Positions 1 to 64,000 of a stretch of DNA of 64,000 nucleotides are shown piece by piece (the first letter of the stretch is position 1; each line of letters begins with the position of its first letter). The notes under the pieces are model-generated. The model saw only the letters and a program-made list of their open reading frames with translations. It had not been told where the DNA came from and searched no databases. Both the position numbers and the translations under genes were made by a program. The stretch comes from Candidatus Magasanikbacteria bacterium RIFOXYC2_FULL_42_28 (GTDB lineage Bacteria; Patescibacteriota; Patescibacteriia; Magasanikbacterales; GWA2-37-8). The stretch lies in assembly GCA_001784435.1 (NCBI GenBank), contig MFQZ01000010.1, positions 105,960-169,959 of the forward strand, in the 5' to 3' direction.

Positions 1-578
1 CGCATAGCGCTGGTGAAATAGCGGTAACGGTGGCGCGCGGGTCGGAGATGATTACCAAAAATATTCGTCCTACCATATATCAAGATACCGGCAAAGCGGG
101 GTTTGGCGTGGCTGTGGCCGAAATTGGCACGGTAAAATACAATGTGTTCCAGGCGTTGTATCATGGATTTATAGATACCTTTGTTTATTTGAAAGCGATT
201 GTTGTGGCGTTTTATAATTTAATCGCGGGAATTTTTGCCGGCACGGGCGTGGGCGAAAGTGTTTCTGGTCCGGTCGGGATTGCGGTGATGAGTGGTAAGG
301 CCGCGCGCATGGGCTGGTCGTATTTAATTCAATTCACCGCTTTGCTGTCTTTGAACTTGGCGATATTTAATGTTTTGCCATTTCCAGCGTTAGACGGTGG
401 ACGATTATTATTTTTGGTAATTGGAAAATTAAAAGGCAGTCCGGTTAATCCCAAATGGGAGCAGTTGTCGCATAGTATTGGTTATGGATTATTATTGTTA
501 TTATTTGTGGTCGTTACCGCGCGGGATTTGAGTGGATTAGGGGCGAAGGTGGTGGGTTTGGTGGAGAGGATTTTTTAA
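1..578 (+). CDS. rseP: RseP-like site-2 protease (M50 family), C-terminal part; gene begins upstream of window
   Basis: ORF frame is open to window start; C-terminal motif LNLAIFNVLPFPALDGGRLLF and hydrophobic tail typical of RseP/YaeL. Confidence 0.7.
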   Translation, partial: HSAGEIAVTVARGSEMITKNIRPTIYQDTGKAGFGVAVAEIGTVKYNVFQALYHGFIDTFVYLKAIVVAFYNLIAGIFAGTGVGESVSGPVGIAVMSGKAARMGWSYLIQFTALLSLNLAIFNVLPFPALDGGRLLFLVIGKLKGSPVNPKWEQLSHSIGYGLLLLLFVVVTARDLSGLGAKVVGLVERIF

Positions 579-600
579 GATTTATTTGGTCAATAATATT

Positions 601-915
601 ATGGAGGTAAAATTTTTTGATCAAACACTAGAAAATTTTGTAGATGATTTAGAAAAATCAACCATTGCTAAAGTAGTGCGAGCTATCGAACTGCTGGAAC
701 ACTTTGGATATAAGTTGGGGATGCCGCATAGCAAGAAAATTAGTGTACGTTTATTTGAATTGAGAATCCGAGGCAAACAAGAGGTTAGAATATTTTATAT
801 TTATAAAGATAATGAAATTGTGTTATTGCACGGTTTTGTTAAGAAATCAGATAGAATACCAGAAAAAGAATTAAAATTAGTAAATCAGAAGTTGATGATG
901 GTTGACAAGTTATAA
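601..915 (+). CDS. higB: HigB/Gp49-like RelE/ParE-superfamily toxin
   Basis: Pattern LEHFGYKLGMPHSKKIS..LFELRI..EVRIFYIY..IVLLHGFVKKS matches phage Gp49/HigB-like toxins; ATG at 601 preferred over TTG 586. Confidence 0.7.
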   Translation: MEVKFFDQTLENFVDDLEKSTIAKVVRAIELLEHFGYKLGMPHSKKISVRLFELRIRGKQEVRIFYIYKDNEIVLLHGFVKKSDRIPEKELKLVNQKLMMVDKL

Positions 916-956
916 CATATATGTTATAATGACTATGTAGTAATTTACTTATACTT

Positions 957-1235
957 ATGAAATCATTTAGTCAAATAAAAAATCGTTTATTAAAAAACAA
1001 AGAAATCCGCAAGGCCTACGAAGATTTGGGGCCTGAATTTGAATTGGCGCGCATGTTGATTGAGAGTAGGGCAAAGAAAGGATTAACTCAAACCGCCTTG
1101 GCCAAAAAAGTCGGCACTAAACAATCGGCGATTGCTCGTTTAGAATCAGGCCAATACAATCCCACAGTATTTTTTTTAGGAAAAGTGGCAAAAGCGTTGG
1201 ACACAAATTTATCAATTTCTTTCAGAAGCCGGTAA
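957..1235 (+). CDS. higA: XRE-family HTH antitoxin (HigA-like)
   Basis: HTH motif GLTQTALAKKVGTKQSAIARLESG; directly downstream of HigB-like toxin. Confidence 0.65.
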   Translation: MKSFSQIKNRLLKNKEIRKAYEDLGPEFELARMLIESRAKKGLTQTALAKKVGTKQSAIARLESGQYNPTVFFLGKVAKALDTNLSISFRSR

Positions 1236-1247
1236 TTTCATAAAATT

Positions 1248-2279
1248 ATGTTAGCAGACCTAAAAAAATTAAAAGATGAAGCGCTGACCGCAATAAACGC
1301 GGCCGCGGATGTTTTGAATTTGGAAGAATTGGAAAATAGATTTTTGGGGCGGAAGTCCGGTGAAATTACTAATTTAATGAAAGGGTTGAAAGAATTGGCG
1401 GTAGATGCTAAACGTGAGGCCGGGGCGGTTGCCAATGAGGTCAAAACAGCGGTAGCGGAGGCGTTGGCCACTAAACGCAATGAACTGGCGGGTGTGAGTC
1501 AGTCCGAGGCATTGTCGGCTGAAAAATTGGATATTACCCAATCGTATTTACCACCGGTGGAGCAGGGGCATTATCACCCGAGCACCCTCGTGCAAACTGA
1601 TTTGGAAGATTTGTTTTTGTCCATGGGTTTTGTGGTGTTGGATGGGCCAGAATTGGAAAGTGATTATTATAATTTTACCGCCGTGAATGTTCCACCTGAG
1701 CATCCGGCGCGTGATATGCAAGATACTTTTTATATAAAAAATCATTCGGGCTGGGTGATGCGCACCCACACCTCGCCGGTACAAGTGCGGGCGATGCAAA
1801 AATATGGCGCGCCCCTACGCGGGATTGTGCCGGGAAAATGTTTTCGCAACGAAGCGACCGACGCGCGTCATGAGCACACGTTGTATCAATTGGAGGGAAT
1901 TGTCGTGGACAAAAATATTAATTTTTCACATTTGAAGGGTGTATTGGAAGCGATGGCACGGCATTTGTATGGTGCTAACACGCAGGTCCGTTTGCGACCA
2001 AAATTTTATCCGTTTGTGGAGCCGGGCGTTAATGGCGAAGTTACCTGTTTTTTGTGCGCGGGCCAAGGTTGCCGAGTGTGTAAAAAATCAGGATGGCTCG
2101 AAATTTTAGGCGCCGGTATGATTCACCCGAATGTTTTGCGCGAGGGTGGCATTGACCCCAAAATTTATAGCGGTTTTGCTTTTGGTTGCGGTTTGGATCG
2201 TTTGACAATGTTAAAATATGGCATTGATGAAATTAGGGTTTTAAAAGCCGGGGATTTAAGATTTGTTAATCAATTTTAG
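1248..2279 (+). CDS. pheS: phenylalanine--tRNA ligase alpha subunit
   Basis: FRNEATDARHEHTLYQLEGIVVD and class II aaRS motifs; followed by pheT. Confidence 0.95.
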   Translation: MLADLKKLKDEALTAINAAADVLNLEELENRFLGRKSGEITNLMKGLKELAVDAKREAGAVANEVKTAVAEALATKRNELAGVSQSEALSAEKLDITQSYLPPVEQGHYHPSTLVQTDLEDLFLSMGFVVLDGPELESDYYNFTAVNVPPEHPARDMQDTFYIKNHSGWVMRTHTSPVQVRAMQKYGAPLRGIVPGKCFRNEATDARHEHTLYQLEGIVVDKNINFSHLKGVLEAMARHLYGANTQVRLRPKFYPFVEPGVNGEVTCFLCAGQGCRVCKKSGWLEILGAGMIHPNVLREGGIDPKIYSGFAFGCGLDRLTMLKYGIDEIRVLKAGDLRFVNQF

Positions 2280-2285
2280 CTAATT

Positions 2286-2356
2286 ATTGTCATTGCGAAC
2301 GAAGTGAAGCAATCTAACGTTGGGATTGCCGCGTCGCTACGGCTCCTCGCAATGAC
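2286..2356. repeat. family B palindromic repeat (ttgtcattgcgaRcgaagYgaagcaatc ... tcgcaatgacaa)
   Basis: Inverted-repeat element; related copies at 14922-15009, 22973-23002, 31028-31056. Confidence 0.7.
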
Positions 2357-2369
2357 AAATAAAAAAACT

Positions 2370-4826
2370 ATGTTAATTTCCTATAATTGGCTCAAAGAGC
2401 ATTGTGATTTACCGGCCGGGTTAACTCCGGCGGAATTAGGCGATAAATTTAAATTGGCAGTGGTTGAAGTTGAAAAAATTGTGAGCGAAGGTGAGAATTT
2501 GGAAAATATTGTCGTGGGCAAAGTGGTGTCGGCTGAGAAACACCCCAATGCTGATAAATTAAAAGTTTGTAAAGTTGATGCCGGTGGTGAATTGGTTCAG
2601 GTAGTGTGTGGTGGATCCAATGTTGCCGAAGGAATGCTCGTGGCGTTTGCGCCGATCGGTGCGAAAGTGCGCTGGCATGGGGAAGGGGATTTGGTGGAAT
2701 TAACCGAAGCGACTATTCGGGGCGAAAAATCATATGGCATGATTTGCGCTTCTACTGAAATTGGTTTGGGCGAAAAATTCCCGCTGAAAGACGAAAAAGA
2801 AATTTTAGATTTGACTTTTTTGAAATTAAAAGTGGGAACGCATTTGAAAACTGCTCTGAAATTAAACGACGCAGTTTTAGAAATTGACAACAAGTCGCTT
2901 TCGCACCGTCCGGATTTATGGGGGCACTTGGGTTTGGCGCGCGAGGCGGCCGCTTTGTTTAGTCGTCAATTGAAAGAATTGAAATTAGGGAAAATTAAGC
3001 CGGGCAAAAGTGTTTCTCTGTCGGTAAAAGTGGAAGATACTAAATTGTGTCCGCGTTATTTGGCGGTTGCGCTCGCCGGTATAAAAGTAGCGCCGTCGCC
3101 TGATTGGCTGCAGAGCCGATTGTTGACGGTGGGAATTAACCCCATCAATAATATCGTGGATATTACCAATTATGTCATGTTGGATTTGGGGCAACCGATG
3201 CACGCCTTTGACGCTTCGCGTATTGCTGTCATCCCAACGAAAGTCGGGATCTCTGTCCGTCTTGCAAAATCCGGTGAAACCATCGTCGCTTTAGACAAAA
3301 AAGAATACAAATTAACTGAAAATGATTTGGTAATCGCCACTGCCGAGCGTCCGATTGCTATTGCCGGCGTGATGGGCGCTTTGAATAGCGGAGTAACCGA
3401 CGCGACGGAAACTATTATTTTTGAATCAGCTAATTTTAATCCGGTGAGTGTGCGTAAGACCTCCACGCGTTTAAATTTGCGTTCGGACAGCGCGCAACGG
3501 TTTGAAAAATCCTTGGATCCTAATTTGTGCGAAATCGCGTTGCAAAAAGCCGTGGCCATGACTTTGGAAATTTGTCCGGGCGCGTCGGTAGCGAGCAAGG
3601 TTATTGATGAAAAACATTTTTCTCTATTCACCGGACCGCTCTTAATGCCGAAAAATATTTTTGAAAAAAAATTAGGCGTGGTTATTCCGCCCAAAAGAAT
3701 TAAAGAAATTTTAGAAAAATTGGGGTTTGTCGTTACTGAAAAAAAAGACGAATTGTCAGTCAAAATTCCCACTTGGCGCGCGACCAAAGATATTGCCATT
3801 GCCGAAGATATTGTGGAAGAAGTGGGGCGGATTTACGGTTTTAGCAATATTCCCGGCACGTTACCAACATTCCCGATTACTCCGGCTAGTTTAACACCGG
3901 TGCAAAAATTACAGCGCACGGTAAAAGATGTTTTGGTGCGCGAGTTGGGTTATTCGGAAATGTATAATTATTCGTTCGTGAGTGCGGAGCAAATTGTTCG
4001 TTCCGGAGATAACGTGGCAAACTATTTAGAGCTGGACAATCCGATTTCCAAAGAGAAACCATTTTTGCGGAGAAATCTGCTTTTAAATTTAATGGAAAAT
4101 CTTGAAAGAAATATCAATTCGGCTGAAGTAATAAAATTATTTGAAATTGGCAAAATATTTCAACCTGAAGAAGCCGGGCCACGCGCAGACAGCAACGGTG
4201 ATGAATTATTGCCCCGTCAAGATACCTGGTTGGGCGCAGTTAACGTAGAAAAAAAGAATGACACTCCTTTTTGGGAAGCGCGACGAGTCGCCGAGATTAT
4301 CACTCGCGAGCTTGGTGTTACAGTCAAATTTGTGCCAGGAGAAACTCTTTCGATGGCGCCTTATCAACATCCGGGGCGGACTGCTTGGATTTATGCCGGC
4401 GATAGTTTAGTCGGACGAGTGTGGGAGCTGCATCCGAAAGTTGCCGCTAATTTTAATTTTCCTTACCGGGTGGGTGTGTGTGGTTTTAACCTAAATATTT
4501 TGGCCGATAAACAGAGGGAGGCCCGCATTTTTAAACCGTTGTCACTGTATCCAGAAGTAAAACGCGATGTTGCTTTTGTCGTGTATACAAAAATTGTTCA
4601 TGTGGAAGTTGAGAAAGCGCTTGCTGGAATTGATCCGCTTGTGAAAGGCGTAGAATTGTTTGATGTATATACTGGCAAGAATTTGGGCGCAGGCAAAAAA
4701 AGTATGGCCTATCGTTTAACACTTTTAAATTCCGAGCGGACTTTGGAGTCCAAAGAAGTGGATGTGGTGATGGATAAGGCGACAAAAATGTTAGTTGAAA
4801 ATTTTGGGGCGGAGATGCGGGGGTAA
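2370..4826 (+). CDS. pheT: phenylalanine--tRNA ligase beta subunit
   Basis: Starts MLISYNWLKEHCDL; B3/B4, tRNA-binding and FDX-ACB-like regions; upstream ORF extension to 2304 is encoded by a repeat and rejected. Confidence 0.9.
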   Translation: MLISYNWLKEHCDLPAGLTPAELGDKFKLAVVEVEKIVSEGENLENIVVGKVVSAEKHPNADKLKVCKVDAGGELVQVVCGGSNVAEGMLVAFAPIGAKVRWHGEGDLVELTEATIRGEKSYGMICASTEIGLGEKFPLKDEKEILDLTFLKLKVGTHLKTALKLNDAVLEIDNKSLSHRPDLWGHLGLAREAAALFSRQLKELKLGKIKPGKSVSLSVKVEDTKLCPRYLAVALAGIKVAPSPDWLQSRLLTVGINPINNIVDITNYVMLDLGQPMHAFDASRIAVIPTKVGISVRLAKSGETIVALDKKEYKLTENDLVIATAERPIAIAGVMGALNSGVTDATETIIFESANFNPVSVRKTSTRLNLRSDSAQRFEKSLDPNLCEIALQKAVAMTLEICPGASVASKVIDEKHFSLFTGPLLMPKNIFEKKLGVVIPPKRIKEILEKLGFVVTEKKDELSVKIPTWRATKDIAIAEDIVEEVGRIYGFSNIPGTLPTFPITPASLTPVQKLQRTVKDVLVRELGYSEMYNYSFVSAEQIVRSGDNVANYLELDNPISKEKPFLRRNLLLNLMENLERNINSAEVIKLFEIGKIFQPEEAGPRADSNGDELLPRQDTWLGAVNVEKKNDTPFWEARRVAEIITRELGVTVKFVPGETLSMAPYQHPGRTAWIYAGDSLVGRVWELHPKVAANFNFPYRVGVCGFNLNILADKQREARIFKPLSLYPEVKRDVAFVVYTKIVHVEVEKALAGIDPLVKGVELFDVYTGKNLGAGKKSMAYRLTLLNSERTLESKEVDVVMDKATKMLVENFGAEMRG
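3227..3261. repeat. family A repeat (tgtcatcccaacgaaagtcgggatctctgtccgtc) in frame inside pheT
   Basis: Matches intergenic copies at 27772, 30744, 15337; encodes VIPTKVGISVRL within the PheT B3/B4 region. Confidence 0.7.
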
Positions 4827-4830
4827 TTGT

Positions 4831-4868
4831 TTGTCATTCCGACCGAGTGTAGCGAGCGGAGGAATCCC
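4831..4868. repeat. family A-like repeat (ttgtcattccgaccgagtgtagcgagcggaggaatccc)
   Basis: Sequence similarity to the other tgtcatYccga...ggaatc copies. Confidence 0.6.
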
Positions 4869-4889
4869 TTAGTATTTAATAATTTGTGT

Positions 4890-5585
4890 ATGGTCAAGCC
4901 GTTGGGTTTTAATGTTACAAAAGAAGTATTAAATTTGGGCGTAAAAGTTATTACAGCTCGAATTATCGGAGTAAATAATTCTGAAATTAATCAAGATTTT
5001 GAAATTTATAAGAATGAAGAATTAGAGAATATAAAGAAGAAATTAACTGGTAAAAATTACAAAGATGATCCGATATTACAAGGTTTTCGGGATCTTCATA
5101 CTAAAGTTGGCAGAAGCAACCGTGATTATGTCGCCTCGCCAGAGGGATTACGACGTTTATTTTTGGAGCGATCGCGATTTCCACACATTAATACTGTTGT
5201 TGATATATATAATTTAGTTTCATTAAAAAGTGGGTTAGCATTAGGGGCGCATGATGTTGATAAAATACAAGGCAATGTAAAACTTTGCCTTACCAAAGGG
5301 GATGAAATTTTTATTCCACTCGGCGCGGACAATCAAGTTGCTGTTTTTCCGGGTGAGTATTGTTATGTTGACGATGGCAACAATGTTATTTGTCGGCTCG
5401 AGGTTCTCCAAGTGGAACCAACAAAAATTACGACCAGCGCCCAAGATATATTTATCATTGTTGAGGGTAATGCTAATACGTCGTTTGAATATGTAGCGGA
5501 AATGGCCAAAGAGGTGTGTACTCTGATAAAACGCTACTGTGGTGGCGATGTTTCTTTTTTTCCACAGGCCGCTATTGACACGTGA
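4890..5585 (+). CDS. stand-alone B3/B4 tRNA-binding domain protein
   Basis: VVDIYNLVSLKSGLALGAHDVDKIQG resembles the PheT B3/B4 motif (NNIVDITNYVMLDLGQPMHAFD in the pheT here); start moved to ATG 4890 downstream of the repeat. Confidence 0.55.
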   Translation: MVKPLGFNVTKEVLNLGVKVITARIIGVNNSEINQDFEIYKNEELENIKKKLTGKNYKDDPILQGFRDLHTKVGRSNRDYVASPEGLRRLFLERSRFPHINTVVDIYNLVSLKSGLALGAHDVDKIQGNVKLCLTKGDEIFIPLGADNQVAVFPGEYCYVDDGNNVICRLEVLQVEPTKITTSAQDIFIIVEGNANTSFEYVAEMAKEVCTLIKRYCGGDVSFFPQAAIDT

Positions 5586-5625
5586 TGTAATCAGTGATAT
5601 TCTATCAGTAGTTCATTATCATAAA

Positions 5626-5785
5626 CTATTTATCAAGAAGAGACGAGGGAATTGGCCCGTTGACTCTCTACCAACCTAACTTCGGTTAAGGTGGTAATTC
5701 CAAACCCATTAGGGGAAAGATATGTCTTCCGGCACTGCCGGAAGAAAATTAGATTTCTTATCCTTGGGTAAGATTTTTTTTATTG
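5626..5785 (+). promoter_or_regulatory. SAM-I (S-box) riboswitch aptamer plus hairpin/T8 terminator
   Basis: TTATCAAGAAGAGACGAGGGAATTGGCCCG...CAACC...GGTGGTAATTCC...GAAAGATA matches the SAM-I consensus (UUAUCAAGAGNGG.GGAGGGA.UGGCCC...GCAACC...GGUGCUAAUUCC); followed by hairpins and TTTTTTTT at 5774-5781. Confidence 0.65.
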
Positions 5786-5883
5786 TTCTTTAAAATGGTT
5801 GTTGACAGCCACTCGCGCCTTACCCATGGTGGGTTGGGCGCGATCGCTGTTGGCAACTTACACTTTAAGAGGAGAGTTTGAAC

Positions 5884-6681
5884 ATGGGGTTTCCGATTTG
5901 TATCGTGAGCGACTGTGGCGGTCAGGCCATGGAGCGTATGGTTTTGCGCTTCGCAACTCTTTTTCCCGGTGCTACGATTGCGAGGATTTTGTCATCCTCC
6001 GCGGTCGAGGCCTCCGGCAACATCGTTGATGCGGTAGATGCGATGTCTGGTGGTCCTGGAATCGTGGTGTGCAATTCGGCACCTCGCAAGGATCATCGCG
6101 GGACCAACGGTAGCGCGATCGTTTTTGGCAAGATCGCCCAGGTTGGTATCGTCGTGACCGCCGGGACGCTTGGCCTGGTCAAGAAGATGTTTCCGGGTCT
6201 CTCTGTCGCGGAGGTTGATGCCGATAGTTTCATGGTGAACACCTACCCTGAGGTCGGTCGCGGCACTTTCAACTTTCGTGGTTTGGAGGTGATTCCACGC
6301 CTGGCGCACCAGATCGTTGCTGGTCGTGATCTGAGCCACTTGAGCGTGGAGCACAACCACTTCCCGGCGGTGGAAGATGGTGTCTGGCTGATTGACCAGA
6401 TCGCGGGTGTGCCCACCAACTTGAAGCTCACTGTGCGGAGGAGCGATCTGCTCGGTTTTCAAGTCGGCGCGGTGGCGTCTGTCTCAATCGCTGGCCAGAC
6501 GTACCAGATCGGATGCTATAATCGGCTGACGCAGATCCCCGCCGGCGAGCTCGGCATCTATGAAGGTAGCTCTGGCTTTGGCCACGAGCGGTTCCTCGAG
6601 ATTGCCGTCATGGGTGGTTCTGCCGCCCAACAGCTCCACGTCAACGATTCCGGCACGTCCGTGTCGATCTCCATCCTCTGA
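5884..6681 (+). CDS. SAM hydroxide adenosyltransferase family protein (DUF62; fluorinase/chlorinase-like SAM hydrolase)
   Basis: C-terminal signature GIYEGSSGF..FLEIAVMGGSAAQQLHVNDSGTSV matches the DUF62 ..GS.G.LEIAVN.GSAAE.L.V..GD.V motif; N-terminal ICIVSDCGG resembles I.L.TDFG; RBS AAGAGGAGAG before ATG 5884; gene is about 58% GC against a 40% background. Confidence 0.7.
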   Translation: MGFPICIVSDCGGQAMERMVLRFATLFPGATIARILSSSAVEASGNIVDAVDAMSGGPGIVVCNSAPRKDHRGTNGSAIVFGKIAQVGIVVTAGTLGLVKKMFPGLSVAEVDADSFMVNTYPEVGRGTFNFRGLEVIPRLAHQIVAGRDLSHLSVEHNHFPAVEDGVWLIDQIAGVPTNLKLTVRRSDLLGFQVGAVASVSIAGQTYQIGCYNRLTQIPAGELGIYEGSSGFGHERFLEIAVMGGSAAQQLHVNDSGTSVSISIL

Positions 6682-6848
6682 AGTTCTGCCTCGTCGGTCG
6701 GCGAATAGACCGGCAAAGTGCGCCACACACTTTCTAAAGTGGCATCTCAACTTGTGCACAAACGAGGCGAAAAATCGATCATAACTTGATTGATTTTTTG
6801 TTTAAAAATAAATATCCCCAGCTTGACGTTCGCCACCACTTGATTTTT

Positions 6849-6858
6849 GTGGTATAAT
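6849..6858 (+). promoter_or_regulatory. possible extended -10 promoter (TGgTATAAT)
   Basis: tgtggtataat about 100 nt upstream of ORF 6959; followed by 5'UTR hairpin atgctgaa..ttcagcat and RBS AAAGGAGGA. Confidence 0.3.
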
Positions 6859-6958
6859 ACTCACATGTCATGCTGAACTTGTTTCAGCATCTCTCGGTAT
6901 CACAAGGGATCCTGAAATAAATTTAGGATGACAACTAATTTTTAAAGGAGGAAAAAAT

Positions 6959-7345
6959 ATGTTAGAAACATCCAAAGACATTTTGTATCTCGTGATTTCT
7001 TTTTGCGTTTTGTGGACAACCGTATTTTTGTGCTGGGTATTTTATTATGTCATGCGTCTACTGCGCAACACCAACCAAATCGTAGAAGAATTTCGTGTGC
7101 GTCTGCAGGCGTTAACCGAAGCGATAAATTATATCCGCGGTAAAGTAGAGCACATGTCCGGACTAATGACTTTAATTACCGACGGCGCGGCAGGACTGGC
7201 CAAAAAATTTGTGGCGCGCAAAGCCGGGGAGTGGGGTCAAGCGGGCGCGGATAAATTTGACGAAGCAGCCAAAGACGCGGTTAGTAAAGCGGTGGCGGCG
7301 ACAGCCAAGGGGATGCGCGGGGCGGTGAAGAAGATGAAAAGGTAA
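6959..7345 (+). CDS. small membrane protein (N-terminal TM helix, Ala/Lys-rich amphipathic C-terminus), function unknown
   Basis: Strong RBS AAAGGAGGAAAAAATATG; hydrophobic segment ILYLVISFCVLWTTVFLCWVFYYV. Confidence 0.5.
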   Translation: MLETSKDILYLVISFCVLWTTVFLCWVFYYVMRLLRNTNQIVEEFRVRLQALTEAINYIRGKVEHMSGLMTLITDGAAGLAKKFVARKAGEWGQAGADKFDEAAKDAVSKAVAATAKGMRGAVKKMKR

Positions 7346-7346
7346 T

Positions 7347-7451
7347 TTCAAAATTCCAATATCCAATTTCCAATCAAATCCAAATGTCCAACCGTTTTGA
7401 TATTTTAATTTTGACATTGATTTGACATTGGAAATTGGATATTTGATATTT
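7347..7451. repeat. family D AT-rich palindromic element (ccaatatccaatttccaatcaaatccaaa ... tttgacattggaaattggatattt)
   Basis: Imperfect inverted repeat; related copies at 39326-39440, 53787-53852, 55826-55925. Confidence 0.7.
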
Positions 7452-7456
7452 ATATA

Positions 7457-7480
7457 AGCCCAAATAAGGGCTTTTTTGTT
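7457..7480 (+). terminator. rho-independent terminator (agcccaaataagggc + T-run)
   Basis: GC hairpin followed by TTTTTTGTTTT. Confidence 0.55.
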
Positions 7481-7530
7481 TTAAAAATTTATTTGCCAAG
7501 TCAGGTAATTTAGGTTAAAATAGAGCCGTT

Positions 7531-8814
7531 ATGTTAATCGCCGATCTCCACATCCACTCTCGCTATTCCCGCGCCTGCTCGCCGGAATTGAATTTGGCTA
7601 ATATTGCTAAATGGTGCCAAATTAAGGGGATAAATTTGGTGTCTACCGGGGATTTTACCCACCCGGCTTGGATTGAAGAAATTAAGCGGGATTTGGAGGA
7701 AGTTGGGAATGGGTTTTTAAAGTTGAAACTCCCACCCCCTCCTACCTCCCCCTCGGGCAGGGGGAGGAACGATGACGTTCGATTTATCCTCGGCACCGAA
7801 GTATCTTGTATTTATTCCCAAGGTGGCAAAACCCGCCGCGTGCATTTACTTTTATTTTTTCCAAAAATTTCGGACGTGGAAAAATTTAATTCGGCACTCA
7901 CGAAAGAAGGTTGTAATATCCGCGCGGACGGTCGGCCAATTTTAGGACTTACAGCCAAAGAGGTTTTGCAAATAATGAAAGATATCAATCCAAAATCCGT
8001 GCTGATTCCGGCGCACGCTTGGACGCCGTGGTTCGCGGTGTTTGGTTCCAAATCCGGCTATGACAGTTTGGAAGAATGTTTTGAAGAGCTAACGCCGGAA
8101 ATTTTTGCGATTGAAACTGGCTTGTCCAGCGACCCGCCAATGAATTGGCGTCTGTCGGCTTTGGACAAAATTACTTTAATTTCCAATTCGGACGCACACA
8201 GTTTGCCAAATTTGGGGCGCGAGGCCAATATGTTTAATTTGGATATTGCCAAAACAAATTACGATGAATTTTTTGGAGCGATTAAAAACAAAGACAGCGA
8301 ACTATTTTTAAAAACGATTGAATTTTATCCGGAAGAGGGGATGTACCATGTGGATGGCCACCGCGCTTGCGATTTTAGTTGTACGCCAACGCAAACTAAA
8401 AAATTGGGCGGATTATGTCCCAAATGTAAAAAATCTTTGACCGTCGGTGTATTATCGCAAGTGGAAAAATTGGCCGATCGGCCGGAAGGGTATCGTCCGC
8501 CGGACGCGATTCCGTATGTGAGTTTGGTGGAATTAGATAAAATTATCGCACAAGCATTGGGGGTGAAAAGCCGTAAAAGCGTTAAGGTGCAGGCCGAATA
8601 TGAAAAATTAATAAAATACCACAACGAGTTTGAAATTTTATTGGATTTGTCGTATGATGAGCTCGCAAAAATTACCACGCCAATTATCGTAGAAGGAATA
8701 AAACGCGTGCGCGAAGGCAAACTAAAAATCACGCCCGGGTTTGACGGCGAGTATGGTCGGGTGGAAATTTTTACTGATGACGAGAGAAAGGAATTCCAGG
8801 GTAAATTATTTTAA
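7531..8814 (+). CDS. PHP-domain protein with Cys4 zinc ribbon, EndoQ-like
   Basis: N-terminal PHP motif MLIADLHIHSRYSRA, HAWTP, Cys cluster C..C...CPKC, C-terminal GFDGEYG; architecture resembles endonuclease Q; family C repeat inserted in frame (PPPPTSPSGRGRNDD). Confidence 0.5.
   Translation: MLIADLHIHSRYSRACSPELNLANIAKWCQIKGINLVSTGDFTHPAWIEEIKRDLEEVGNGFLKLKLPPPPTSPSGRGRNDDVRFILGTEVSCIYSQGGKTRRVHLLLFFPKISDVEKFNSALTKEGCNIRADGRPILGLTAKEVLQIMKDINPKSVLIPAHAWTPWFAVFGSKSGYDSLEECFEELTPEIFAIETGLSSDPPMNWRLSALDKITLISNSDAHSLPNLGREANMFNLDIAKTNYDEFFGAIKNKDSELFLKTIEFYPEEGMYHVDGHRACDFSCTPTQTKKLGGLCPKCKKSLTVGVLSQVEKLADRPEGYRPPDAIPYVSLVELDKIIAQALGVKSRKSVKVQAEYEKLIKYHNEFEILLDLSYDELAKITTPIIVEGIKRVREGKLKITPGFDGEYGRVEIFTDDERKEFQGKLF
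7730..7770. repeat. family C GC-rich palindromic repeat (reverse orientation) inside PHP gene
   Basis: cccaccccctcctacctccccctcgggcagggggagg is the reverse complement of the copies at 31131, 44666, 59581. Confidence 0.7.
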
Positions 8815-8817
8815 ATT

Positions 8818-11800
8818 ATGTCCGATTTTGTTCACTTACACGTCCACAGCCACTACTCGCTTTTAGACGCCGTGTCTAAAATTGATGAGTTAGTCAAGAC
8901 CGCCAAAAAGCGTGGTTTTTCGGCTTTGGCTTTGACTGATCATGGGAATTTGTATGGGGCGATTGAATTTTATGAGGCGTGTAAAAAGGAAGACATTAAG
9001 CCGATTATTGGCGTGGAGGCGTATATCGCGCCCGTAAATCGATTTGAACAGGACCCATCTAATCGGTATCACCATTTGGTATTGTTAGCAGTTAACGAAA
9101 CCGGTTATCGAAATTTAATTAAATTGGTATCGCTGGCGCATTTGGAAGGATTTTATTATAAGCCCCGAATGGATAAAGAATTATTGCGGGCGCATCACGA
9201 AGGACTAATTGCGTTGTCGGCTTGTCAGAGTGGGGAAGTGTTAAAAAATTTTAAAAATGGCAATTTTGAAGGCGCGAAAGCGTCGGCTTTGGAATATTCG
9301 GAAATTTTTGGACCGGATAATTTTTATTTGGAATTGGGTGATTTGCCGGCGTTGTCCGGGCAAACAGAATTAAACAATCAGGTGATAGAATTATCAAAAG
9401 CCACTGGGCTACCACTCGTGGTTACACGCGATTGTCATTATTTAAATCCTGATGATGCCGAAGCGCGGGAAATTTTAACTTGTATTCGCGATGGCCGTAC
9501 GATTGACGAGCCGGATAGGCAAAGTTTGGCCGAGGTTGATTTGTCTCTGGCCACGGCCAAAGATATTGCTTCGCGTTTTAAACACATTCCCGAAGCGCTT
9601 GCCAATACCGTCAAAATTGCCGAACGCGTGAATTTAGAATTAGTTTTGAACAAATGGAATTTTGCGGATTTTCCAATTCCGAGTGGGAAAACCGCGGATG
9701 AATATTTGCGTGAACAGGTTTATGAAAAATTGCCTTTGAAAATTGCCATGACTGACGAGGTGAAAACTCGTATTGAGTATGAATTAGGTGTTATTTTTGG
9801 AAAAGGGTATTCCCCATATTTTTTAATTGTCGCCGACTATGTGCAATACGCGCGCGACCACGATATTATTGAAACCACTCGTGGCTCGGCCGCTGGATCC
9901 ATTGTCGCCTATGCCGTTGGAATTACGACTGTTAATCCGTTATATTTTAAATTGCCGTTTGAACGTTTCTTAAATCCATTTCGCCCGAGTGCGCCGGATG
10001 TGGACGCGGATTTTGCCGACGATAAGCGTGATGAAATGATTGCCTATGTTACCAAAAAATATGGCGCGGATAAAGTGGCGCAGATTATTACTTTTGGAAC
10101 AATGGCGGCGCGTGGGAGTGTGCGTGATGTCGGGCGCGCGCTTGGCTACTCTTATGGATTTTGCGATCAAGTTTCTAAATTAATTCCCTTTGGCGCGCAA
10201 GGTTTCCAGATGACAATTACGAAAGCATTGGATTTGGAACCGGATTTAAAAAAGAAATATAACGAAGATCCGAAGGTGCGGCGTTTGATTGACCTGGCGC
10301 GAAAAATTGAGGGTTGCGCCCGTCATACTTCTATTCACGCGGCCGGCGTGGTGATTTCGCCAACACCGTTAACGGATTTTACGCCCGTGCAACACGAAAC
10401 CGGTGGGGGGCGGGTTACTACCCAATACGAAATGCACGCGGTGGAAGCGGCTGGATTACTTAAAATGGATTTTTTGGGCATTCGCAATCTATCAATTTTG
10501 GGACACGCGGTGGAAATTATTAAAAAAACTACCGGTCAGAAAATTGATATTTTTAATATCCCTTGGGATGATAAAAAAACTTACGAAATGCTCGCGGCTG
10601 GGGACACGATGGGCGTGTTTCAATTATCATCTTCCGGCATGACGCGTTATTTAAAAGAATTAAAACCGGAAACGATTTTTGATATTATGGCGATGGTGGC
10701 GTTGTTTCGCCCGGGTCCGATGGAATCAATTCCGGAATATATTCGCCGAAAAAATAATCCCGAGGTGATTGAGTATTTACATCCGAAAATGGCGGATTAT
10801 TTAGATCAATCGCTTGGGCTAATCGTTTATCAGGACGATGTCCTCATGACTGCTATTAATTTGGCGGGATATAATTGGGAAGAGGCGGATAAATTTCGCA
10901 AAGCCATGGGTAAAAAAATTCCCGCGGAAATGGCCAAACAGGAAGAAAAATTTAGAAAAGGGTGCAAAGAATTTAGCCAAATATCCAAAGAAAATATTGA
11001 TATTTTATGGGAGCGGATTAAACCTTTCGCGGCTTACGGGTTCGGCAAAGCGCACGCGTCCAGTTATGGTGTCGTGGCCTATCAAACCGCTTATCTCAAA
11101 GCTAATTTCCCGCACCAATATATGACCGCGGTGTTAATCGCCGAGTCCGGTGATATGGACAAAGTGCCGGAAATTATTCATGAATGCGAACGGATGGGCG
11201 TGAAAGTTAAACCGCCGGATATTAATGAAAGTTTTAAAAATTTCGCGCTTGTGGGTTGGGAAAAAAATGACGGTTCGGCGCATATTCGTTTTGGTTTGTC
11301 AGCGATTAAAAATTTGGGCGAACACATTGCCGAAGAAATTTATCGGGAGCGTAAAGAACGCGGGGCTTACAAAGATTTGAAAGATTTATTGACGCGGGTG
11401 ACTGATAAGGACTTAAATAAAAAATCTTTGGAAAGTTTGGCCAAGTGCGGGGCATTGGATAGTTTTGGAATTGAACGCGGGAAATTAATCGCCAATACCG
11501 AAAATATGTTGGCGTTTTCGCGCGCGTCCAATGAGCAATTGGCTTCAACGCAGAATTCGTTATTCGCCGGCGCGGGGATTGATTTTGCTTTAAAATTGAA
11601 ATTAGAGGAGGCACCACCGGTTGGTTTAGACGAGAAGATAGGTTGGGAAAAAGAATTATTGGGTTTGTATGTTACCGCTCACCCCTACGCGCCCTGGCAG
11701 AAAAAAATGGCAAAAATTTCGATTTTAATTCGGGATTTGGGGCAGGCGAAGCGATCCGATTGGGTTACCGTGGGTGGAATTGTCTCGGCCACGAAAAAGA

Positions 11801-12288
11801 AAATTACGCGCAGTGGCGCGGCGATGATGTTCGTTACGATTGAAGACACGAGTTCCAGTTTGGAATTGTTGGTTTTTCCGCGCACTTACGAAACGACGAA
11901 AGATATTTGGCAAGAAGGAAAAATTGTGTGCGTGATGGGGAAAACTTCGGAGAGTGAAGATGATGATAAATTGTTTGTAGAGCGGGCGTATGAATTGACC
12001 GAGGAAACCGCGCCGGCGATTATCGCGCAATTGGGTTTTGGTCAAGTTTCCACGCAGACATTTACTCGCCCCGAGCCAAAAGAAAAAGTGCGCGTGACGG
12101 GGGATATGATAGAAATATTAGTTCCGGAAAAAATGCCGCCGGCCTTAGCACAAAATTTAAAAGAAATTTTAACAAAATATCCGGGGGATAAGGTTGTTTA
12201 TTTATTGGCCGGGGAGAAAAAAATAAAGACCTCTTTTAGGGTGGCAATTGACGGGGGAGTGTTTAAAGAATTAGAGAGTCTTGTTTAA
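8818..12288 (+). CDS. dnaE: DNA polymerase III alpha subunit
   Basis: N-terminal PHP HLHVHSHYSLLDAV; 1156 aa with polymerase core, HhH and OB regions. Confidence 0.95.
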   Translation: MSDFVHLHVHSHYSLLDAVSKIDELVKTAKKRGFSALALTDHGNLYGAIEFYEACKKEDIKPIIGVEAYIAPVNRFEQDPSNRYHHLVLLAVNETGYRNLIKLVSLAHLEGFYYKPRMDKELLRAHHEGLIALSACQSGEVLKNFKNGNFEGAKASALEYSEIFGPDNFYLELGDLPALSGQTELNNQVIELSKATGLPLVVTRDCHYLNPDDAEAREILTCIRDGRTIDEPDRQSLAEVDLSLATAKDIASRFKHIPEALANTVKIAERVNLELVLNKWNFADFPIPSGKTADEYLREQVYEKLPLKIAMTDEVKTRIEYELGVIFGKGYSPYFLIVADYVQYARDHDIIETTRGSAAGSIVAYAVGITTVNPLYFKLPFERFLNPFRPSAPDVDADFADDKRDEMIAYVTKKYGADKVAQIITFGTMAARGSVRDVGRALGYSYGFCDQVSKLIPFGAQGFQMTITKALDLEPDLKKKYNEDPKVRRLIDLARKIEGCARHTSIHAAGVVISPTPLTDFTPVQHETGGGRVTTQYEMHAVEAAGLLKMDFLGIRNLSILGHAVEIIKKTTGQKIDIFNIPWDDKKTYEMLAAGDTMGVFQLSSSGMTRYLKELKPETIFDIMAMVALFRPGPMESIPEYIRRKNNPEVIEYLHPKMADYLDQSLGLIVYQDDVLMTAINLAGYNWEEADKFRKAMGKKIPAEMAKQEEKFRKGCKEFSQISKENIDILWERIKPFAAYGFGKAHASSYGVVAYQTAYLKANFPHQYMTAVLIAESGDMDKVPEIIHECERMGVKVKPPDINESFKNFALVGWEKNDGSAHIRFGLSAIKNLGEHIAEEIYRERKERGAYKDLKDLLTRVTDKDLNKKSLESLAKCGALDSFGIERGKLIANTENMLAFSRASNEQLASTQNSLFAGAGIDFALKLKLEEAPPVGLDEKIGWEKELLGLYVTAHPYAPWQKKMAKISILIRDLGQAKRSDWVTVGGIVSATKKKITRSGAAMMFVTIEDTSSSLELLVFPRTYETTKDIWQEGKIVCVMGKTSESEDDDKLFVERAYELTEETAPAIIAQLGFGQVSTQTFTRPEPKEKVRVTGDMIEILVPEKMPPALAQNLKEILTKYPGDKVVYLLAGEKKIKTSFRVAIDGGVFKELESLV

Positions 12289-12350
12289 TAAGAGGTTTTT
12301 TGTTATAATAAATACAGGGTAGTTAACTAGTTTATTTTTATTATAATTAT

Positions 12351-14600
12351 ATGTCAAAACTAACACCAGGTGAACGTATTGGACAGGAATCAAAAGTTGA
12401 TGTAAACGGGTTAAGCGAACTGGATCAATTAATTGCGGATGCGGAAATGGCGGCGCGGGAAGCGCAGCAGTTGGCCGTGACCGAAGAAATGGCAACAACG
12501 CGAACAAAAAAACAATCTTCCGCTGAATCCGCGACGCGCGTCGAAGAATTACAACAATGGTATGCCGGATTAAGGGCGGACGATGCTTTTGTCGCGGATT
12601 ACGCGTACGAACAGGTTTTTGTAGCCGCTGAAGCTGAAACCGGCATTGCGACGTCGGAAAAAATCCACGGAATAATAGCCGCGTTAAAGAAAGCCGGGGA
12701 TGCGTTAAAAAACATTGGAGCGGTTGAACCCAAAACCGACGCGCTATTGAACAAAATGGACGCATTGCAGAAATTGCATGATAAACTTTTTGAGCAGATA
12801 CAGGCCGCGGCGGTGGACGTTTTGGACGCGGTAAAGCAGAAGTATAAGGGCGAGGAAACAGATTTTGAAAAGCGCTACCAGACACTAATCAACAGTCCAT
12901 TGGTGCGGGGCGTTGAGTTTGATCCCAACAGTCCGGAGGCGCGTGAACGAGCGTTAAAACAAGAGATTGTAGAAGTATTATTGCGGCCAGTGGCGGAAAA
13001 TCGTTTAAAGGCAATTGAGAAGATGATTGTGGACGCGCAGGCGAGGATTGAACAAATAGAAGATAAAGTGTATACAAAAATGGATCGGTTGCGTTCTCCT
13101 GGTGGCTATGAAAACCAGCAAAGTAAAAAAGCAGAGGCGTTAAGTATTGCTCGTGATTTAGGATTGGTTAGTAAAGATGATTCTCGTAATTATGGAAACG
13201 ATAATTTTACAGTGGCTGATTTAAATAGGTTAGCGTCTGATAAAATCAAGTCGCTCAGTGAATCAATCCGCATGCTTGAGTTAATTCTCGCCAGAGAGCG
13301 ATTGGCATTTGAAGTAAATCGCATGGTGGTTGAAGACGCTATTGACGATGAGCACATTGATGATGAGCACGATGAGGATGTTTTACGCGAGGCAATGGTG
13401 GAGCTACGTACTTTTTTAACTATATTACGCAATAACAGTAACCCGAATAGAGATTTTAGTAGAGATGTGCCTCCTCCCCAGAGTGGGTTGGCCGTCAAAG
13501 TTTTGGCGCAGTACCAGCAATTTGCTGTTTCGACGTCTGACGGATCTATCGGCCAAAATTCTATTTATGAAATTCACGCTCTTGACCCGGGGGCGCAACT
13601 TCTTGGCCAGACGGGAATTAGCCGGGAATATCCTAGGGAGACCAGGGAGGAAGGGTATTTGCGCTACCAATTGCGAAAGCTTAATTTGCAGCCGCGATTA
13701 TCCGGAGTTGATATCGAAAATTCGTTGTTGCGTAATTTTGATATTCAGAGTCAGAGTTTGACCCCAGGGTCATTACGTGGTGATTATAACCAAATAGCTA
13801 GACAACATAAAGATAATAAAGAAAAGCGTCCAGAAGTTGCCAAATTTTTGGCAGAATTTCCAACCGCAGAATCTTTTTTAAAACATATGTTCGCTGGGCA
13901 GGGCAAACTATTTAATTTGCGTCGCGCTTATAATAAAGTTGACGCGGGTTTGAGCAACAAAAAAAATGTGGCGGCCGTACCAGAGGGGTTAATTGAAGTG
14001 GGGTGGACTGAATCAACATTAGGGGCATTAGTGGAGCCGGGACAAAACGCGCGTGGGGTGGATGGTAAATACGCGCGCCTTTTGGAACATTTATCAGAAC
14101 CGCAGCTTGAGGCCGAACGCGCGTTTGATATTCGTGGCGAACGGGGTGAATTTAAGGTATATACCATAGAACAAGCGGTAGATCTTTTGCGCCGGGCTCG
14201 TCGGGATGTAAGGGCACTCGTGGGCGACTCCGATCGTGAGACCAAAAATGTGAAAGCGGATAAAAATAAAGATGAAATCAAAATTGCCGGTTTGTCAGCA
14301 GAGGTGGACGCTTTGAAAAAGAAGTTGGAGAGTGCGCTTGAAGGTGCTAAGCAAGCTGGGAAATCTGTTACGATTGCCAACAAAGAACGAGATCAAGCTA
14401 AAGAAGCGGCTGATCGTCATCAACGTAATGTTGGCACACTTCAGCAAGCCAACAAGCAACTAGAGGACCAACTAGAGGACAGTGTGCAAAGCGTATTGGC
14501 TGGTCTGAAGAGCGCGTTAGAGGCAAAATCTGGATTTTTAGGGGGTGAAAAAGATTTGAGGGCTGCGGTTGAAAGGTTGATGCGACAGCTTGAGAAATAA
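12351..14600 (+). CDS. hypothetical protein, 749 aa, coiled-coil rich
   Basis: Long ORF with no recognisable catalytic motif; heptad-like Glu/Lys/Ala/Leu-rich stretches. Confidence 0.4.
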   Translation: MSKLTPGERIGQESKVDVNGLSELDQLIADAEMAAREAQQLAVTEEMATTRTKKQSSAESATRVEELQQWYAGLRADDAFVADYAYEQVFVAAEAETGIATSEKIHGIIAALKKAGDALKNIGAVEPKTDALLNKMDALQKLHDKLFEQIQAAAVDVLDAVKQKYKGEETDFEKRYQTLINSPLVRGVEFDPNSPEARERALKQEIVEVLLRPVAENRLKAIEKMIVDAQARIEQIEDKVYTKMDRLRSPGGYENQQSKKAEALSIARDLGLVSKDDSRNYGNDNFTVADLNRLASDKIKSLSESIRMLELILARERLAFEVNRMVVEDAIDDEHIDDEHDEDVLREAMVELRTFLTILRNNSNPNRDFSRDVPPPQSGLAVKVLAQYQQFAVSTSDGSIGQNSIYEIHALDPGAQLLGQTGISREYPRETREEGYLRYQLRKLNLQPRLSGVDIENSLLRNFDIQSQSLTPGSLRGDYNQIARQHKDNKEKRPEVAKFLAEFPTAESFLKHMFAGQGKLFNLRRAYNKVDAGLSNKKNVAAVPEGLIEVGWTESTLGALVEPGQNARGVDGKYARLLEHLSEPQLEAERAFDIRGERGEFKVYTIEQAVDLLRRARRDVRALVGDSDRETKNVKADKNKDEIKIAGLSAEVDALKKKLESALEGAKQAGKSVTIANKERDQAKEAADRHQRNVGTLQQANKQLEDQLEDSVQSVLAGLKSALEAKSGFLGGEKDLRAAVERLMRQLEK

Positions 14601-14605
14601 TTTTG

Positions 14606-15733
14606 TTATTCTATTTCCCAATTCGGATCAGCATTAAGAATTCGCCAATCGGTGAATTCTTTTTTTTGCGCTTGGTAATATCCAGCGACGGCGATCATGG
14701 CGGCGTTGTCCATGCAATATTTTAAATTTGGAATAAGTAGTTCATGGCCAATAGATTGCGATTCGTGAGCGAGCGTTTCGCGCAACTTTTCATTGGCCGC
14801 CACGCCACCACCCAAAATTATAGTTTTAGGATTATAAAGTTTGGCGGCTTTTAAAGTTTTGCCTACCAAGACATCAACAATTGCTTGTTCAAAAGACGCG
14901 CAGAAGTCGTTGACACTCGGTTTGTCATTGCGAGGAGTGAAACTACGAAGCAATCCCATGACTGTTGGCCAGAGATTGCCGCGCTCCCTACGGTCGCTCG
15001 CAATGACAGTGCCGGCGAGTTTATTATCGCGCAACCAATACAGAGCCGCTGTTTTTAATCCGGAAAAACTAAACTCCAAATTATCATCTTTTAGCATCGG
15101 CCGTGGAAAATCAATCGCGTCCGTTCGTCCGGTCTTCGCCAACTCCGAAATTTTTGGTCCACCCGGGTATTCTAACTCTAAAAGTTTTGCCACTTTATCA
15201 AAACATTCACCGGCGGCATCATCACGCGTCGCGCCGATTTTTTTGTATTCATTTGCCGAGTTCATTAAAATTAATTCCGTATGCCCACCACTCACAATCA
15301 GTGCGAGCGCCGGATATTCAATTGTCGTCACCGTATTGTCATCCCGATGAAAATCGGGATCTCTGTCCGTCTGTATTTCCACCGAGTGGCTGTGCCCCCA
15401 AATATGATTAACCGCAACAATAGGCACATTCCAAACCATACTCAAAGTCCGCGCCGCCTCTACGCCAACAATTAAACCGGTAATTAGTCCCGGTCCAGCC
15501 GTAACAGCAATCACATCCGGCCGTGGTTGGTTTTTTAAAACCTCTTCAATCAAAGGCACAATCTTCTCCGCGTGCGCTCTACCAGCCAATTCCGGCACCA
15601 CCCCACCATATTTTTTATGCAAATCAATTTGCGATACTGCCGATTCACGAACAACAAAACAGCCCTCGGGAGAACAATCCACAAGGGCCACCGCGGTATC
15701 GTCGCAAGATGATTCAATGCCGAGAATCAACAT
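14606..15733 (-). CDS. tsaD: tRNA N6-adenosine threonylcarbamoyltransferase
   Basis: MLILGIESSCDDTAVALV and the Kae1/YgjD fold; carries two in-frame repeat insertions. Confidence 0.9.
   Translation of the reverse strand: MLILGIESSCDDTAVALVDCSPEGCFVVRESAVSQIDLHKKYGGVVPELAGRAHAEKIVPLIEEVLKNQPRPDVIAVTAGPGLITGLIVGVEAARTLSMVWNVPIVAVNHIWGHSHSVEIQTDRDPDFHRDDNTVTTIEYPALALIVSGGHTELILMNSANEYKKIGATRDDAAGECFDKVAKLLELEYPGGPKISELAKTGRTDAIDFPRPMLKDDNLEFSFSGLKTAALYWLRDNKLAGTVIASDRRERGNLWPTVMGLLRSFTPRNDKPSVNDFCASFEQAIVDVLVGKTLKAAKLYNPKTIILGGGVAANEKLRETLAHESQSIGHELLIPNLKYCMDNAAMIAVAGYYQAQKKEFTDWRILNADPNWEIE
14922..15009. repeat. family B palindromic repeat in frame inside tsaD
   Basis: ttgtcattgcgag...ctcgcaatgaca; encodes about 29 aa (..DRRERGNLWPTVMGLLRSFTPRNDK) on the - strand. 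Confidence 0.7.
15337..15372. repeat. family A repeat in frame inside tsaD
   Basis: ttgtcatcccgatgaaaatcgggatctctgtccgtctg; encodes TDRDPDFHRDDNT on the - strand. Confidence 0.75.
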
Positions 15734-15737
15734 AGTG

Positions 15738-15809
15738 TCAGAGGAGAGAGTCGAACTCTCGACCTAAGGGTTATGAATCCTTCGCTCTTACCAACTGAGC
15801 TACTCTGAC
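15738..15809 (-). tRNA. tRNA with CAU anticodon (Met, or Ile2 if lysidinylated)
   Basis: Reverse complement folds: acceptor GTCAGAG/CTCTGAC, D stem GCTC/GAGC, anticodon loop TTCATAA, T arm GAGAG-TTCGACT-CTCTC; CCA not encoded. Confidence 0.8.
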
Positions 15810-15852
15810 GTTGGCCTGTATTATAGCGGAAATTAAGGAAAAGTCAATCTTT

Positions 15853-17061
15853 TCATTCAACATCCGGCTGAATTTCTATTTTACCGGTAATATCGCTTAA
15901 AAAATGAATTTCCAGACCGTGCTTTGTTTTAACTAATTTAAAATCATCATTAAAATTTTCTGGCACAATTTGTTTGCCGGTAAAGTGCGAAGTTTCAAAA
16001 TGGGGGAGTTGGCCACGGAATTCTTTTTTCTGGCGTAATTCACGCATAATTTTTTGTCCGGTGGCGACGCTTGTGCGTAAATGCGCAGTGCCTGGCACGG
16101 GCATGGCGTGCGATAAATAATGGAGACGAACATTTTCTTGGCGAAGCGCACGGAATAAATCTGTCAAAATTTCGGTATTGTCGTTTATGTTTTTTAATAA
16201 AACCGTTTGATTATACACGCCAATGCCAGCACGGCGCAATGAGCGAATAGCGTTAAGCGCTTCCGGTGATAATTCATTGAGATGATTAAAATGCACCCCG
16301 ATTTCGATACTAACACCTCGTTCGCGTCCTTTAATATTCCAACTGTCTGCTTGAATTTTTGCTAAAGTATTAACAAACTTTTTATCTATTCTAAACGGAT
16401 TATGTAAAAGCGCGCGGGTGTTTAAACGAATGGTAGAAACATGCGGAATTTTGATAATCTCCCCGAGGTAGTGAAATAATAATTGGTCGGGGATAATCAT
16501 CGGGTCGCCGCCGCTAATTAAAATTTGGCGAACGGATTTTTGCGCGGAAATTGTTTCCAGCGCTTTTTTAAATTGGATCGGGCCAATGGCAGTGCGGACG
16601 GAATTGCGCAAAGTGCGTTCTTTTTCAAAACAAAAACGGCAAAAGGCATTACAGGTGCTCGCCAAGCGCAATAAAATAATGTCCGGATATTTTTGCTGGA
16701 TAAAACGATTGGCGCCGTCGGCAAAATCCTTGGGTTGTTCCCATACTTTACTTAGCGCGTAGCGGTCGGGTTTAAATTCAGCTTCACTGGGAATATGTTG
16801 CAAGCGAATCGGGTCGGTTGGGTTTTTCCAATCAATTAGCGAAACTAAAAAAGGCGTTAAGCGCACCGCGTCTAACCCGGGTTCGGCCAGTTTAGCAAAC
16901 AAAGCCATTAGTTTTTTAGATTCGGATTTTGGCAAATTAGCCACCGCGCCCAGTTGTTCGGCCGTATTGATATTATTGGCCAATTGCCAACGCCAGTCGT
17001 GCCACTTGGCGATAGTGACACCTTGTTTTATATAGTATTTTGGAATTGTTGATTTTACCAT
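15853..17061 (-). CDS. KamA-family radical SAM enzyme (lysine 2,3-aminomutase-like)
   Basis: Radical SAM motif CNAFCRFCFEK; 402 aa, length and motifs of the KamA/EpmB family. Confidence 0.8.
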   Translation of the reverse strand: MVKSTIPKYYIKQGVTIAKWHDWRWQLANNINTAEQLGAVANLPKSESKKLMALFAKLAEPGLDAVRLTPFLVSLIDWKNPTDPIRLQHIPSEAEFKPDRYALSKVWEQPKDFADGANRFIQQKYPDIILLRLASTCNAFCRFCFEKERTLRNSVRTAIGPIQFKKALETISAQKSVRQILISGGDPMIIPDQLLFHYLGEIIKIPHVSTIRLNTRALLHNPFRIDKKFVNTLAKIQADSWNIKGRERGVSIEIGVHFNHLNELSPEALNAIRSLRRAGIGVYNQTVLLKNINDNTEILTDLFRALRQENVRLHYLSHAMPVPGTAHLRTSVATGQKIMRELRQKKEFRGQLPHFETSHFTGKQIVPENFNDDFKLVKTKHGLEIHFLSDITGKIEIQPDVE

Positions 17062-17106
17062 ATTATATAAAAACTTCGCTGTTTAAACGAAGTTCTAATT
17101 TTTTTG

Positions 17107-17178
17107 TGATCCCATCGGGAATCGAACCCGAATTTTCGCCTTGAAAGGGCAACGTCCTAACCGTTAGACGATGGGACC
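17107..17178 (-). tRNA. tRNA-Glu (UUC)
   Basis: Reverse complement GGTCCCATCGTCTAACGGTTAGGACGTTGCCCTTTCAAGGCGAAAATTCGGGTTCGATTCCCGATGGGATCA folds as a cloverleaf, anticodon loop CTTTCAA. Confidence 0.9.
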
Positions 17179-17226
17179 ATGTTTGGCCGATATTATACAG
17201 TATTTTTTCAAAATGTCAACTTTCGG

Positions 17227-18318
17227 TTAATTTCCTTGTAGCAGTTTTAAGCGGTTTTTTATTCCGGGTAAAGATTTTAAATAGGCGAGTAGGCGCAATA
17301 GTCCTCCCAATCGACCGTTTAATCTGAATGGTCCGGCCATGCCGGCGGCTGTACCGGCTCCGGTCATCATCAAAAATCCCTGCATTTTAAATTTGTTTGG
17401 TGATAGCGTATGTTGCACAGCGTGGGCAAGTATATTTTTAGCCACTAAATTACCTTCATACTCCGCCGCTTGGGCGGTTTTTAAATTGGGAGAGTTACTG
17501 ACATCACCGGCGGCAAAAATATTTTCGTCAATGGTTTGTAAAAATTCATTAACTTTAATTTGTCCGCGTTCATCCAAAAATTCCGGCGCGCAAAATTTGA
17601 CATTGGCGCGGCCACCCGCCGTCAAGATATTTAATTCACTATTGTGCAGATTGGTTCCGCAGACCACACCTTCGGGGCAGAGGCGGGTAATAGTTTGATT
17701 CGGTATAAAATTAATATTGTGAGTTTTAAAAATTTTTACTAAAAGCGTGGCGAGCCAGGCCGGGTTATTGTTAATCGGCAGGGGTAGGTTATGGAATAAA
17801 TTAATTTGCCATTTCTCCGTTCGCGCTTTTAGATAAGTGGCGAGCGCCAAAGCCGTTTCCACGCCGGTCGCGCCCGCGCCAATGATATTGACCGCGATTG
17901 TTCCGCCGACTTTAATTTTGGTTTTTAAATAATCACTAATTTTTACCACATCGGCCACGGATTTAAATAAAATACTGTTTTGCTCGTTTCCTTCAATTGC
18001 CATTTTTCCGTCCATGCCGGTAGCGATTAAAAGATAGTCATATTCGGCGGTGGATTTTTCGCCACGAACTATTTTGGTCGTGGCATCAACGCCAACAACT
18101 TTTTCCGTGAGTAATTGGAAATTTTTATAACCCAAAAGTGGCGCAAACGAAAATTCCGCGAGCATTGGTTTATCTTTAATTAGCGCGTCTGGCAAAAGCG
18201 GTGAAAATTCAAAAACCGCCCGCGGGTTAAACATGGTAACGCTAAAATTATTTTTTAGGAGTTTTAAACCGGCGGTGATACCGGCAAAGCCGCCGCCGGT
18301 GATTATTACTTTTTTCAT
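17227..18318 (-). CDS. FAD/NAD(P)-binding oxidoreductase, type II NADH dehydrogenase-like
   Basis: Two dinucleotide-binding motifs GGGFAG and GAGATGVE. Confidence 0.65.
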   Translation of the reverse strand: MKKVIITGGGFAGITAGLKLLKNNFSVTMFNPRAVFEFSPLLPDALIKDKPMLAEFSFAPLLGYKNFQLLTEKVVGVDATTKIVRGEKSTAEYDYLLIATGMDGKMAIEGNEQNSILFKSVADVVKISDYLKTKIKVGGTIAVNIIGAGATGVETALALATYLKARTEKWQINLFHNLPLPINNNPAWLATLLVKIFKTHNINFIPNQTITRLCPEGVVCGTNLHNSELNILTAGGRANVKFCAPEFLDERGQIKVNEFLQTIDENIFAAGDVSNSPNLKTAQAAEYEGNLVAKNILAHAVQHTLSPNKFKMQGFLMMTGAGTAAGMAGPFRLNGRLGGLLRLLAYLKSLPGIKNRLKLLQGN

Positions 18319-18401
18319 ATGTTATATTTTACCTTGTTATCGGGGAAAAGGCAATTTTGTGTATTTCGTCTTGCTATTTTGCTATTTTTTTGATATAATG
18401 A

Positions 18402-18812
18402 TTGTATATGGAAAATAGTCAAAAAGACAAATTAGTTAAATATTGGGCAGACGGCTCAAAAAATTCTTTACGATTGGCCAGTGATGTTTTTGATAGTCGC
18501 CACTTTGACCACGCTTTGTTTTGCGGGCATTTGGCTTTGGAAAAATTATTTAAAGCCAAAGTAGTAAAAATTCTTAATAATCACGCTCCTCATTCTCACG
18601 ATTTATTATATTTGGCCGGTTTGTCTAAAATTGATTTAGACATAGAGCAGCAACAATTTCTGGCGCAGGTTAACAAATTCAACATTGAAGGTCGTTATCC
18701 GGAAGAAAAATCCGAATTTTATCATTTAGCCACAAAAAAATATGCCGGTGAGTGGTTAGAAAAAATCAAAAAATTTTATTTATGGTTATCAAAACAGAGC
18801 GGAAAAAACTAA
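18402..18812 (+). CDS. HEPN domain protein (HepT-like toxin component)
   Basis: HEPN-like helices and a His-rich motif HAPHSHDL; paired with a downstream nucleotidyltransferase. Confidence 0.6.
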   Translation: MYMENSQKDKLVKYWADGSKNSLRLASDVFDSRHFDHALFCGHLALEKLFKAKVVKILNNHAPHSHDLLYLAGLSKIDLDIEQQQFLAQVNKFNIEGRYPEEKSEFYHLATKKYAGEWLEKIKKFYLWLSKQSGKN

Positions 18813-19126
18813 GTTCGGCGCGCGTGCGAGTATTGGCGCGCAAATTGAAAAAGAATTTATTGCAAGAGGGTATGCCGGTGCGTGAATTATTTTTGTTTGG
18901 TTCATACGCGACCGGCCGGCCTCACCTTGACAGTGATATTGATGTCGCGGTAATTGTGCCATCGGGAATGACAGTGCGTGAACAAAAAAAAGCGCAACAA
19001 ATTACTTGGTTGACGAAGCAAACTAATGTTAAGTTTGAACCACATATTTTTAGCGAACGCGATTTTAACAATCGCTGGCTGTCTTTGCCGGCAGAAATCA
19101 AAAAACACGGTGTTAAAATTAGGTAG
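18782..19126 (+). CDS. minimal nucleotidyltransferase (MntA-like antitoxin component)
   Basis: LFGSYATGRPHLDSDIDVAV Pol-beta NTase motif; start taken at internal ATG 18782 overlapping the HEPN gene end. Confidence 0.65.
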   Translation: MVIKTERKKLSSARVRVLARKLKKNLLQEGMPVRELFLFGSYATGRPHLDSDIDVAVIVPSGMTVREQKKAQQITWLTKQTNVKFEPHIFSERDFNNRWLSLPAEIKKHGVKIR

Positions 19127-19155
19127 TATAATATCGGAAGGTGAAATAATTAAAA

Positions 19156-19189
19156 ATACCGTTTGCCAGCTGGCGAACGGTATTTTTTT
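19156..19189. terminator. bidirectional hairpin terminator between convergent MNT and hup
   Basis: ataccgtttgccagctggcgaacggtat followed by a T-run (an A-run on the opposite strand). Confidence 0.55.
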
Positions 19190-19203
19190 GTAGTAGGTTT
19201 TTT

Positions 19204-19482
19204 TTACGCTTTCAAAGCGTCTTTTAACGCTTTCCCCGCCTTGAACTTCGGCACCGTCACCGCCGGAATCTGAATTTTTTCCGTTGGTTTTTGCGGGTTA
19301 ACACCCACTCGTCCGGCTCGTTTGCGCGCGGAAAAGGCGCCAAAACCGGTCAATACTACTTCTTGGCCAGATTTTAATGCTTCCGTCACCAATTCGGTAA
19401 AAGTATTTAACATGTTTTCGGTTTCCCGTTTGGACATGTTTAATTTCTCGGCTAATTTTTGTGATAGTTCGGCTTTATTCAT
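19204..19482 (-). CDS. hup: HU family DNA-binding protein
   Basis: MNKAELSQKLAEKLNMSKRETENMLNTFTELVTEAL...GFGAFSARKRAGRVGVNPQK. Confidence 0.85.
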   Translation of the reverse strand: MNKAELSQKLAEKLNMSKRETENMLNTFTELVTEALKSGQEVVLTGFGAFSARKRAGRVGVNPQKPTEKIQIPAVTVPKFKAGKALKDALKA

Positions 19483-19544
19483 AGTTTTAGATATGTTAAG
19501 AGTAATGATTACGATAATATTATAGCACCCGTGGTTTATTTTGG

Positions 19545-19735
19545 CTATAAATAGGTAAAATAGTTATCCACAGGGCTTCGCCTTCGGCTACGCCCTGTAA
19601 ACTACACTCTATTTATTTTAGTGATTTAGTTTACCCGGCATAGCGTAGCGAAGTCGGGCCCTGTAAACTAATCATTTTTTACCACAACGTAGCACGCAAG
19701 CCCTACTTGTAGGGCGTAGCCTTAGCGAAGCCCTA
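19545..19735. repeat. cluster of GC-rich hairpins (cagggc..gccctg, gccctacttgtagggc) with gcgtagcgaagcc motifs and one TTATCCACA
   Basis: Direct and inverted repeats visible; motif shared with 42490-42535. Confidence 0.5.
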
Positions 19736-21271
19736 TCTCGCATATTCAATCACCCTTGTCTCTCTGATCATCGTAATTCTAATTTCACCCGGGTACTGCA
19801 ATTCCTCTTCAATTTTGCGAGCGATATCTTTGGCTAATTGGACGGTGCCGTAATCATCCACTTCATTTGGGCGGATAAACACGCGTACCTCGCGACCGGC
19901 TTGAATAGCATAGACCTTTTCCACGCCCGGGAACGAGGCGGCGGTTTTTTCCAAGTCCTCTAAACGAGCGACAAACAATTCAAAAGTATCACGTCTGGCA
20001 CCCACGCGCGCGCCGGAAATGGCGTCAGCCGCTTTGGCAATGCAGGCATAAATACTCGTCGGGTGGTCAATGTGATGGTCGCGGGCGGCTTCGCAGGTGT
20101 CATCGTCCATGTTGAATTTTTTCAAAATGGTGTAGCCGATGGCCGGATGCGCGCCTTGGGTTTCTTGATCAACGGCTTTGCCAATATCGTGGAAAAATCC
20201 GGCGCGTTTGGCTTTGGCTGGGTCTACGCCCCCGATTTCACTAGCAATAACCGCGGCCAACTGTCCCACCTCCATCGAGTGGTTCATAATATTTTGGCCG
20301 TAAGAAGTGCGGTATTTTAACCGGCCGACAATGCCAACTAATTTCGGATCAATACCGGTGATGCCCATTTTTAATAAGGCCTCTTCGCCGGCTTTACGAA
20401 TATCAATGGATAATTCTTGTTTGGCTTTTTCCACAAACTCTTCAATGCGCGCTGGTTGGATGCGACCGTCCGCCATTAATTTGGTTAAGGCGATGCGAGC
20501 GACTTCACGGCGGATAGGGGAGAAGCACGAAATCATAATTGAGTCTGGAGTGTCGTCAATAATCAACTCACAGCCGGTCAATTTTTCAATGGTTTTAATG
20601 TTGCGTCCTTCTTTGCCAATGATACGTCCTTTCATATCATCGGACGGCAGTGGCACCATGGAGGCGGTCGTTTCGGCCGAGTGCGAAGAAGCATTGCGTT
20701 GAATCGCGTCCAAAATTATATCACGCGCTTTGGCTTCGTAAACTTCGGAATTTTCTTTGTCTAATTTAACAATGCGGTTCATTAAATCGCCTTTGCTTTC
20801 TTCTTCCACCATTTCCAGCAAGCGCAATTTCGCTTCGTCTTTGGTTAAAGAAGCCACGGCCTGCAGTTTTTCCATCTGTTGCATTTTCAAAGTTTCAATT
20901 TCCAGCTTGATTGCTTTCACGCGCTCTACTTTTTCCATTAATTTGGTTTGATCGCCTTGGAGCTCCAATAACTTTTGGTCAAAAGTGGTTTCGCGTTTTT
21001 CCAAGCGCAATTGCGCGGCCGCTAATTCGTTTTTGGCTTGGCGTTCTTCGTGCTTGGCTTCGTCGATCATTTTTTGCGCTTTTTCTTTGCCTTCCAGGAC
21101 TAATTCCTGTTGTTTGGTTTTGGCCTCGGCCATGATTTTTTCCGCCTTGGCCTCCAAAGAATTGGCTTGGTTTTTGGCTAAACTTTTTCGCAAAAAATAG
21201 CCGGCGGTAACGCCGATGCCGATGGCCACAATGGCCGTGCCGAGTAGGGTAAAGAGAGTTTCTGTTTCCAT
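19733..21271 (-). CDS. rny: ribonuclease Y
   Basis: N-terminal TM, coiled coil, KH domain and HD domain (HDIGK). Confidence 0.9.
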   Translation of the reverse strand: METETLFTLLGTAIVAIGIGVTAGYFLRKSLAKNQANSLEAKAEKIMAEAKTKQQELVLEGKEKAQKMIDEAKHEERQAKNELAAAQLRLEKRETTFDQKLLELQGDQTKLMEKVERVKAIKLEIETLKMQQMEKLQAVASLTKDEAKLRLLEMVEEESKGDLMNRIVKLDKENSEVYEAKARDIILDAIQRNASSHSAETTASMVPLPSDDMKGRIIGKEGRNIKTIEKLTGCELIIDDTPDSIMISCFSPIRREVARIALTKLMADGRIQPARIEEFVEKAKQELSIDIRKAGEEALLKMGITGIDPKLVGIVGRLKYRTSYGQNIMNHSMEVGQLAAVIASEIGGVDPAKAKRAGFFHDIGKAVDQETQGAHPAIGYTILKKFNMDDDTCEAARDHHIDHPTSIYACIAKAADAISGARVGARRDTFELFVARLEDLEKTAASFPGVEKVYAIQAGREVRVFIRPNEVDDYGTVQLAKDIARKIEEELQYPGEIRITMIRETRVIEYAR

Positions 21272-21275
21272 ATAA

Positions 21276-21303
21276 AATAAAAATCCTCAATTTTGAGGAT
21301 GTA
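21276..21303 (-). terminator. possible terminator hairpin downstream of truB
   Basis: atcctcaaaattgaggat followed by TTTTATTTT on the - strand. Confidence 0.35.
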
Positions 21304-21562
21304 AAATCGTGGGCAGCGCGTATTTTTACGCCCGTCCGGTTGACTGGGTTGATTTAAAAGTTGAAATACAAAAACCGCCCTAGTTTTTCTTTTTAGGTGT
21401 CAAAATTGACAAATTGTTAAGAAGAAACAGACAGTTTTTACGCATATTTAAGGGAAATAGGAGCGTATTCAATCAACTTTCAAAATAAAGTCAAACCGAT
21501 TAAATCCTCAAAATGTTTTAAAAATTACTATACATATAGTATAACACCAATGAGGTATTTTG

Positions 21563-22405
21563 TCAATCGGCCAATATATTGGGGTTTTTGGTTGCTTCGG
21601 CTGGTGAGCGAGCATCGGTCAAACCGTATTCCCCAATTTGGGTCCTTGTCAAGGCCTGGCAGTAGGCCCCGGTGCCGAGTTTTTTGCCAATGTCTTCGGC
21701 GAGGGTGCGGATGTAAGTGCCGGCCGAGCAGGTGACTTCTATTGTTAAATTTGGCCAGACGTAGTCCAGAAGTTTGATGTCATAAATTTCAATTGCCGAT
21801 GGTTTGCGTTCCACGGTTTTGCCCACGCGAGCAAGTTCGTATAATTTTTTGCCAGCGATTTTTTTGGCGCTGTACATCGGGGGAACTTGCTTATTTTTGC
21901 CAATGAAAGATTTAATAATTTTTTGTGTTAGTTCTAGTGTCGGTGGAATTGGTGAGAGAATATTGAATATTGGATATTGAATATTAGTGTCCGGTCGTCC
22001 AATTGTCATTCCGACAGAGGCTCGCGCCGACGAGGAATCTCCATCCCGTCCAATTTTCTTTAATATCCAATATTTAATATTTAATATCCAAGACTTTTTT
22101 TGAAAGGGAATGATTGTCCCAGTGCAGTCGCCCGTATCCGAAACAGCGCCAAGCCGTATCGTCGCCACATAAGTTTTTCGTAAATTTTTAAATTCATCCA
22201 ACCGCTTAGTCGCCTCGCGCCCCACGCCCACAATTAACAAACCAGTCGCAAACGGATCCAAAGTGCCAGCATGCCCCACCCGAATATTTTTTGGCGCGCC
22301 GTTATTAATCAAATTTTTACGAATAAACCCAACCACATCAAAACTAGTCCAGTTGATTGGTTTATTGATAAGGAGGAAATTTGTGGGTAATTGTGTTTTG
22401 GTCAT
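21563..22405 (-). CDS. truB: tRNA pseudouridine(55) synthase
   Basis: GHAGTLDPFATGLLIVGVG catalytic motif; about 45 aa in-frame insert from a composite repeat. Confidence 0.9.
   Translation of the reverse strand: MTKTQLPTNFLLINKPINWTSFDVVGFIRKNLINNGAPKNIRVGHAGTLDPFATGLLIVGVGREATKRLDEFKNLRKTYVATIRLGAVSDTGDCTGTIIPFQKKSWILNIKYWILKKIGRDGDSSSARASVGMTIGRPDTNIQYPIFNILSPIPPTLELTQKIIKSFIGKNKQVPPMYSAKKIAGKKLYELARVGKTVERKPSAIEIYDIKLLDYVWPNLTIEVTCSAGTYIRTLAEDIGKKLGTGAYCQALTRTQIGEYGLTDARSPAEATKNPNILAD
21959..22092. repeat. composite MITE-like element inside truB: AT-rich inverted arms (attgaatattggatattgaatatt / aatatccaatatttaatattt) flanking a family A core
   Basis: Core tgtcattccgacagaggctcgcgccgacgaggaatctccatcccgtc; translated in frame as SWILNIKYWILKKIGRDGDSSSARASVGMTIGRPDTNIQYPIFNILSPI. 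Confidence 0.75.
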
Positions 22406-22501
22406 GGCGATATATTAGCAGGTTAGAGACGGTGGGGCAAGGTGCTTGATTTTTCTACATATTTATGGTATTATAATGGTATAGAAATGAATACTATTTT
22501 T

Positions 22502-22735
22502 ATGTCAAAATCTTTACACTACAATTTATTTTTTCGCCCAGAACCGGAAGGCGGTTTTACAGTCGTAGTGCCGGCTTTGCCGGGTTGTGTTAGTTACGGG
22601 CGCGATTTAAACGAAGCCCAAGCAATGGCTACTGACGCTATTGGCGCGTATTTAAAAAGTGTGCGCAAACATCGCGGTGATGTTGTCAGTGATAAAAATA
22701 GTTTTATCTCTTCGGTAGATGTCGCTTATGCCTAA
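22502..22735 (+). CDS. hicB: HicB-family antitoxin
   Basis: YNLFFRPEPEGGFTVVVPALPGCVSYGRDLNEAQAMATDAIGAYL (UPF0150/HicB fold). Confidence 0.65.
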   Translation: MSKSLHYNLFFRPEPEGGFTVVVPALPGCVSYGRDLNEAQAMATDAIGAYLKSVRKHRGDVVSDKNSFISSVDVAYA

Positions 22736-22931
22736 AACGCCGCGGTTAACTTCCAAACAAGTAATAAAAATTTTGGAAAATAACGATTTTGTTTTAGATC
22801 ATGTTTTCGGAAGCCACTATGTTTTTTATCGTGCTTCTGATAAAAGGCGAGCGGTGGTACCGTATCATACCAAAAATTTACCGATTGGGACTTTAAAAAG
22901 TATTTTGCGTTCGGCGGAGATTGAGATTTAG
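22728..22931 (+). CDS. hicA: HicA-family toxin
   Basis: MPKTPRLTSKQVIKILENNDFVLDHVFGSHYVF...VVPYHTKNLPIGTLKSILRSAEI matches the HicA consensus. Confidence 0.7.
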   Translation: MPKTPRLTSKQVIKILENNDFVLDHVFGSHYVFYRASDKRRAVVPYHTKNLPIGTLKSILRSAEIEI

Positions 22932-22972
22932 TAATTTTGTCATCTCCGTGAAAACGCGGATCCAGTCGCAGA

Positions 22973-23002
22973 TTGTCATTGCGAGCAAAGCGAAGCAATC
23001 TG
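22973..23002. repeat. family B repeat (ttgtcattgcgagcaaagcgaagcaatctg), preceded by an A-like degenerate copy at 22936-22971
   Basis: Sequence identity to the other B copies. Confidence 0.65.
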
Positions 23003-23080
23003 TACAACAGGCGTAACGTCTGTTTTTTGTTTGCATATTTAGCTCTGCCTCGTAAAGCCATAGCAAAAATGGTGACAGCC

Positions 23081-23124
23081 TGTGGATAACTTATTTGCCA
23101 AAAGCGGTTGGGGGGGGGGTATAC
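23081..23124 (+). promoter_or_regulatory. conserved promoter module copy 1: TGTGGATAA - TTGCCA(-35) - 18 nt spacer ending in G10 - TATACT(-10)
   Basis: Near-identical modules at 44804, 46537, 47787; G-run at 23109-23118. Confidence 0.45.
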
Positions 23125-23163
23125 TTATATGGAGAAAAATTTTATTTTTAATTTTTTAAAAAT

Positions 23164-23658
23164 ATGCGATCAGAAATTTCTTCTGAAGTGAGAGGCAAAA
23201 ACACGGATGTGGCGGTAGATAAATTACGAGAATATTTAGCTACTCATTATAGTTATACAAATGAAGATGGGGCTGATTCTGTAATTAACGAAAGAGATGC
23301 CGCCTCTGTTGTGGCGCTGTTTCCAGAGCTCTCAGTGGCTGTTGTCAGTGAAGAAATTAGGAAAAATAATCAATGGAACGAAGAAACTCGAGACAACAAA
23401 GTACAAAATAGAGAAATCTTTTTGAAAACATTAGACGGAGAAATTAAAACTTATGAAGATGCCGTACGAATGTTTCCGTCATTGCATGCGGAAGAAATTT
23501 TAGATTCTTTTGCTTGTGGACAATCTGGGATTCTAGAAAGAAAAATAAAAGATGGTAGTATCATGACAACGGAGCAGTGTGAGAAGGAATTTCAATGGCT
23601 GTTAATAAATTCACCAGTTAGATATGGGCAGGCGTTGTTATACTTATCACAAAAATAA
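23164..23658 (+). CDS. hypothetical protein (cargo gene behind promoter module 1)
   Basis: ORF with ATG about 40 nt downstream of the module; acidic, no TM or signal peptide. Confidence 0.45.
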   Translation: MRSEISSEVRGKNTDVAVDKLREYLATHYSYTNEDGADSVINERDAASVVALFPELSVAVVSEEIRKNNQWNEETRDNKVQNREIFLKTLDGEIKTYEDAVRMFPSLHAEEILDSFACGQSGILERKIKDGSIMTTEQCEKEFQWLLINSPVRYGQALLYLSQK

Positions 23659-23747
23659 TAAGTGAATTAAAGTAGGTAATTAATCGGAGTGTTTACTTGT
23701 CTTTGGTAGTTGTAGGTAAATATTTAAAATTTTAATTTTAATTTAAT

Positions 23748-24335
23748 ATGTCGCCTGACAAAAACAGTTCAGTAGATCATTCTGTTATTTTTGAAAAAGC
23801 AAAAAATGTAGCAAATTTACATTTAGAAAGTCCAAGAGGAATAATGGATAACGACAAACGACAACTTGAGACAGCAATTGGTATTGGGTCGCCTGAAGGT
23901 TTGTTCAAACTAACACCTGAAGCAACCATGGTAATGATTGAAAATTCTGCCGAAGAACTAGCTAAAGGTTTTAGCAGTGCGAAGTTTTTAGAATTGGCGC
24001 GTTTTTTGATTGGAAAACCATCCAGCAATGTAGATGGGAGTTGGAGCAACCAACCGTTATTGGACGCGTTAGATAAAGTTGAAAAAGGTGATTTAGCCGG
24101 TATCCAAGAGTTGGAGGGATTGTACGAAAAGTCAAAACATAGAGATGAAGATGAATACACTGGAGATTCACGGATAAATTCACAAGTATTGATCGTCGCA
24201 AAGACTGTGGCTGGACAAATAGGTGCAGCTCAAGCATTGCGTGAAATTGCAAGAGCGTCCTCGTATGGGAGCATGGGTCAAAATATAGGAACAGCAGCAA
24301 ATAGAAAAATTTTAGAGATGGCACTTAGGGCGTAA
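23748..24335 (+). CDS. hypothetical protein
   Basis: 195 aa ORF, no recognisable motif. Confidence 0.4.
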   Translation: MSPDKNSSVDHSVIFEKAKNVANLHLESPRGIMDNDKRQLETAIGIGSPEGLFKLTPEATMVMIENSAEELAKGFSSAKFLELARFLIGKPSSNVDGSWSNQPLLDALDKVEKGDLAGIQELEGLYEKSKHRDEDEYTGDSRINSQVLIVAKTVAGQIGAAQALREIARASSYGSMGQNIGTAANRKILEMALRA

Positions 24336-24390
24336 GAATAAGCCACTGCAAGTTCAGCGTATTTATTGTATTGATAACTTTAGCACACTT

Positions 24391-24442
24391 ACAAAAAACC
24401 GGCCTCTAAAAAGCCGGTTTAATTTTGGGATTGGGCCGGCGA
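24391..24442. repeat. 52-bp direct repeat copy 1 (acaaaaaaccggcctctaaaaagccggtttaattttgggattgggccggcg), contains a terminator-like hairpin
   Basis: Near-identical copy at 25322-25374. Confidence 0.75.
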
Positions 24443-24450
24443 CAGAAGTG

Positions 24451-24696
24451 TCAGCCGGCCTTGGGGGTGGGATGGGCGAGCGTGGTGTTACGAAGCGGAT
24501 GCTTCGCGCGCCATGAGCGGGTGGGAGCGGTGCGGTAGCTTCTCCCGCAATCCTGGCACTTATCGGCCTGGATTACGGTGCCGTAACCAGAGTATAGTAC
24601 CTCCATGTAGGTTTTTTGTTCGCACCAGTGGCAGAACTTACAACCGGTCTCCATCTCACACCTCCTTACCTCAAATTCTCTCATCATCATCATCAT
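24451..24696 (-). CDS. Cys-rich zinc-ribbon protein (GC-rich ORF), function unknown
   Basis: CKFCHWC...CQDCG cysteine pairs; begins with five Met codons, so start is uncertain; locally about 58% GC. Confidence 0.35.
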   Translation of the reverse strand: MMMMMREFEVRRCEMETGCKFCHWCEQKTYMEVLYSGYGTVIQADKCQDCGRSYRTAPTRSWRAKHPLRNTTLAHPTPKAG

Positions 24697-24852
24697 TTGT
24701 CAAATACATGTATTTTCTTAAACAGTAAAAATGTGTTATAATTACTAGCGTTGAGCCAAAAGAAAGCATGCTTTCTTTTGCGAGACGCGAAGTAATTTCA
24801 AGCTCCGCTTATAGTAATATTGAACTAAATTAGCGCAATTTAAAAAAACAAT

Positions 24853-25473
24853 ATGAACGAACCAATTGGAGATACTACCGAAACAACAAAAATCGCTCTT
24901 TTTAAGGGTAGGCAGATTAGAAAAATATTTTATCAGAATGAGTGGTGGTTTTCGGTTGTTGATGTTATTGAAGCGTTAACGGAAACCGAAAGACCGCGAA
25001 AGTATTGGAGTGATTTAAAGAAAAAGTTGATAGCAGAAGGATATTCCGAGTTGTCCGAAAATATCGGACAACTGAAATTGCCGTCAGCGGATGGAAAATT
25101 TTACGAAACTGATTGCGCTAATGCCGAGAGTATTTTTCGTCTGATCCAATCAATTCCCTCACCCAAAGCCGAGCCGTTTAAGCGCTGGCTCGCGAAAGTT
25201 GGTTATGAGCGGGTGCAGGAAATTGAAAATCCAGAATTGGCGGTCAAACGGACTCGCACGCTTTACAAGTTAAAAAGGTATGGTGAAGATTGGATAGAAA
25301 AAATTTTGTTAAATTACATTTACAAAAAACCGGCCTCTAAAAAGCCGGTTTTAATTTTGGGATTGGGCCGGCGGACAGGGGTGCCAATTGACTTATCATT
25401 AAAAATCAGATATAATGGAACCACTAATCTAATATCGCTAATCTTCACGAATAATATTTGTGTTGATTCGTGA
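24853..25473 (+). CDS. Bro-N domain protein (phage antirepressor-like)
   Basis: KIALFKGRQIRKIFYQNEWWFSVVDVIEAL resembles the Bro-N/KilA-N motif; 3' end runs into the second direct-repeat copy. Confidence 0.45.
   Translation: MNEPIGDTTETTKIALFKGRQIRKIFYQNEWWFSVVDVIEALTETERPRKYWSDLKKKLIAEGYSELSENIGQLKLPSADGKFYETDCANAESIFRLIQSIPSPKAEPFKRWLAKVGYERVQEIENPELAVKRTRTLYKLKRYGEDWIEKILLNYIYKKPASKKPVLILGLGRRTGVPIDLSLKIRYNGTTNLISLIFTNNICVDS
25322..25374. repeat. 52-bp direct repeat copy 2
   Basis: tacaaaaaaccggcctctaaaaagccggttttaattttgggattgggccggcg. Confidence 0.75.
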
Positions 25474-25489
25474 TTAAAATTCGTGGTTC

Positions 25490-27505
25490 ATGAATGTATC
25501 CGAACTCGCTCGAAAATTACGCGTCCACCCTAAAAAGCTCTTGGAAATATTGCCGGAGTTTGGTTTTGATATTGGGGCGCGGGCGGTGAAAGTTGATGAT
25601 CGCGTGGCCGAACAGATTACGAAAGCGTGGCGCCGGATTAAATTTGTATTGGAGCAACGCGAGACCCAAGAGCGCGAAAAACAAAAACAATTGGAAAAAG
25701 AACAACGTCAACAAAGTGGGGCGGAAATTGCGGTGCCGTCTTTAATTACGGTGCGCGAATTTGCTGATTTACTCCAAATGCCAATTAATAAATTGATGTT
25801 GGAATTAATGAAGAACGGAATTTTGGCAGCGCAAAATGAAAAAATTGACCGCGTCAGCGCGACGATTATTGCCGAAGAACTTGGGTTCAATGTGCGCGCG
25901 GAAGAAAAATCCACCAACAATGTTGCCGATGATAGTGTCCATACTTCTGATTTAGAAATGGCTTTAAAAGAAGGTGGCACGCCACGCCCACCAGTAGTTG
26001 TCGTAATGGGTCACGTTGACCACGGTAAAACAAAATTATTAGATGCGATTCGTAATACTGATGTGGTCGCTGGCGAAGCCGGTGGTATTACCCAACACAT
26101 TGGCGCGTATCAAGTGATTTGGACTAATCCCAAAACCAAAGAATTAACACCCTTAACTTTTATTGATACTCCGGGCCACGAAGCGTTTACCGTAATGCGT
26201 TCGCGTGGTGCGAAAGTTGCTGACATTGCGATTCTGGTCGTCGCGGCTGATGATGGCGTGAAACCGCAAACCATTGAAGCGATAAATATTATCAAAGCGG
26301 CGAAATTGCCGGTCGTGGTCGCGATTAATAAAATTGACCGCGAGGGTGCGGATTTAAAAAGAACGCGTAATGATTTGTCTCTGCACGGATTAGTTGCCGA
26401 TGATTGGGGCGGCGAAACACCGGTCGTGGAAATTTCGGCCAAGCACAATACTAATATTGATAAGCTATTAGACACGGTGATGCTCGTCGCCGATATGAAC
26501 GCGACGGCTATTTGCGCCGAGCCGAATCGCGCGGCCGCCGGAACGGTAATTGACGCGCGCGTGGACAAAGGTCAGGGGCCGGTCGCGACTGTGCTGGTGC
26601 AAACCGGAACTTTGAAAGTGAATGATCCGCTCGTTATCAACGGCGAAATTTACGGCAAAGTGCGCGCGATGAAAAATTATCGCGGGGAAAATATTTTGAC
26701 AGCGACACCATCCACCCCGATTAGAATTTTAGGTTTTAAAGTGGCTCCCCAGATGGGAGATGTGTTGGATGTGGGCAAATCCGCCGGTGCCAGTGAAGTG
26801 GATTTACGCGCCAAACGCACAGCGCAATCGGGCGCGGAACAACGCACGCCGGTTGTAGTTGATGAAGATGACGAAAATAAACATCAGTGGTATAATGTAG
26901 TGGTGAAAGCCGATGTGCTCGGGTCTTTGGAGGCCTTTATTGCGTCTTTGGAAAAATTAAAAAATGATGAGGTGGGTGTGAAAGTTGTGGGCAAGGGTTT
27001 GGGCAATATCACGGCTGATGATGTGGAATTGGCCAAGACAACCGGCGCGACAATTTATGGTTTTAATGTAAACGCGTCTACGCTGGCTCTCCAAATGATG
27101 GATGTGGCCGGTGTGAAATTTGAAAAAGATAAAATTATTTATAATTTGTTAAATTTAATTAAGAAGCAATTAGAAACAATGTTGAATCCAGAATTAGTAA
27201 CGACGGAACTGGGGAATTTTAAAGTGGTGCAAATTTTCCGCACGGAAAAGAATTTGATGATTGTGGGCGGGCGGGTGGAAATGGGTAAATTAGTACGTGA
27301 TTGTTTCGCGCGCGTTAAACGTGCCGGGGAGATTGTTGGCAAAGGAAAATTAATAAAATTACAATCCGCCAAACAGGATATGAGTGAATTGCCGGCTGGT
27401 AACGAAGGCGGTGTGCAATTTGAAGGCAAGTTGGAATTGGAAGTGGGCGATATTTTGGAAGGATATATTGAGACAAAGAAAGAAAAGAAATTAGTGTTGA
27501 GTTAA
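25490..27505 (+). CDS. infB: translation initiation factor IF-2
   Basis: GTPase motifs [21 protein letters not shown]; IF-2 C-terminal domains. Confidence 0.95.
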
Positions 27506-27512
27506 TCAGGTC

Positions 27513-27597
27513 ACGCGCTATACAACTTTTTTTCAAAAGGCGTAAGCTTGGCCGAGCGGCCTAGAGTGTACTTTTGAAAAACAGTTGTATGGCGCGC
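27513..27597. repeat. long imperfect palindrome (about 26 bp arms: gcgctatacaactttttttcaaaag / cttttgaaaaacagttgtatggcgc) with inner hairpin ggccgagcggcc
   Basis: Inverted repeat seen directly; could be a terminator or small structured RNA after infB. Confidence 0.45.
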
Positions 27598-27771
27598 CCC
27601 GCTAACTAATTAATATTCAAATAAATATTTTAATTATTAATATAATTCTATGAATTCAGCACTACGTTCGCGTGTTGCGCATAGTCGCAAAAATACCAAG
27701 AAGGGCAAATCCCTCAAATTAAAGAAGTCGCGCAAATATTGCAAAATATAATCAGTATTAATTTTGTAATT

Positions 27772-27825
27772 TTGTCATCCCGAGTGAGGACTCCCGACTT
27801 AGTCGGGACGAGGGATCTCTGTCCA
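27772..27825. repeat. family A repeat (ttgtcatcccgagtgaggactcccgacttagtcgggacgagggatctctgtcc)
   Basis: Intergenic copy upstream of trxA. Confidence 0.75.
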
Positions 27826-27842
27826 GTTCATCATCACTGGTA

Positions 27843-27887
27843 ATCTTCAATCTTAAATCTTCAATCTTAAATCTTCAATCTTAAATC
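27843..27887. repeat. tandem repeat, 14-bp unit aatcttcaatctta x3, in the trxA 5' UTR
   Basis: Direct tandem copies ending 4 nt before the trxA ATG. Confidence 0.8.
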
Positions 27888-27891
27888 ACAT

Positions 27892-28215
27892 ATGGAACAC
27901 ACATTCACTGACGCTAATTTCGATGCTGAAGTAATTAAATCCGACGTACCAGTGTTAGTCGATTTTTGGGCGCCTTGGTGTGGCCCTTGCCAAATGATGG
28001 GGCCAATCGTGGAAGAGTTGGCCAAAGAAAGCGTTGGCAAAAAATTTAAAATTGGGAAATTAAATGTGGACGATAACCAAAACACGGCCGGGCAATACAA
28101 TGTGATGAGCATTCCGACCTTTTTGGTGTTTAAAGGCGGGCAGGCCGTTGATCAAGTTACCGGCGGTGTGCAAAAAGAAAAATTACAGGAATTGGTGGAT
28201 AAATATAGCAAGTAA
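27892..28215 (+). CDS. trxA: thioredoxin
   Basis: WAPWCGPC active site, 107 aa. Confidence 0.9.
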   Translation: MEHTFTDANFDAEVIKSDVPVLVDFWAPWCGPCQMMGPIVEELAKESVGKKFKIGKLNVDDNQNTAGQYNVMSIPTFLVFKGGQAVDQVTGGVQKEKLQELVDKYSK

Positions 28216-28284
28216 AATTTTGGATTGACATAACCCGTGCTTAGTTCTACAATACTAGCACGGGTTTTTTAATATAAAAAATAT

Positions 28285-29277
28285 ATGAACAAAGTAATAA
28301 AAACAATTCTCTGGCTCGCACTCGCTTTTTTATTAGTCGCCGTCGGTGTGGCCGTGATGTCTTTCTCACGTGGCAGTTTGATGTCGGCGACGACCGGTAA
28401 TTTTGGTTATGATGATAGCGGTGATTATCGGGGAGAAGCGGTCGCGGATATGTCTTACGCGCAAACCACTGGCCTAAGTTCTGCCGAAGCCGGTGGTACT
28501 GTTCAATCGTTTGTAAAAAGTTTATCAGTTAGTAAATCATCAGTGCCAAGTTCGCAAGCGCCAACAGCCGCTGATGCCACGGTCGAGCGCATGGTAGTCA
28601 AAACCGGCGCGTTGTCGGTAGTGGTAAAAGATGTGGCCGAGGCCATTAAAACAATTTCGCAGTACGCGGTGAAACAAAAAGGGTATATTGTTGCCAGCAA
28701 TGTTTACAAGCGTGGACTCGCGCCTTATGGCACTTTGACTATAAAAATTCCGGCGGTAAATTTTGATAGCGGATTAAACGAAATCAAAGCGCTTGGCGAA
28801 GTGGTAAGTAATAGCGTTAATGGCCAAGATGTTACCGAAGAATACGTTGATTTAGACGCGCAACTTAAAAATTTACAAGCCACGGAAAAACAATTTTTGA
28901 CAATTTTAAATAAGGCGGTAAAAATAGAAGATATTTTGGCAGTGCAAAGAGAGTTGACCCAAGTGCGCGGGCAAATTGAACAACTCCAAGGCCGAATGAA
29001 ATATCTAAAATCAAGTGCGGATATGTCCACAATTACGGTTGACCTAGCAACCGATCCGTCCGTGTTGCCGTCGGTAGATAATTCCAAGACCTGGAAACCG
29101 TGGGCAATAGTAAAAGAGGCGACCCGATCCCTGCTCGCCGCCGGTAAATCTTTGGTAAATTTCTTGATTTGGTTGGTAGTGTTTGTGCCGGTGTGGGCGG
29201 TGATTGCTTTGGTGGTGTGGGTCGTCGCGAAAGTTGTTAATAAAATAAAAAATCGGGGGAAGTTTAAGTTGGAGTAA
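28285..29277 (+). CDS. membrane-anchored coiled-coil protein (DUF4349-like), N- and C-terminal TM helices
   Basis: TM at the N terminus (ILWLALAFLLVAVGVAVM) and C terminus (FLIWLVVFVPVWAVIALVVWVVA); coiled-coil centre. Confidence 0.45.
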   Translation: MNKVIKTILWLALAFLLVAVGVAVMSFSRGSLMSATTGNFGYDDSGDYRGEAVADMSYAQTTGLSSAEAGGTVQSFVKSLSVSKSSVPSSQAPTAADATVERMVVKTGALSVVVKDVAEAIKTISQYAVKQKGYIVASNVYKRGLAPYGTLTIKIPAVNFDSGLNEIKALGEVVSNSVNGQDVTEEYVDLDAQLKNLQATEKQFLTILNKAVKIEDILAVQRELTQVRGQIEQLQGRMKYLKSSADMSTITVDLATDPSVLPSVDNSKTWKPWAIVKEATRSLLAAGKSLVNFLIWLVVFVPVWAVIALVVWVVAKVVNKIKNRGKFKLE

Positions 29278-29427
29278 ATCGCAAAATTAATCAAATAAGC
29301 CCTTTCGCCATAAACGACGGGGCTTTTGTTTTATTTGTTTGACGCCATTTTTTAGTGGGTATATAATACTGGACACGTTGTAATGAAAACTGAAGAATAA
29401 AGATTGAAGATTCGCGAATTTAATCCA

Positions 29428-29455
29428 TTAATCTTTAATCTTTAATCTTTAATTT
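29428..29455. repeat. tandem heptamer repeat (taatctt x3-4) in the gdhA 5' UTR
   Basis: ttaatctttaatctttaatctttaatttt. Confidence 0.7.
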
Positions 29456-29463
29456 TCACCCCT

Positions 29464-30735
29464 ATGTCCCAATCCGCCTTCGATAACGCCATGTCCCAAT
29501 TAGACAAGGCCGCCAAAGTCATGAATTTGGATAAAAATATTCATGAAATTTTAAAATCGCCGGATCGAGTTTTGATTGTTTCGGTGCCGGTTAAAATGGA
29601 TAATGGTGAAGTGAAAGTTTTCACTGGTTATCGCTCGCAATACAACAATGCCATGGGGCCCTACAAAGGTGGTATTCGCTATCATCCGAATGTTTCGTTG
29701 GACGAAGTCAAGGCCTTGTCATTTTGGATGATGATTAAATGCGCGACCGTGAATATTCCGATGGGCGGAGGCAAAGGCGGGATTATTGTTTATCCGAAAG
29801 ATTTATCACATGGGGAATTGGAAAGAATGTCGCGCGGGTATATTCAAAAAATTTATCGGGAAATCGGTTCGGATAAAGATGTGCCGGCGCCGGATATGTA
29901 CACCACTCCGCAAATTATGGGATGGATGCGGGATGAGTTTGAAAAATTAATTGGACGCAAAGATCCGGGTGTAATTACCGGCAAAGCGATTGCTGACGGT
30001 GGCAGTGAAGGGCGTGAGACCGCGACCGCGCAAGGTGGGGTATATGTCGTGCGTGAGCTTGCAAAAAAAATGGGATTAAAACCAAATCTCACCACTGTGG
30101 CCGTTCAAGGCATGGGCAATGTGGGCGGATTTATGGCGAAAATTTTAGCGGCCGATGGTTACAGAATTGTGGCAATTTCTGATTCCAAAGGCGGAGTATA
30201 TAATGAGGCCGGGTTAGATATGGCCAAGGTAGAAGAAATTAAAAAAGCCGGTGGTATGCTCGGGTGCTATTGTTTAGGCAATGTTTGTAAATTAGAAGAA
30301 ATGCCCAAAGATGGCCCGTGCCGGCATGTTTCTAACGAGCAGTTATTGGAATTGCCGGTTGATATTTTGGTGCCGTCGGCTTTAGAAAACCAGATTACCG
30401 AAACCAACGCGAATAATATCAAAGCAAAATATATTATTGAAATGGCGAACGGTCCGACCACGCCGGAGGCGGATGAAATTTTGAAAAGCCGAGGAGTGAT
30501 AGTCGTGCCGGATGTTTTGGCTAATGCCGGTGGTGTTACCGTCAGTTGTTTTGAATGGGAACAAAATGTGAAAGGCGAAAAATGGACCGAGGCGCAAGTA
30601 TTTGCAAAATTAGAACCGATGATGGTGCAGTCATTTAACGAAGTGTGGGAAACAAAAGAAAAATATAATGTGCCAATGCGCACGGCGGCGTTTGTAAAGG
30701 CGATCAAGCGGGTGGCGGCAAAAATGAAGATCTAA
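29464..30735 (+). CDS. gdhA: Glu/Leu/Phe/Val-family glutamate dehydrogenase
   Basis: KGGIRYHP motif; Rossmann motif GMGNVGG. Confidence 0.9.
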   Translation: MSQSAFDNAMSQLDKAAKVMNLDKNIHEILKSPDRVLIVSVPVKMDNGEVKVFTGYRSQYNNAMGPYKGGIRYHPNVSLDEVKALSFWMMIKCATVNIPMGGGKGGIIVYPKDLSHGELERMSRGYIQKIYREIGSDKDVPAPDMYTTPQIMGWMRDEFEKLIGRKDPGVITGKAIADGGSEGRETATAQGGVYVVRELAKKMGLKPNLTTVAVQGMGNVGGFMAKILAADGYRIVAISDSKGGVYNEAGLDMAKVEEIKKAGGMLGCYCLGNVCKLEEMPKDGPCRHVSNEQLLELPVDILVPSALENQITETNANNIKAKYIIEMANGPTTPEADEILKSRGVIVVPDVLANAGGVTVSCFEWEQNVKGEKWTEAQVFAKLEPMMVQSFNEVWETKEKYNVPMRTAAFVKAIKRVAAKMKI

Positions 30736-30743
30736 TTTTTTTG

Positions 30744-30775
30744 TGTCATCCCGATGAAAATCGGGATCTCTGTCT
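30744..30775. repeat. family A repeat (tgtcatcccgatgaaaatcgggatctctgtcta) abutting the mutM start
   Basis: Identical core to the copy in tsaD. Confidence 0.8.
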
Positions 30776-31690
30776 ATGCCCGAACTTCCCGAAGTAGAAA
30801 CAGTTCGCCGTGATTTGGAAAAAGTTTTGGTTGGTAAAAAAATCACGGCAGTAGAAATTTTAGATAAAAAAATTGTCGGCGGTAAACCGGCAGTTTTTGT
30901 GTCGGCTGTAAATGGTAAGAAAATTGTTGGGGTGGAGCGAAGAGGGAAATTATTGGCGTTTAAATTAAGTAGCGGTGAATATTTGTTAGCGCATCTGAAA
31001 ATGACCGGGCAGTTGATTTGTGTTTCATTGTCATTGCGAGCGAAGCGCGGCAATCTCATCGCCGGCGGTCACCAAGTTGGTAAAAACGATTTAACTGTGC
31101 CAAACAAATTCACGCGCGTCATTTTTGCATTTTCCCCTCCTGCCCGAGGAGGGGCGAGGGGTGGTGGGAGCGTTGGTGGCACACTATATTTCAACGACCT
31201 CCGTCGTTTCGGTTATTTAAAAGTTGTATCGGCGGAAGAAAAAGAAACCATATTTAAAAATAATTTTGGTATTGAACCATTGACACCCGATTTTAAATTA
31301 TCAGCTTTTACAAAAATATTTCGAAACCGTAAAACCAATTTAAAAGCGATTTTGATGAATCAAAAATTAATTTCTGGCTTGGGGAATATTTACGTGGACG
31401 AGGCCTGTTTTAACGCTGGACTTTTACCGTGGCGATCGGCTAAGTCACTAAAACCGCCAGAAATTAAAAAATTATTTTCTTGTATTCAAAAAGTAATCGC
31501 CGTGGCCATTAAAAATCGCGGCACCACTTTTAAAGATTTTCGCGATGGCGCGGGTGGGCGCGGGGCGCATTATAATTTTCTTAATGTGTATGGGCGCAAA
31601 GGTGAAAAATGCCGGAAGTGTAAAAATTTTATAAAAAAGACCAAACACGCCGGGCGGGGGACGCATTTTTGTCCGAAATGTCAGCGGTAA
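30776..31690 (+). CDS. mutM: formamidopyrimidine-DNA glycosylase
   Basis: MPELPEVETVRR N terminus, H2TH region and C-terminal zinc finger CRKCKN..C..C; two in-frame repeat insertions. Confidence 0.85.
   Translation: MPELPEVETVRRDLEKVLVGKKITAVEILDKKIVGGKPAVFVSAVNGKKIVGVERRGKLLAFKLSSGEYLLAHLKMTGQLICVSLSLRAKRGNLIAGGHQVGKNDLTVPNKFTRVIFAFSPPARGGARGGGSVGGTLYFNDLRRFGYLKVVSAEEKETIFKNNFGIEPLTPDFKLSAFTKIFRNRKTNLKAILMNQKLISGLGNIYVDEACFNAGLLPWRSAKSLKPPEIKKLFSCIQKVIAVAIKNRGTTFKDFRDGAGGRGAHYNFLNVYGRKGEKCRKCKNFIKKTKHAGRGTHFCPKCQR
31028..31056. repeat. family B repeat in frame inside mutM
   Basis: ttgtcattgcgagcgaagcgcggcaatctc encodes CVSLSLRAKRGNLIAG. Confidence 0.75.
31131..31172. repeat. family C repeat in frame inside mutM
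   Basis: ttttcccctcctgcccgaggaggggcgaggggtggtgggagcg encodes FSPPARGGARGGGSVG. Confidence 0.75.
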
Positions 31691-31752
31691 TTTGCCTTTT
31701 TCCCTATATTTTAGTACAATACGATTACCGTTTAATGGTAATTTTTTGTTAT

Positions 31753-34700
31753 ATGTCAAAATACGATCATAAAAAAATAGAAGCAAAATGGAAGAAAAAT
31801 TGGGAAAAGTCCGGGATATATAAAACCGGCGACCCATCCTTCGCTAAGGATTCGGCGGGCAAGCCCAAGTATTATGTCTTGGACATGTTTCCGTATCCAT
31901 CAGGCGCGGGTTTGCATGTCGGCCACCCCAAGGGTTTTATCGCCACCGACATTGTCGCGCGTTTAAAAATGATGCAAGGGTACAATGTTTTGCACCCGAT
32001 GGGTTGGGACGCGTTTGGGCTACCGGCGGAAAATTATGCTTTGAAAAATAAAGTTCATCCGGCGGACGCGACTGCCGAAAATATTAAAGTTTTTAAAAAA
32101 CAATTAGGCCTTTTGGGTTTTACTTATGATTGGAGCAGGGAAGTGAATACGACTGATCCAGAATATTATAAATGGACCCAGTGGATATTTTTACAATTAT
32201 TTAAAAAGGGTCTGGCGTTTGAATCTTACGAACCGATTAATTGGTGCCCGTCGTGCAAAACCGGTTTGGCTAATGAAGATTTGGAAGATGGGAAATGTGA
32301 GCGCTGTGGGAGCGTGGTAGAACAAAAACCTTTGCGCCAATGGGTATTGAAAATTACCGATTATGCCGAGCGTTTGCTCAATGATATTGAATTATTAAAA
32401 GAATGGCCCGAGCCGATTAAAGAAATGCAGAGAAATTGGATTGGACGCAAGGAGGGTATAAATATCGTATATCAAATTGAGGGGTCGGATAAAAAAGTTA
32501 TTTGTTTCACCACTCGTCCTGACACAAATTTCGGTGCTACTTTTGTTGTGGTTGGCCCGGAACATTCTTTGATTTCATCAATAACAACATCGGAGTATAA
32601 AGAAGATGTAGAAAAATATGTATCCGCCGCTAAAAATAAAACAGAATTAGATAGAATTGCGGAAGGTAGAGAGAAAAGTGGTGTGTTTACCGGTTCGTAT
32701 TGCATAAATAATTTGACTGATTATAAAATGCCGATTTGGGTGGCTGATTATGTGTTAGGCAATGTAGGAACTGGCATGGTAGTAGGTGTGCCGGGACATG
32801 ATAAACGCGATTTTGAATTTGCCAATAAATTTGGTATTGAAATAAAAAGAGTGGTGGTGGCCGGTGATGGTGATACGTCGCCTATTACTAAAATAGAACA
32901 GGTGCAGGAACATGAAGGGGAAATGATAAATTCTGGATTTTTGGATGGTTTAGATATTCACGATGCTACACGTAAGATAATGGATCGTTTAGAAGAAAAA
33001 GGATGGGGTAAGCGAGTGATTAATTATAAATTACGCGATTGGGTTTTTTCGCGCCAACGTTATTGGGGGGAGCCGATACCGCTCGTGCATTGTGAAGTGT
33101 GCAAAAATAAAAAATATAATTACATTATTTTACACGGATATACCGGTACGGCCGATCAAAATGGACCGGGTAGAGGCGATTCTAATAATTGGCGCCCGTG
33201 GGTAAAAGTTAAATTAGAAGAACGTGGCAATAAAGTTTTTTGTCCTAATCTTCCAAACACTAATGAACCAAATATAGATGAACAAGTGCAATATGTTATA
33301 GACAATGTTAATTTTGAGATAGACGAAAACACGGTTATAGTTGGGCATAGTTTGGGTGGAGTAGTGATATATAAACTGTTGGAAAAATTAAATAAGAAAG
33401 TTGGCAAAGTATTGTTAGTTGATCCGGTAGTAAGTCCCGAGTTTCCGGACAAAGAAAGACTAAATGTAAAAAAGAGTTGTGACTGGAAATTTAATTTTGA
33501 GAAGATAAAAAAATTAAGTGATGATTTTGTTGTTTTGGGTGCGTCTGATTTTGCGACTATCTTTGAAAAAGATTTAAGATTTGTGGCCGATAAACTGGAA
33601 GCAAATTTAGTTTTAGCTAAACCAGCGGAAGGGCATTTTACAGCTGAAGAAGAGCCGGTCGTATTAAATTTATTAAATAATACTGGCTGGTACCCAGTCC
33701 CAGAAAAAGACCTGCCACTTGAATTGCCAAAAGTAAAAAATTATGAACCGACTGGAACCGGGGAATCGCCACTCGCGGGAATTGATAAGTGGGTGAATAC
33801 ATTATGTCCTCATTGTGGCGGGCCGGCGAAACGTGAAACCAATACCATGCCACAGTGGGCGGGGAGTTGTTGGTATTATTTGCGCTATGAAGATCCGCAT
33901 AACAGTAAAGCACTCGTGGATAAAGATAAAGAAAAATATTGGTCGCCGGTGGATTTTTATGTTGGTGGCGCCGAACACGCCACGCGCCATTTAATTTACG
34001 CGCGGTTTTGGCATAAGTTTTTATTTGATATTGGGGCGGTTAGCAATATTGAGCCGTTTACCAAATTACAAAGTGTGGGTTTGATTCTGGCCGAAGACGG
34101 GCGCAAGATGAGTAAGCGTTGGAATAATGTAATTAATCCCGATGATGTTGTGGCTGAATTTGGCGCGGACGCGATGCGTTTGTATGAAATGTTTATGGGG
34201 CCATTTGATCAGGCTTGCGCTTGGAGTACGAAAGGTGTGATTGGGTGTCGGCGGTTTTTGGAAAAGGTTTGGGTGCTGGGCGAGAAGATTAAAGATGAAA
34301 GATTGAAGATTAATGGTGATAATAATAAAAATATTGAGATATTATTAAACCAAACAATCAAAAAAGTTACCGAAGACATTCCAGCGATGCGATTTAACAC
34401 GGCCATCGCGCAACTGATGATTTTTGCGAATGAGGCTTCACAATCTTCTATCTTAAATCTTCAATCTTTCGCTTCATTCCTCCAACTTCTCGCTCCATTT
34501 GCTCCGCATATGACAGAAGAGCTGTGGGCAAATTTAGGCAACAAAGAAAGTATTTTTAAATCCGCGTGGCCGAAATTTGACCCCACCAAAATTCAACATT
34601 CCGAAATTACCGTCGTCGTTCAAGTAAACGGTAAGCTGCGCGATGAAATAATTGTGCCAGTTGATATTGCCGAAGCCGATGCCAAAGCGCGGGCGCTTTC

Positions 34701-34788
34701 AACAGAAAAAATTAAAAAATGGTTAGATGGCAAAGAGCCGAAGAAAGTGATTTATGTGAAAGGGAAGCTCGTGAGTATAGTGGTGTAG
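31753..34788 (+). CDS. leuS: leucine--tRNA ligase with an embedded alpha/beta serine-hydrolase domain
   Basis: HIGH region (HVGHPKG), CP1 editing motifs TTRPDT and GTGMVVGVPGHDKRDFEFA, KMSKR; start at ATG 31753 (MSKYDHKKIEAKW); about 190 aa longer than a typical bacterial LeuS. Confidence 0.9.
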   Translation: MSKYDHKKIEAKWKKNWEKSGIYKTGDPSFAKDSAGKPKYYVLDMFPYPSGAGLHVGHPKGFIATDIVARLKMMQGYNVLHPMGWDAFGLPAENYALKNKVHPADATAENIKVFKKQLGLLGFTYDWSREVNTTDPEYYKWTQWIFLQLFKKGLAFESYEPINWCPSCKTGLANEDLEDGKCERCGSVVEQKPLRQWVLKITDYAERLLNDIELLKEWPEPIKEMQRNWIGRKEGINIVYQIEGSDKKVICFTTRPDTNFGATFVVVGPEHSLISSITTSEYKEDVEKYVSAAKNKTELDRIAEGREKSGVFTGSYCINNLTDYKMPIWVADYVLGNVGTGMVVGVPGHDKRDFEFANKFGIEIKRVVVAGDGDTSPITKIEQVQEHEGEMINSGFLDGLDIHDATRKIMDRLEEKGWGKRVINYKLRDWVFSRQRYWGEPIPLVHCEVCKNKKYNYIILHGYTGTADQNGPGRGDSNNWRPWVKVKLEERGNKVFCPNLPNTNEPNIDEQVQYVIDNVNFEIDENTVIVGHSLGGVVIYKLLEKLNKKVGKVLLVDPVVSPEFPDKERLNVKKSCDWKFNFEKIKKLSDDFVVLGASDFATIFEKDLRFVADKLEANLVLAKPAEGHFTAEEEPVVLNLLNNTGWYPVPEKDLPLELPKVKNYEPTGTGESPLAGIDKWVNTLCPHCGGPAKRETNTMPQWAGSCWYYLRYEDPHNSKALVDKDKEKYWSPVDFYVGGAEHATRHLIYARFWHKFLFDIGAVSNIEPFTKLQSVGLILAEDGRKMSKRWNNVINPDDVVAEFGADAMRLYEMFMGPFDQACAWSTKGVIGCRRFLEKVWVLGEKIKDERLKINGDNNKNIEILLNQTIKKVTEDIPAMRFNTAIAQLMIFANEASQSSILNLQSFASFLQLLAPFAPHMTEELWANLGNKESIFKSAWPKFDPTKIQHSEITVVVQVNGKLRDEIIVPVDIAEADAKARALSTEKIKKWLDGKEPKKVIYVKGKLVSIVV
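33105..33690 (+). other. YdeN/RBBP9-like alpha/beta serine hydrolase domain inserted within LeuS
   Basis: IILHGYTG...NWRPWVK...VIVGHSLGG (nucleophile elbow)...LGASDF...AEGHF (Ser-Asp-His candidates); sits between PIPLVHCEVC and the C-terminal CPHCGG...WYYLRY region. Confidence 0.6.
34441..34475. repeat. short tandem-repeat-like insert (caatcttctatcttaaatcttcaatcttt) in frame in the leuS 3' region
   Basis: Same aatcttcaatctta motif as the trxA upstream tandem repeat; encodes SQSSILNLQSF. Confidence 0.6.
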
Positions 34789-34790
34789 GT

Positions 34791-36272
34791 ATGAACTTAA
34801 AGGAGGGGGCCGAAAAAATTTATAATTCCAAAAGCCGCAGTTTTTTAATTTACTGCGGCTTTTTTATCTTAGGGGCGGCGATATTTTCTTTGGGCGAAAC
34901 GCGCGGGGATAAATTAAATTATTTATTGGTCGGAATTTTACTCGCGTTTTTTTTATTATCATTTTTATTTAAAAATCATCTCGGACGATTTGGCGCGATC
35001 ATTTTACTTTTATTTTGTTTGGGCGCGATGCGGGCGGTCGCGGTTTTGCCAAGCGGTAGCGCGGATGAAGTCGCGAGTATTATTGGTAAGCAAATTACTT
35101 TGGAAGGCCATGTCGCCAAAGTGGAAAAACCCGGCCAATATATTTTTGCGCCGGATAATTATCATGGGAAAATTCTGGTAAATTATGGTCCGTATCCGAT
35201 TTACCATTACGGCGATAAGTGGCGATTGAATTGCGAGTTGGAAGCGCCGGCGCCGTATGAAGATTTTCGGTATGATAAATATTTATTAAATAAAGGCGTG
35301 TATGTTATTTGTAAGTTCCCCAATGTAATTTTAACATCCGGATTTTCCGGCAACCGGTTAAAACAAGCAATTTTTAATTTTAAAAATATTGTCGGCGCGC
35401 GCGTCAATTTATTATGGCCCGAGCCGGAGTCGGGTTTAATGGCCGGATTATTGTATGGCGAAAAAAGTGCTCTGCCAGCCGAGTTATTAAATAATTTTAA
35501 TCGCACCGGACTAACGCATATTATTGCTGTGTCCGGTTATAATACTTCGGTAATTGTAGTCGCAGTTTTGGCCGGATTAATTTTTGTCGGATTTTGGCGC
35601 AAGCAGGCGTTGTGGTTATCGGCGTTAATTATTTTTGCGTTTGTAATTTTTACCGGCGCGACGGCGTCGGTCGTGCGCGCGGCACTTCTCGCGTGCATTG
35701 GTATCACCGCCCAACTATTAGGCCGGCCGGCTCGTTCGCTTAATGGTTTGGTATTCGCGGCTGCGCTAATGATTTTATTTCATCCGTTAATTATTTGGTA
35801 TGACGCCGGTTTTCAATTATCGTTTCTCGCTGTAATTGGCGTGATGTATTTGGGCCCAAAGTTGGCTGTGATTTTTAAATTTGAAAATGAGGAAAATATG
35901 TTGTGCACAACTATGGGTGCGATAATTTTGACTTTGCCTTTGCTCGCTTATCAATTCGGCCGCGTATCACTGGTAGCACCCCTGTCCAATTTTTTGATTT
36001 TATGGATTATCCCGTTTTTGATGCTATCCGGTTTTATTGCCGCGTTAATCGGTTTAATTTTTTTACCAGCCGGACAGGCATTGGCGTTTATTGCGTATTT
36101 AGGGTTAAAATATGTTATAATAACAGTGAATTGGTTAGGCGGATTAGCGTTTGCTTCGCGGGAAATTTCCTTGTCAATTTATTTAATGGTTTTGGCTTAT
36201 ATTTTAATTTTTTGGTTTTTAATATTCTATGGCAAAAAAAATAAAAATTCTACCATCAGACACGGGCTATGA
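34791..36272 (+). CDS. comEC: ComEC/Rec2-family membrane protein (DUF4131 + competence domains, no MBL domain)
   Basis: Polytopic membrane protein with the LTHIIAVSGYNTSV competence motif; start ATG 34791 right after the leuS stop. Confidence 0.7.
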   Translation: MNLKEGAEKIYNSKSRSFLIYCGFFILGAAIFSLGETRGDKLNYLLVGILLAFFLLSFLFKNHLGRFGAIILLLFCLGAMRAVAVLPSGSADEVASIIGKQITLEGHVAKVEKPGQYIFAPDNYHGKILVNYGPYPIYHYGDKWRLNCELEAPAPYEDFRYDKYLLNKGVYVICKFPNVILTSGFSGNRLKQAIFNFKNIVGARVNLLWPEPESGLMAGLLYGEKSALPAELLNNFNRTGLTHIIAVSGYNTSVIVVAVLAGLIFVGFWRKQALWLSALIIFAFVIFTGATASVVRAALLACIGITAQLLGRPARSLNGLVFAAALMILFHPLIIWYDAGFQLSFLAVIGVMYLGPKLAVIFKFENEENMLCTTMGAIILTLPLLAYQFGRVSLVAPLSNFLILWIIPFLMLSGFIAALIGLIFLPAGQALAFIAYLGLKYVIITVNWLGGLAFASREISLSIYLMVLAYILIFWFLIFYGKKNKNSTIRHGL

Positions 36273-36837
36273 TTTAGCCGCGCCGCGTTATGATGACAAA
36301 GAAGATTATTTGAATAGTTTTGAGCAGGGAAAAGTTTTGACATATTTGCAGGATGTTGCCGGGAAAAAGGTTCTGGATGTTGGTGCTGGCACCGGAAGAT
36401 TGTCGGTGGAATTAAGCCGACGCGGAGCGCTCGTGACGGCACTAGATGTATCTTCGGAAATGCTAAAAGTTTTGGCCAAGAAAAATAAATATATTGAATT
36501 AGCAATCGGAGACGCGGAGTATTTACCTTTTGGTAATGAAGTTTTTGATTATGTGATCGCGACTTTTTTGATTGTGCACTTGCGCGATCCAAAACAATTT
36601 TTTGATGAAGCGTATCGGGTATTAAAAGATGGCGGGCGATTAATTGTTACCAATATCAATCAAGCCGAAGCGCCGGAAGTAGAAACAGACGCGGGGCCAA
36701 TTAAAATTGAATCGTTTTATCATCGACCGGAAGCGGTCATGAAAAAATTGGAAGAATTGGCGTATACGATTGAAAAAGAAGATATGGTGTTTGAGGGGGA
36801 TGTGTGGGTGAATCAGATTTTGGTGGCTAAAAAATAA
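36229..36837 (+). CDS. class I SAM-dependent methyltransferase
   Basis: VLDVGAGTGRLS motif I; DAEYLPFGNEVFDYV. Confidence 0.7.
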   Translation: MAKKIKILPSDTGYDLAAPRYDDKEDYLNSFEQGKVLTYLQDVAGKKVLDVGAGTGRLSVELSRRGALVTALDVSSEMLKVLAKKNKYIELAIGDAEYLPFGNEVFDYVIATFLIVHLRDPKQFFDEAYRVLKDGGRLIVTNINQAEAPEVETDAGPIKIESFYHRPEAVMKKLEELAYTIEKEDMVFEGDVWVNQILVAKK

Positions 36838-36843
36838 AATTAT

Positions 36844-37010
36844 GAAAAATAATTACTTCTTCACACGGCGCTTCATCCTTTGAAAATTATCTCGTTTTTT
36901 CTTAAAAATCCACGCGTTTTTTCGCTATTTGCTCAAAAACACGGGATTTTTCTCAAAAAAACTCGTAATTTTCTAAAGTTCTCCGCGGTGTGTTCAGAAG
37001 TAATTATTTT
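36844..37010. repeat. MITE-like element with about 27 bp terminal inverted repeats (aaaataattacttcttcacacggcg / cgcggtgtgttcagaagtaattatttt) and three internal GTTTTTTC..AAAAAC units
   Basis: Inverted repeats seen directly; sits between the methyltransferase and the MBL gene. Confidence 0.45.
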
Positions 37011-37023
37011 ATCTCGGTAATTT

Positions 37024-37872
37024 ATGTTTTCTAAATTTAAAATCATTTTAATTATTTTAGCGATTATCGTTGCCACATTTTTTATTTACGATGACTGGCA
37101 AAAATATCACGACAAAAATTTCCAAGTGATTTTTTTAAACATCGGCCAAGGCGACAGCGCTTTAATTAAATTTCGCAACGGTGAAAAAATGTTGGTAGAT
37201 TGCGGGCCGAATAATACCGTTTTGGCGCGACTCTCCACGTACCTATCTTTTTTTGACCGCACGATTGATTATTTGGTGGTAACCCATCCGGACTTAGATC
37301 ATTATGGTGGTTGTGTGGATGTGTTGCGCCGATATAAAGTAAAAAATATTATTGAAAACGGCGACACGAAGAATGATTCGTATTTTAGAGAGTGGCAAAA
37401 CCTGGCTGACGTGGAAGGCGCCAAGCGTTTTATTCAGACCGAACGTCATGCCACTGAAATTGGTGGCACAAAAATTGATTGGTTGGCGCCTGACCAGGGT
37501 GTGATAGTGGATAATCCCGATAGTAATAATCGCTCTATTGTTTTTAAATTAACTGATGATAAAAAAAGTTTTTTGTTAACCGGTGACGCAGAAATGCCAC
37601 TGGAAAATGCTTTACTGAAAAAATATTGCGCCACGTTGAGCGCCTGTCCTGCGCTTCAATCTGAATACCTAAAAGTCGGCCACCACGGTTCAGATTCATC
37701 TTCTGGCGCCGAGTGGCTATCGACCATCGCGCCTAAAGTCGGGATTGTTTCCGTGGGTAAGAATAAATTCGGGCATCCGTCGTTACGGGTAATGAGGAAT
37801 TTACAGCGGGTGGGAGCAGGGATATTGCGAACGGATGAGATTGGTGATATTACAGTGAATACAGCCATTTGA
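37024..37872 (+). CDS. metallo-beta-lactamase-fold protein (ComEC C-terminal-domain-like), N-terminal TM
   Basis: VVTHPDLDHYGG motif; LKVGHHGS; resembles the ComEC Lactamase_B domain. Confidence 0.65.
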   Translation: MFSKFKIILIILAIIVATFFIYDDWQKYHDKNFQVIFLNIGQGDSALIKFRNGEKMLVDCGPNNTVLARLSTYLSFFDRTIDYLVVTHPDLDHYGGCVDVLRRYKVKNIIENGDTKNDSYFREWQNLADVEGAKRFIQTERHATEIGGTKIDWLAPDQGVIVDNPDSNNRSIVFKLTDDKKSFLLTGDAEMPLENALLKKYCATLSACPALQSEYLKVGHHGSDSSSGAEWLSTIAPKVGIVSVGKNKFGHPSLRVMRNLQRVGAGILRTDEIGDITVNTAI

Positions 37873-37959
37873 CAATACTTTAAATTTGTGCTATACTATT
37901 GACAGAACTATAAAACGCTTCATTGATGAGGCGTTTTTAATTTAAACACCAAATCCTAA

Positions 37960-38075
37960 ACCATAAATCCTAAACAAACCCAAATATTTAAAGTTCAAAT
38001 TAAAAAAACGCGATTTGAAAATTTGGATTTTGAAATTGTTTAGAATTTAGTATTTAGAGTTTAGAATTTAATTTA
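37960..38075. repeat. AT-rich palindromic element related to family D (aaatcctaaa ... tttagaattt) upstream of nusA
   Basis: Inverted arms ccaaatcctaaaccataaatcctaaa / tttagaatttagtatttagagtttagaattt. Confidence 0.5.
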
Positions 38076-38083
38076 TTTATATT

Positions 38084-39310
38084 ATGTCCTCGGAAATCAC
38101 CAAAGCAATTCAGGCCCTATGCGACGAAAAAAACTTATCGTATGAGGCAGTTTTAGAAACGGTAGAAACCGCGCTCGCGGCCGCTTATCGCAAAGATTTT
38201 GGTAACAAACAACAGAATATTAAAGTAAAATTTGATCCTGAAACCGGTGCGATTAAAGCGTGGGATGTTAAGTCCGTCGTGGCCGATGTGGCCGAAGATG
38301 TTTTGGAAAAAGCGCAAGAAGAAGCGGCCGCTCGCCGGGAAAAAGCGCGCGAAGAAGATCGCGAAATCACCCCGGAAGAATTAGAAGATTTGCCACGCTT
38401 CAATCCCAAATTAGAATTGATGTTAACCGCCGCCAAAGAAGTTGATAAAAAAGCCAAAGTGGGTGATATTTTAGAAATTAAATTAGAGGTGGGGGGCGAG
38501 TTTGGGCGCATGGCCGCGCAAACTGCCAAGCAGGTGATTATTCAAAAAATTCGCGAAGCCGAACGCGGTCTCGTGTTCGAGGATTTTAAAAAGCAAGAAA
38601 ATACGATTATCAGTGGCACAGTTCAGCGAGTTGAGGCGCGCAAGATTTTAATTGACCTCGGTAAAATTACCGGTATTTTACCAAACGAAGAACAAATTCG
38701 TCGCGAGCATTATCGCCCGGGGGTGCGCATGAAATTTTTTGTTTTGAAAGTTGAAATGTCCGTGCGTGGTCCGGAAATTATTTTGTCGCGCGCGAGTTCT
38801 AAAATGGTGGAGGAAATTTTCCGCCAAGAAATTCCGGAAATTGAAAGCGGTTCGGTGGAAATTAAAGGCGTGGCGCGCGATGCCGGCTGGCGCTCTAAGG
38901 TGGCTGTGGCTACAAGTGATCAGACCATCGACCCAATTGGTTCTTGTATTGGCCAGCGCGGGAGCCGGATTAATACTATTATAGAAGAATTAGGCGGTGA
39001 AAAAATTGATATTATCGCTTGGAGTGAAAATCCAGCTGAATATATTGTGAAAGCATTAGCGCCAGCCAAAACTGCGGAAGTGGAATTGGATGAGGCGAGT
39101 AAAGTTGCCAAGGCGCATGTTCCAACCGAACAATTTTCAATGGCGATTGGTAAGAGCGGACAAAATGTTCGTTTGGCTTCGCAATTGACCGGTTGGAGAA
39201 TTGATGTGATGGAAAAAGGCGGGGAACAGGTTGTTTCCAGTGAGGACGCGCCGGTTGAGGATGTTGAAGAAGTTGTGGTAGAGGAAGATAATAAAGAGGA
39301 GACAAAATAA
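38084..39310 (+). CDS. nusA: transcription termination/antitermination factor NusA
   Basis: S1 and KH domains; acidic C-terminus. Confidence 0.9.
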   Translation: MSSEITKAIQALCDEKNLSYEAVLETVETALAAAYRKDFGNKQQNIKVKFDPETGAIKAWDVKSVVADVAEDVLEKAQEEAAARREKAREEDREITPEELEDLPRFNPKLELMLTAAKEVDKKAKVGDILEIKLEVGGEFGRMAAQTAKQVIIQKIREAERGLVFEDFKKQENTIISGTVQRVEARKILIDLGKITGILPNEEQIRREHYRPGVRMKFFVLKVEMSVRGPEIILSRASSKMVEEIFRQEIPEIESGSVEIKGVARDAGWRSKVAVATSDQTIDPIGSCIGQRGSRINTIIEELGGEKIDIIAWSENPAEYIVKALAPAKTAEVELDEASKVAKAHVPTEQFSMAIGKSGQNVRLASQLTGWRIDVMEKGGEQVVSSEDAPVEDVEEVVVEEDNKEETK

Positions 39311-39325
39311 AATATTTATTAATAA

Positions 39326-39440
39326 TTTCAAAATCCAAATTTCCAATTTCCAAATTAATGTCTAAGCTAAAATAACAAATTTGACATTTAGATTTTGGAT
39401 TTTGTTTGACATTGGATATTGGATATTTGACATTTAAATT
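39326..39440. repeat. family D AT-rich palindromic element
   Basis: caaaatccaaatttccaatttccaaa ... tttgacattggatattggatatttgacattt; produces spurious MEIWIL ORFs. Confidence 0.7.
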
Positions 39441-39441
39441 T

Positions 39442-40254
39442 ATGGGCGCCATCTTCAACACATTCTTATATCAGCCACTGCTTAACATTTTCGTCGCTCT
39501 CTATAACCTGATTCCCGGCCACGATGTTGGTATTGTAATTATCGTGATTACGATACTTTTGCGTATCGCTCTTTATCCTTTGACCAATAAATCCTTGAAG
39601 GCGCAAAAAGATTTACAAGAATTGCAACCGAAATTGGAAGAAATAAAAACAAAATATAAAGATGATAAGCAGGGTCAGGCGCAAGCGACGATGGAGTTGT
39701 ACAAAAATAATAAAGTAAACCCGTTCGCGTCTTGTTTGCCTTTAATTGTGCAGTTGGTAATCTTGATTGCGTTATATCAAGTTCTGCGCAACATGTTGGA
39801 TCCGGCCTATGATATCGCCTCGCATTTATATTCATTTGTAAAAAATCCCGGTGTGATTAACCAGATATCATTTGGATTTTTGAATTTAGCTGAAAAGAGC
39901 ATCGTGCTGGCGGTTTTGGCCGGCGCGGCGCAGTTTTGGCAGGCTAAATCAATGAGTACCAAACGTCCGCCAGTCGCGTCCGGTGTTGGTGGTAAGGACG
40001 AAGGAATGATGGTGATAATGAATAAGCAGATGTTATATATGATGCCGGTGATGACTGTTTTTATCGGTATTTCGCTTCCGGCCGGATTGACCTTGTATTG
40101 GTTTTGGAGTACATTATTAATGGCACTGCAACAGGTGTGGTTGTTTTCCGCCAAAGGCGCTGCGTCTGCCTCTGGCATGGGACCCACCTCTGGCGGGAAA
40201 GACGGTCCTTCTACTGGCGACACAAAGGTGATAGAAGGCAAAATAGCAAAATAA
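39442..40254 (+). CDS. yidC: membrane protein insertase YidC/Oxa1 family (short form)
   Basis: Conserved YidC TM region; start ATG 39442 immediately after the element. Confidence 0.85.
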   Translation: MGAIFNTFLYQPLLNIFVALYNLIPGHDVGIVIIVITILLRIALYPLTNKSLKAQKDLQELQPKLEEIKTKYKDDKQGQAQATMELYKNNKVNPFASCLPLIVQLVILIALYQVLRNMLDPAYDIASHLYSFVKNPGVINQISFGFLNLAEKSIVLAVLAGAAQFWQAKSMSTKRPPVASGVGGKDEGMMVIMNKQMLYMMPVMTVFIGISLPAGLTLYWFWSTLLMALQQVWLFSAKGAASASGMGPTSGGKDGPSTGDTKVIEGKIAK

Positions 40255-40257
40255 ATT

Positions 40258-40512
40258 ATGAAAATTACTTTTTCCCAATTAAAAAAATTATCGGTGCAAA
40301 CTCAAAGCGGAGTTTACTTGGGAAAAGTGGTTGATGTGGTTTTATCGGTTGAAGAAAATTTAATTTTACAATACAAAGTGCGTTCGTATAAAATTGTCGG
40401 CCATACTTTTTTAATTAACAATTCGCAAGTGCGAGAAATTACGGCGGAAAAAATTGTGGTGGATGACGCGAGTTTGCCAGATGCGACCGCGGTTTTTAGT
40501 ACTTCTGTTTAA
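40258..40512 (+). CDS. small PRC-barrel-like protein
   Basis: 84 aa; weak similarity to the YlmC/YmxH PRC barrel. Confidence 0.3.
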   Translation: MKITFSQLKKLSVQTQSGVYLGKVVDVVLSVEENLILQYKVRSYKIVGHTFLINNSQVREITAEKIVVDDASLPDATAVFSTSV

Positions 40513-40521
40513 TATATTAAT

Positions 40522-41346
40522 ATGGGCACTGTTTCCAGTTTAGAGCAATATCGACAAAAAATTGAGAGCGAGGGCGCTAACAGTCAGCCACCTAAAAAAG
40601 AATTAGGAAAAGTTTGGCGCAATGTCTTAGGTGACGCGCGTTTTAATTATGTTGATCGACAATATGGTGCCAAACGGTTCACGGCCGGTGATGTTGATAA
40701 AATTTTTCATTTAATCAACGCGGAAGTTGGTGAAAAAGAAGATGAGGTCTCTGATGAGGTGGTGAATGATATCAAGGCAGACAAAACCGCTGTGGCGCTT
40801 GCCAAGGGCCAAGATTGTACCTCGTCTATCGCTTCCGAAGTTAAAGGTCTGCGTGAACTGTGGCAATTTTTTGTAAGAATGGCCAATGCCAGCTCCATTA
40901 CCGGTGGAGAATATTCTGCCGCCAAAATGTTTATGGTGGACGACGCGAGCGTCGGACGTTTGAAACAAATGAACCAGATTGATTTTAAAGGTCAACCGTT
41001 AAATTCTTCGGCGATAAATGTTGATACTGCCAATGCCGGCGCGCAATATTATTTTGTGCTTGATAATGATGAAGGGAAAAATGTTAAAGAAATTTTTGAG
41101 AAGCACGGTCATAATATTTCCGAAAATAAAAATGGTCCCGGTTTTCAGGCGGAAATGGGGCGGGTACGATTTGCCTTTTTGTATGTGGAAATGGACAAGG
41201 ACTTGGAAGAAGATGTTGCCAATGAAAAAGGAGAAAAATCTGTGATGGTGGGCGGTGAAAAGAAAAAAATAGAAACAGCGAAAAAAGACGGCGCCGCCAA
41301 TGACAATGAAGAAATTTCCGAAGAAAAAGTTGCCAGAGCCGCATGA
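40522..41346 (+). CDS. hypothetical protein
   Basis: 274 aa ORF, acidic C terminus, no motif recognised. Confidence 0.4.
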   Translation: MGTVSSLEQYRQKIESEGANSQPPKKELGKVWRNVLGDARFNYVDRQYGAKRFTAGDVDKIFHLINAEVGEKEDEVSDEVVNDIKADKTAVALAKGQDCTSSIASEVKGLRELWQFFVRMANASSITGGEYSAAKMFMVDDASVGRLKQMNQIDFKGQPLNSSAINVDTANAGAQYYFVLDNDEGKNVKEIFEKHGHNISENKNGPGFQAEMGRVRFAFLYVEMDKDLEEDVANEKGEKSVMVGGEKKKIETAKKDGAANDNEEISEEKVARAA

Positions 41347-42344
41347 ACAAATTATTGCAACAAGCTATCATCCGGACCTTAACTTATTTTGATATTGTAA
41401 AAAAATCCCTAACGCGCGCGGAGTTATTTAGTTTTTTGTGGCAACCACCGTTTGTTGGTCGTGAAGAATTTAATAAATATTTAGAAGAGAACACTGTTGT
41501 CATCCTGAGCGAAGCGAAGGATCCCTTAAGGTCAAATGTAAGGGATTCTTCGGCTACGCCTCAGAATGACAAAAAAAGTTGGCAAGCGAAAGATGGTTTG
41601 TATTTTTTACCTGGCCATGATGAATTCGTTGAAAAACGCGCCGCTGGTCGGGAGCATAGCGATCGATTATTAAAAATCGCTGTGCGCGCGGTTAAAAAAA
41701 TTCGTTCTATTCCGTTTGTCCGCGCGATTTTTGTTTGCAATTCGGTCGGGTCGGGGACGGCGAGCGACAACTCGGATGTGGATTTATTTATCATCACCGC
41801 GCCCAAGAGAGTATGGCTTGTTAGATTTTTTACTAATATCACGATGTTATTATTTGGCTTGCGCCGGCACGGTGATAAAGTTGCCGGTAAAGTTTGTTTA
41901 TCATTTCTAGTAGATGAAAAAAAATTAAATATGGCGCCGTGGCGCGTTTGTGATGACGATATTTATCTGGCGTATTGGCTGTTCCAATTAATTCCGTTGT
42001 ATGATCCGAATAATTTATATGATAAGTTGATAGCGGCCAATGGTTGGGTAAAAAAGTATTTGCCTAATGTTAAAAAAAATTCTACAGATACTTTCGCTTT
42101 GACAGATTCAGTCTGGGGATTAAAATGGAAAAACCTTTGGGAAAAATTTTGGACCGGCGCGTATGGTGATTTAATTGAAAATCAAGCGCGGGGAACGCAG
42201 CAGGCCAAAATGAAATTTAGTTCGCACGGTAAAGTTCGCCCGCATGACAAAAGCGTAATTGTGGGGGAGGGAGTGATTAAATTACACGAAGGTGATACGC
42301 GGGAAGAATTACACCGACAGTGGCTTGACGCCATTTCCGAATAG
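41343..42344 (+). CDS. hypothetical protein with nucleotidyltransferase-like GS..DvDlfI motif; carries an in-frame family A palindrome
   Basis: GSGTASDNSDVDLFIIT; repeat encodes VVILSEAKDPLRSNVRDSSATPQNDKK. Confidence 0.4.
   Translation: MNKLLQQAIIRTLTYFDIVKKSLTRAELFSFLWQPPFVGREEFNKYLEENTVVILSEAKDPLRSNVRDSSATPQNDKKSWQAKDGLYFLPGHDEFVEKRAAGREHSDRLLKIAVRAVKKIRSIPFVRAIFVCNSVGSGTASDNSDVDLFIITAPKRVWLVRFFTNITMLLFGLRRHGDKVAGKVCLSFLVDEKKLNMAPWRVCDDDIYLAYWLFQLIPLYDPNNLYDKLIAANGWVKKYLPNVKKNSTDTFALTDSVWGLKWKNLWEKFWTGAYGDLIENQARGTQQAKMKFSSHGKVRPHDKSVIVGEGVIKLHEGDTREELHRQWLDAISE
41497..41572. repeat. family A palindromic composite (ttgtcatcctgagcgaagcgaaggatccc ... gggattcttcggctacgcctcagaatgacaa)
   Basis: Perfect-ish inverted repeat inside the CDS at 41343-42344. 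Confidence 0.7.
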
Positions 42345-42587
42345 GAGTAAGATTACAGTCCAAGCCGGTAGTAACGGCAGACGCTTTGGCTCGCCAGCGC
42401 TTACGTCTACACCTTGACAGGCATAGATATAAGCACATCTGGACGACCACAAGGGTCTGCCATTGTTGCCGGCTTTTTTATTTAATTTTAGCCAAAGTTT
42501 ACAGGGTGTAGCGTAGCGAAGCCTGTGGATAAGTATTATAAAAATATCCTTGACATGTCGGTTTTTTGTGTTAAAATGATACTGTAA

Positions 42588-42614
42588 TTATCACTCGTTG
42601 GGTCGGAGTGATAA
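42588..42614 (+). promoter_or_regulatory. CIRCE-like HrcA operator (TTATCACTC-N9-GAGTGATAA)
   Basis: Matches the CIRCE consensus TTAGCACTC-N9-GAGTGCTAA with one substitution per arm, 28 nt upstream of groES; TTGACA -35 box at 42550. Confidence 0.7.
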
Positions 42615-42642
42615 AAAATTATTTATTAATTTATATATTATT

Positions 42643-44612
<1,970 letters not shown>

Positions 44613-44665
44613 AAAATGTAAAATGTAAATATCAAAAATCAAAATTAGCGAGTTTTCCGTTCGTT

Positions 44666-44708
44666 GTCTCCCCCTGCCCGAGGGGGAGAATAAGAGGGGG
44701 TGGGAGCG
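44666..44708. repeat. family C repeat downstream of groEL
   Basis: ccccctgcccgagggggagaataagagggggtgggagcgg. Confidence 0.7.
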
Positions 44709-44730
44709 GATTCTTTATTCGCACAACCAC

Positions 44731-44764
44731 AAAAATAATCGACCGCTCGGTCGGTTATTTTTTT
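44731..44764 (+). terminator. conserved terminator module T (aaaaataatcgaccgctcggtcggttatttttt), copy 1
   Basis: Perfect hairpin plus T-run; identical copies at 46498 and 47715; degenerate copy at 50138. Confidence 0.7.
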
Positions 44765-44803
44765 GTTTGCCTTGCAAGGCCATAGCCCGCAGGGCGACGG
44801 CTT

Positions 44804-44849
44804 GTGGATAACTTTATTTGCCAAATACGGTCGGGGGGGGGGGTATACT
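44804..44849 (+). promoter_or_regulatory. conserved promoter module copy 2: TGTGGATAA - TTGCCA - 20 nt spacer ending in G11 - TATACT
   Basis: G-run at 44833-44843. Confidence 0.45.
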
Positions 44850-44884
44850 TAATTACGAGAGAATTTATTATTAATTATAAAATT

Positions 44885-45814
44885 ATGCCAGAAATAAAAG
44901 CGGGTTACATTCCGCAGGAGTCACGTGGGTCGTCTGAATTAGAACAACAGGCAATTGTGGACAGCGCGACAGATTTGATATTAAAAACATTGAATAGGCA
45001 CCTTGATAAAGATCATGCGCCAAAAATACCTGATCAAGAGAAAATAAAGAAAGCATTAATTTTGTTAATGGCGGGAAAAAATGTACATAATGAAATAACG
45101 ATTCCAACAACTACAGAAAGCAGAGGACGTTTTGATGGCGCGAACTCTGCCAAATGGTATCCAAATGTATTGGTGGCTCTACATGAAGCAGTAGGTGACA
45201 AACCAAGACGATTGACAATTCAATTCAATCATCAGTCCGACGCAGAAGAGTCGGAGGAAGTCTGTGCTAGACATATTAGTGGTGCCCGGCCGATGGATAA
45301 GCCAATAATACAATCAATAGTTATTCCACCATCATATTCCAAAGAGGAAAAGACAATAATGACTAGTCGACGCAAGTCAGCTGTTAGTTTAGAAGATAGT
45401 GGTGCTGTGCCCGTCCAAGATGTCGGAGCGGATAAGCGGCGCTTAGAAGTAACTCGTTCGCAAGTTGAAAAGGCGCGTGGGGAGATGTTTAAAGATATTG
45501 GTACAAGCGAAGATGGTTCAAGGGGTTATTTTTCAGAGTATATTGGACCTGATCGTGATAGTATGAGTAAAGGCAAAATATTGTCTAAGCGAGACAGACA
45601 ATATGTCGCCAAATTGTCAGAAATTAGCGGAAAATTACTAGAGTTAGATAAAGTAATTGATAGCAAGTCGAGTGCTAGCGCGGTGAAGAAGGCGGAAGCT
45701 AAACATTTGAAATTAAGGCAAGAGGCCCGGATTATTATCGATAATTATGATCAAGAAGATCGCCATGCCTTCGAAAATGGTATGGCTGGGGTTCGGCCCA
45801 CAGTCGAATATTAA
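44885..45814 (+). CDS. hypothetical protein (cargo gene behind module 2)
   Basis: ATG 44885 (MPEIKAGY) about 35 nt after the -10 box; hydrophilic, no motif. Confidence 0.45.
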   Translation: MPEIKAGYIPQESRGSSELEQQAIVDSATDLILKTLNRHLDKDHAPKIPDQEKIKKALILLMAGKNVHNEITIPTTTESRGRFDGANSAKWYPNVLVALHEAVGDKPRRLTIQFNHQSDAEESEEVCARHISGARPMDKPIIQSIVIPPSYSKEEKTIMTSRRKSAVSLEDSGAVPVQDVGADKRRLEVTRSQVEKARGEMFKDIGTSEDGSRGYFSEYIGPDRDSMSKGKILSKRDRQYVAKLSEISGKLLELDKVIDSKSSASAVKKAEAKHLKLRQEARIIIDNYDQEDRHAFENGMAGVRPTVEY

Positions 45815-46006
45815 AACAGTATAATTGATTTATAAAAACGGATTTAAATATCCGTTTTTTAGTTAAAAAATGTATGAGTTGTATTAGCTATTTCGTGATT
45901 AGGGATTTTAATCTTTTGATTTTATTGGGTTCTTGACAAAAAGTAAGAAATATGATACAATAAGAATGTAGTAAAGTAATACTTTCTTACTCATCAATTT
46001 TATTTT

Positions 46007-46243
46007 ATGGAAACTACTGTTCAAAAAACCACCACCAAAGGCCAAATCACTTTGCCCAAACACTGGCGCGATCAGTTTAAAACCAATCATTTCGCCATGA
46101 TGCCGCAGGATGATTTTTTGATTATTCGGCCGTTGTCGTTGGATGACGAGGATAATTATATTAGTGTGTTTGACGCCAAACGCGACAATCGGGGCAAAGG
46201 TATGCCAGCTAAAAAGTTATTGAAAATTTTAAAGTCCGTTTAA
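46007..46243 (+). CDS. AbrB/MazE/SpoVT-type antitoxin
   Basis: TTKGQITLPKHWRDQF looped-hinge motif; precedes a RelE toxin with 1-nt spacing. Confidence 0.6.
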   Translation: METTVQKTTTKGQITLPKHWRDQFKTNHFAMMPQDDFLIIRPLSLDDEDNYISVFDAKRDNRGKGMPAKKLLKILKSV

Positions 46244-46244
46244 A

Positions 46245-46487
46245 ATGGACAAGATTAAAAAATTATTTAAGAAATTATCCGCAACCGACCGAATTGCTTT
46301 GGCAGCAGCGTTGGAATTATTAGTCGCGAATAACTTGGAGGGGTTGGATATAAAAAAGTTGGCCGGTGGTAATTTATGGCGTTTGCGCGTTGGTAATTTT
46401 CGGATTATTTTTAAACGCCATAACGCTGAAAATATTGTTTACGAAATTCGTCGGCGTGATGAGAATACTTATAAAGGATTAGTTTGA
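46245..46487 (+). CDS. relE: RelE/ParE-family toxin
   Basis: GNLWRLRVGNFRIIFKRHNAENIVYEIRRRDENTY matches the ..YRLRVGDYRIIY.....I.IL.IGHR consensus. Confidence 0.65.
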   Translation: MDKIKKLFKKLSATDRIALAAALELLVANNLEGLDIKKLAGGNLWRLRVGNFRIIFKRHNAENIVYEIRRRDENTYKGLV

Positions 46488-46497
46488 TTGTGATAAT

Positions 46498-46531
46498 CAA
46501 AAATAATCGACCGCTCGGTCGGTTATTTTTT
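46498..46531 (+). terminator. terminator module T, copy 2
   Basis: aaaaataatcgaccgctcggtcggttattttttt. Confidence 0.7.
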
Positions 46532-46536
46532 TATCT

Positions 46537-46580
46537 GTGCATAACTTATTTGACAAATATCGTCGGGGGGGGGGTATGCT
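46537..46580 (+). promoter_or_regulatory. conserved promoter module copy 3: TGTGCATAA - TTGACA - 19 nt spacer ending in G10 - TATGCT
   Basis: G-run at 46565-46574. Confidence 0.45.
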
Positions 46581-46628
46581 ATAAGCAAATTATGAATTGT
46601 TAAAAATTTGTTAAATATAAAAAATAAT

Positions 46629-47243
46629 ATGGAAAAATTCAATCCATCAAATCCGAAGTATAAAAAAGTTGCAGATTTACCACGTGCGCGGAGGGAAAAA
46701 TTTGTTGATGTTGAAACCGGAGGATTTGTGCGAAAAAGCGCAGATGAAATTTTTTTTGAAGCCGAAAAAGAAGCAGTTCGTAATGAGGATGTAGTAGTTC
46801 ATGAGTATGGGCGTCGTCTCCCCAGAGAGAATAATCCACAAGACATTTTACAAGAGCAAGCCGTTGATTTGGAAAACTACAGGAAAGCAATATTAACCAA
46901 TCCCAAAAAGTATTTTTGGCTTAGCGACGACAAAAGGGAGCAATTTTTTAGGGGGGATGATTTTTTGGATGATAAAGAAGTTATGATGCAAGTTCTGAAG
47001 CATGTTAGAGACGCTGGTATTATTAGAAAGTTATCACCTCGATTGCAACAAGACAGGGAGGTCATTTTGGCGGCACTTCGTGGCCCTCTTAGCAATGGAG
47101 ATAATTTTTATAGTTATAGTGGAGGGATTCATCATGAATTTAAAGCGGCTCAATTAGTTCCACAAGATATGTTGGATGATCCTGAAATTAAAAAAGCCAT
47201 TGATGAATATGATACACCTGATGACCTGCCCGGATCAGCATAG
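46629..47243 (+). CDS. hypothetical protein (cargo gene behind module 3)
   Basis: ATG 46629 (MEKFNPSNPKYKK); hydrophilic. Confidence 0.45.
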   Translation: MEKFNPSNPKYKKVADLPRARREKFVDVETGGFVRKSADEIFFEAEKEAVRNEDVVVHEYGRRLPRENNPQDILQEQAVDLENYRKAILTNPKKYFWLSDDKREQFFRGDDFLDDKEVMMQVLKHVRDAGIIRKLSPRLQQDREVILAALRGPLSNGDNFYSYSGGIHHEFKAAQLVPQDMLDDPEIKKAIDEYDTPDDLPGSA

Positions 47244-47309
47244 ATTATAAAATTAAACACCGACAGGTAGCTGGTTTTTTATAATCTGTAAAAGCACTAC
47301 GGTAGACTG

Positions 47310-47459
47310 ATGATGATACCGCAGGATGATTTTTTGATTATCAGGCCGTTGTCTTTGGACGATGAAGATAATCATATTAGCGTTTTTGATGCCAAGCGCG
47401 ATAATCGCGGTCAAGGCATTCCGGCTAAAAAATTATTGAAAATTTTAAAGTCCGTTTAA
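47310..47459 (+). pseudogene. 5'-truncated duplicate of the AbrB-type antitoxin (lacks the DNA-binding N terminus)
   Basis: MMIPQDDFLIIRPLSLDDEDNHISVFDAKRDNRGQGIPAKKLLKILKSV aligns with the C-terminal 49 aa of 46007-46243. Confidence 0.6.
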
Positions 47460-47460
47460 A

Positions 47461-47703
47461 ATGGATAAGATTAAAAAGTTATTTAAAAAATTATCCACAA
47501 CCGACCGCGTTGCTTTGGCAGAAGCGTTGGAATTATTGGCCGTGAATAATTTGGAAGGGTTGGACATAAAAAAGTTGGCCGGTGGTAATTTATGGCGTTT
47601 GCGCGTTGGTAATTTTCGGATTATTTTTAAACGCCATAACGCTGAAAATATTGTTTACGAAATTCGTCGGCGTGATGAGAATACTTATAAAGGATTAGTT
47701 TGA
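47461..47703 (+). CDS. relE: RelE/ParE-family toxin, second copy
   Basis: 75 of 80 aa identical to 46245-46487 (about 94%). Confidence 0.65.
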   Translation: MDKIKKLFKKLSTTDRVALAEALELLAVNNLEGLDIKKLAGGNLWRLRVGNFRIIFKRHNAENIVYEIRRRDENTYKGLV

Positions 47704-47714
47704 TTGTGATAATC

Positions 47715-47748
47715 AAAAATAATCGACCGCTCGGTCGGTTATTTTTTT
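47715..47748 (+). terminator. terminator module T, copy 3
   Basis: aaaaataatcgaccgctcggtcggttattttttt. Confidence 0.7.
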
Positions 47749-47786
47749 GTCTGCTTGCAGTGAATCGGCCGTAGGCCTGGTTCACT

Positions 47787-47830
47787 GTGCATAACTTATT
47801 TGCCAAACACGGTCGGGGGGGGGGTATACT
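47787..47830 (+). promoter_or_regulatory. conserved promoter module copy 4: TGTGCATAA - TTGCCA - 19 nt spacer ending in G10 - TATACT
   Basis: G-run at 47815-47824. Confidence 0.45.
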
Positions 47831-47862
47831 TTAAGTACAGTTTTATTTTTAATTTTAATAAT

Positions 47863-48396
47863 ATGGCTGAGTTTAAACGTTTTACTCCAGAGGAAATGAA
47901 GATAGCGAACTCGCGTGCGGAATCAGTTGATCATTTAATAAATGGGAAAGAAGTTAGGCGCGGTGGGCATGGTGGTTCCTGGCCAGGCGAAAAAGTTGGG
48001 GGTGGGGCAGAATACGTCCGGGATGATGGTGTTGAAAAACCTCGTCTGCATGTTACCGAAGACCAATTAGAGTCCGCGCGCTTTAATATGGCTGTTGCTA
48101 AGGTAGAAAAAGATTATGTGTTTCCCGATGATAATGCCAGGGCGATGTTTATGAAAGAAAGTGGCGGCGAGAAATTAAACCAAAGAGAAATAGATTATTT
48201 AGTCAAACTTAAAGAATTAGGTGACGAGTATAACAGACTAAAAGTTTTGCGTAAAAATAAGGAGATGAGTACCCCAGCATATTCTGACAAAACATTTGAA
48301 TTAAATAAACAGTGGATGGCGCTTCGTGATAATTTTGATGAGGATGAACATCCTACTCCTGACAAAGGGCGCGATCATGGCGCCCAAGCTCGGTAA
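47863..48396 (+). CDS. hypothetical protein (cargo gene behind module 4)
   Basis: ATG 47863 (MAEFKRFTPEEMK); the TTG at 47800 lies inside the promoter and is rejected. Confidence 0.45.
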   Translation: MAEFKRFTPEEMKIANSRAESVDHLINGKEVRRGGHGGSWPGEKVGGGAEYVRDDGVEKPRLHVTEDQLESARFNMAVAKVEKDYVFPDDNARAMFMKESGGEKLNQREIDYLVKLKELGDEYNRLKVLRKNKEMSTPAYSDKTFELNKQWMALRDNFDEDEHPTPDKGRDHGAQAR

Positions 48397-48451
48397 TGTT
48401 TGCCGACAAGAAGTTTAAAATAAAGTTTCAATAATTATTAAGAAGAATCCC

Positions 48452-48496
48452 GTTAACTCGGGATTCTTTGATTTTATTTCGTTTATATAGTACAAT
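48452..48496 (+). promoter_or_regulatory. class-2 module: hairpin gaatcccgttaactcgggattc + TTGATT - 17 nt - TACAAT
   Basis: Similar modules at 50138-50196 and 52058-52109 with a conserved ctttgattttatt..tatagtaYaat. Confidence 0.45.
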
Positions 48497-48585
48497 TACT
48501 TTCGCGTAAGTATTGACAAATAAATAATTTGGTGTTATAATTCTAATACAAATATGCGTAAATTTGTATTAAATTCTATACAAAT

Positions 48586-49776
48586 ATGTTAAAAAGAGTA
48601 CTTTTTTATGATATTTTAGGGCAAATTGACCATAAAAATGCTTTGGTAGTTACCGGTATGCGCCAAGTGGGCAAAACCACCCTAATGAAGCAAATTTTTG
48701 AGGAAATTGGCCAAGATAAGTCAAAATTATGGTTTGATTTTGAAAATCCGCTGGATATGAAGGTTTTTGAGGATATTGATTACAATGTCATCTATACTCG
48801 TCTGGCGCAAATGGCTGGTAATACTAAAAATCGGTTGTATATTTTTATTGATGAAATTCAGAATTTCCCGGAAATCACCAAAATCATAAAATATTTAATT
48901 GATCATTATGGCGTGAAGTTTTTAGTAACCGGATCGTCTAATTTTTATTTGAAAAATTTATTTCCAGAAAGTTTGAGTGGACGAAAATTTTTGCATGATT
49001 TGTCACCGTTAAGTTTTAAAGAATTTTTATATTTTCACGATCAAATTTCTTTGGACGATGCCAAACGAAATGATTTGGTATCAATGCTTCATTCGCACGC
49101 GCTCATAGAAATTAAAAAATTTGAACCATATTATGATAACTATTTGCGTTATGGTGGTTTTCCCGAAGTGGCGATGGAGGTGGACAATGAATTAAAAAAA
49201 GAAATTCTTAAAAATATTTTTAAGTCATTTTTTGAAAAGGATTTAAAAATTCTCTCCGACCACAAAGATATTCGCGAATTACGTGATTTGCTTTTACTTT
49301 TAGTGCCACGAGTTGGCTCGATGTTGGATATTTCCAAAGTTGCAAGTGAGTTGGGGGTAGAACGCGCAAAAATTTATAGTTATTTGGAATTTTTACAAGG
49401 CACTTTTATGATTCGTCTTTTGCCGAAATTTTCGAAAAGTATCGATCGTGCTGTTGCTGGTGGGAAAAAAGTATATTTTTCTGATAATGGATTACTGGGC
49501 GCGATCGGCTCCGTGAATGACGCGCAATTATTGGAAAACGCTGTTGTTAATCAATTGGCAAATTATGGCGATTTAAGTTTTTATAATAAACGTAACACCG
49601 CGGAGATTGATGTGATTTATAATAAAAAAATTGCTATAGAAATCAAAGCATCCGGATCAGAGTCTGATCGGCGAAAATTAACCGAATTGTCGGGTAGTTT
49701 GGGGATTAAACAGAATTATATTATTTCTAAAAATTTTGTTGAGAAAGATGGTTTTGTTTCGCCGGCGCAGTTGTAG
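48586..49776 (+). CDS. AAA+ ATPase of the COG1373 type (AAA_14 + DUF4143-like)
   Basis: P-loop [12 protein letters not shown]; Walker [10 protein letters not shown]; 3' end fused to the groEL-tail duplicate. Confidence 0.6.
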
Positions 49777-50030
49777 CCGAAGAAGTCAAACGTCGTGAAG
49801 GCAATGTCGGCTATAACGCCGCGACTGGTGAATACGAGGACTTGGTCAAAGCCGGTATTATTGACCCGACAAAAGTAACACGTACAGCCTTGCAAAATGC
49901 CGCGTCAATTGCCGGAATGTTGCTCACTACCGAAGTCGTTATCACCGATATTCCAAAAAAAGATGAACTGGCGATGCCGGGTGGTGGTATGTCGGGAGGA
50001 ATGGGTGGTATGGGTGGAATGTATTAAATG
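49777..50030 (+). pseudogene. duplicated 3' fragment of groEL (about 85% nucleotide identity to 44350-44612)
   Basis: Encodes ..[83 protein letters not shown]; differences mostly synonymous. Confidence 0.8.
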
Positions 50031-50079
50031 GTGGTATGCTTGCCCGCCTCTGGCGGGGGGGATGTATTAAAACACCATC

Positions 50080-50124
50080 TGTCATTCCGAGCGAGGCCAA
50101 AGGCCGACGAGGAATCTCTGTCTA
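50080..50124. repeat. family A repeat (tgtcattccgagcgaggccaaaggccgacgaggaatctctgtcta)
   Basis: Follows the groEL-tail duplicate, like the repeats after the real groEL. Confidence 0.7.
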
Positions 50125-50137
50125 CACACACAACCAT

Positions 50138-50196
50138 AAAAATAATCGACCGCTCTGGTTCGTTCTTTTGATTTTATTTAGATGGTATAGTATAAT
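50138..50196 (+). promoter_or_regulatory. degenerate terminator T copy + class-2 promoter (TTGATT - 17 nt - TATAAT)
   Basis: aaaaataatcgaccgctctggttcgttcttttgattttatttagatggtatagtataat. Confidence 0.45.
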
Positions 50197-50234
50197 TATA
50201 ATATTAAATATGATATAGTTATAATATAAATTTT

Positions 50235-50906
50235 ATGTCTAAATCTATTAATTTTAATACTGGAGCATTGGTTAATGCTGATTTGAATTTGGAGCAGTTT
50301 GAAGAAAGTTTGCAGCGTATTTTAATTGAATCACTCGTTAAGGTTGGCATACTTAAATTAGGAGAAGAAGACCATTATTACGATATATCGCAGATATATT
50401 TTTATAGAGAAAGCGTGGAGCTGAACAAAAGGATGAATGTAAAAGCAGAAAAAAATATTCGGGGCTCTGAAGAAAGCGACGCATATGAAACCCCAACTTC
50501 GCTTGACCCTGCAAAAATTCCAGGGTACTTCCTATACATTGAAGAGCATGGTTCGGAGGTGGTCGATCCGAATGATGAGGTTATATTGGTTGTTATTACA
50601 AAATTTAATGAAATTGTCGATCGGATTAATAAGAATATCACTGAGACGGGTAGACAAGATAGTCTTGAAATGCAAAATGATTTACAAGCTTATTACGACT
50701 TGATTGCTGGTTTAAGAAAACATGGGGAAATTAATATGTCTAAAATTAAAAGCGAAATTGATTCTGTCATTAATCTGGCGTTAGAACAGAGTCTTGAAAA
50801 TGCCAGGTCTGAAATGTCTGAAAGGAAGCATTCAAGTGAAGATGTTCGTGAGGATGAAACAAGTTGGGGGTTTGATTTACCGTCTGGAAAGAAACGTTTA
50901 AATTAA
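50235..50906 (+). CDS. hypothetical protein
   Basis: 223 aa acidic ORF downstream of a class-2 promoter. Confidence 0.4.
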   Translation: MSKSINFNTGALVNADLNLEQFEESLQRILIESLVKVGILKLGEEDHYYDISQIYFYRESVELNKRMNVKAEKNIRGSEESDAYETPTSLDPAKIPGYFLYIEEHGSEVVDPNDEVILVVITKFNEIVDRINKNITETGRQDSLEMQNDLQAYYDLIAGLRKHGEINMSKIKSEIDSVINLALEQSLENARSEMSERKHSSEDVREDETSWGFDLPSGKKRLN

Positions 50907-50976
50907 CCGCTTATCTGTTGTGTTAATTGTTACACAAGTACGAAAGAGTAATTTTTTTAATTTATAAAAAAACGGT

Positions 50977-51618
50977 ATGTATTTAAAAAAAATGTTCGGA
51001 CTCGATAGAGGAACCCAGCCACAAATCAAGATCGGAATCAATCACGAAGAGGTCGACTTGGATCAGTTGGCAAGGCTAGATAGTATTGCTAATTTTGCAT
51101 TTGACCCTTCAGAAACGGATAGTACATTGTTGGTGGAGAAGAGGGATCAAATTGCTCAATATGCCGACGACGCAAGATTATTAATAAAATTTGAATCCGG
51201 TGGTTTGGCGGTTTTAAGCGCTGGTGAAATTCGTCGTGAATTGGAAGAAGATTTTGTTTCTACTAGTCGTTTGCATGATAATTTTTTTGTGGTCGATGAT
51301 GTAAACCCAGATCAAAAAAAAGCAATCTTGGAAGAGCGGCGAAACAAGGAGCTATTGAGATATGATAATTTGCCAGAAAAATTTGCCGCCGAGCACGGGA
51401 TTGGTGTGTTGGCAAATGAAGATGTTGTAGTATATTTAGAAAATATCAAATATTTGGCTCCGCCAGTTCAAAAGACAGTTGCTCAATATCATCAGATGTT
51501 TGATTTGAAATCTCGACGAGAGCGATATGGTCAGAGCGGTGAAGATTCCTTGTTTGCGCTGTTGGAAGAATGGAACTACGCCGGTGGTATCGTTTTTATC
51601 GGTAGGTCCTCGTTGTGA
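50977..51618 (+). CDS. hypothetical protein
   Basis: 213 aa ORF. Confidence 0.4.
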   Translation: MYLKKMFGLDRGTQPQIKIGINHEEVDLDQLARLDSIANFAFDPSETDSTLLVEKRDQIAQYADDARLLIKFESGGLAVLSAGEIRRELEEDFVSTSRLHDNFFVVDDVNPDQKKAILEERRNKELLRYDNLPEKFAAEHGIGVLANEDVVVYLENIKYLAPPVQKTVAQYHQMFDLKSRRERYGQSGEDSLFALLEEWNYAGGIVFIGRSSL

Positions 51619-51901
51619 TGACCAAGATAAAGTTGCTAAAGAATTATCAGAAAAATATTACGCGGATCGAAGCAAGCGTCGTTCTTTAGCGGTTGAAAAA
51701 GCACTCGCTACTATCAATGCTTTGTCTGATTTTTGGGATCAGGTTGAAAATGGACTAGATGAAACGGTGCTAGTTGTTTTTCCTGGTGCTAAACCAGTGA
51801 ATGTCAGTAAAAATGAAATCAGGAATTTTGTTAACACACAAACAATCCGACAGTTAGGAGTGCCGACAGTTAATGGTAAGCCGATACCTGAACTGGAGTG
51901 A
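51527..51901 (+). CDS. hypothetical protein; overlaps the previous ORF by about 90 nt in another frame (possible frameshifted continuation)
   Basis: No in-frame ATG after the overlap; could be one gene interrupted by a frameshift. Confidence 0.3.
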   Translation: MVRAVKIPCLRCWKNGTTPVVSFLSVGPRCDDQDKVAKELSEKYYADRSKRRSLAVEKALATINALSDFWDQVENGLDETVLVVFPGAKPVNVSKNEIRNFVNTQTIRQLGVPTVNGKPIPELE

Positions 51902-52057
51902 TAATTTGGTCGGAGCAAATTTATAAGAAGTATATAAATAATAAATGATGGTTGGCAAGCCATAATGCTAGTGATGGTAAGAAAATAATTTTAGTTGTAC
52001 ACGTATTTAAATCATAATATAAATACGTATATAAAATATATTAGAAATTTAAAAAAG

Positions 52058-52109
52058 GAACGGGCTAAATGGTTCGTTCTTTGATTTTATTCTATTTATA
52101 TAGTATAAT
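52058..52109 (+). promoter_or_regulatory. class-2 module: hairpin gaacgggctaaatggttcgttc + TTGATT - 17 nt - TATAAT
   Basis: ATG of the downstream gene at 52119. Confidence 0.45.
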
Positions 52110-52118
52110 AAACCTATT

Positions 52119-52610
52119 ATGATCAACTACTTAGTCGGTTTATTTTCGTCTTGGCCGCCGGAATTGGCTACATTTTTTTTAGCAATGTTGCCGGTGGGGG
52201 AGTTGCGCTTGGCAATTCCAGTTGCTATTTTTGGTCTGCATTTATCAAAATGGAGCGCTTATTTTTGGTCGGTTTTGGGTAATTTGGTGCCAGCGCTATT
52301 AATTTTATATTTTGCAAAATATTTTCATAATTGGGTTGATAAAAAATCCGGTTTTTTTGGTAAGCGTTGGATAAACGCTTTGGACCGCGCTCATAAAAAA
52401 TTTGAAGGTGATTATTTAAAATACCGATTAGTCGGGTTGTTGATTTTTATTGGCGTACCTCTGCCACTTACTGGTGCTTGGACTGGATGCCTGGCTGCAT
52501 TTGTATTTGGTATTCCGTTTAAAAAAGCTTGGCCGTTTGTGGTGGGCGGAGTGTTGTTATCGGGGGTATTGACTTTGCTTTTAACAGTCGGGGCGGATAA
52601 GATATTTTAG
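52119..52610 (+). CDS. small polytopic membrane protein (putative small multidrug export family-like)
   Basis: LPVGELRLAIPVAIFGL resembles the P.GELR.AIP motif of the Sm_multidrug_ex family; 4 predicted TM helices. Confidence 0.45.
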   Translation: MINYLVGLFSSWPPELATFFLAMLPVGELRLAIPVAIFGLHLSKWSAYFWSVLGNLVPALLILYFAKYFHNWVDKKSGFFGKRWINALDRAHKKFEGDYLKYRLVGLLIFIGVPLPLTGAWTGCLAAFVFGIPFKKAWPFVVGGVLLSGVLTLLLTVGADKIF

Positions 52611-52620
52611 TATTATTATT

Positions 52621-52700
52621 TTGTCATGCCGATGAAAATCGTCATCTCTGTCCGTTGGTTATTGATTAAGATAGAGATCCCGACTTTCGTCGGGATGATA
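52621..52700. repeat. family A composite (two inverted copies: ttgtcatgccgatgaaaatcgtcatctctgtcc ... gatcccgactttcgtcgggatga)
   Basis: Upstream of prfB. Confidence 0.7.
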
Positions 52701-52710
52701 GTAAAAAAAT

Positions 52711-53784
52711 ATGATAGAACAATTAACAAATCTCCAACAAAAAATTACCGAAGCAATGGCGCTTTTGAAATTGCCGGATTTAAAAAATAAAATGGCGCAG
52801 TTAGCCGAGCAAATGAACGCGCCGAATTTTTGGTCTAACCAGAAGAACGCGACAATGGTTTCGCAAGATTATCAGGATATAAAAAACGAAGCAGAAAAAT
52901 GGGAAGATTTGTTAAAGCGGGCGAATGACCTGATGGAATTAGCCGAGTCGGGTGATGAATCGCTGGCTAATGAAATTGACGCACAAACCACCGAATTACA
53001 AAAAGAATTTGAAAAATATGAATTGTCTTTGTTGTTAAACGGTCCATATGACACGAGTAATGCTATTGTCGCGATTCATTCTGGTAGTGGTGGCACTGAA
53101 GCGCAAGATTGGGCGGAAATGTTGTTTCGGATGTATAGTCGTTTTTGTGAAAATAAAAAATGGAAAACAGAAATTTTGGATGAAGCGCGCGGAGCCGAGG
53201 CTGGTTATAAATCCATTATGTTTCGGGTATCTGGTCGGTATGCGTTTGGTAATTTAAAATCCGAACACGGCGTGCATCGTTTGGTGCGCATCTCGCCCTT
53301 TGATGCGGAAAAAATGCGTCATACCTCGTTCGCGCTTGTGGAAGTTTTACCGGAATTGCCGGATAATGTGGAAGTTGAAATTGATCCAAAAGATTTGCGT
53401 ATTGATACATTTATGAGCGGAGGCAAAGGCGGGCAGTCGGTGAATACCACTTATAGCGCGGTGCGCATTGTGCATCTGCCGACCAATATCACGGTGTCGT
53501 GCCAAAATGAACGCAGTCAACAACAAAACAAAGAAACCGCCATGAAAGTTTTGCGGTCAAAATTATATTTATTGGAAATGGAACGCTTGGCCAAAGAAAA
53601 ACAGGACTTGCGCGGGGAATATAAGAGTGCCGAATGGGGCAATCAAATTCGTTCGTATGTTTTGCATCCGTATCATATGGTAAAGGATTTGCGTAGTAAT
53701 TATGAAACTAGTGATGACGTCGGCGTGTTGGAAGGTGATTTGGATGGGTTGGTGGAGGCGTATTTGAAGTGGTTGAAGAAGTAA
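52711..53784 (+). CDS. prfB: peptide chain release factor 2 (no programmed +1 frameshift)
   Basis: SPF tripeptide (RISPFDAEK) and GGQ motif; single continuous ORF. Confidence 0.9.
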   Translation: MIEQLTNLQQKITEAMALLKLPDLKNKMAQLAEQMNAPNFWSNQKNATMVSQDYQDIKNEAEKWEDLLKRANDLMELAESGDESLANEIDAQTTELQKEFEKYELSLLLNGPYDTSNAIVAIHSGSGGTEAQDWAEMLFRMYSRFCENKKWKTEILDEARGAEAGYKSIMFRVSGRYAFGNLKSEHGVHRLVRISPFDAEKMRHTSFALVEVLPELPDNVEVEIDPKDLRIDTFMSGGKGGQSVNTTYSAVRIVHLPTNITVSCQNERSQQQNKETAMKVLRSKLYLLEMERLAKEKQDLRGEYKSAEWGNQIRSYVLHPYHMVKDLRSNYETSDDVGVLEGDLDGLVEAYLKWLKK

Positions 53785-53786
53785 TG

Positions 53787-53852
53787 CCAAAATCCAAATT
53801 TCCAATTTCCAATCAAATCCAAAATCCTAATATCAAATTTGAAATTAAAAAA
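53787..53852. repeat. family D element (left half: ccaaaatccaaatttccaatttccaatcaaatccaaaatcc)
   Basis: Shares 30+ nt with the copies at 7347 and 39326. Confidence 0.65.
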
Positions 53853-53854
53853 AT

Positions 53855-54460
53855 ATGCAAATTTTTAAATTTGAAAATTTAGAAGAAATTATTGATTTGA
53901 TAAAAGCAGGTGGTGTAGTTATCTTCCCCACCGAAACATCCTATGGTTTAGGTTGTGTTGCCACGAACCAAAAATCGGTTGATAAAATTTTTGCAATTAA
54001 AGGGCGGGTGGGTGATAAGCCGTTACTTGTAGTTGTGCCAGATGTAGCGATGGCGAAAAAATATTTGGAGTGGAATGCGACGTTAGATAATTTAGCAAAA
54101 AAATATTGGCCTGGGGCGCTAACAATAGTAGGTAAGTGTCGGAAAAAAATATTTGGAAAAAATTTAGTGAGTGGGGCGGTCGGTAAAGATAACACCGTGG
54201 CGGTTCGTGTTACGGCTCATCCCTTTTTAAAATTAATTACCGAAAAATTAGGCGTGCCACTCGTGGCGACTTCGGCGAATTTAGCCGACGCGGGGGAAAT
54301 TTACGATTCGGCCGAGGCGATTAAAATTTTTGCCAATTTAGAAAATGCGCCGGACGCGATTGTGGACGCGGGCGTGTTGCCAAAAAATTTGCCGTCGACA
54401 ATTGTGAGTGTAGTAGATGATAATATAAAAGTATTGAGACAGGGGAGCGTGCGGTTGTAA
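53855..54460 (+). CDS. tsaC: threonylcarbamoyl-AMP synthase (YrdC/Sua5 family)
   Basis: IFPTETSYGLGCVATN...KGR..KPLLVVV motif. Confidence 0.85.
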   Translation: MQIFKFENLEEIIDLIKAGGVVIFPTETSYGLGCVATNQKSVDKIFAIKGRVGDKPLLVVVPDVAMAKKYLEWNATLDNLAKKYWPGALTIVGKCRKKIFGKNLVSGAVGKDNTVAVRVTAHPFLKLITEKLGVPLVATSANLADAGEIYDSAEAIKIFANLENAPDAIVDAGVLPKNLPSTIVSVVDDNIKVLRQGSVRL

Positions 54461-54580
54461 TTTTCAATGATCAATTTTCAATCAATTATCAATGCTCAAT
54501 TTTCAATTAGTGTTTGGAAATTATGGAATTGAAAATTCACTGAAAATTGAAAATTGGTAATTGAAAATTATTAATATTGT
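54461..54580. repeat. AT-rich palindromic element (caattttcaat / attgaaaattg units)
   Basis: Multiple inverted copies of ttttcaat and attgaaaa. Confidence 0.5.
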
Positions 54581-55810
54581 GTGTTAAATCAACATAAAGC
54601 ATATTATTGGCTTATCGTTCTTACGGCCTATGCCGCCGGTGCGTTTTTGATCCTAAATGCTTGGGAAGGGGTAAATTTGAGTTGGGAGGCCTCTACGCCG
54701 AATTATCCCATTCATAATTTGCATTTATCCTACGGCAATAGTAAGCCACCGGCACGTGTTGTAAAGGGGCTGTATTTAACCGCCTATTCCGCTGGCAATC
54801 CAGCTAAAATTGACGAAATAATCAACTTGATTGATAAGACAGAATTAAACGCGGTCGTGATTGATATTAAAGATTATAGCGGTTTAATTTTTTATCCATC
54901 GCAAGTGCCGCTCGTGGTAAAAATTAACGCCTCGGAAAATCGTTTGCGTGATATTGTCGCGACTATAAAAAAATTACATGATCACAATATATATGTAATC
55001 GCTCGGCAAACGGTTTTTCAAGATCCTTTTTTGGCCGAAGCACGGCCGGAGTGGGCGATTAAATCAAAAAGTGGGGGATCCGTCTCTGCTACGGCTACGC
55101 CGGACAAGTTATGGCGCGACAACAAAGGTTTAACTTGGGTTGACCCCACCCGTAAGGAAGTTTGGAATTATAATTTGGCCATCGCGCGCGAGGCGGCAGA
55201 ATTAGGCTTTGATGAAATAAATTTTGATTACGTGCGCTTTCCGTCGGACGGGCCGATGAGTCAAGTGGTGTATAGTGATACTCGGAAATTATACGAAATA
55301 ATGGGAGAATTTTATAAATTTATCGGGGCGGGAATGAAAGGTGCACCGGTTTGGATTTCGCTTGATATGTTTGGATTTGTAATGGAAAAATCCGGTGAGG
55401 ACGATATGCGTATTGGCCAACGCGTGGTGGACGCGGTTAATTTTACTGATTATATTTCGCCGATGATGTATCCGTCGCATTATCCGTCCGGCCACTTAAA
55501 TTTAAAAAATCCGGCGGCGTTCCCTGGCGCGGTGATTGATAATGGGATGAAAATGGGTGAACATTTTTTTACAACGTCCACACGCGCGCAAGTCCGGCCA
55601 TGGCTCCAAGCCTTTAATATGGGGGCGATTTATGATGCGGAAAAAATTCGCGCGCAAATTGATATGGTGGAGAAATATCCGAACGCGGGGTGGTTGTTGT
55701 GGAATGCGTCGAATAGATATTCAGATGCGGGACTCACCGTTTGTCATCCCGATGCGCCCGAGCGAAGCGACAAGTACTCTTGGGGTGAAAATCGGGGTCT
55801 CTGTCCGTAA
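54581..55810 (+). CDS. TIM-barrel putative glycoside hydrolase-like protein (DUF4015/GHL-type), N-terminal TM
   Basis: GFDEINFDYVRFP motif typical of GHL10/DUF4015 proteins; C terminus encoded by a family A repeat. Confidence 0.45.
   Translation: MLNQHKAYYWLIVLTAYAAGAFLILNAWEGVNLSWEASTPNYPIHNLHLSYGNSKPPARVVKGLYLTAYSAGNPAKIDEIINLIDKTELNAVVIDIKDYSGLIFYPSQVPLVVKINASENRLRDIVATIKKLHDHNIYVIARQTVFQDPFLAEARPEWAIKSKSGGSVSATATPDKLWRDNKGLTWVDPTRKEVWNYNLAIAREAAELGFDEINFDYVRFPSDGPMSQVVYSDTRKLYEIMGEFYKFIGAGMKGAPVWISLDMFGFVMEKSGEDDMRIGQRVVDAVNFTDYISPMMYPSHYPSGHLNLKNPAAFPGAVIDNGMKMGEHFFTTSTRAQVRPWLQAFNMGAIYDAEKIRAQIDMVEKYPNAGWLLWNASNRYSDAGLTVCHPDAPERSDKYSWGENRGLCP
55741..55808. repeat. family A repeat forming the 3' end of the preceding CDS
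   Basis: ttgtcatcccgatgcgcccgagcgaagcgacaagtactcttggggtgaaaatcggggtctctgtccgt. Confidence 0.7.
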
Positions 55811-55825
55811 TAAAGTATTATTAAT

Positions 55826-55925
55826 GTCAAATTTCCAATTTCCCATGTCAAATCAAATCCAAAATCCAAATTACGAAATTGACATTTTGGCTTTGACATT
55901 GATTGGAAATTGGAAATTTGGATTT
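55826..55925. repeat. family D AT-rich palindromic element
   Basis: caaatttccaatttcccatgtcaaatcaaatccaaaatccaaa ... tttgacattgattggaaattggaaatttggattttg. Confidence 0.7.
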
Positions 55926-55939
55926 TGAAATTATCACCT

Positions 55940-56896
55940 ATGCACTTCTTTACCCCCAAAGCCATTCAAAACCTTTGCCAACAATATGGCCTAAAACCAT
56001 CGCGCGATTATGGTCAGAATTATTTGTTGTCGTTAGAGCCGATTGAGGCGATGCTTAAAGCGGCCGAGATTAAAAAGACCGATACCATCGTGGAAATTGG
56101 CCCTGGTTTTGGCGCGCTTACATGTGGCTTGGCTGATGAGGCCGGTAAAGTGATTGCGTTTGAAATTGAGAAAAAAATTGAAAAATATTGGCAGGAAAAA
56201 ACCAAAGAATATCCGAACGTGGAAATTGTGTGGGGGAATGTATTGAGAATGTTTTGTCATTTCGAGCGAGGCCTCAAGGCCGACGAGAAATCTCCATCCG
56301 ATGCGATTGACGATAATGGAGATCCCCCACATTCGTTCGGGATGACAGTGGGCGAGCCGTATAAAGTCGTCGCTAACATTCCTTATCAGATTACTTCCCC
56401 CTTAATTAAATTATTTTTAGAAGATATAAAAAACAAACCTGAGTTGATGGTTCTTATGGTGCAAAAAGAAGTGGCCGAGCGCATTTGCGCCAAGCCCGGT
56501 GATATGTCGGTGCTTGCGATTGCAGTACAATATTTTGCGACGCCGGAAATAATTATTCATGTCCCTCGTCATTTTTTTTATCCCATTCCGGAAGTTGATT
56601 CGGCGGTGATTAAAATTACTCTCAAAAAATTTGATAAAAATCAAGAAGAAAATACTAAACAATTTTTTAAATTAGTCAAAACCGGATTTTCCAGTCGTCG
56701 TAAAATTCTTGTCAAAAATTTATTACCACTGGTCGGGGGTGGGTCGGGGCTTAAAAAATTACAAGAAATTTGGGAGAAATTGGGTTACTCACGCACCATT
56801 CGAGCGCAGGAATTAAGCGTTACTGACTGGATAAAATTGGCGCAAGAGTTGGCGCAGAGTTATCCACATACAAAAAAAGATGAAGATGTGGTATAA
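55940..56896 (+). CDS. rsmA: 16S rRNA (adenine1518/1519-N6)-dimethyltransferase
   Basis: GQNYLL, VEIGPGFGALT and NIPYQITSP motifs; about 26 aa in-frame repeat insert; start ATG 55940. Confidence 0.9.
   Translation: MHFFTPKAIQNLCQQYGLKPSRDYGQNYLLSLEPIEAMLKAAEIKKTDTIVEIGPGFGALTCGLADEAGKVIAFEIEKKIEKYWQEKTKEYPNVEIVWGNVLRMFCHFERGLKADEKSPSDAIDDNGDPPHSFGMTVGEPYKVVANIPYQITSPLIKLFLEDIKNKPELMVLMVQKEVAERICAKPGDMSVLAIAVQYFATPEIIIHVPRHFFYPIPEVDSAVIKITLKKFDKNQEENTKQFFKLVKTGFSSRRKILVKNLLPLVGGGSGLKKLQEIWEKLGYSRTIRAQELSVTDWIKLAQELAQSYPHTKKDEDVV
56254..56330. repeat. family A repeat in frame inside rsmA
   Basis: ttgtcatttcgagcgaggcctcaaggccgacgagaaatctccatccg... encodes FCHFERGLKADEKSPSDAIDDNGDPP. Confidence 0.7.
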
Positions 56897-56920
56897 TAAA
56901 GAAGTAAATTAATCCTATCT

Positions 56921-57601
56921 ATGGCCGAAAATAACGAAGAACCGGCCGTAAAAAATAATTTGTCTAAAGAGCAAAAAATTGGTTTTATTTTAATGCTCTT
57001 TTTTGCTATTTTCGCGATTGGTTTAGGCGTCCTCCAAATTCGCAATACTTTCCACGCGCCGTTTGCGTTAAATAGTCAGATTCCGAATGCAGTTAAAGAC
57101 GAAGTTAATACCGTTGAGGCCTTGCGCTATCGCGACACTGACCGCGACGGCTTGAATGATTTTGATGAAATTTATGTTTATACCACCAGTGCGTATATTG
57201 TCGATACTGATTCTGATGGTTTGGCTGACAAAGAAGAGGTTGACGGTGGCACCAATCCGCTTTGCGCCGAAGGGGCTGATTGCGCGACGCTCGCGAGCGC
57301 TGGAGCAGAAGAGCCATTATCCGGCACCAGCACTTTTGTCGGTTTGCCCGGAGCAAATGATTTAACTGATTTTGGCCCTATCCCGGTTGACTTGGAAGTG
57401 GCCTTAAAAGATCCGGCGCAAGTCCGTGTTTTGTTGGCGCAGGCCGGGGTGCAAAAAGAATTAATAGAAAAGATTTCAGATGCTGATTTAATGAAAATGG
57501 TAGCGGAAGTTTTAGCAGCTGATTTATCTACCAACCAGGACACCGGCAGTTCTATCGATGCTTTAAATCGTTTGTTGTCTACTACTACCACTAAACAATA
57601 A
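56921..57601 (+). CDS. membrane protein with thrombospondin type-3-like Ca-binding repeats
   Basis: TM GFILMLFFAIFAIGLGVL; DTDRDGLNDFDE and DTDSDGLADKEE repeats; stop TAA sits 2 nt before the next ATG. Confidence 0.55.
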   Translation: MAENNEEPAVKNNLSKEQKIGFILMLFFAIFAIGLGVLQIRNTFHAPFALNSQIPNAVKDEVNTVEALRYRDTDRDGLNDFDEIYVYTTSAYIVDTDSDGLADKEEVDGGTNPLCAEGADCATLASAGAEEPLSGTSTFVGLPGANDLTDFGPIPVDLEVALKDPAQVRVLLAQAGVQKELIEKISDADLMKMVAEVLAADLSTNQDTGSSIDALNRLLSTTTTKQ

Positions 57602-57603
57602 TT

Positions 57604-60600
57604 ATGCGTCAACCGCCTAAAAAATTAGGTCTTTCGGCACTGTTAGCGATGTTTGTCGCGACCACGATGTTTGGTTCGCTTTTTACTTTAACTCCGGCGC
57701 GCGCGCAATGGACGATTGTTGGCGACTTACCGCGTATGGCGACTGAAATCGGTGAAAAAATCAAAGAAGGATTGGGTGTCGCGGTTTTAAATGGCGCGTT
57801 GCGAGCGGTTTCATACGCGGCGCGTAAAATCGCTTATGACGCGGCCGTATGGGTGGCATCGGGTGGCAAAGGTCAACAGCCGTTGGCTTTTAGCAAAGGG
57901 TTTGGCGCTTATATGAAAGATGTGGGCTCGGCGTCGTTTGGCGAAGCCGTGTCTTCAATCGAAGATCAATTTGGCGTAAGCATCTGTCAGATACCGGACG
58001 TAAAATTGGATTTGGCTTTACGGATTGGCATTCGCGGGTTAAACACGGTTGAACCTAAACGGCAAGGAGATTGCGATTTTCAAACATTTACGAAAAACTG
58101 GAGTTCGGAAAATTTAAAAAGTAAATATGGCTCTGTTGAGGGCTTAACTAAACAATTTAACGCGTCGCTTAAAACCGAGAATACGGATTTTGGTGTTTAT
58201 TTGGACTCGGTGGCTAAAATTGATGAATATACTAAAAAAAGCCGTGAGGCCTTGCTTTTGGATCGTCAAGAAGGCCAGGGAACAAAAAATTTAACCGATT
58301 ATGTTTCCGGTAATATTTTGACACCAGCGCAACAAGTTAAGAAATTTATTGATGATAACAGTGTGGGCGAACAGCAAAAAGCCGATCAAGCCACCATATA
58401 CTCGGCGATTGGGAGCGGTTTTGTCCAGGTGATTCCTTCTACCATCTCAATGTTTTTAAACACTTTGGCCGGCACGATGCTGAAGAATTTTATGACTAAT
58501 GGCACGTTGCCGTTTGGTTTGGGTTGCGTTGGCGAGAATAATAAAGATTGTTTGGGTGGTAACCCGGCGGAATTTGCCGGTAGTGGCGCGCGCGGTGGTC
58601 GGCAAGCGGCGCAAGCCGTGTTTAGCGAGTTGCTTGTTCCAACGATTAATCCAAACATTAGTTTTGATATTGTCGCCGAATTAAGCAGTTGTCCGGACAC
58701 GCCGTCGGCGTTTAATTGCCGAATGGATGGGGATTTAGTCGCCGCGCTTCAAAGTGCCTTTATTGTCGGTGGAGAACCGATGACCATAAGGGAGGCGTTA
58801 GATAAAGGTTATTTGCATAAAGATTGGCGCTTGTTGCCACCAAGTCGTCCGGAAAATCAAATTGATCGGGCTTATGAAACCGCCTATACTTATGCCAATA
58901 TTAAGGCCTTGCGTTTGGCGCGAATTTTGCCACTTGGTTTTGAAATTGCGGCTTTGGAAAGCGACCCTGATAATCCCTGGAAATTAGGTGAAGTGGTGGG
59001 CATGGAAGAGGGTGATGGCACCGGTTGGGAAGATTGCACTGATGTTGATAATAACGGCACCCCCGAATATGACGCCGCCAAAAAATTCTGCCACTTAATT
59101 GATCCTAATTGGATTTTGAAAGCGCCTAAAAGTCGGTGCAATGCTTTTGTATTTGGCAATCAACCGTTATCCGGTGGTGTGCCTAATCGCCTACAAGAAT
59201 GTGTTGATTTGAGCAGTGTGGTGGCTTACAATTCCGACAAAACGCCTTTGTCTTATGCCTATTGCGCGCGCGAAAAAAATGTTTGGAAATCAAACGCCGA
59301 CACTTGCGATAGTCAATACGCCACCTGCTTGGCTTACACCGCGCCCGATGGGCAACAGGTTGGGTATTTACAACGTACTTTAAATACCGGCAATTGCGAT
59401 GCCAGCAATGTCGGCTGCAGTGCTTATAGTTTAACGCAAAATTCCTCTGGAATTTGGCAACAGCCGGCGTTTGATGCAACTTTGGCGAATTTTAATCGGG
59501 GCATTCATTTTAATAATAAATTATCGTCAGCTTGTAGCGCCAATTCAGCCGGTTGTTCAGCATTCACATTGGCCGGCAATTTCCCCCCTTCTGCCCGAGG
59601 AGGGGGCGAGGGGGTGGTGGGAGCATTGTATTTACGTAAAGCCCCGGATTATTTAGGATGTTATGACGCCGAACCGGCCGTCGCGGGTGTAAAATGGCCG
59701 ACCACCACCGCTGAATTATCAATTATTGCTGTTAACAAAAAACCGCAATGCGCCGATTATTCCCAAGCGTGCATTCCGAGTGAAGTTGGTTGTAATATGT
59801 TTACGGCTGTAAAAAGCGGTTGGCAGATACCGGGCAAATTTACACCAGCGACGATTAAAAGTGACGGCACCGGCATTGAAAAATGGAACGACCAGTGTGA
59901 TGCCAAATGCGATGGTTATGATGGCTATGTCCGTTTGGCTGATAATTATTCCAGCAGTTCACCTGTGGATTATATCATTCCGTCCACCAACGCGACTTGC
60001 GCCCGAGAGGAAGTCGGTTGTACCGGTTTCACCAATATGAGCGCGGTATATGAGGGTGGGGAACAGGTGGAATATTTCTCGCTGTTGCGTTCGTGTATCA
60101 AGCCGGACGCGACTAAGCAAAAGAATTTTTATACTTATGAGGGCTCAACTTTGGGCGGGTATCAATTAAAGGTCTATACTTTGGAAAAAGATGAGGAGGG
60201 CGGGCCGAAATATTTTTATAAAGATGATGCCGAGCGCCTTACTTTTAACCAGCTTTGCAGTGAAGAAAAATACAAAGATAATACCGCCGCGACCGATTGT
60301 CGACAATTTAACGATGACCAAGGTGCTGTTTACTACCGTTTATTAGGTAAAACAATTGTCGTTTCGGACAAATGCACGCCTTATCGGTTAAATTCCACGG
60401 AAATGGAAATATCAACGCCAGGGAGTGAAAAATGTTTCCAAAACGGTGAATACAAAGATGGCTTTTGCTATTACAATGGCTTACCGGGTGGAGTGATCGC
60501 GTCCGAAGGCCAAAGTAATTCTTGTAGCGCCACGGCAGAGTCCTGCCACGCCTATAAAGGCAACGCCGGCAACAATATTGAAAATGTAGCCAGTTTAGAT

Positions 60601-63600
60601 TTTGAAAATTCGGATACGCCTTTAAGCGGTTGGAACTCTGGCGCGGTGTTATCAGTTGAAAGTACCAAAGTGGGCGGGCATTCGGTTGGTTATGTCGGCA
60701 ACGGCGCTTTGGAGTGGAGCGCGCAAGCCGATGATTCTGATACGGTTGGCTTGGTTACCAGCACCAGTTACTCTTTAAGTTTTTGGGCCAAAGGCCGAGT
60801 GGGTGGCGATGGTAATTTAAATGTTATTTTGGCCGGTGTGTCACTCGGCACAATCCAACTAAGCGATGTTTGGCGATTGTATGAATTTGGCGCCAAACAG
60901 ATTGTTAGCGGTGCTAACGCTAAATTGATTATCAACAATTCTGCGTCGGTCGCTAAAACAATTTATTTGGATAATTTACATTTAACCAAAGTAGTGGATT
61001 CGTTGTATTTAGTGCAAAAGAAATTAACCGTTGACCCGTTGTGCGACAGTAATTTAACCGATAATTTACCCGGCGAAGCGCTGGGGTGCAAGGGCTATAC
61101 CGTGCCGGATGTTTCCGCTACTTTTTATCTTACCAATTTCAGTTATTTATGCCGTGAAAACGCGATTGGGTGCACGGCTTTGATTGATACGCAGAATACT
61201 TTGGATACGGATAAGCCCAAGGCGTATAATGTCCAGTTGTTCGGTGGTAGTGGTGATTTAGTGCGGGTGGTAATAGAAGAGAAAGAATTTTCTTGTCAAA
61301 TTTTGGTGGGGGAAGACAAATGTCATGTAGATATTGACGGATTTGAAAAACTATTAACTGGCGGTATTAGCGGGGCGTTTGTTGACAGTATTGAGGAAGC
61401 AAAAATTGAATATAAAAATAATGTTGGGACGTGGATAGAATATTATCCCCAAAAAGAACCTGAATTTACCACTTCCACCGCCTTTATTCCCGCCGACACC
61501 GCCACTTCCACTCCAATCTATTTAGTCGCCAATAAAGAAGCCACCTGTAATCAAGTTGATCTCGGTTGTACTTACGCCGGCCTTCAAAAACAAACTCCCA
61601 CCGGTATTCAATTTACCACTGTTACTATTAAAAATGACCCAGCGCAATACGACGCGCAAGGCGGTGGTACTCTGTGTCAAGCCGAAGCGGTGGGGTGCAA
61701 CGCCTATACTTCCGGTGCCGGTAGCACCTATTATTTCAAAGATCCGATTGCTACCGGTCAAAAAGTTTGCGCTTACAAAGCGCGCGCGACCGCCCTTGGA
61801 TCGGACGCGTCCGGTTGGTTTTGGAAAGATGTGGGACGATGTGGTGGTGCTGATACTGGCGCTTACTGTTCGTCCAATTCTGATTGCGCGGTTGGAGTTG
61901 GTTGTGATAAAACACAAGATTGGGCTTGTTACCCGGATTATCGGTTAAGCGGTAATGATTTTGGCCTTTGGTCTTATGGCGATCGGACAAAATATCAAAA
62001 TTTCGTGGGGGAATGTCCTACGGCTCAAAGTGGTTGTACTGAATTTATTGATCGCAACGCCTCGGATCCGGCAACTGATTTGGCCTACACTTCGTATTTT
62101 TGGATAAAAAATAGCAAAATTGACTATGATACTTGCGCTGGTAAAGTAAGTTTAAGAGAGGGATGTGTTTTGTTTGACGAGACCGATGTTCCGCGCAAAC
62201 AGTGGAATATGGTGGCCAGTTACGAAGCCAGCGAAAACAACGACTCGCGTTTGACCGCGCCGGTTGATGTTAGCGGTCGCAATGATGCTAACCAAATTAT
62301 CAAAGTAACGCGCGACCGCGAGTGTGGTGAATGGTTGCAGTGTAAACGTTCGCATTCGGTTTTGGATACCAGCCAAAGTCCGGTCGGTAATAATATTTTC
62401 AAAGAAGTGTGCGAGGCGGTAGGTCGATGTGACGAAGGGCCAGCGGATAGTGGCGGAGACAGTATCACCAATTGCGGGCGTTTTGTGTCCGCGCCGTCAA
62501 AAGTTTTGACAGTAGAGGATTATCGTCGGCGCGATATTAATTGGGGTGGCATGGATTATTCTGGGTATTCTCTTTTGAATATGTATCAACCGGACGCGTT
62601 GGAACAATTTAATATCAGCGCTACCACTCGACCGGATTGGCGTTTAGTAAAACGAGTCCAATGTACGGCCGGTTTCGGCACCGAACAAGTGTGTCTTCCG
62701 CCCGCGCAAAACAATTCGTATGGCTGTAAAGTCAAGTATGGTGCGTCGGCAATTTCAACTGATGATGTGAGGTGTGCCAACAATGCTGTTTGTCGTAATC
62801 AAGTTTGTGTTCAAACTCATCGGGGCGATGATGATTTTGATGGTCCAACCGTTCCCGCTGAATCCAATTATACCGAAAATAAATTAGAGCCCGCTTGTCG
62901 CGCTTATCCGGAGGTTGATGCGCCGTTTCCGACCACACCGCAAATTAGTGGATCTGATCTGACTAACGCCTCCTCATTTTATCAGGCGGCGAATAAATGT
63001 AACGAAGCGATATCCGGCACGCGCAGTTTCACCTTGGATTGGGCCTGCGAGTGTGATTACACTAAAGTAACTTATGGTGAAACTCAAGGACTAAAACGCT
63101 ATTTTAATTATTTGGAACCAAACAGTCGCGCGACCGAACCGGGTGTGCCGGTTGGCATTTGCCAAAATGGTAATGTGGGTATTAGTTGTAGCACCGATGC
63201 CGAATGTCAAGTTGGTGGCGCTGTTGGTGGTTTTTGCGCTCTGAAACAAAAAGAATCCAAACTGCTTGGTTGGCGCGGTTATTGTTTGGAGCCGGATTAT
63301 TCGCGCTTGGCTTTTGCCGACCCGAATAAATATGCCTGTTTGTCGTGGTTGCCGGTGGGTTCATTGTCTGGTTTTGCCGATATTGACAACCAACATTTGG
63401 AAGCGGGGTATTTGCCAAGTGAGCAATTGCGTAGTTTGGGCTATACGCCACAAGGTGATGATTTGTTTGGGCAGTTTTATTGTCAGCAGTCAACCCGATT
63501 TGATAATTTGCTAGTTAATCGCGATGGTTCTAACGCTATCAAGGTAGATACCGCTAATGTTGATGATTGCTATAGTGATGATGTGAGTGTGGCCACACCG

Positions 63601-64000
63601 CATTCGCTGTTAAATAATTTTTCTGTTAGTACTAATATTATGCCAGATTTGAGTGCGCGCTGTTTCAATATAGCCAATACACAAGAAACAAATTTAAAAC
63701 AATCAGACATAGAGTATATTAAATTTACTGTGGCGGAAAACACTGATGAAAGTCCAAAACAGAACACTAATTTATTTATTTACCCCAATGTTTATAAGAA
63801 TGACAATAAACCGTATATTGTCGGGCATTTGCCACTTAAAGGAGATAGTAGTAAAAGTGGTATTTATGTGGCTGGTAATTTTATGGGCAAAAAGAATTTG
63901 CCGGCGTTCTTTTATAGTTCACAGAAAGATGATAAGGACGGCGACGGGACGTATGGCTACATTAATGACGAAGGGGTTTTGAGTGTAAAATACAAAGAAG
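57604..64000 (+). CDS. giant Cys-rich secreted protein (>2130 aa), 3' end beyond window
   Basis: No + strand stop in this frame to the window end; spot translations at 57604, 60001, 62401 and 63967 are all open; signal peptide MRQPPKKLGLSALLAMFVATTMFGSLFTLTPARA; many Cys pairs. Confidence 0.7.
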   Translation, partial: MRQPPKKLGLSALLAMFVATTMFGSLFTLTPARAQWTIVGDLPRMATEIGEKIKEGLGVAVLNGALRAVSYAARKIAYDAAVWVASGGKGQQPLAFSKGFGAYMKDVGSASFGEAVSSIEDQFGVSICQIPDVKLDLALRIGIRGLNTVEPKRQGDCDFQTFTKNWSSENLKSKYGSVEGLTKQFNASLKTENTDFGVYLDSVAKIDEYTKKSREALLLDRQEGQGTKNLTDYVSGNILTPAQQVKKFIDDNSVGEQQKADQATIYSAIGSGFVQVIPSTISMFLNTLAGTMLKNFMTNGTLPFGLGCVGENNKDCLGGNPAEFAGSGARGGRQAAQAVFSELLVPTINPNISFDIVAELSSCPDTPSAFNCRMDGDLVAALQSAFIVGGEPMTIREALDKGYLHKDWRLLPPSRPENQIDRAYETAYTYANIKALRLARILPLGFEIAALESDPDNPWKLGEVVGMEEGDGTGWEDCTDVDNNGTPEYDAAKKFCHLIDPNWILKAPKSRCNAFVFGNQPLSGGVPNRLQECVDLSSVVAYNSDKTPLSYAYCAREKNVWKSNADTCDSQYATCLAYTAPDGQQVGYLQRTLNTGNCDASNVGCSAYSLTQNSSGIWQQPAFDATLANFNRGIHFNNKLSSACSANSAGCSAFTLAGNFPPSARGGGEGVVGALYLRKAPDYLGCYDAEPAVAGVKWPTTTAELSIIAVNKKPQCADYSQACIPSEVGCNMFTAVKSGWQIPGKFTPATIKSDGTGIEKWNDQCDAKCDGYDGYVRLADNYSSSSPVDYIIPSTNATCAREEVGCTGFTNMSAVYEGGEQVEYFSLLRSCIKPDATKQKNFYTYEGSTLGGYQLKVYTLEKDEEGGPKYFYKDDAERLTFNQLCSEEKYKDNTAATDCRQFNDDQGAVYYRLLGKTIVVSDKCTPYRLNSTEMEISTPGSEKCFQNGEYKDGFCYYNGLPGGVIASEGQSNSCSATAESCHAYKGNAGNNIENVASLDFENSDTPLSGWNSGAVLSVESTKVGGHSVGYVGNGALEWSAQADDSDTVGLVTSTSYSLSFWAKGRVGGDGNLNVILAGVSLGTIQLSDVWRLYEFGAKQIVSGANAKLIINNSASVAKTIYLDNLHLTKVVDSLYLVQKKLTVDPLCDSNLTDNLPGEALGCKGYTVPDVSATFYLTNFSYLCRENAIGCTALIDTQNTLDTDKPKAYNVQLFGGSGDLVRVVIEEKEFSCQILVGEDKCHVDIDGFEKLLTGGISGAFVDSIEEAKIEYKNNVGTWIEYYPQKEPEFTTSTAFIPADTATSTPIYLVANKEATCNQVDLGCTYAGLQKQTPTGIQFTTVTIKNDPAQYDAQGGGTLCQAEAVGCNAYTSGAGSTYYFKDPIATGQKVCAYKARATALGSDASGWFWKDVGRCGGADTGAYCSSNSDCAVGVGCDKTQDWACYPDYRLSGNDFGLWSYGDRTKYQNFVGECPTAQSGCTEFIDRNASDPATDLAYTSYFWIKNSKIDYDTCAGKVSLREGCVLFDETDVPRKQWNMVASYEASENNDSRLTAPVDVSGRNDANQIIKVTRDRECGEWLQCKRSHSVLDTSQSPVGNNIFKEVCEAVGRCDEGPADSGGDSITNCGRFVSAPSKVLTVEDYRRRDINWGGMDYSGYSLLNMYQPDALEQFNISATTRPDWRLVKRVQCTAGFGTEQVCLPPAQNNSYGCKVKYGASAISTDDVRCANNAVCRNQVCVQTHRGDDDFDGPTVPAESNYTENKLEPACRAYPEVDAPFPTTPQISGSDLTNASSFYQAANKCNEAISGTRSFTLDWACECDYTKVTYGETQGLKRYFNYLEPNSRATEPGVPVGICQNGNVGISCSTDAECQVGGAVGGFCALKQKESKLLGWRGYCLEPDYSRLAFADPNKYACLSWLPVGSLSGFADIDNQHLEAGYLPSEQLRSLGYTPQGDDLFGQFYCQQSTRFDNLLVNRDGSNAIKVDTANVDDCYSDDVSVATPHSLLNNFSVSTNIMPDLSARCFNIANTQETNLKQSDIEYIKFTVAENTDESPKQNTNLFIYPNVYKNDNKPYIVGHLPLKGDSSKSGIYVAGNFMGKKNLPAFFYSSQKDDKDGDGTYGYINDEGVLSVKYKE
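59581..59623. repeat. family C repeat in frame inside the giant protein
   Basis: ttccccccttctgcccgaggagggggcgagggggtggtgggagc encodes FPPSARGGGEGVVGA. Confidence 0.7.

Follow-up and report, generated by a model that had tools for sequence, protein, structure and literature searches.

Two adjacent plus-strand genes at the end of the window, a stretch of 64,000 nucleotides from Candidatus Magasanikbacteria bacterium RIFOXYC2_FULL_42_28, would together encode one cell-surface module of this Candidatus Magasanikbacteria cell: a giant, cysteine-rich protein (A3J93_03655; UniProt A0A1F6NV51) and a small membrane partner with thrombospondin type 3 (TSP3) repeats (A3J93_03650). The giant protein would be exported by Sec, and ∼48 disulfide bonds would lock it into a rigid ectoprotein of ∼290 kDa that is mostly beta; the TSP3 partner would hold it on the cell surface, possibly in a calcium-dependent manner. 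Contact with the host cell envelope would be made through a carbohydrate-binding-module (CBM)-like segment, a position occupied by NHL propellers in one relative, and through a variable region after aa ∼1960. More tentatively, this contact may serve a neighbouring type IV secretion system (T4SS), and the giant may be the functional, though non-homologous, equivalent of the surface adhesins that take the place of a pilus in monoderm conjugation systems. Judged from architecture and neighbourhood, a disulfide-locked, TSP3-anchored surface protein that contacts host glycans and probably serves the T4SS was the best reading, and we hold it with moderate confidence.

The frame of the giant gene began with an ATG at position 57604 and continued for 2,132 codons without a stop to the end of the window (57604 to 64000), which has a probability of ∼10^-62 by chance at the base composition of the window. 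The preliminary description had stated that this frame stayed open and that the window truncated a product of more than 2,130 aa, and both statements held: the window edge cuts the gene after the first 2,132 of 2,703 codons. Retrieval of the rest of the contig, which had been suggested at that stage, yielded the stop codon, the full-length protein and the downstream genes. A sequence from the same genome (locus L091) matched the window at 100% identity over 7,080 nt and placed the stop 571 codons further on; the complete product was 2,703 aa (P0001/P0229), and the window translation differed from P0001 at a single residue (S1476I). The gene is real and under constraint. It was also the largest gene in its own neighbourhood.

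Relatives of the giant protein formed 1,426 clusters at 50% identity (1,081 at an E value of ≤1e-30), all of them collinear and 2,500 to 3,300 aa in length, and were encoded in 509 species-representative genomes, mostly of Magasanikbacteria. Identity across loci was ∼38%, in comparison with 47% for RsmA. The gene belongs to the core of the whole lineage, is single copy, collinear and under strong constraint, and is not a fast-evolving, one-off adhesin. The initial framing as a giant surface protein of symbiotic bacteria was thus sustained in its descriptive part, with a giant, cysteine-rich, putatively Sec-exported product that lacks an anchor of its own, is paired with a TSP3 protein and is conserved family-wide, while the idea of a lineage-specific, fast-evolving adhesin was at odds with a single-copy, collinear gene of ∼38% identity. 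A homolog labelled as belonging to Kaiserbacteria had the same synteny as the other loci and hence provided no independent evidence from outside the lineage. No prior description of the family was found in literature searches. Like the giant surface proteins of CPR and DPANN organisms, the protein is predicted to be secreted, has few or no annotated domains and comes from a reduced-genome, presumably host-dependent organism. Those proteins are usually lineage specific, repetitive and fast evolving, whereas this one is non-repetitive and collinear, spans more than 1,000 sequence clusters and has a fixed partner gene and genomic position.

A Sec signal peptide was predicted at aa 1 to 34 (57604 to 57705, plus strand), with cleavage at A-R-A↓Q. 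Inspection of the sequence identified the features of a Sec/signal peptidase I substrate, namely, a basic n-region (K6-K7), a hydrophobic h-region (core at aa 8 to 30) and an A-x-A motif (A32-R33-A34↓Q35). Of 210 full-length homologs, 195 had an N-terminal hydrophobic segment, and a P-A-x-A motif was visible among the listed N-termini of the giant loci. The clear signal peptide reported earlier was therefore substantiated, as was the lack of a transmembrane helix in the visible part: the sole 19-residue Kyte-Doolittle window reaching at least 1.6 corresponded to aa 8 to 30. No hydrophobic segment past residue 60 was detected in 197 of the 210 homologs. An LPXTG sortase signal with a hydrophobic tail was also absent; the C-terminus was ...WTPFRGKILVPPSQ, reading ..ILVPPSQ and not LPXTG, with nothing hydrophobic beyond aa 30.

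The partner gene A3J93_03650 (56921 to 57601, plus strand) was recognised from its open reading frame, its Pfam TSP3_bac match and its transmembrane segment, and encodes a single-pass membrane protein of 226 aa. A short cytoplasmic N-terminus is followed by the transmembrane helix (aa 17 to 44; 56969 to 57052; Kyte-Doolittle 19-residue mean of 2.78), an extracytoplasmic part containing a pair of cysteines (C115 and C121) and a helical C-terminal region. A motif scan located two TSP3-type calcium-binding motifs on the plus strand, DTDRDGLNDFDE (aa 72 to 83; 57134 to 57169; family consensus rDTD.DGLnDfdE) and DTDSDGLADKEE (aa 95 to 106; 57203 to 57238). Both correspond to the calcium-binding loop DxDxDGxxDxxE and both loops are kept in the family; the Pfam model TSP3_bac (PF18884) matched aa 95 to 114 with 25.4 bits, above its cut-off of 25. 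Members of the partner family had a median length of 216 aa, with one transmembrane helix in 77 of 79, two DxDxDG motifs in 60 of 79 and two cysteines in 75 of 79. Bacterial TSP3 proteins such as MtsD of Myxococcus resemble the partner in possessing these loops, two of which match TSP3_bac here, but the partner has just two repeats in a small, single-pass protein. The NCBIfam model for MtsD cell-cell cohesion proteins (NF047639) gave 25.9 bits, confined to the TSP3 repeats, against an equivalog cut-off of 800, and hence the partner is not an MtsD orthologue.

The two genes were separated by only 2 nt, in agreement with the original account of a membrane protein with two TSP3 repeats ending just before the giant. 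The junction (57599 to 57606, plus strand) consists of the TAA stop codon of the partner (57599 to 57601), the spacer 'tt' and the ATG of the giant gene at 57604. Of 76 loci, 74 had a same-strand TSP3 partner directly upstream of the giant; the gap had a median of 9.5 nt and was no more than 30 nt in 64 of the 76. No GGAGG-type Shine-Dalgarno sequence was found upstream of the giant's ATG. The 2-nt gap, the missing Shine-Dalgarno sequence and the tight spacing throughout the family suggest that translation of the giant may be coupled to that of the partner. A scan for promoters and terminators between 53700 and 58000 performed no better than with shuffled sequence.

The visible part of the giant protein contained 77 cysteines (3.6%), consistent with the very many cysteines noted in the preliminary description, and the whole protein contained ∼96. 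High levels of conservation were observed, with 76 of the 96 retained at ≥90% across 44 homologs, and 84% of 210 homologs had an even number of cysteines. A Cys-Cys spacing of exactly 7 residues occurred 11 times, arising from a recurring C-x5-G-C-x2-[FYAL] motif. The possibility that one Cys-rich core arose from the other by internal duplication was rejected; only the short C-x5-GC motif recurs.

Several regions could be distinguished along the plus-strand frame. A Cys-poor N-terminal region (aa 35 to 477; 57706 to 59034) contained predicted helices followed by an alpha/beta module (aa ∼350 to 480) and carried the strongly conserved motifs AYDSAVWLASGGKGQ and RILPLGFEIAAL. The N-terminal 500 aa had no sequence relative in the PDB when searched with a 78-sequence profile, and a PDB sequence search with the whole protein produced no credible match. 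Cys-rich core I (aa 478 to 990; 59035 to 60573) was rich in predicted beta-hairpins and contained the repeated C-x5-G-C-x2-[FYAL] motif. A variable loop in this core also carries an in-frame copy of a G/C-rich mini-repeat, 'family C' (59583 to 59627), an insert mentioned in the earlier account and located here precisely: it adds 13 aa, PPSARGGGEGVVG (aa 661 to 673; codons 59584 to 59622), and is missing from all 43 aligned homologs. With three further copies, the element occurred four times in the window against 0.17 expected by chance, and folding of the element was no better than that of shuffles (z = -1.35).

The only recognisable domain of the giant protein was a CBM4/9/16/22-like beta-sandwich at aa ∼995 to 1135 (60586 to 61008). 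Pfam CBM_4_9 (PF02018) matched aa 999 to 1067 with 21.5 and 21.3 bits (E value of 3e-4), below the gathering cut-off of 25.9; a precomputed PF02018 match was present in several of the listed homologs, and the UniProt name of the protein is 'CBM-cenC domain-containing protein'. Foldseek analysis of the AF2 model, which had a pLDDT of 70 to 84 in this segment, detected the beta-jelly-roll of CBM4/9/16/22 modules, with CBM22-1 (4xuo) as the best PDB match (E value of 3.3e-6; TM of 0.64 on the target) and further matches to CBM4-2, CBM16 and CBM29 structures (TM of 0.5 to 0.64 on the target). Thus, the segment is predicted to share the fold of these modules (Pfam CBM_4_9, 'CBM-cenC'), and some family members pass the Pfam model, but here it makes up ∼5% of the protein, falls below the Pfam cut-off and has no glycoside hydrolase attached. 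In one relative (P0095), NHL propellers stood in place of aa ∼1030 to 1466 and the flanks were still collinear.

Cys-rich core II (aa 1140 to 1960; 61021 to 63483) was predicted to be nearly all beta, with ∼40 conserved cysteines, and had no fold relative in the PDB or BFVD (best E values of 0.16 and 0.015, respectively). Per-100-residue conservation then fell, marking the start of a poorly conserved region (aa ∼1961 to ∼2400, of which 63484 to 64000 lies in the window) with a column identity of 10 to 22% at aa 1961 to 2400 versus 40 to 50% in the core. Beyond the window, a conserved C-terminal domain ended in the tail ..F.G.ILV[AP]P... A core this conserved is more in keeping with a structural or machine component than with a fast-evolving adhesin of the classical type.

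Structure prediction of segments, as proposed in the preliminary description, produced two AF2 models of low confidence, with mean pLDDT values of 55 (aa 1 to 1200) and 62 (aa 1130 to 1960), so that the overall shape of the protein cannot be stated; pLDDT was <50 for aa 1 to 350 and 73 to 88 for aa 350 to 480, and a fold match was obtained for the CBM-like segment only. When both proteins were scanned with Pfam and NCBIfam, the matches were limited to the sub-threshold CBM_4_9, TSP3_bac and the sub-cut-off NCBIfam match to MtsD. The domain families proposed at the outset (DUF11, Big, Calx-beta and CARDB) were not detected by Pfam at an E value of ≤0.1. The family, which is unmodelled by Pfam and NCBIfam, can be defined by its signal peptide, its N-terminal motifs, the C-x5-GC motif and the C-terminal ..ILV[AP]P tail. 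That the protein attaches to a host, as initially proposed, we still only infer, with some support from the CBM-like beta-sandwich, the NHL propellers that stand in for that segment in one relative and the poorly conserved region after aa ∼1960.

The genes downstream of the giant pointed to a T4SS. In the same genome (L091 and L092, whose overlap was 100% identical), the giant was followed on one strand by a gene for a 129-aa coiled-coil protein and then by a VirB6/TrbL-like gene, which started 580 nt after the giant's stop codon. The 1,587-aa VirB6-like product had 47% identity (E value of 5e-97) to a protein of locus L004, and this orthologue passed the Pfam TrbL model (28.4 versus a cut-off of 25.9). 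Genes for PrgI, a TraC-like protein and VirB4 (DUF87/AAA_10/P-loop_TraG) lay further along the same strand, giving an MPF-FATA-like T4SS cluster beside the giant with VirB4, VirB3/PrgI, VirB6/TrbL-like and TraC-like genes. A same-strand TrbL-like gene lay downstream, at a median of 1.5 kb, in 42 of the 53 relatives whose downstream sequence extended to at least 6.5 kb; 11 had no T4SS gene within 10 kb, and all of these belonged to a divergent clade of ∼3,000-aa proteins. Opposite-strand or unrelated genes were present between the giant and virB6 in some relatives. The neighbouring VirB6-like proteins were greatly extended, at 1,050 to 1,587 aa.

Genes without any functional link (NusA, YidC, GroEL, PrfA, TsaC and RsmA) also kept their order over more than 20 kb, and RsmA adjoined the giant as constantly as the T4SS genes did. 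Adjacency alone is consequently weak evidence. T4SSs are widespread and chromosomal in Patescibacteria, and KsgA/RsmA is often close to virB4 in this group (PMC12102498). The same phylum-wide survey stated that 'no adhesins, such as PrgB, were detected' (PMC12102498), and both a T4SS and several adhesins were essential for epibiotic growth of a saccharibacterium, the only member of the Patescibacteria that is genetically tractable (PMC10633639). Positioned at the head of the T4SS cluster, the giant is therefore a candidate host-contact part of the T4SS, which gives it a more specific functional context. A bolder proposal, possible but doubtful, is that the giant and its TSP3 partner are the missing extracellular, host-contacting component of the patescibacterial T4SS, either its dedicated adhesin or part of the conduit, and represent a new, non-homologous class restricted to Magasanikbacteria-like lineages.

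Comparison with PrgB/Asc10, the adhesins of monoderm MPF-FATA T4SSs, detected both likenesses and differences. The giant is similarly large, putatively Sec exported and located beside a Gram-positive-type cluster (PrgI, TraC-like, VirB4 and VirB6-like), and its presumed role would be the cell-cell contact that is made by a pilus in diderms. It differs in having no sequence or fold similarity to these proteins, in lacking an LPXTG sortase signal and any PrgB adhesin domain (Pfam, NCBIfam and PDB sequence searches), in being about twice as large with ∼96 conserved cysteines, chromosomal and vertically inherited, and in its probable anchoring through a separate TSP3 membrane protein.

The synteny and conservation data could instead be explained if the giant were a structural protein of the envelope, a scaffold that resembles an S-layer or spans the wall and is needed for cell integrity or shape. 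It would then have no specific part in host contact or in the T4SS, and its adjacency to the T4SS would be inherited synteny. The gene is single copy, collinear and strongly constrained, the unrelated housekeeping genes around it show equal synteny over the whole 20 kb, and the giant/TSP3 pair is retained in the 11 loci that lack a T4SS close by. Locking by disulfides and calcium-binding repeats such as TSP3 are features typical of rigid extracellular scaffolds. However, no SLH, other S-layer or cell-wall-binding domain was found in the giant (Pfam; E value of ≤0.1), and a carbohydrate-binding-like module, an NHL swap in one relative and a hypervariable region would be unexpected of a pure scaffold. 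In this genome, the giant is also co-directional with the T4SS genes and lies 580 nt from virB6. We consider a scaffold role unlikely, although it survived better than the other alternatives.

It is more doubtful still that the giant is a built-in part of the T4SS, such as an extracellular conduit, stalk or pilus base in the role of VirB7/9/10 or VirB5 of diderms, and not an accessory adhesin. Its leading position in the cluster, on the strand of the T4SS genes, a conservation of its core comparable to that of machine parts and the extension of the neighbouring VirB6-like proteins themselves would be consistent with this role, as would the lack of recognisable outer components and adhesins in patescibacterial T4SSs (PMC12102498). 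Against it, the giant needs no T4SS for export, since it has a Sec signal of its own and a dedicated membrane partner; it is separated from the T4SS in 11 of 53 loci, resembles no VirB component in sequence or fold and belongs to a family that, in the literature consulted, appeared only in Magasanikbacteria-like lineages, versus a phylum-wide T4SS (PMC12102498).

A secreted enzyme or toxin directed against the host envelope, whether a giant hydrolase carrying a CBM or a pore former, is very improbable: CBM-like domains usually accompany glycoside hydrolases, giant genes implicated in cell wall degradation are reported in other ultra-small bacteria in the Omnitrophota literature, and Foldseek listed Cry and binary-toxin structures, but no catalytic domain was found in the giant (Pfam/NCBIfam at E values of ≤0.1 to 1; PDB sequence searches), the toxin matches had a TM of ∼0.15 with an rmsd of >20 Å and arose because Cry domain III is CBM-like, and polymorphic-toxin features were absent, with no RHS/YD repeats or C-terminal toxin domain (Pfam), a C-terminal domain that is conserved and not polymorphic, and no adjacent immunity-like gene, the downstream gene encoding the 129-aa coiled-coil protein.

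The reading of a disulfide-locked, TSP3-anchored surface protein also poses a biochemical puzzle. Magasanikbacteria-type organisms are usually anaerobes, and the giant would form ∼48 conserved disulfides in such a presumed anaerobe with no obvious oxidoreductase nearby: neither DsbA nor VKOR, raised in the preliminary description as disulfide-forming partners, nor any other thiol-disulfide oxidoreductase gene was present among the scanned window ORFs of at least 180 aa. Patescibacteria account for a large fraction of bacterial diversity and seem to live attached to other cells. A strictly conserved, unannotated giant protein that has a fixed membrane partner and heads a T4SS cluster provides a concrete, testable candidate for how one large lineage of Patescibacteria touches its hosts.

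The giant gene begins with the ATG at 57604 on the forward strand, and translation of the window showed 2,132 stop-free codons from 57604 to 64000, a run with a chance probability of ∼10^-62 at the window's base composition. The gene extended past the window end. Only one residue distinguished the visible part of the protein from a 2,703-amino-acid (aa) database protein (P0001); the cluster member that matched exactly (P0229) was OGH87593.1 (UniProt A0A1F6NV51; locus tag A3J93_03655) of a Candidatus Magasanikbacteria MAG. The preliminary description of an open frame for >2130 aa, a signal peptide, abundant cysteines and no transmembrane (TM) helix in the visible part was upheld on each point. 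The N terminus carried K6-K7, a hydrophobic core at aa 8 to 30 and then A-R-A|Q, and this core was the sole hydrophobic segment of the protein. There were 96 cysteines in the full-length protein and 77 (3.6%) within the visible part, with at least nine occurrences of a C-x5-G-C-x2-[FYAL] motif and 11 cases of a Cys-Cys spacing of exactly 7. Apart from this motif, no duplication was detectable between the two Cys-rich halves. These results indicated that the giant gene is real and that, as judged from its sequence, the product is predicted to be exported.

A word-indexed search returned 235 relatives. Among the 120 listed, most were 2,500 to 3,300 aa long and 31 to 47% identical, most aligned over >90% of the query, and every one was named "hypothetical protein." When aa 1 to 1200 were run with phmmer exhaustively against 1.84 billion cluster representatives, 1,426 proteins matched at an E value of ≤1e-3 and 1,081 at ≤1e-30, and the 150 matches listed were collinear with the giant protein from the N terminus. 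With one genome scanned per species, the family was encoded in 509 genomes, and those with informative titles were Magasanikbacteria, Patescibacteria or Parcubacteria. Of the 96 cysteines, 76 were conserved at ≥90% among 44 aligned sequences. The full-length homologs (n = 210) had a median of 104 cysteines, an even number in 84%; 197 had no hydrophobic segment past residue 60, and no C-terminal LPXTG was found in the 210. A ..F.G.[IV][IL]V[AP]P.. tail was conserved at the extreme C terminus of the family. Conservation per 100-residue block was 35 to 51% as far as aa ∼1930, with dips at a carbohydrate-binding module (CBM)-like domain and at aa 1201 to 1300, dropped to 10 to 22% at aa ∼1960 to 2400 and rose again over the C-terminal ∼270 aa.

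The domain-HMM check proposed in the preliminary description was performed with Pfam and NCBIfam and gave a single, subthreshold match, CBM_4_9 at aa 999 to 1067 (21.5 bits versus a cutoff of 25.9), and no other domain. PDB sequence searches with the giant protein and with a 78-sequence N-terminal profile gave no match. An AlphaFold2 model of aa 1 to 1200 (29 sequences; mean pLDDT, 55) contained low-confidence helices at aa 1 to 350, an alpha/beta module at aa 350 to 480 (pLDDT, 73 to 88), beta-hairpins and a beta-sandwich at aa ∼1000 to 1130. Foldseek matched the predicted sandwich to CBM22, CBM4, CBM16 and CBM29 structures, with E values down to 3e-6 and target TM scores of 0.5 to 0.64; the protein contains one CBM4/9-like fold. 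Matches to Cry and binary toxins were rejected (TM score, ∼0.15; rmsd, >20 Å). A model of aa 1130 to 1960 (34 sequences; mean pLDDT, 62) was nearly all beta, and neither the PDB nor BFVD held a fold match for it (best E, 0.16 and 0.015, respectively). A 3,300-aa relative (P0095) was collinear over aa 1 to 1030 and again from aa 1467, with ∼1,000 aa of NHL beta-propeller repeats replacing the CBM-like module and adjoining segment; this part of the protein thus acts as a slot in which putative binding modules are interchanged. At the same loci, identities to the window proteins were 70% for PrfA, 58% for DUF4015, 53% for TsaC, 47% for RsmA, 46% for the TSP3 membrane protein and 38% for the giant protein (81% alignable), with 40 to 50% in conserved cores of the last. 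As these identities are near those of its neighbors, the giant protein is constrained roughly like housekeeping genes, except in the CBM slot and at aa ∼1960 to 2400.

The TSP3-repeat protein reported directly upstream was likewise found, as an open reading frame (ORF) at 56921 to 57601 encoding 226 aa with one TM helix at aa 17 to 44 and two TSP3 motifs, DTDRDGLNDFDE and DTDSDGLADKEE. Its match to Pfam TSP3_bac was slightly over the cutoff, and it is a bona fide member of the TSP3_bac repeat proteins. The junction consisted of its TAA stop, a 2-nucleotide (nt) "tt" spacer and the ATG of the giant gene, and this spacing suggests that the two genes are translationally coupled. Of the 76 loci whose upstream sequence was long enough, 74 had a codirectional TSP3 homolog as the immediately preceding gene, and the remaining 2 had one 1.4 to 1.8 kb upstream. 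The intergenic gap had a median of 9.5 nt and was ≤10 nt at 40 and ≤30 nt at 64 of the 76 loci. Partner proteins had a median length of 216 aa, with one N-terminal TM helix in 77, two DxDxDG motifs in 60 and exactly two cysteines in 75 of 79. The simplest reading is that the partner would hold the anchorless giant protein at the membrane.

Upstream in the window lay housekeeping genes (those for PheST, DnaE, TsaD, IF-2, LeuRS, ComEC, NusA, YidC, GroEL, PrfA, TsaC and RsmA) and a DUF4015 glycosidase-like gene, and distant relatives shared the order GroEL ... PrfA-TsaC-(DUF4015)-RsmA-TSP3-giant. The leucyl-tRNA synthetase ORF (31669 to 34788, +; 1,039 aa) has an alpha/beta-hydrolase or serine-hydrolase-like segment at aa ∼486 to 660, between its editing and anticodon-binding parts. 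The ComEC-type competence channel gene (34719 to 36272, +) precedes the giant gene by ∼21 kb; in the ABY1 class, competence genes are often found close to type IV secretion system (T4SS) loci (PMC12102498). Downstream, 53 relatives with ≥6.5 kb of sequence beyond the giant gene were surveyed, and in 42 a codirectional TrbL/VirB6-like gene (∼1,050 aa) lay a median of 1.5 kb away. After it came a pair of unknown genes and then PrgI (VirB3-like), a TraC-like gene and the VirB4 ATPase. The 11 exceptions all belonged to the most divergent clade (∼31% identity), mostly with giant proteins of ∼3,000 aa.

Overlapping DNA of the same genome (L091; 7,080 nt shared with the window at 100% identity) continued from the giant gene to a 129-aa coiled-coil gene and a 1,587-aa VirB6-like gene, which starts 580 nt past the giant-gene stop. 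The VirB6-like protein was 47% identical (E, 5e-97) to a protein that passes Pfam TrbL at a relative's locus (L004). On the same strand throughout, these were followed by genes of 484 and 392 aa, by an inserted block with a pair of AAA_14/DUF4143 ATPase genes, two small ORFs and AbiEii, and then by a 342-aa gene, PrgI, a TraC-like gene, VirB4 and a further pair of genes. The VirB6-like protein (2363 to 7126 of L092, also same-genome DNA) is ∼500 aa longer than those of relatives; because its alignment with them covers only the first ∼400 aa, it is an "extended VirB6" with a large C-terminal part. At L004, an opposite-strand gene (18624 to 20576, −) intervenes between the giant and T4SS genes; its 650-aa product has MopE copper-binding and faint Stig1 matches.

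The "family C" insert reported in the giant gene proved to be a G/C-rich element of ∼45 nt with the core CCTGCCCGAGGAGGGG...GGGTGGTGGGAGC at 59583 to 59627 (+). It was in frame and added 13 residues, PPSARGGGEGVVG, in a variable loop, an insert absent in 43 of 43 aligned homologs. The preliminary description was thus confirmed in every element except translational coupling, which is suggested by the spacing. Three further copies were present in the window (7736 to 7780, −; 31131 to 31175, +; 44665 to 44710, +) versus 0.17 expected by chance, and the element folded no better than shuffled sequence. Copies lie within the ORF at 7531 to 8814, an Fpg-like gene (30776 to 31690) and the giant gene, with the frame open across each, and one is intergenic.

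Other repeats were observed in the window. The GCCGACGAGGAATCTCCATCC... family occurs at 22026 to 22064, 50103 to 50141 and 56279 to 56317, the last inside the RsmA ORF (55910 to 56896). At 328 aa, RsmA exceeds the 274 to 309 aa of relatives, and 285 of its residues are spanned by a Pfam match to 258 profile positions; this greater length and stretched match suggest a second in-frame repeat insertion. Two more dispersed hairpin-type families, GTCATCCCGATGAAAATCGGGATCTCTGTC and ATTGTCATTGCGAGCGAAGCGAAGCAATCT, were present (3216-3260, 15326-15370, 30733-30777, 52611-52655, 55786-55808; 2286-2315, 22972-23001, 31027-31056), and one of the copies makes up the 3′ end of the DUF4015 ORF. AT-rich intergenic repeats of TTGGAAATTGGAAATT-like units, frequently inverted pairs (53782-53878, 54459-54573, 55822-55937, 7343-7455, 39323-39439), flank genes at PrfA/TsaC, TsaC/DUF4015 and DUF4015/RsmA; the RsmA/TSP3 and TSP3/giant junctions have none. 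Four copies of a conserved upstream element with a ten-G run (TTATTTGCCAAA..CGGTCGGGGGGGGGGTATAC; 23080-23143, 44814-44842, 46535-46598, 47785-47848) precede small hypothetical genes in the variable block between GroEL and PrfA, and this homopolymer could permit slipped-strand switching. The ∼8-kb block of hypothetical genes between GroEL and PrfA (44800 to 52700) has internal duplications (repeats of 300 and 222 nt and a terminator-like hairpin that recurs) and encodes a DUF4116 protein and an AAA_14/DUF4143 ATPase. Together with the insert in the T4SS cluster (L092 10001 to 14608), which has two more AAA_14/DUF4143 genes and one for AbiEii, this block suggests that the same mobile or defense-type cargo has inserted repeatedly.

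Overall, the giant protein lacks an anchor of its own, contains a CBM-like module and has ∼100 cysteines, a near-invariant set of even number, and its gene has a fixed TSP3 membrane partner and a fixed place at the head of a T4SS cluster. Gene order in this lineage was stable across tens of kilobases even among functionally unrelated genes, and RsmA was as constant a neighbor as the T4SS genes; adjacency to the T4SS thus suggests a functional tie but does not decide it. In favor of the tie, both sets are envelope proteins, they are codirectional and the arrangement survives mobile-looking gene insertions.

The preferred reading is a surface-held ectoprotein that would contact the host. A bolder and less probable one makes the giant protein the extracellular component so far missing from the Patescibacterial T4SS. 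Among the rivals, a general envelope scaffold is unlikely, an integral extracellular part of the T4SS more so, and an enzyme or toxin improbable. The protein is no S-layer protein, polymorphic toxin, PrgB/LPXTG adhesin or MtsD; a defining feature of each of these was looked for and not found. It fits a known kind, the giant secreted surface proteins of ultrasmall, presumably episymbiotic bacteria, and the family is unannotated and of distinct architecture (nonrepetitive, with ∼48 putative disulfides and a dedicated TSP3 partner).

Under the preferred reading, disulfides would lock the protein into a rigid ectoprotein, the TSP3 partner would tether it, perhaps calcium dependently, and the CBM slot and variable region may bind host surface glycans. 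More tentatively, such host contact might serve the T4SS, as with PrgB-type adhesins in monoderm conjugation. A phylum-wide study reported Patescibacterial T4SSs to be of the monoderm MPF-FATA type, without relaxases and often near ksgA (rsmA), and stated that "no adhesins, such as PrgB, were detected" (PMC12102498). Growth of Southlakia epibionticum on its host requires the T4SS and several surface proteins that bind polysaccharides (PMC10633639; see also reviews PMC11665869 and PMC12857230). A description of the giant-protein family was not found in these articles or in further full-text literature searches. The literature thus leaves a slot for an adhesin beside the Patescibacterial T4SS, and what is new here is a giant-protein family tied to that locus.
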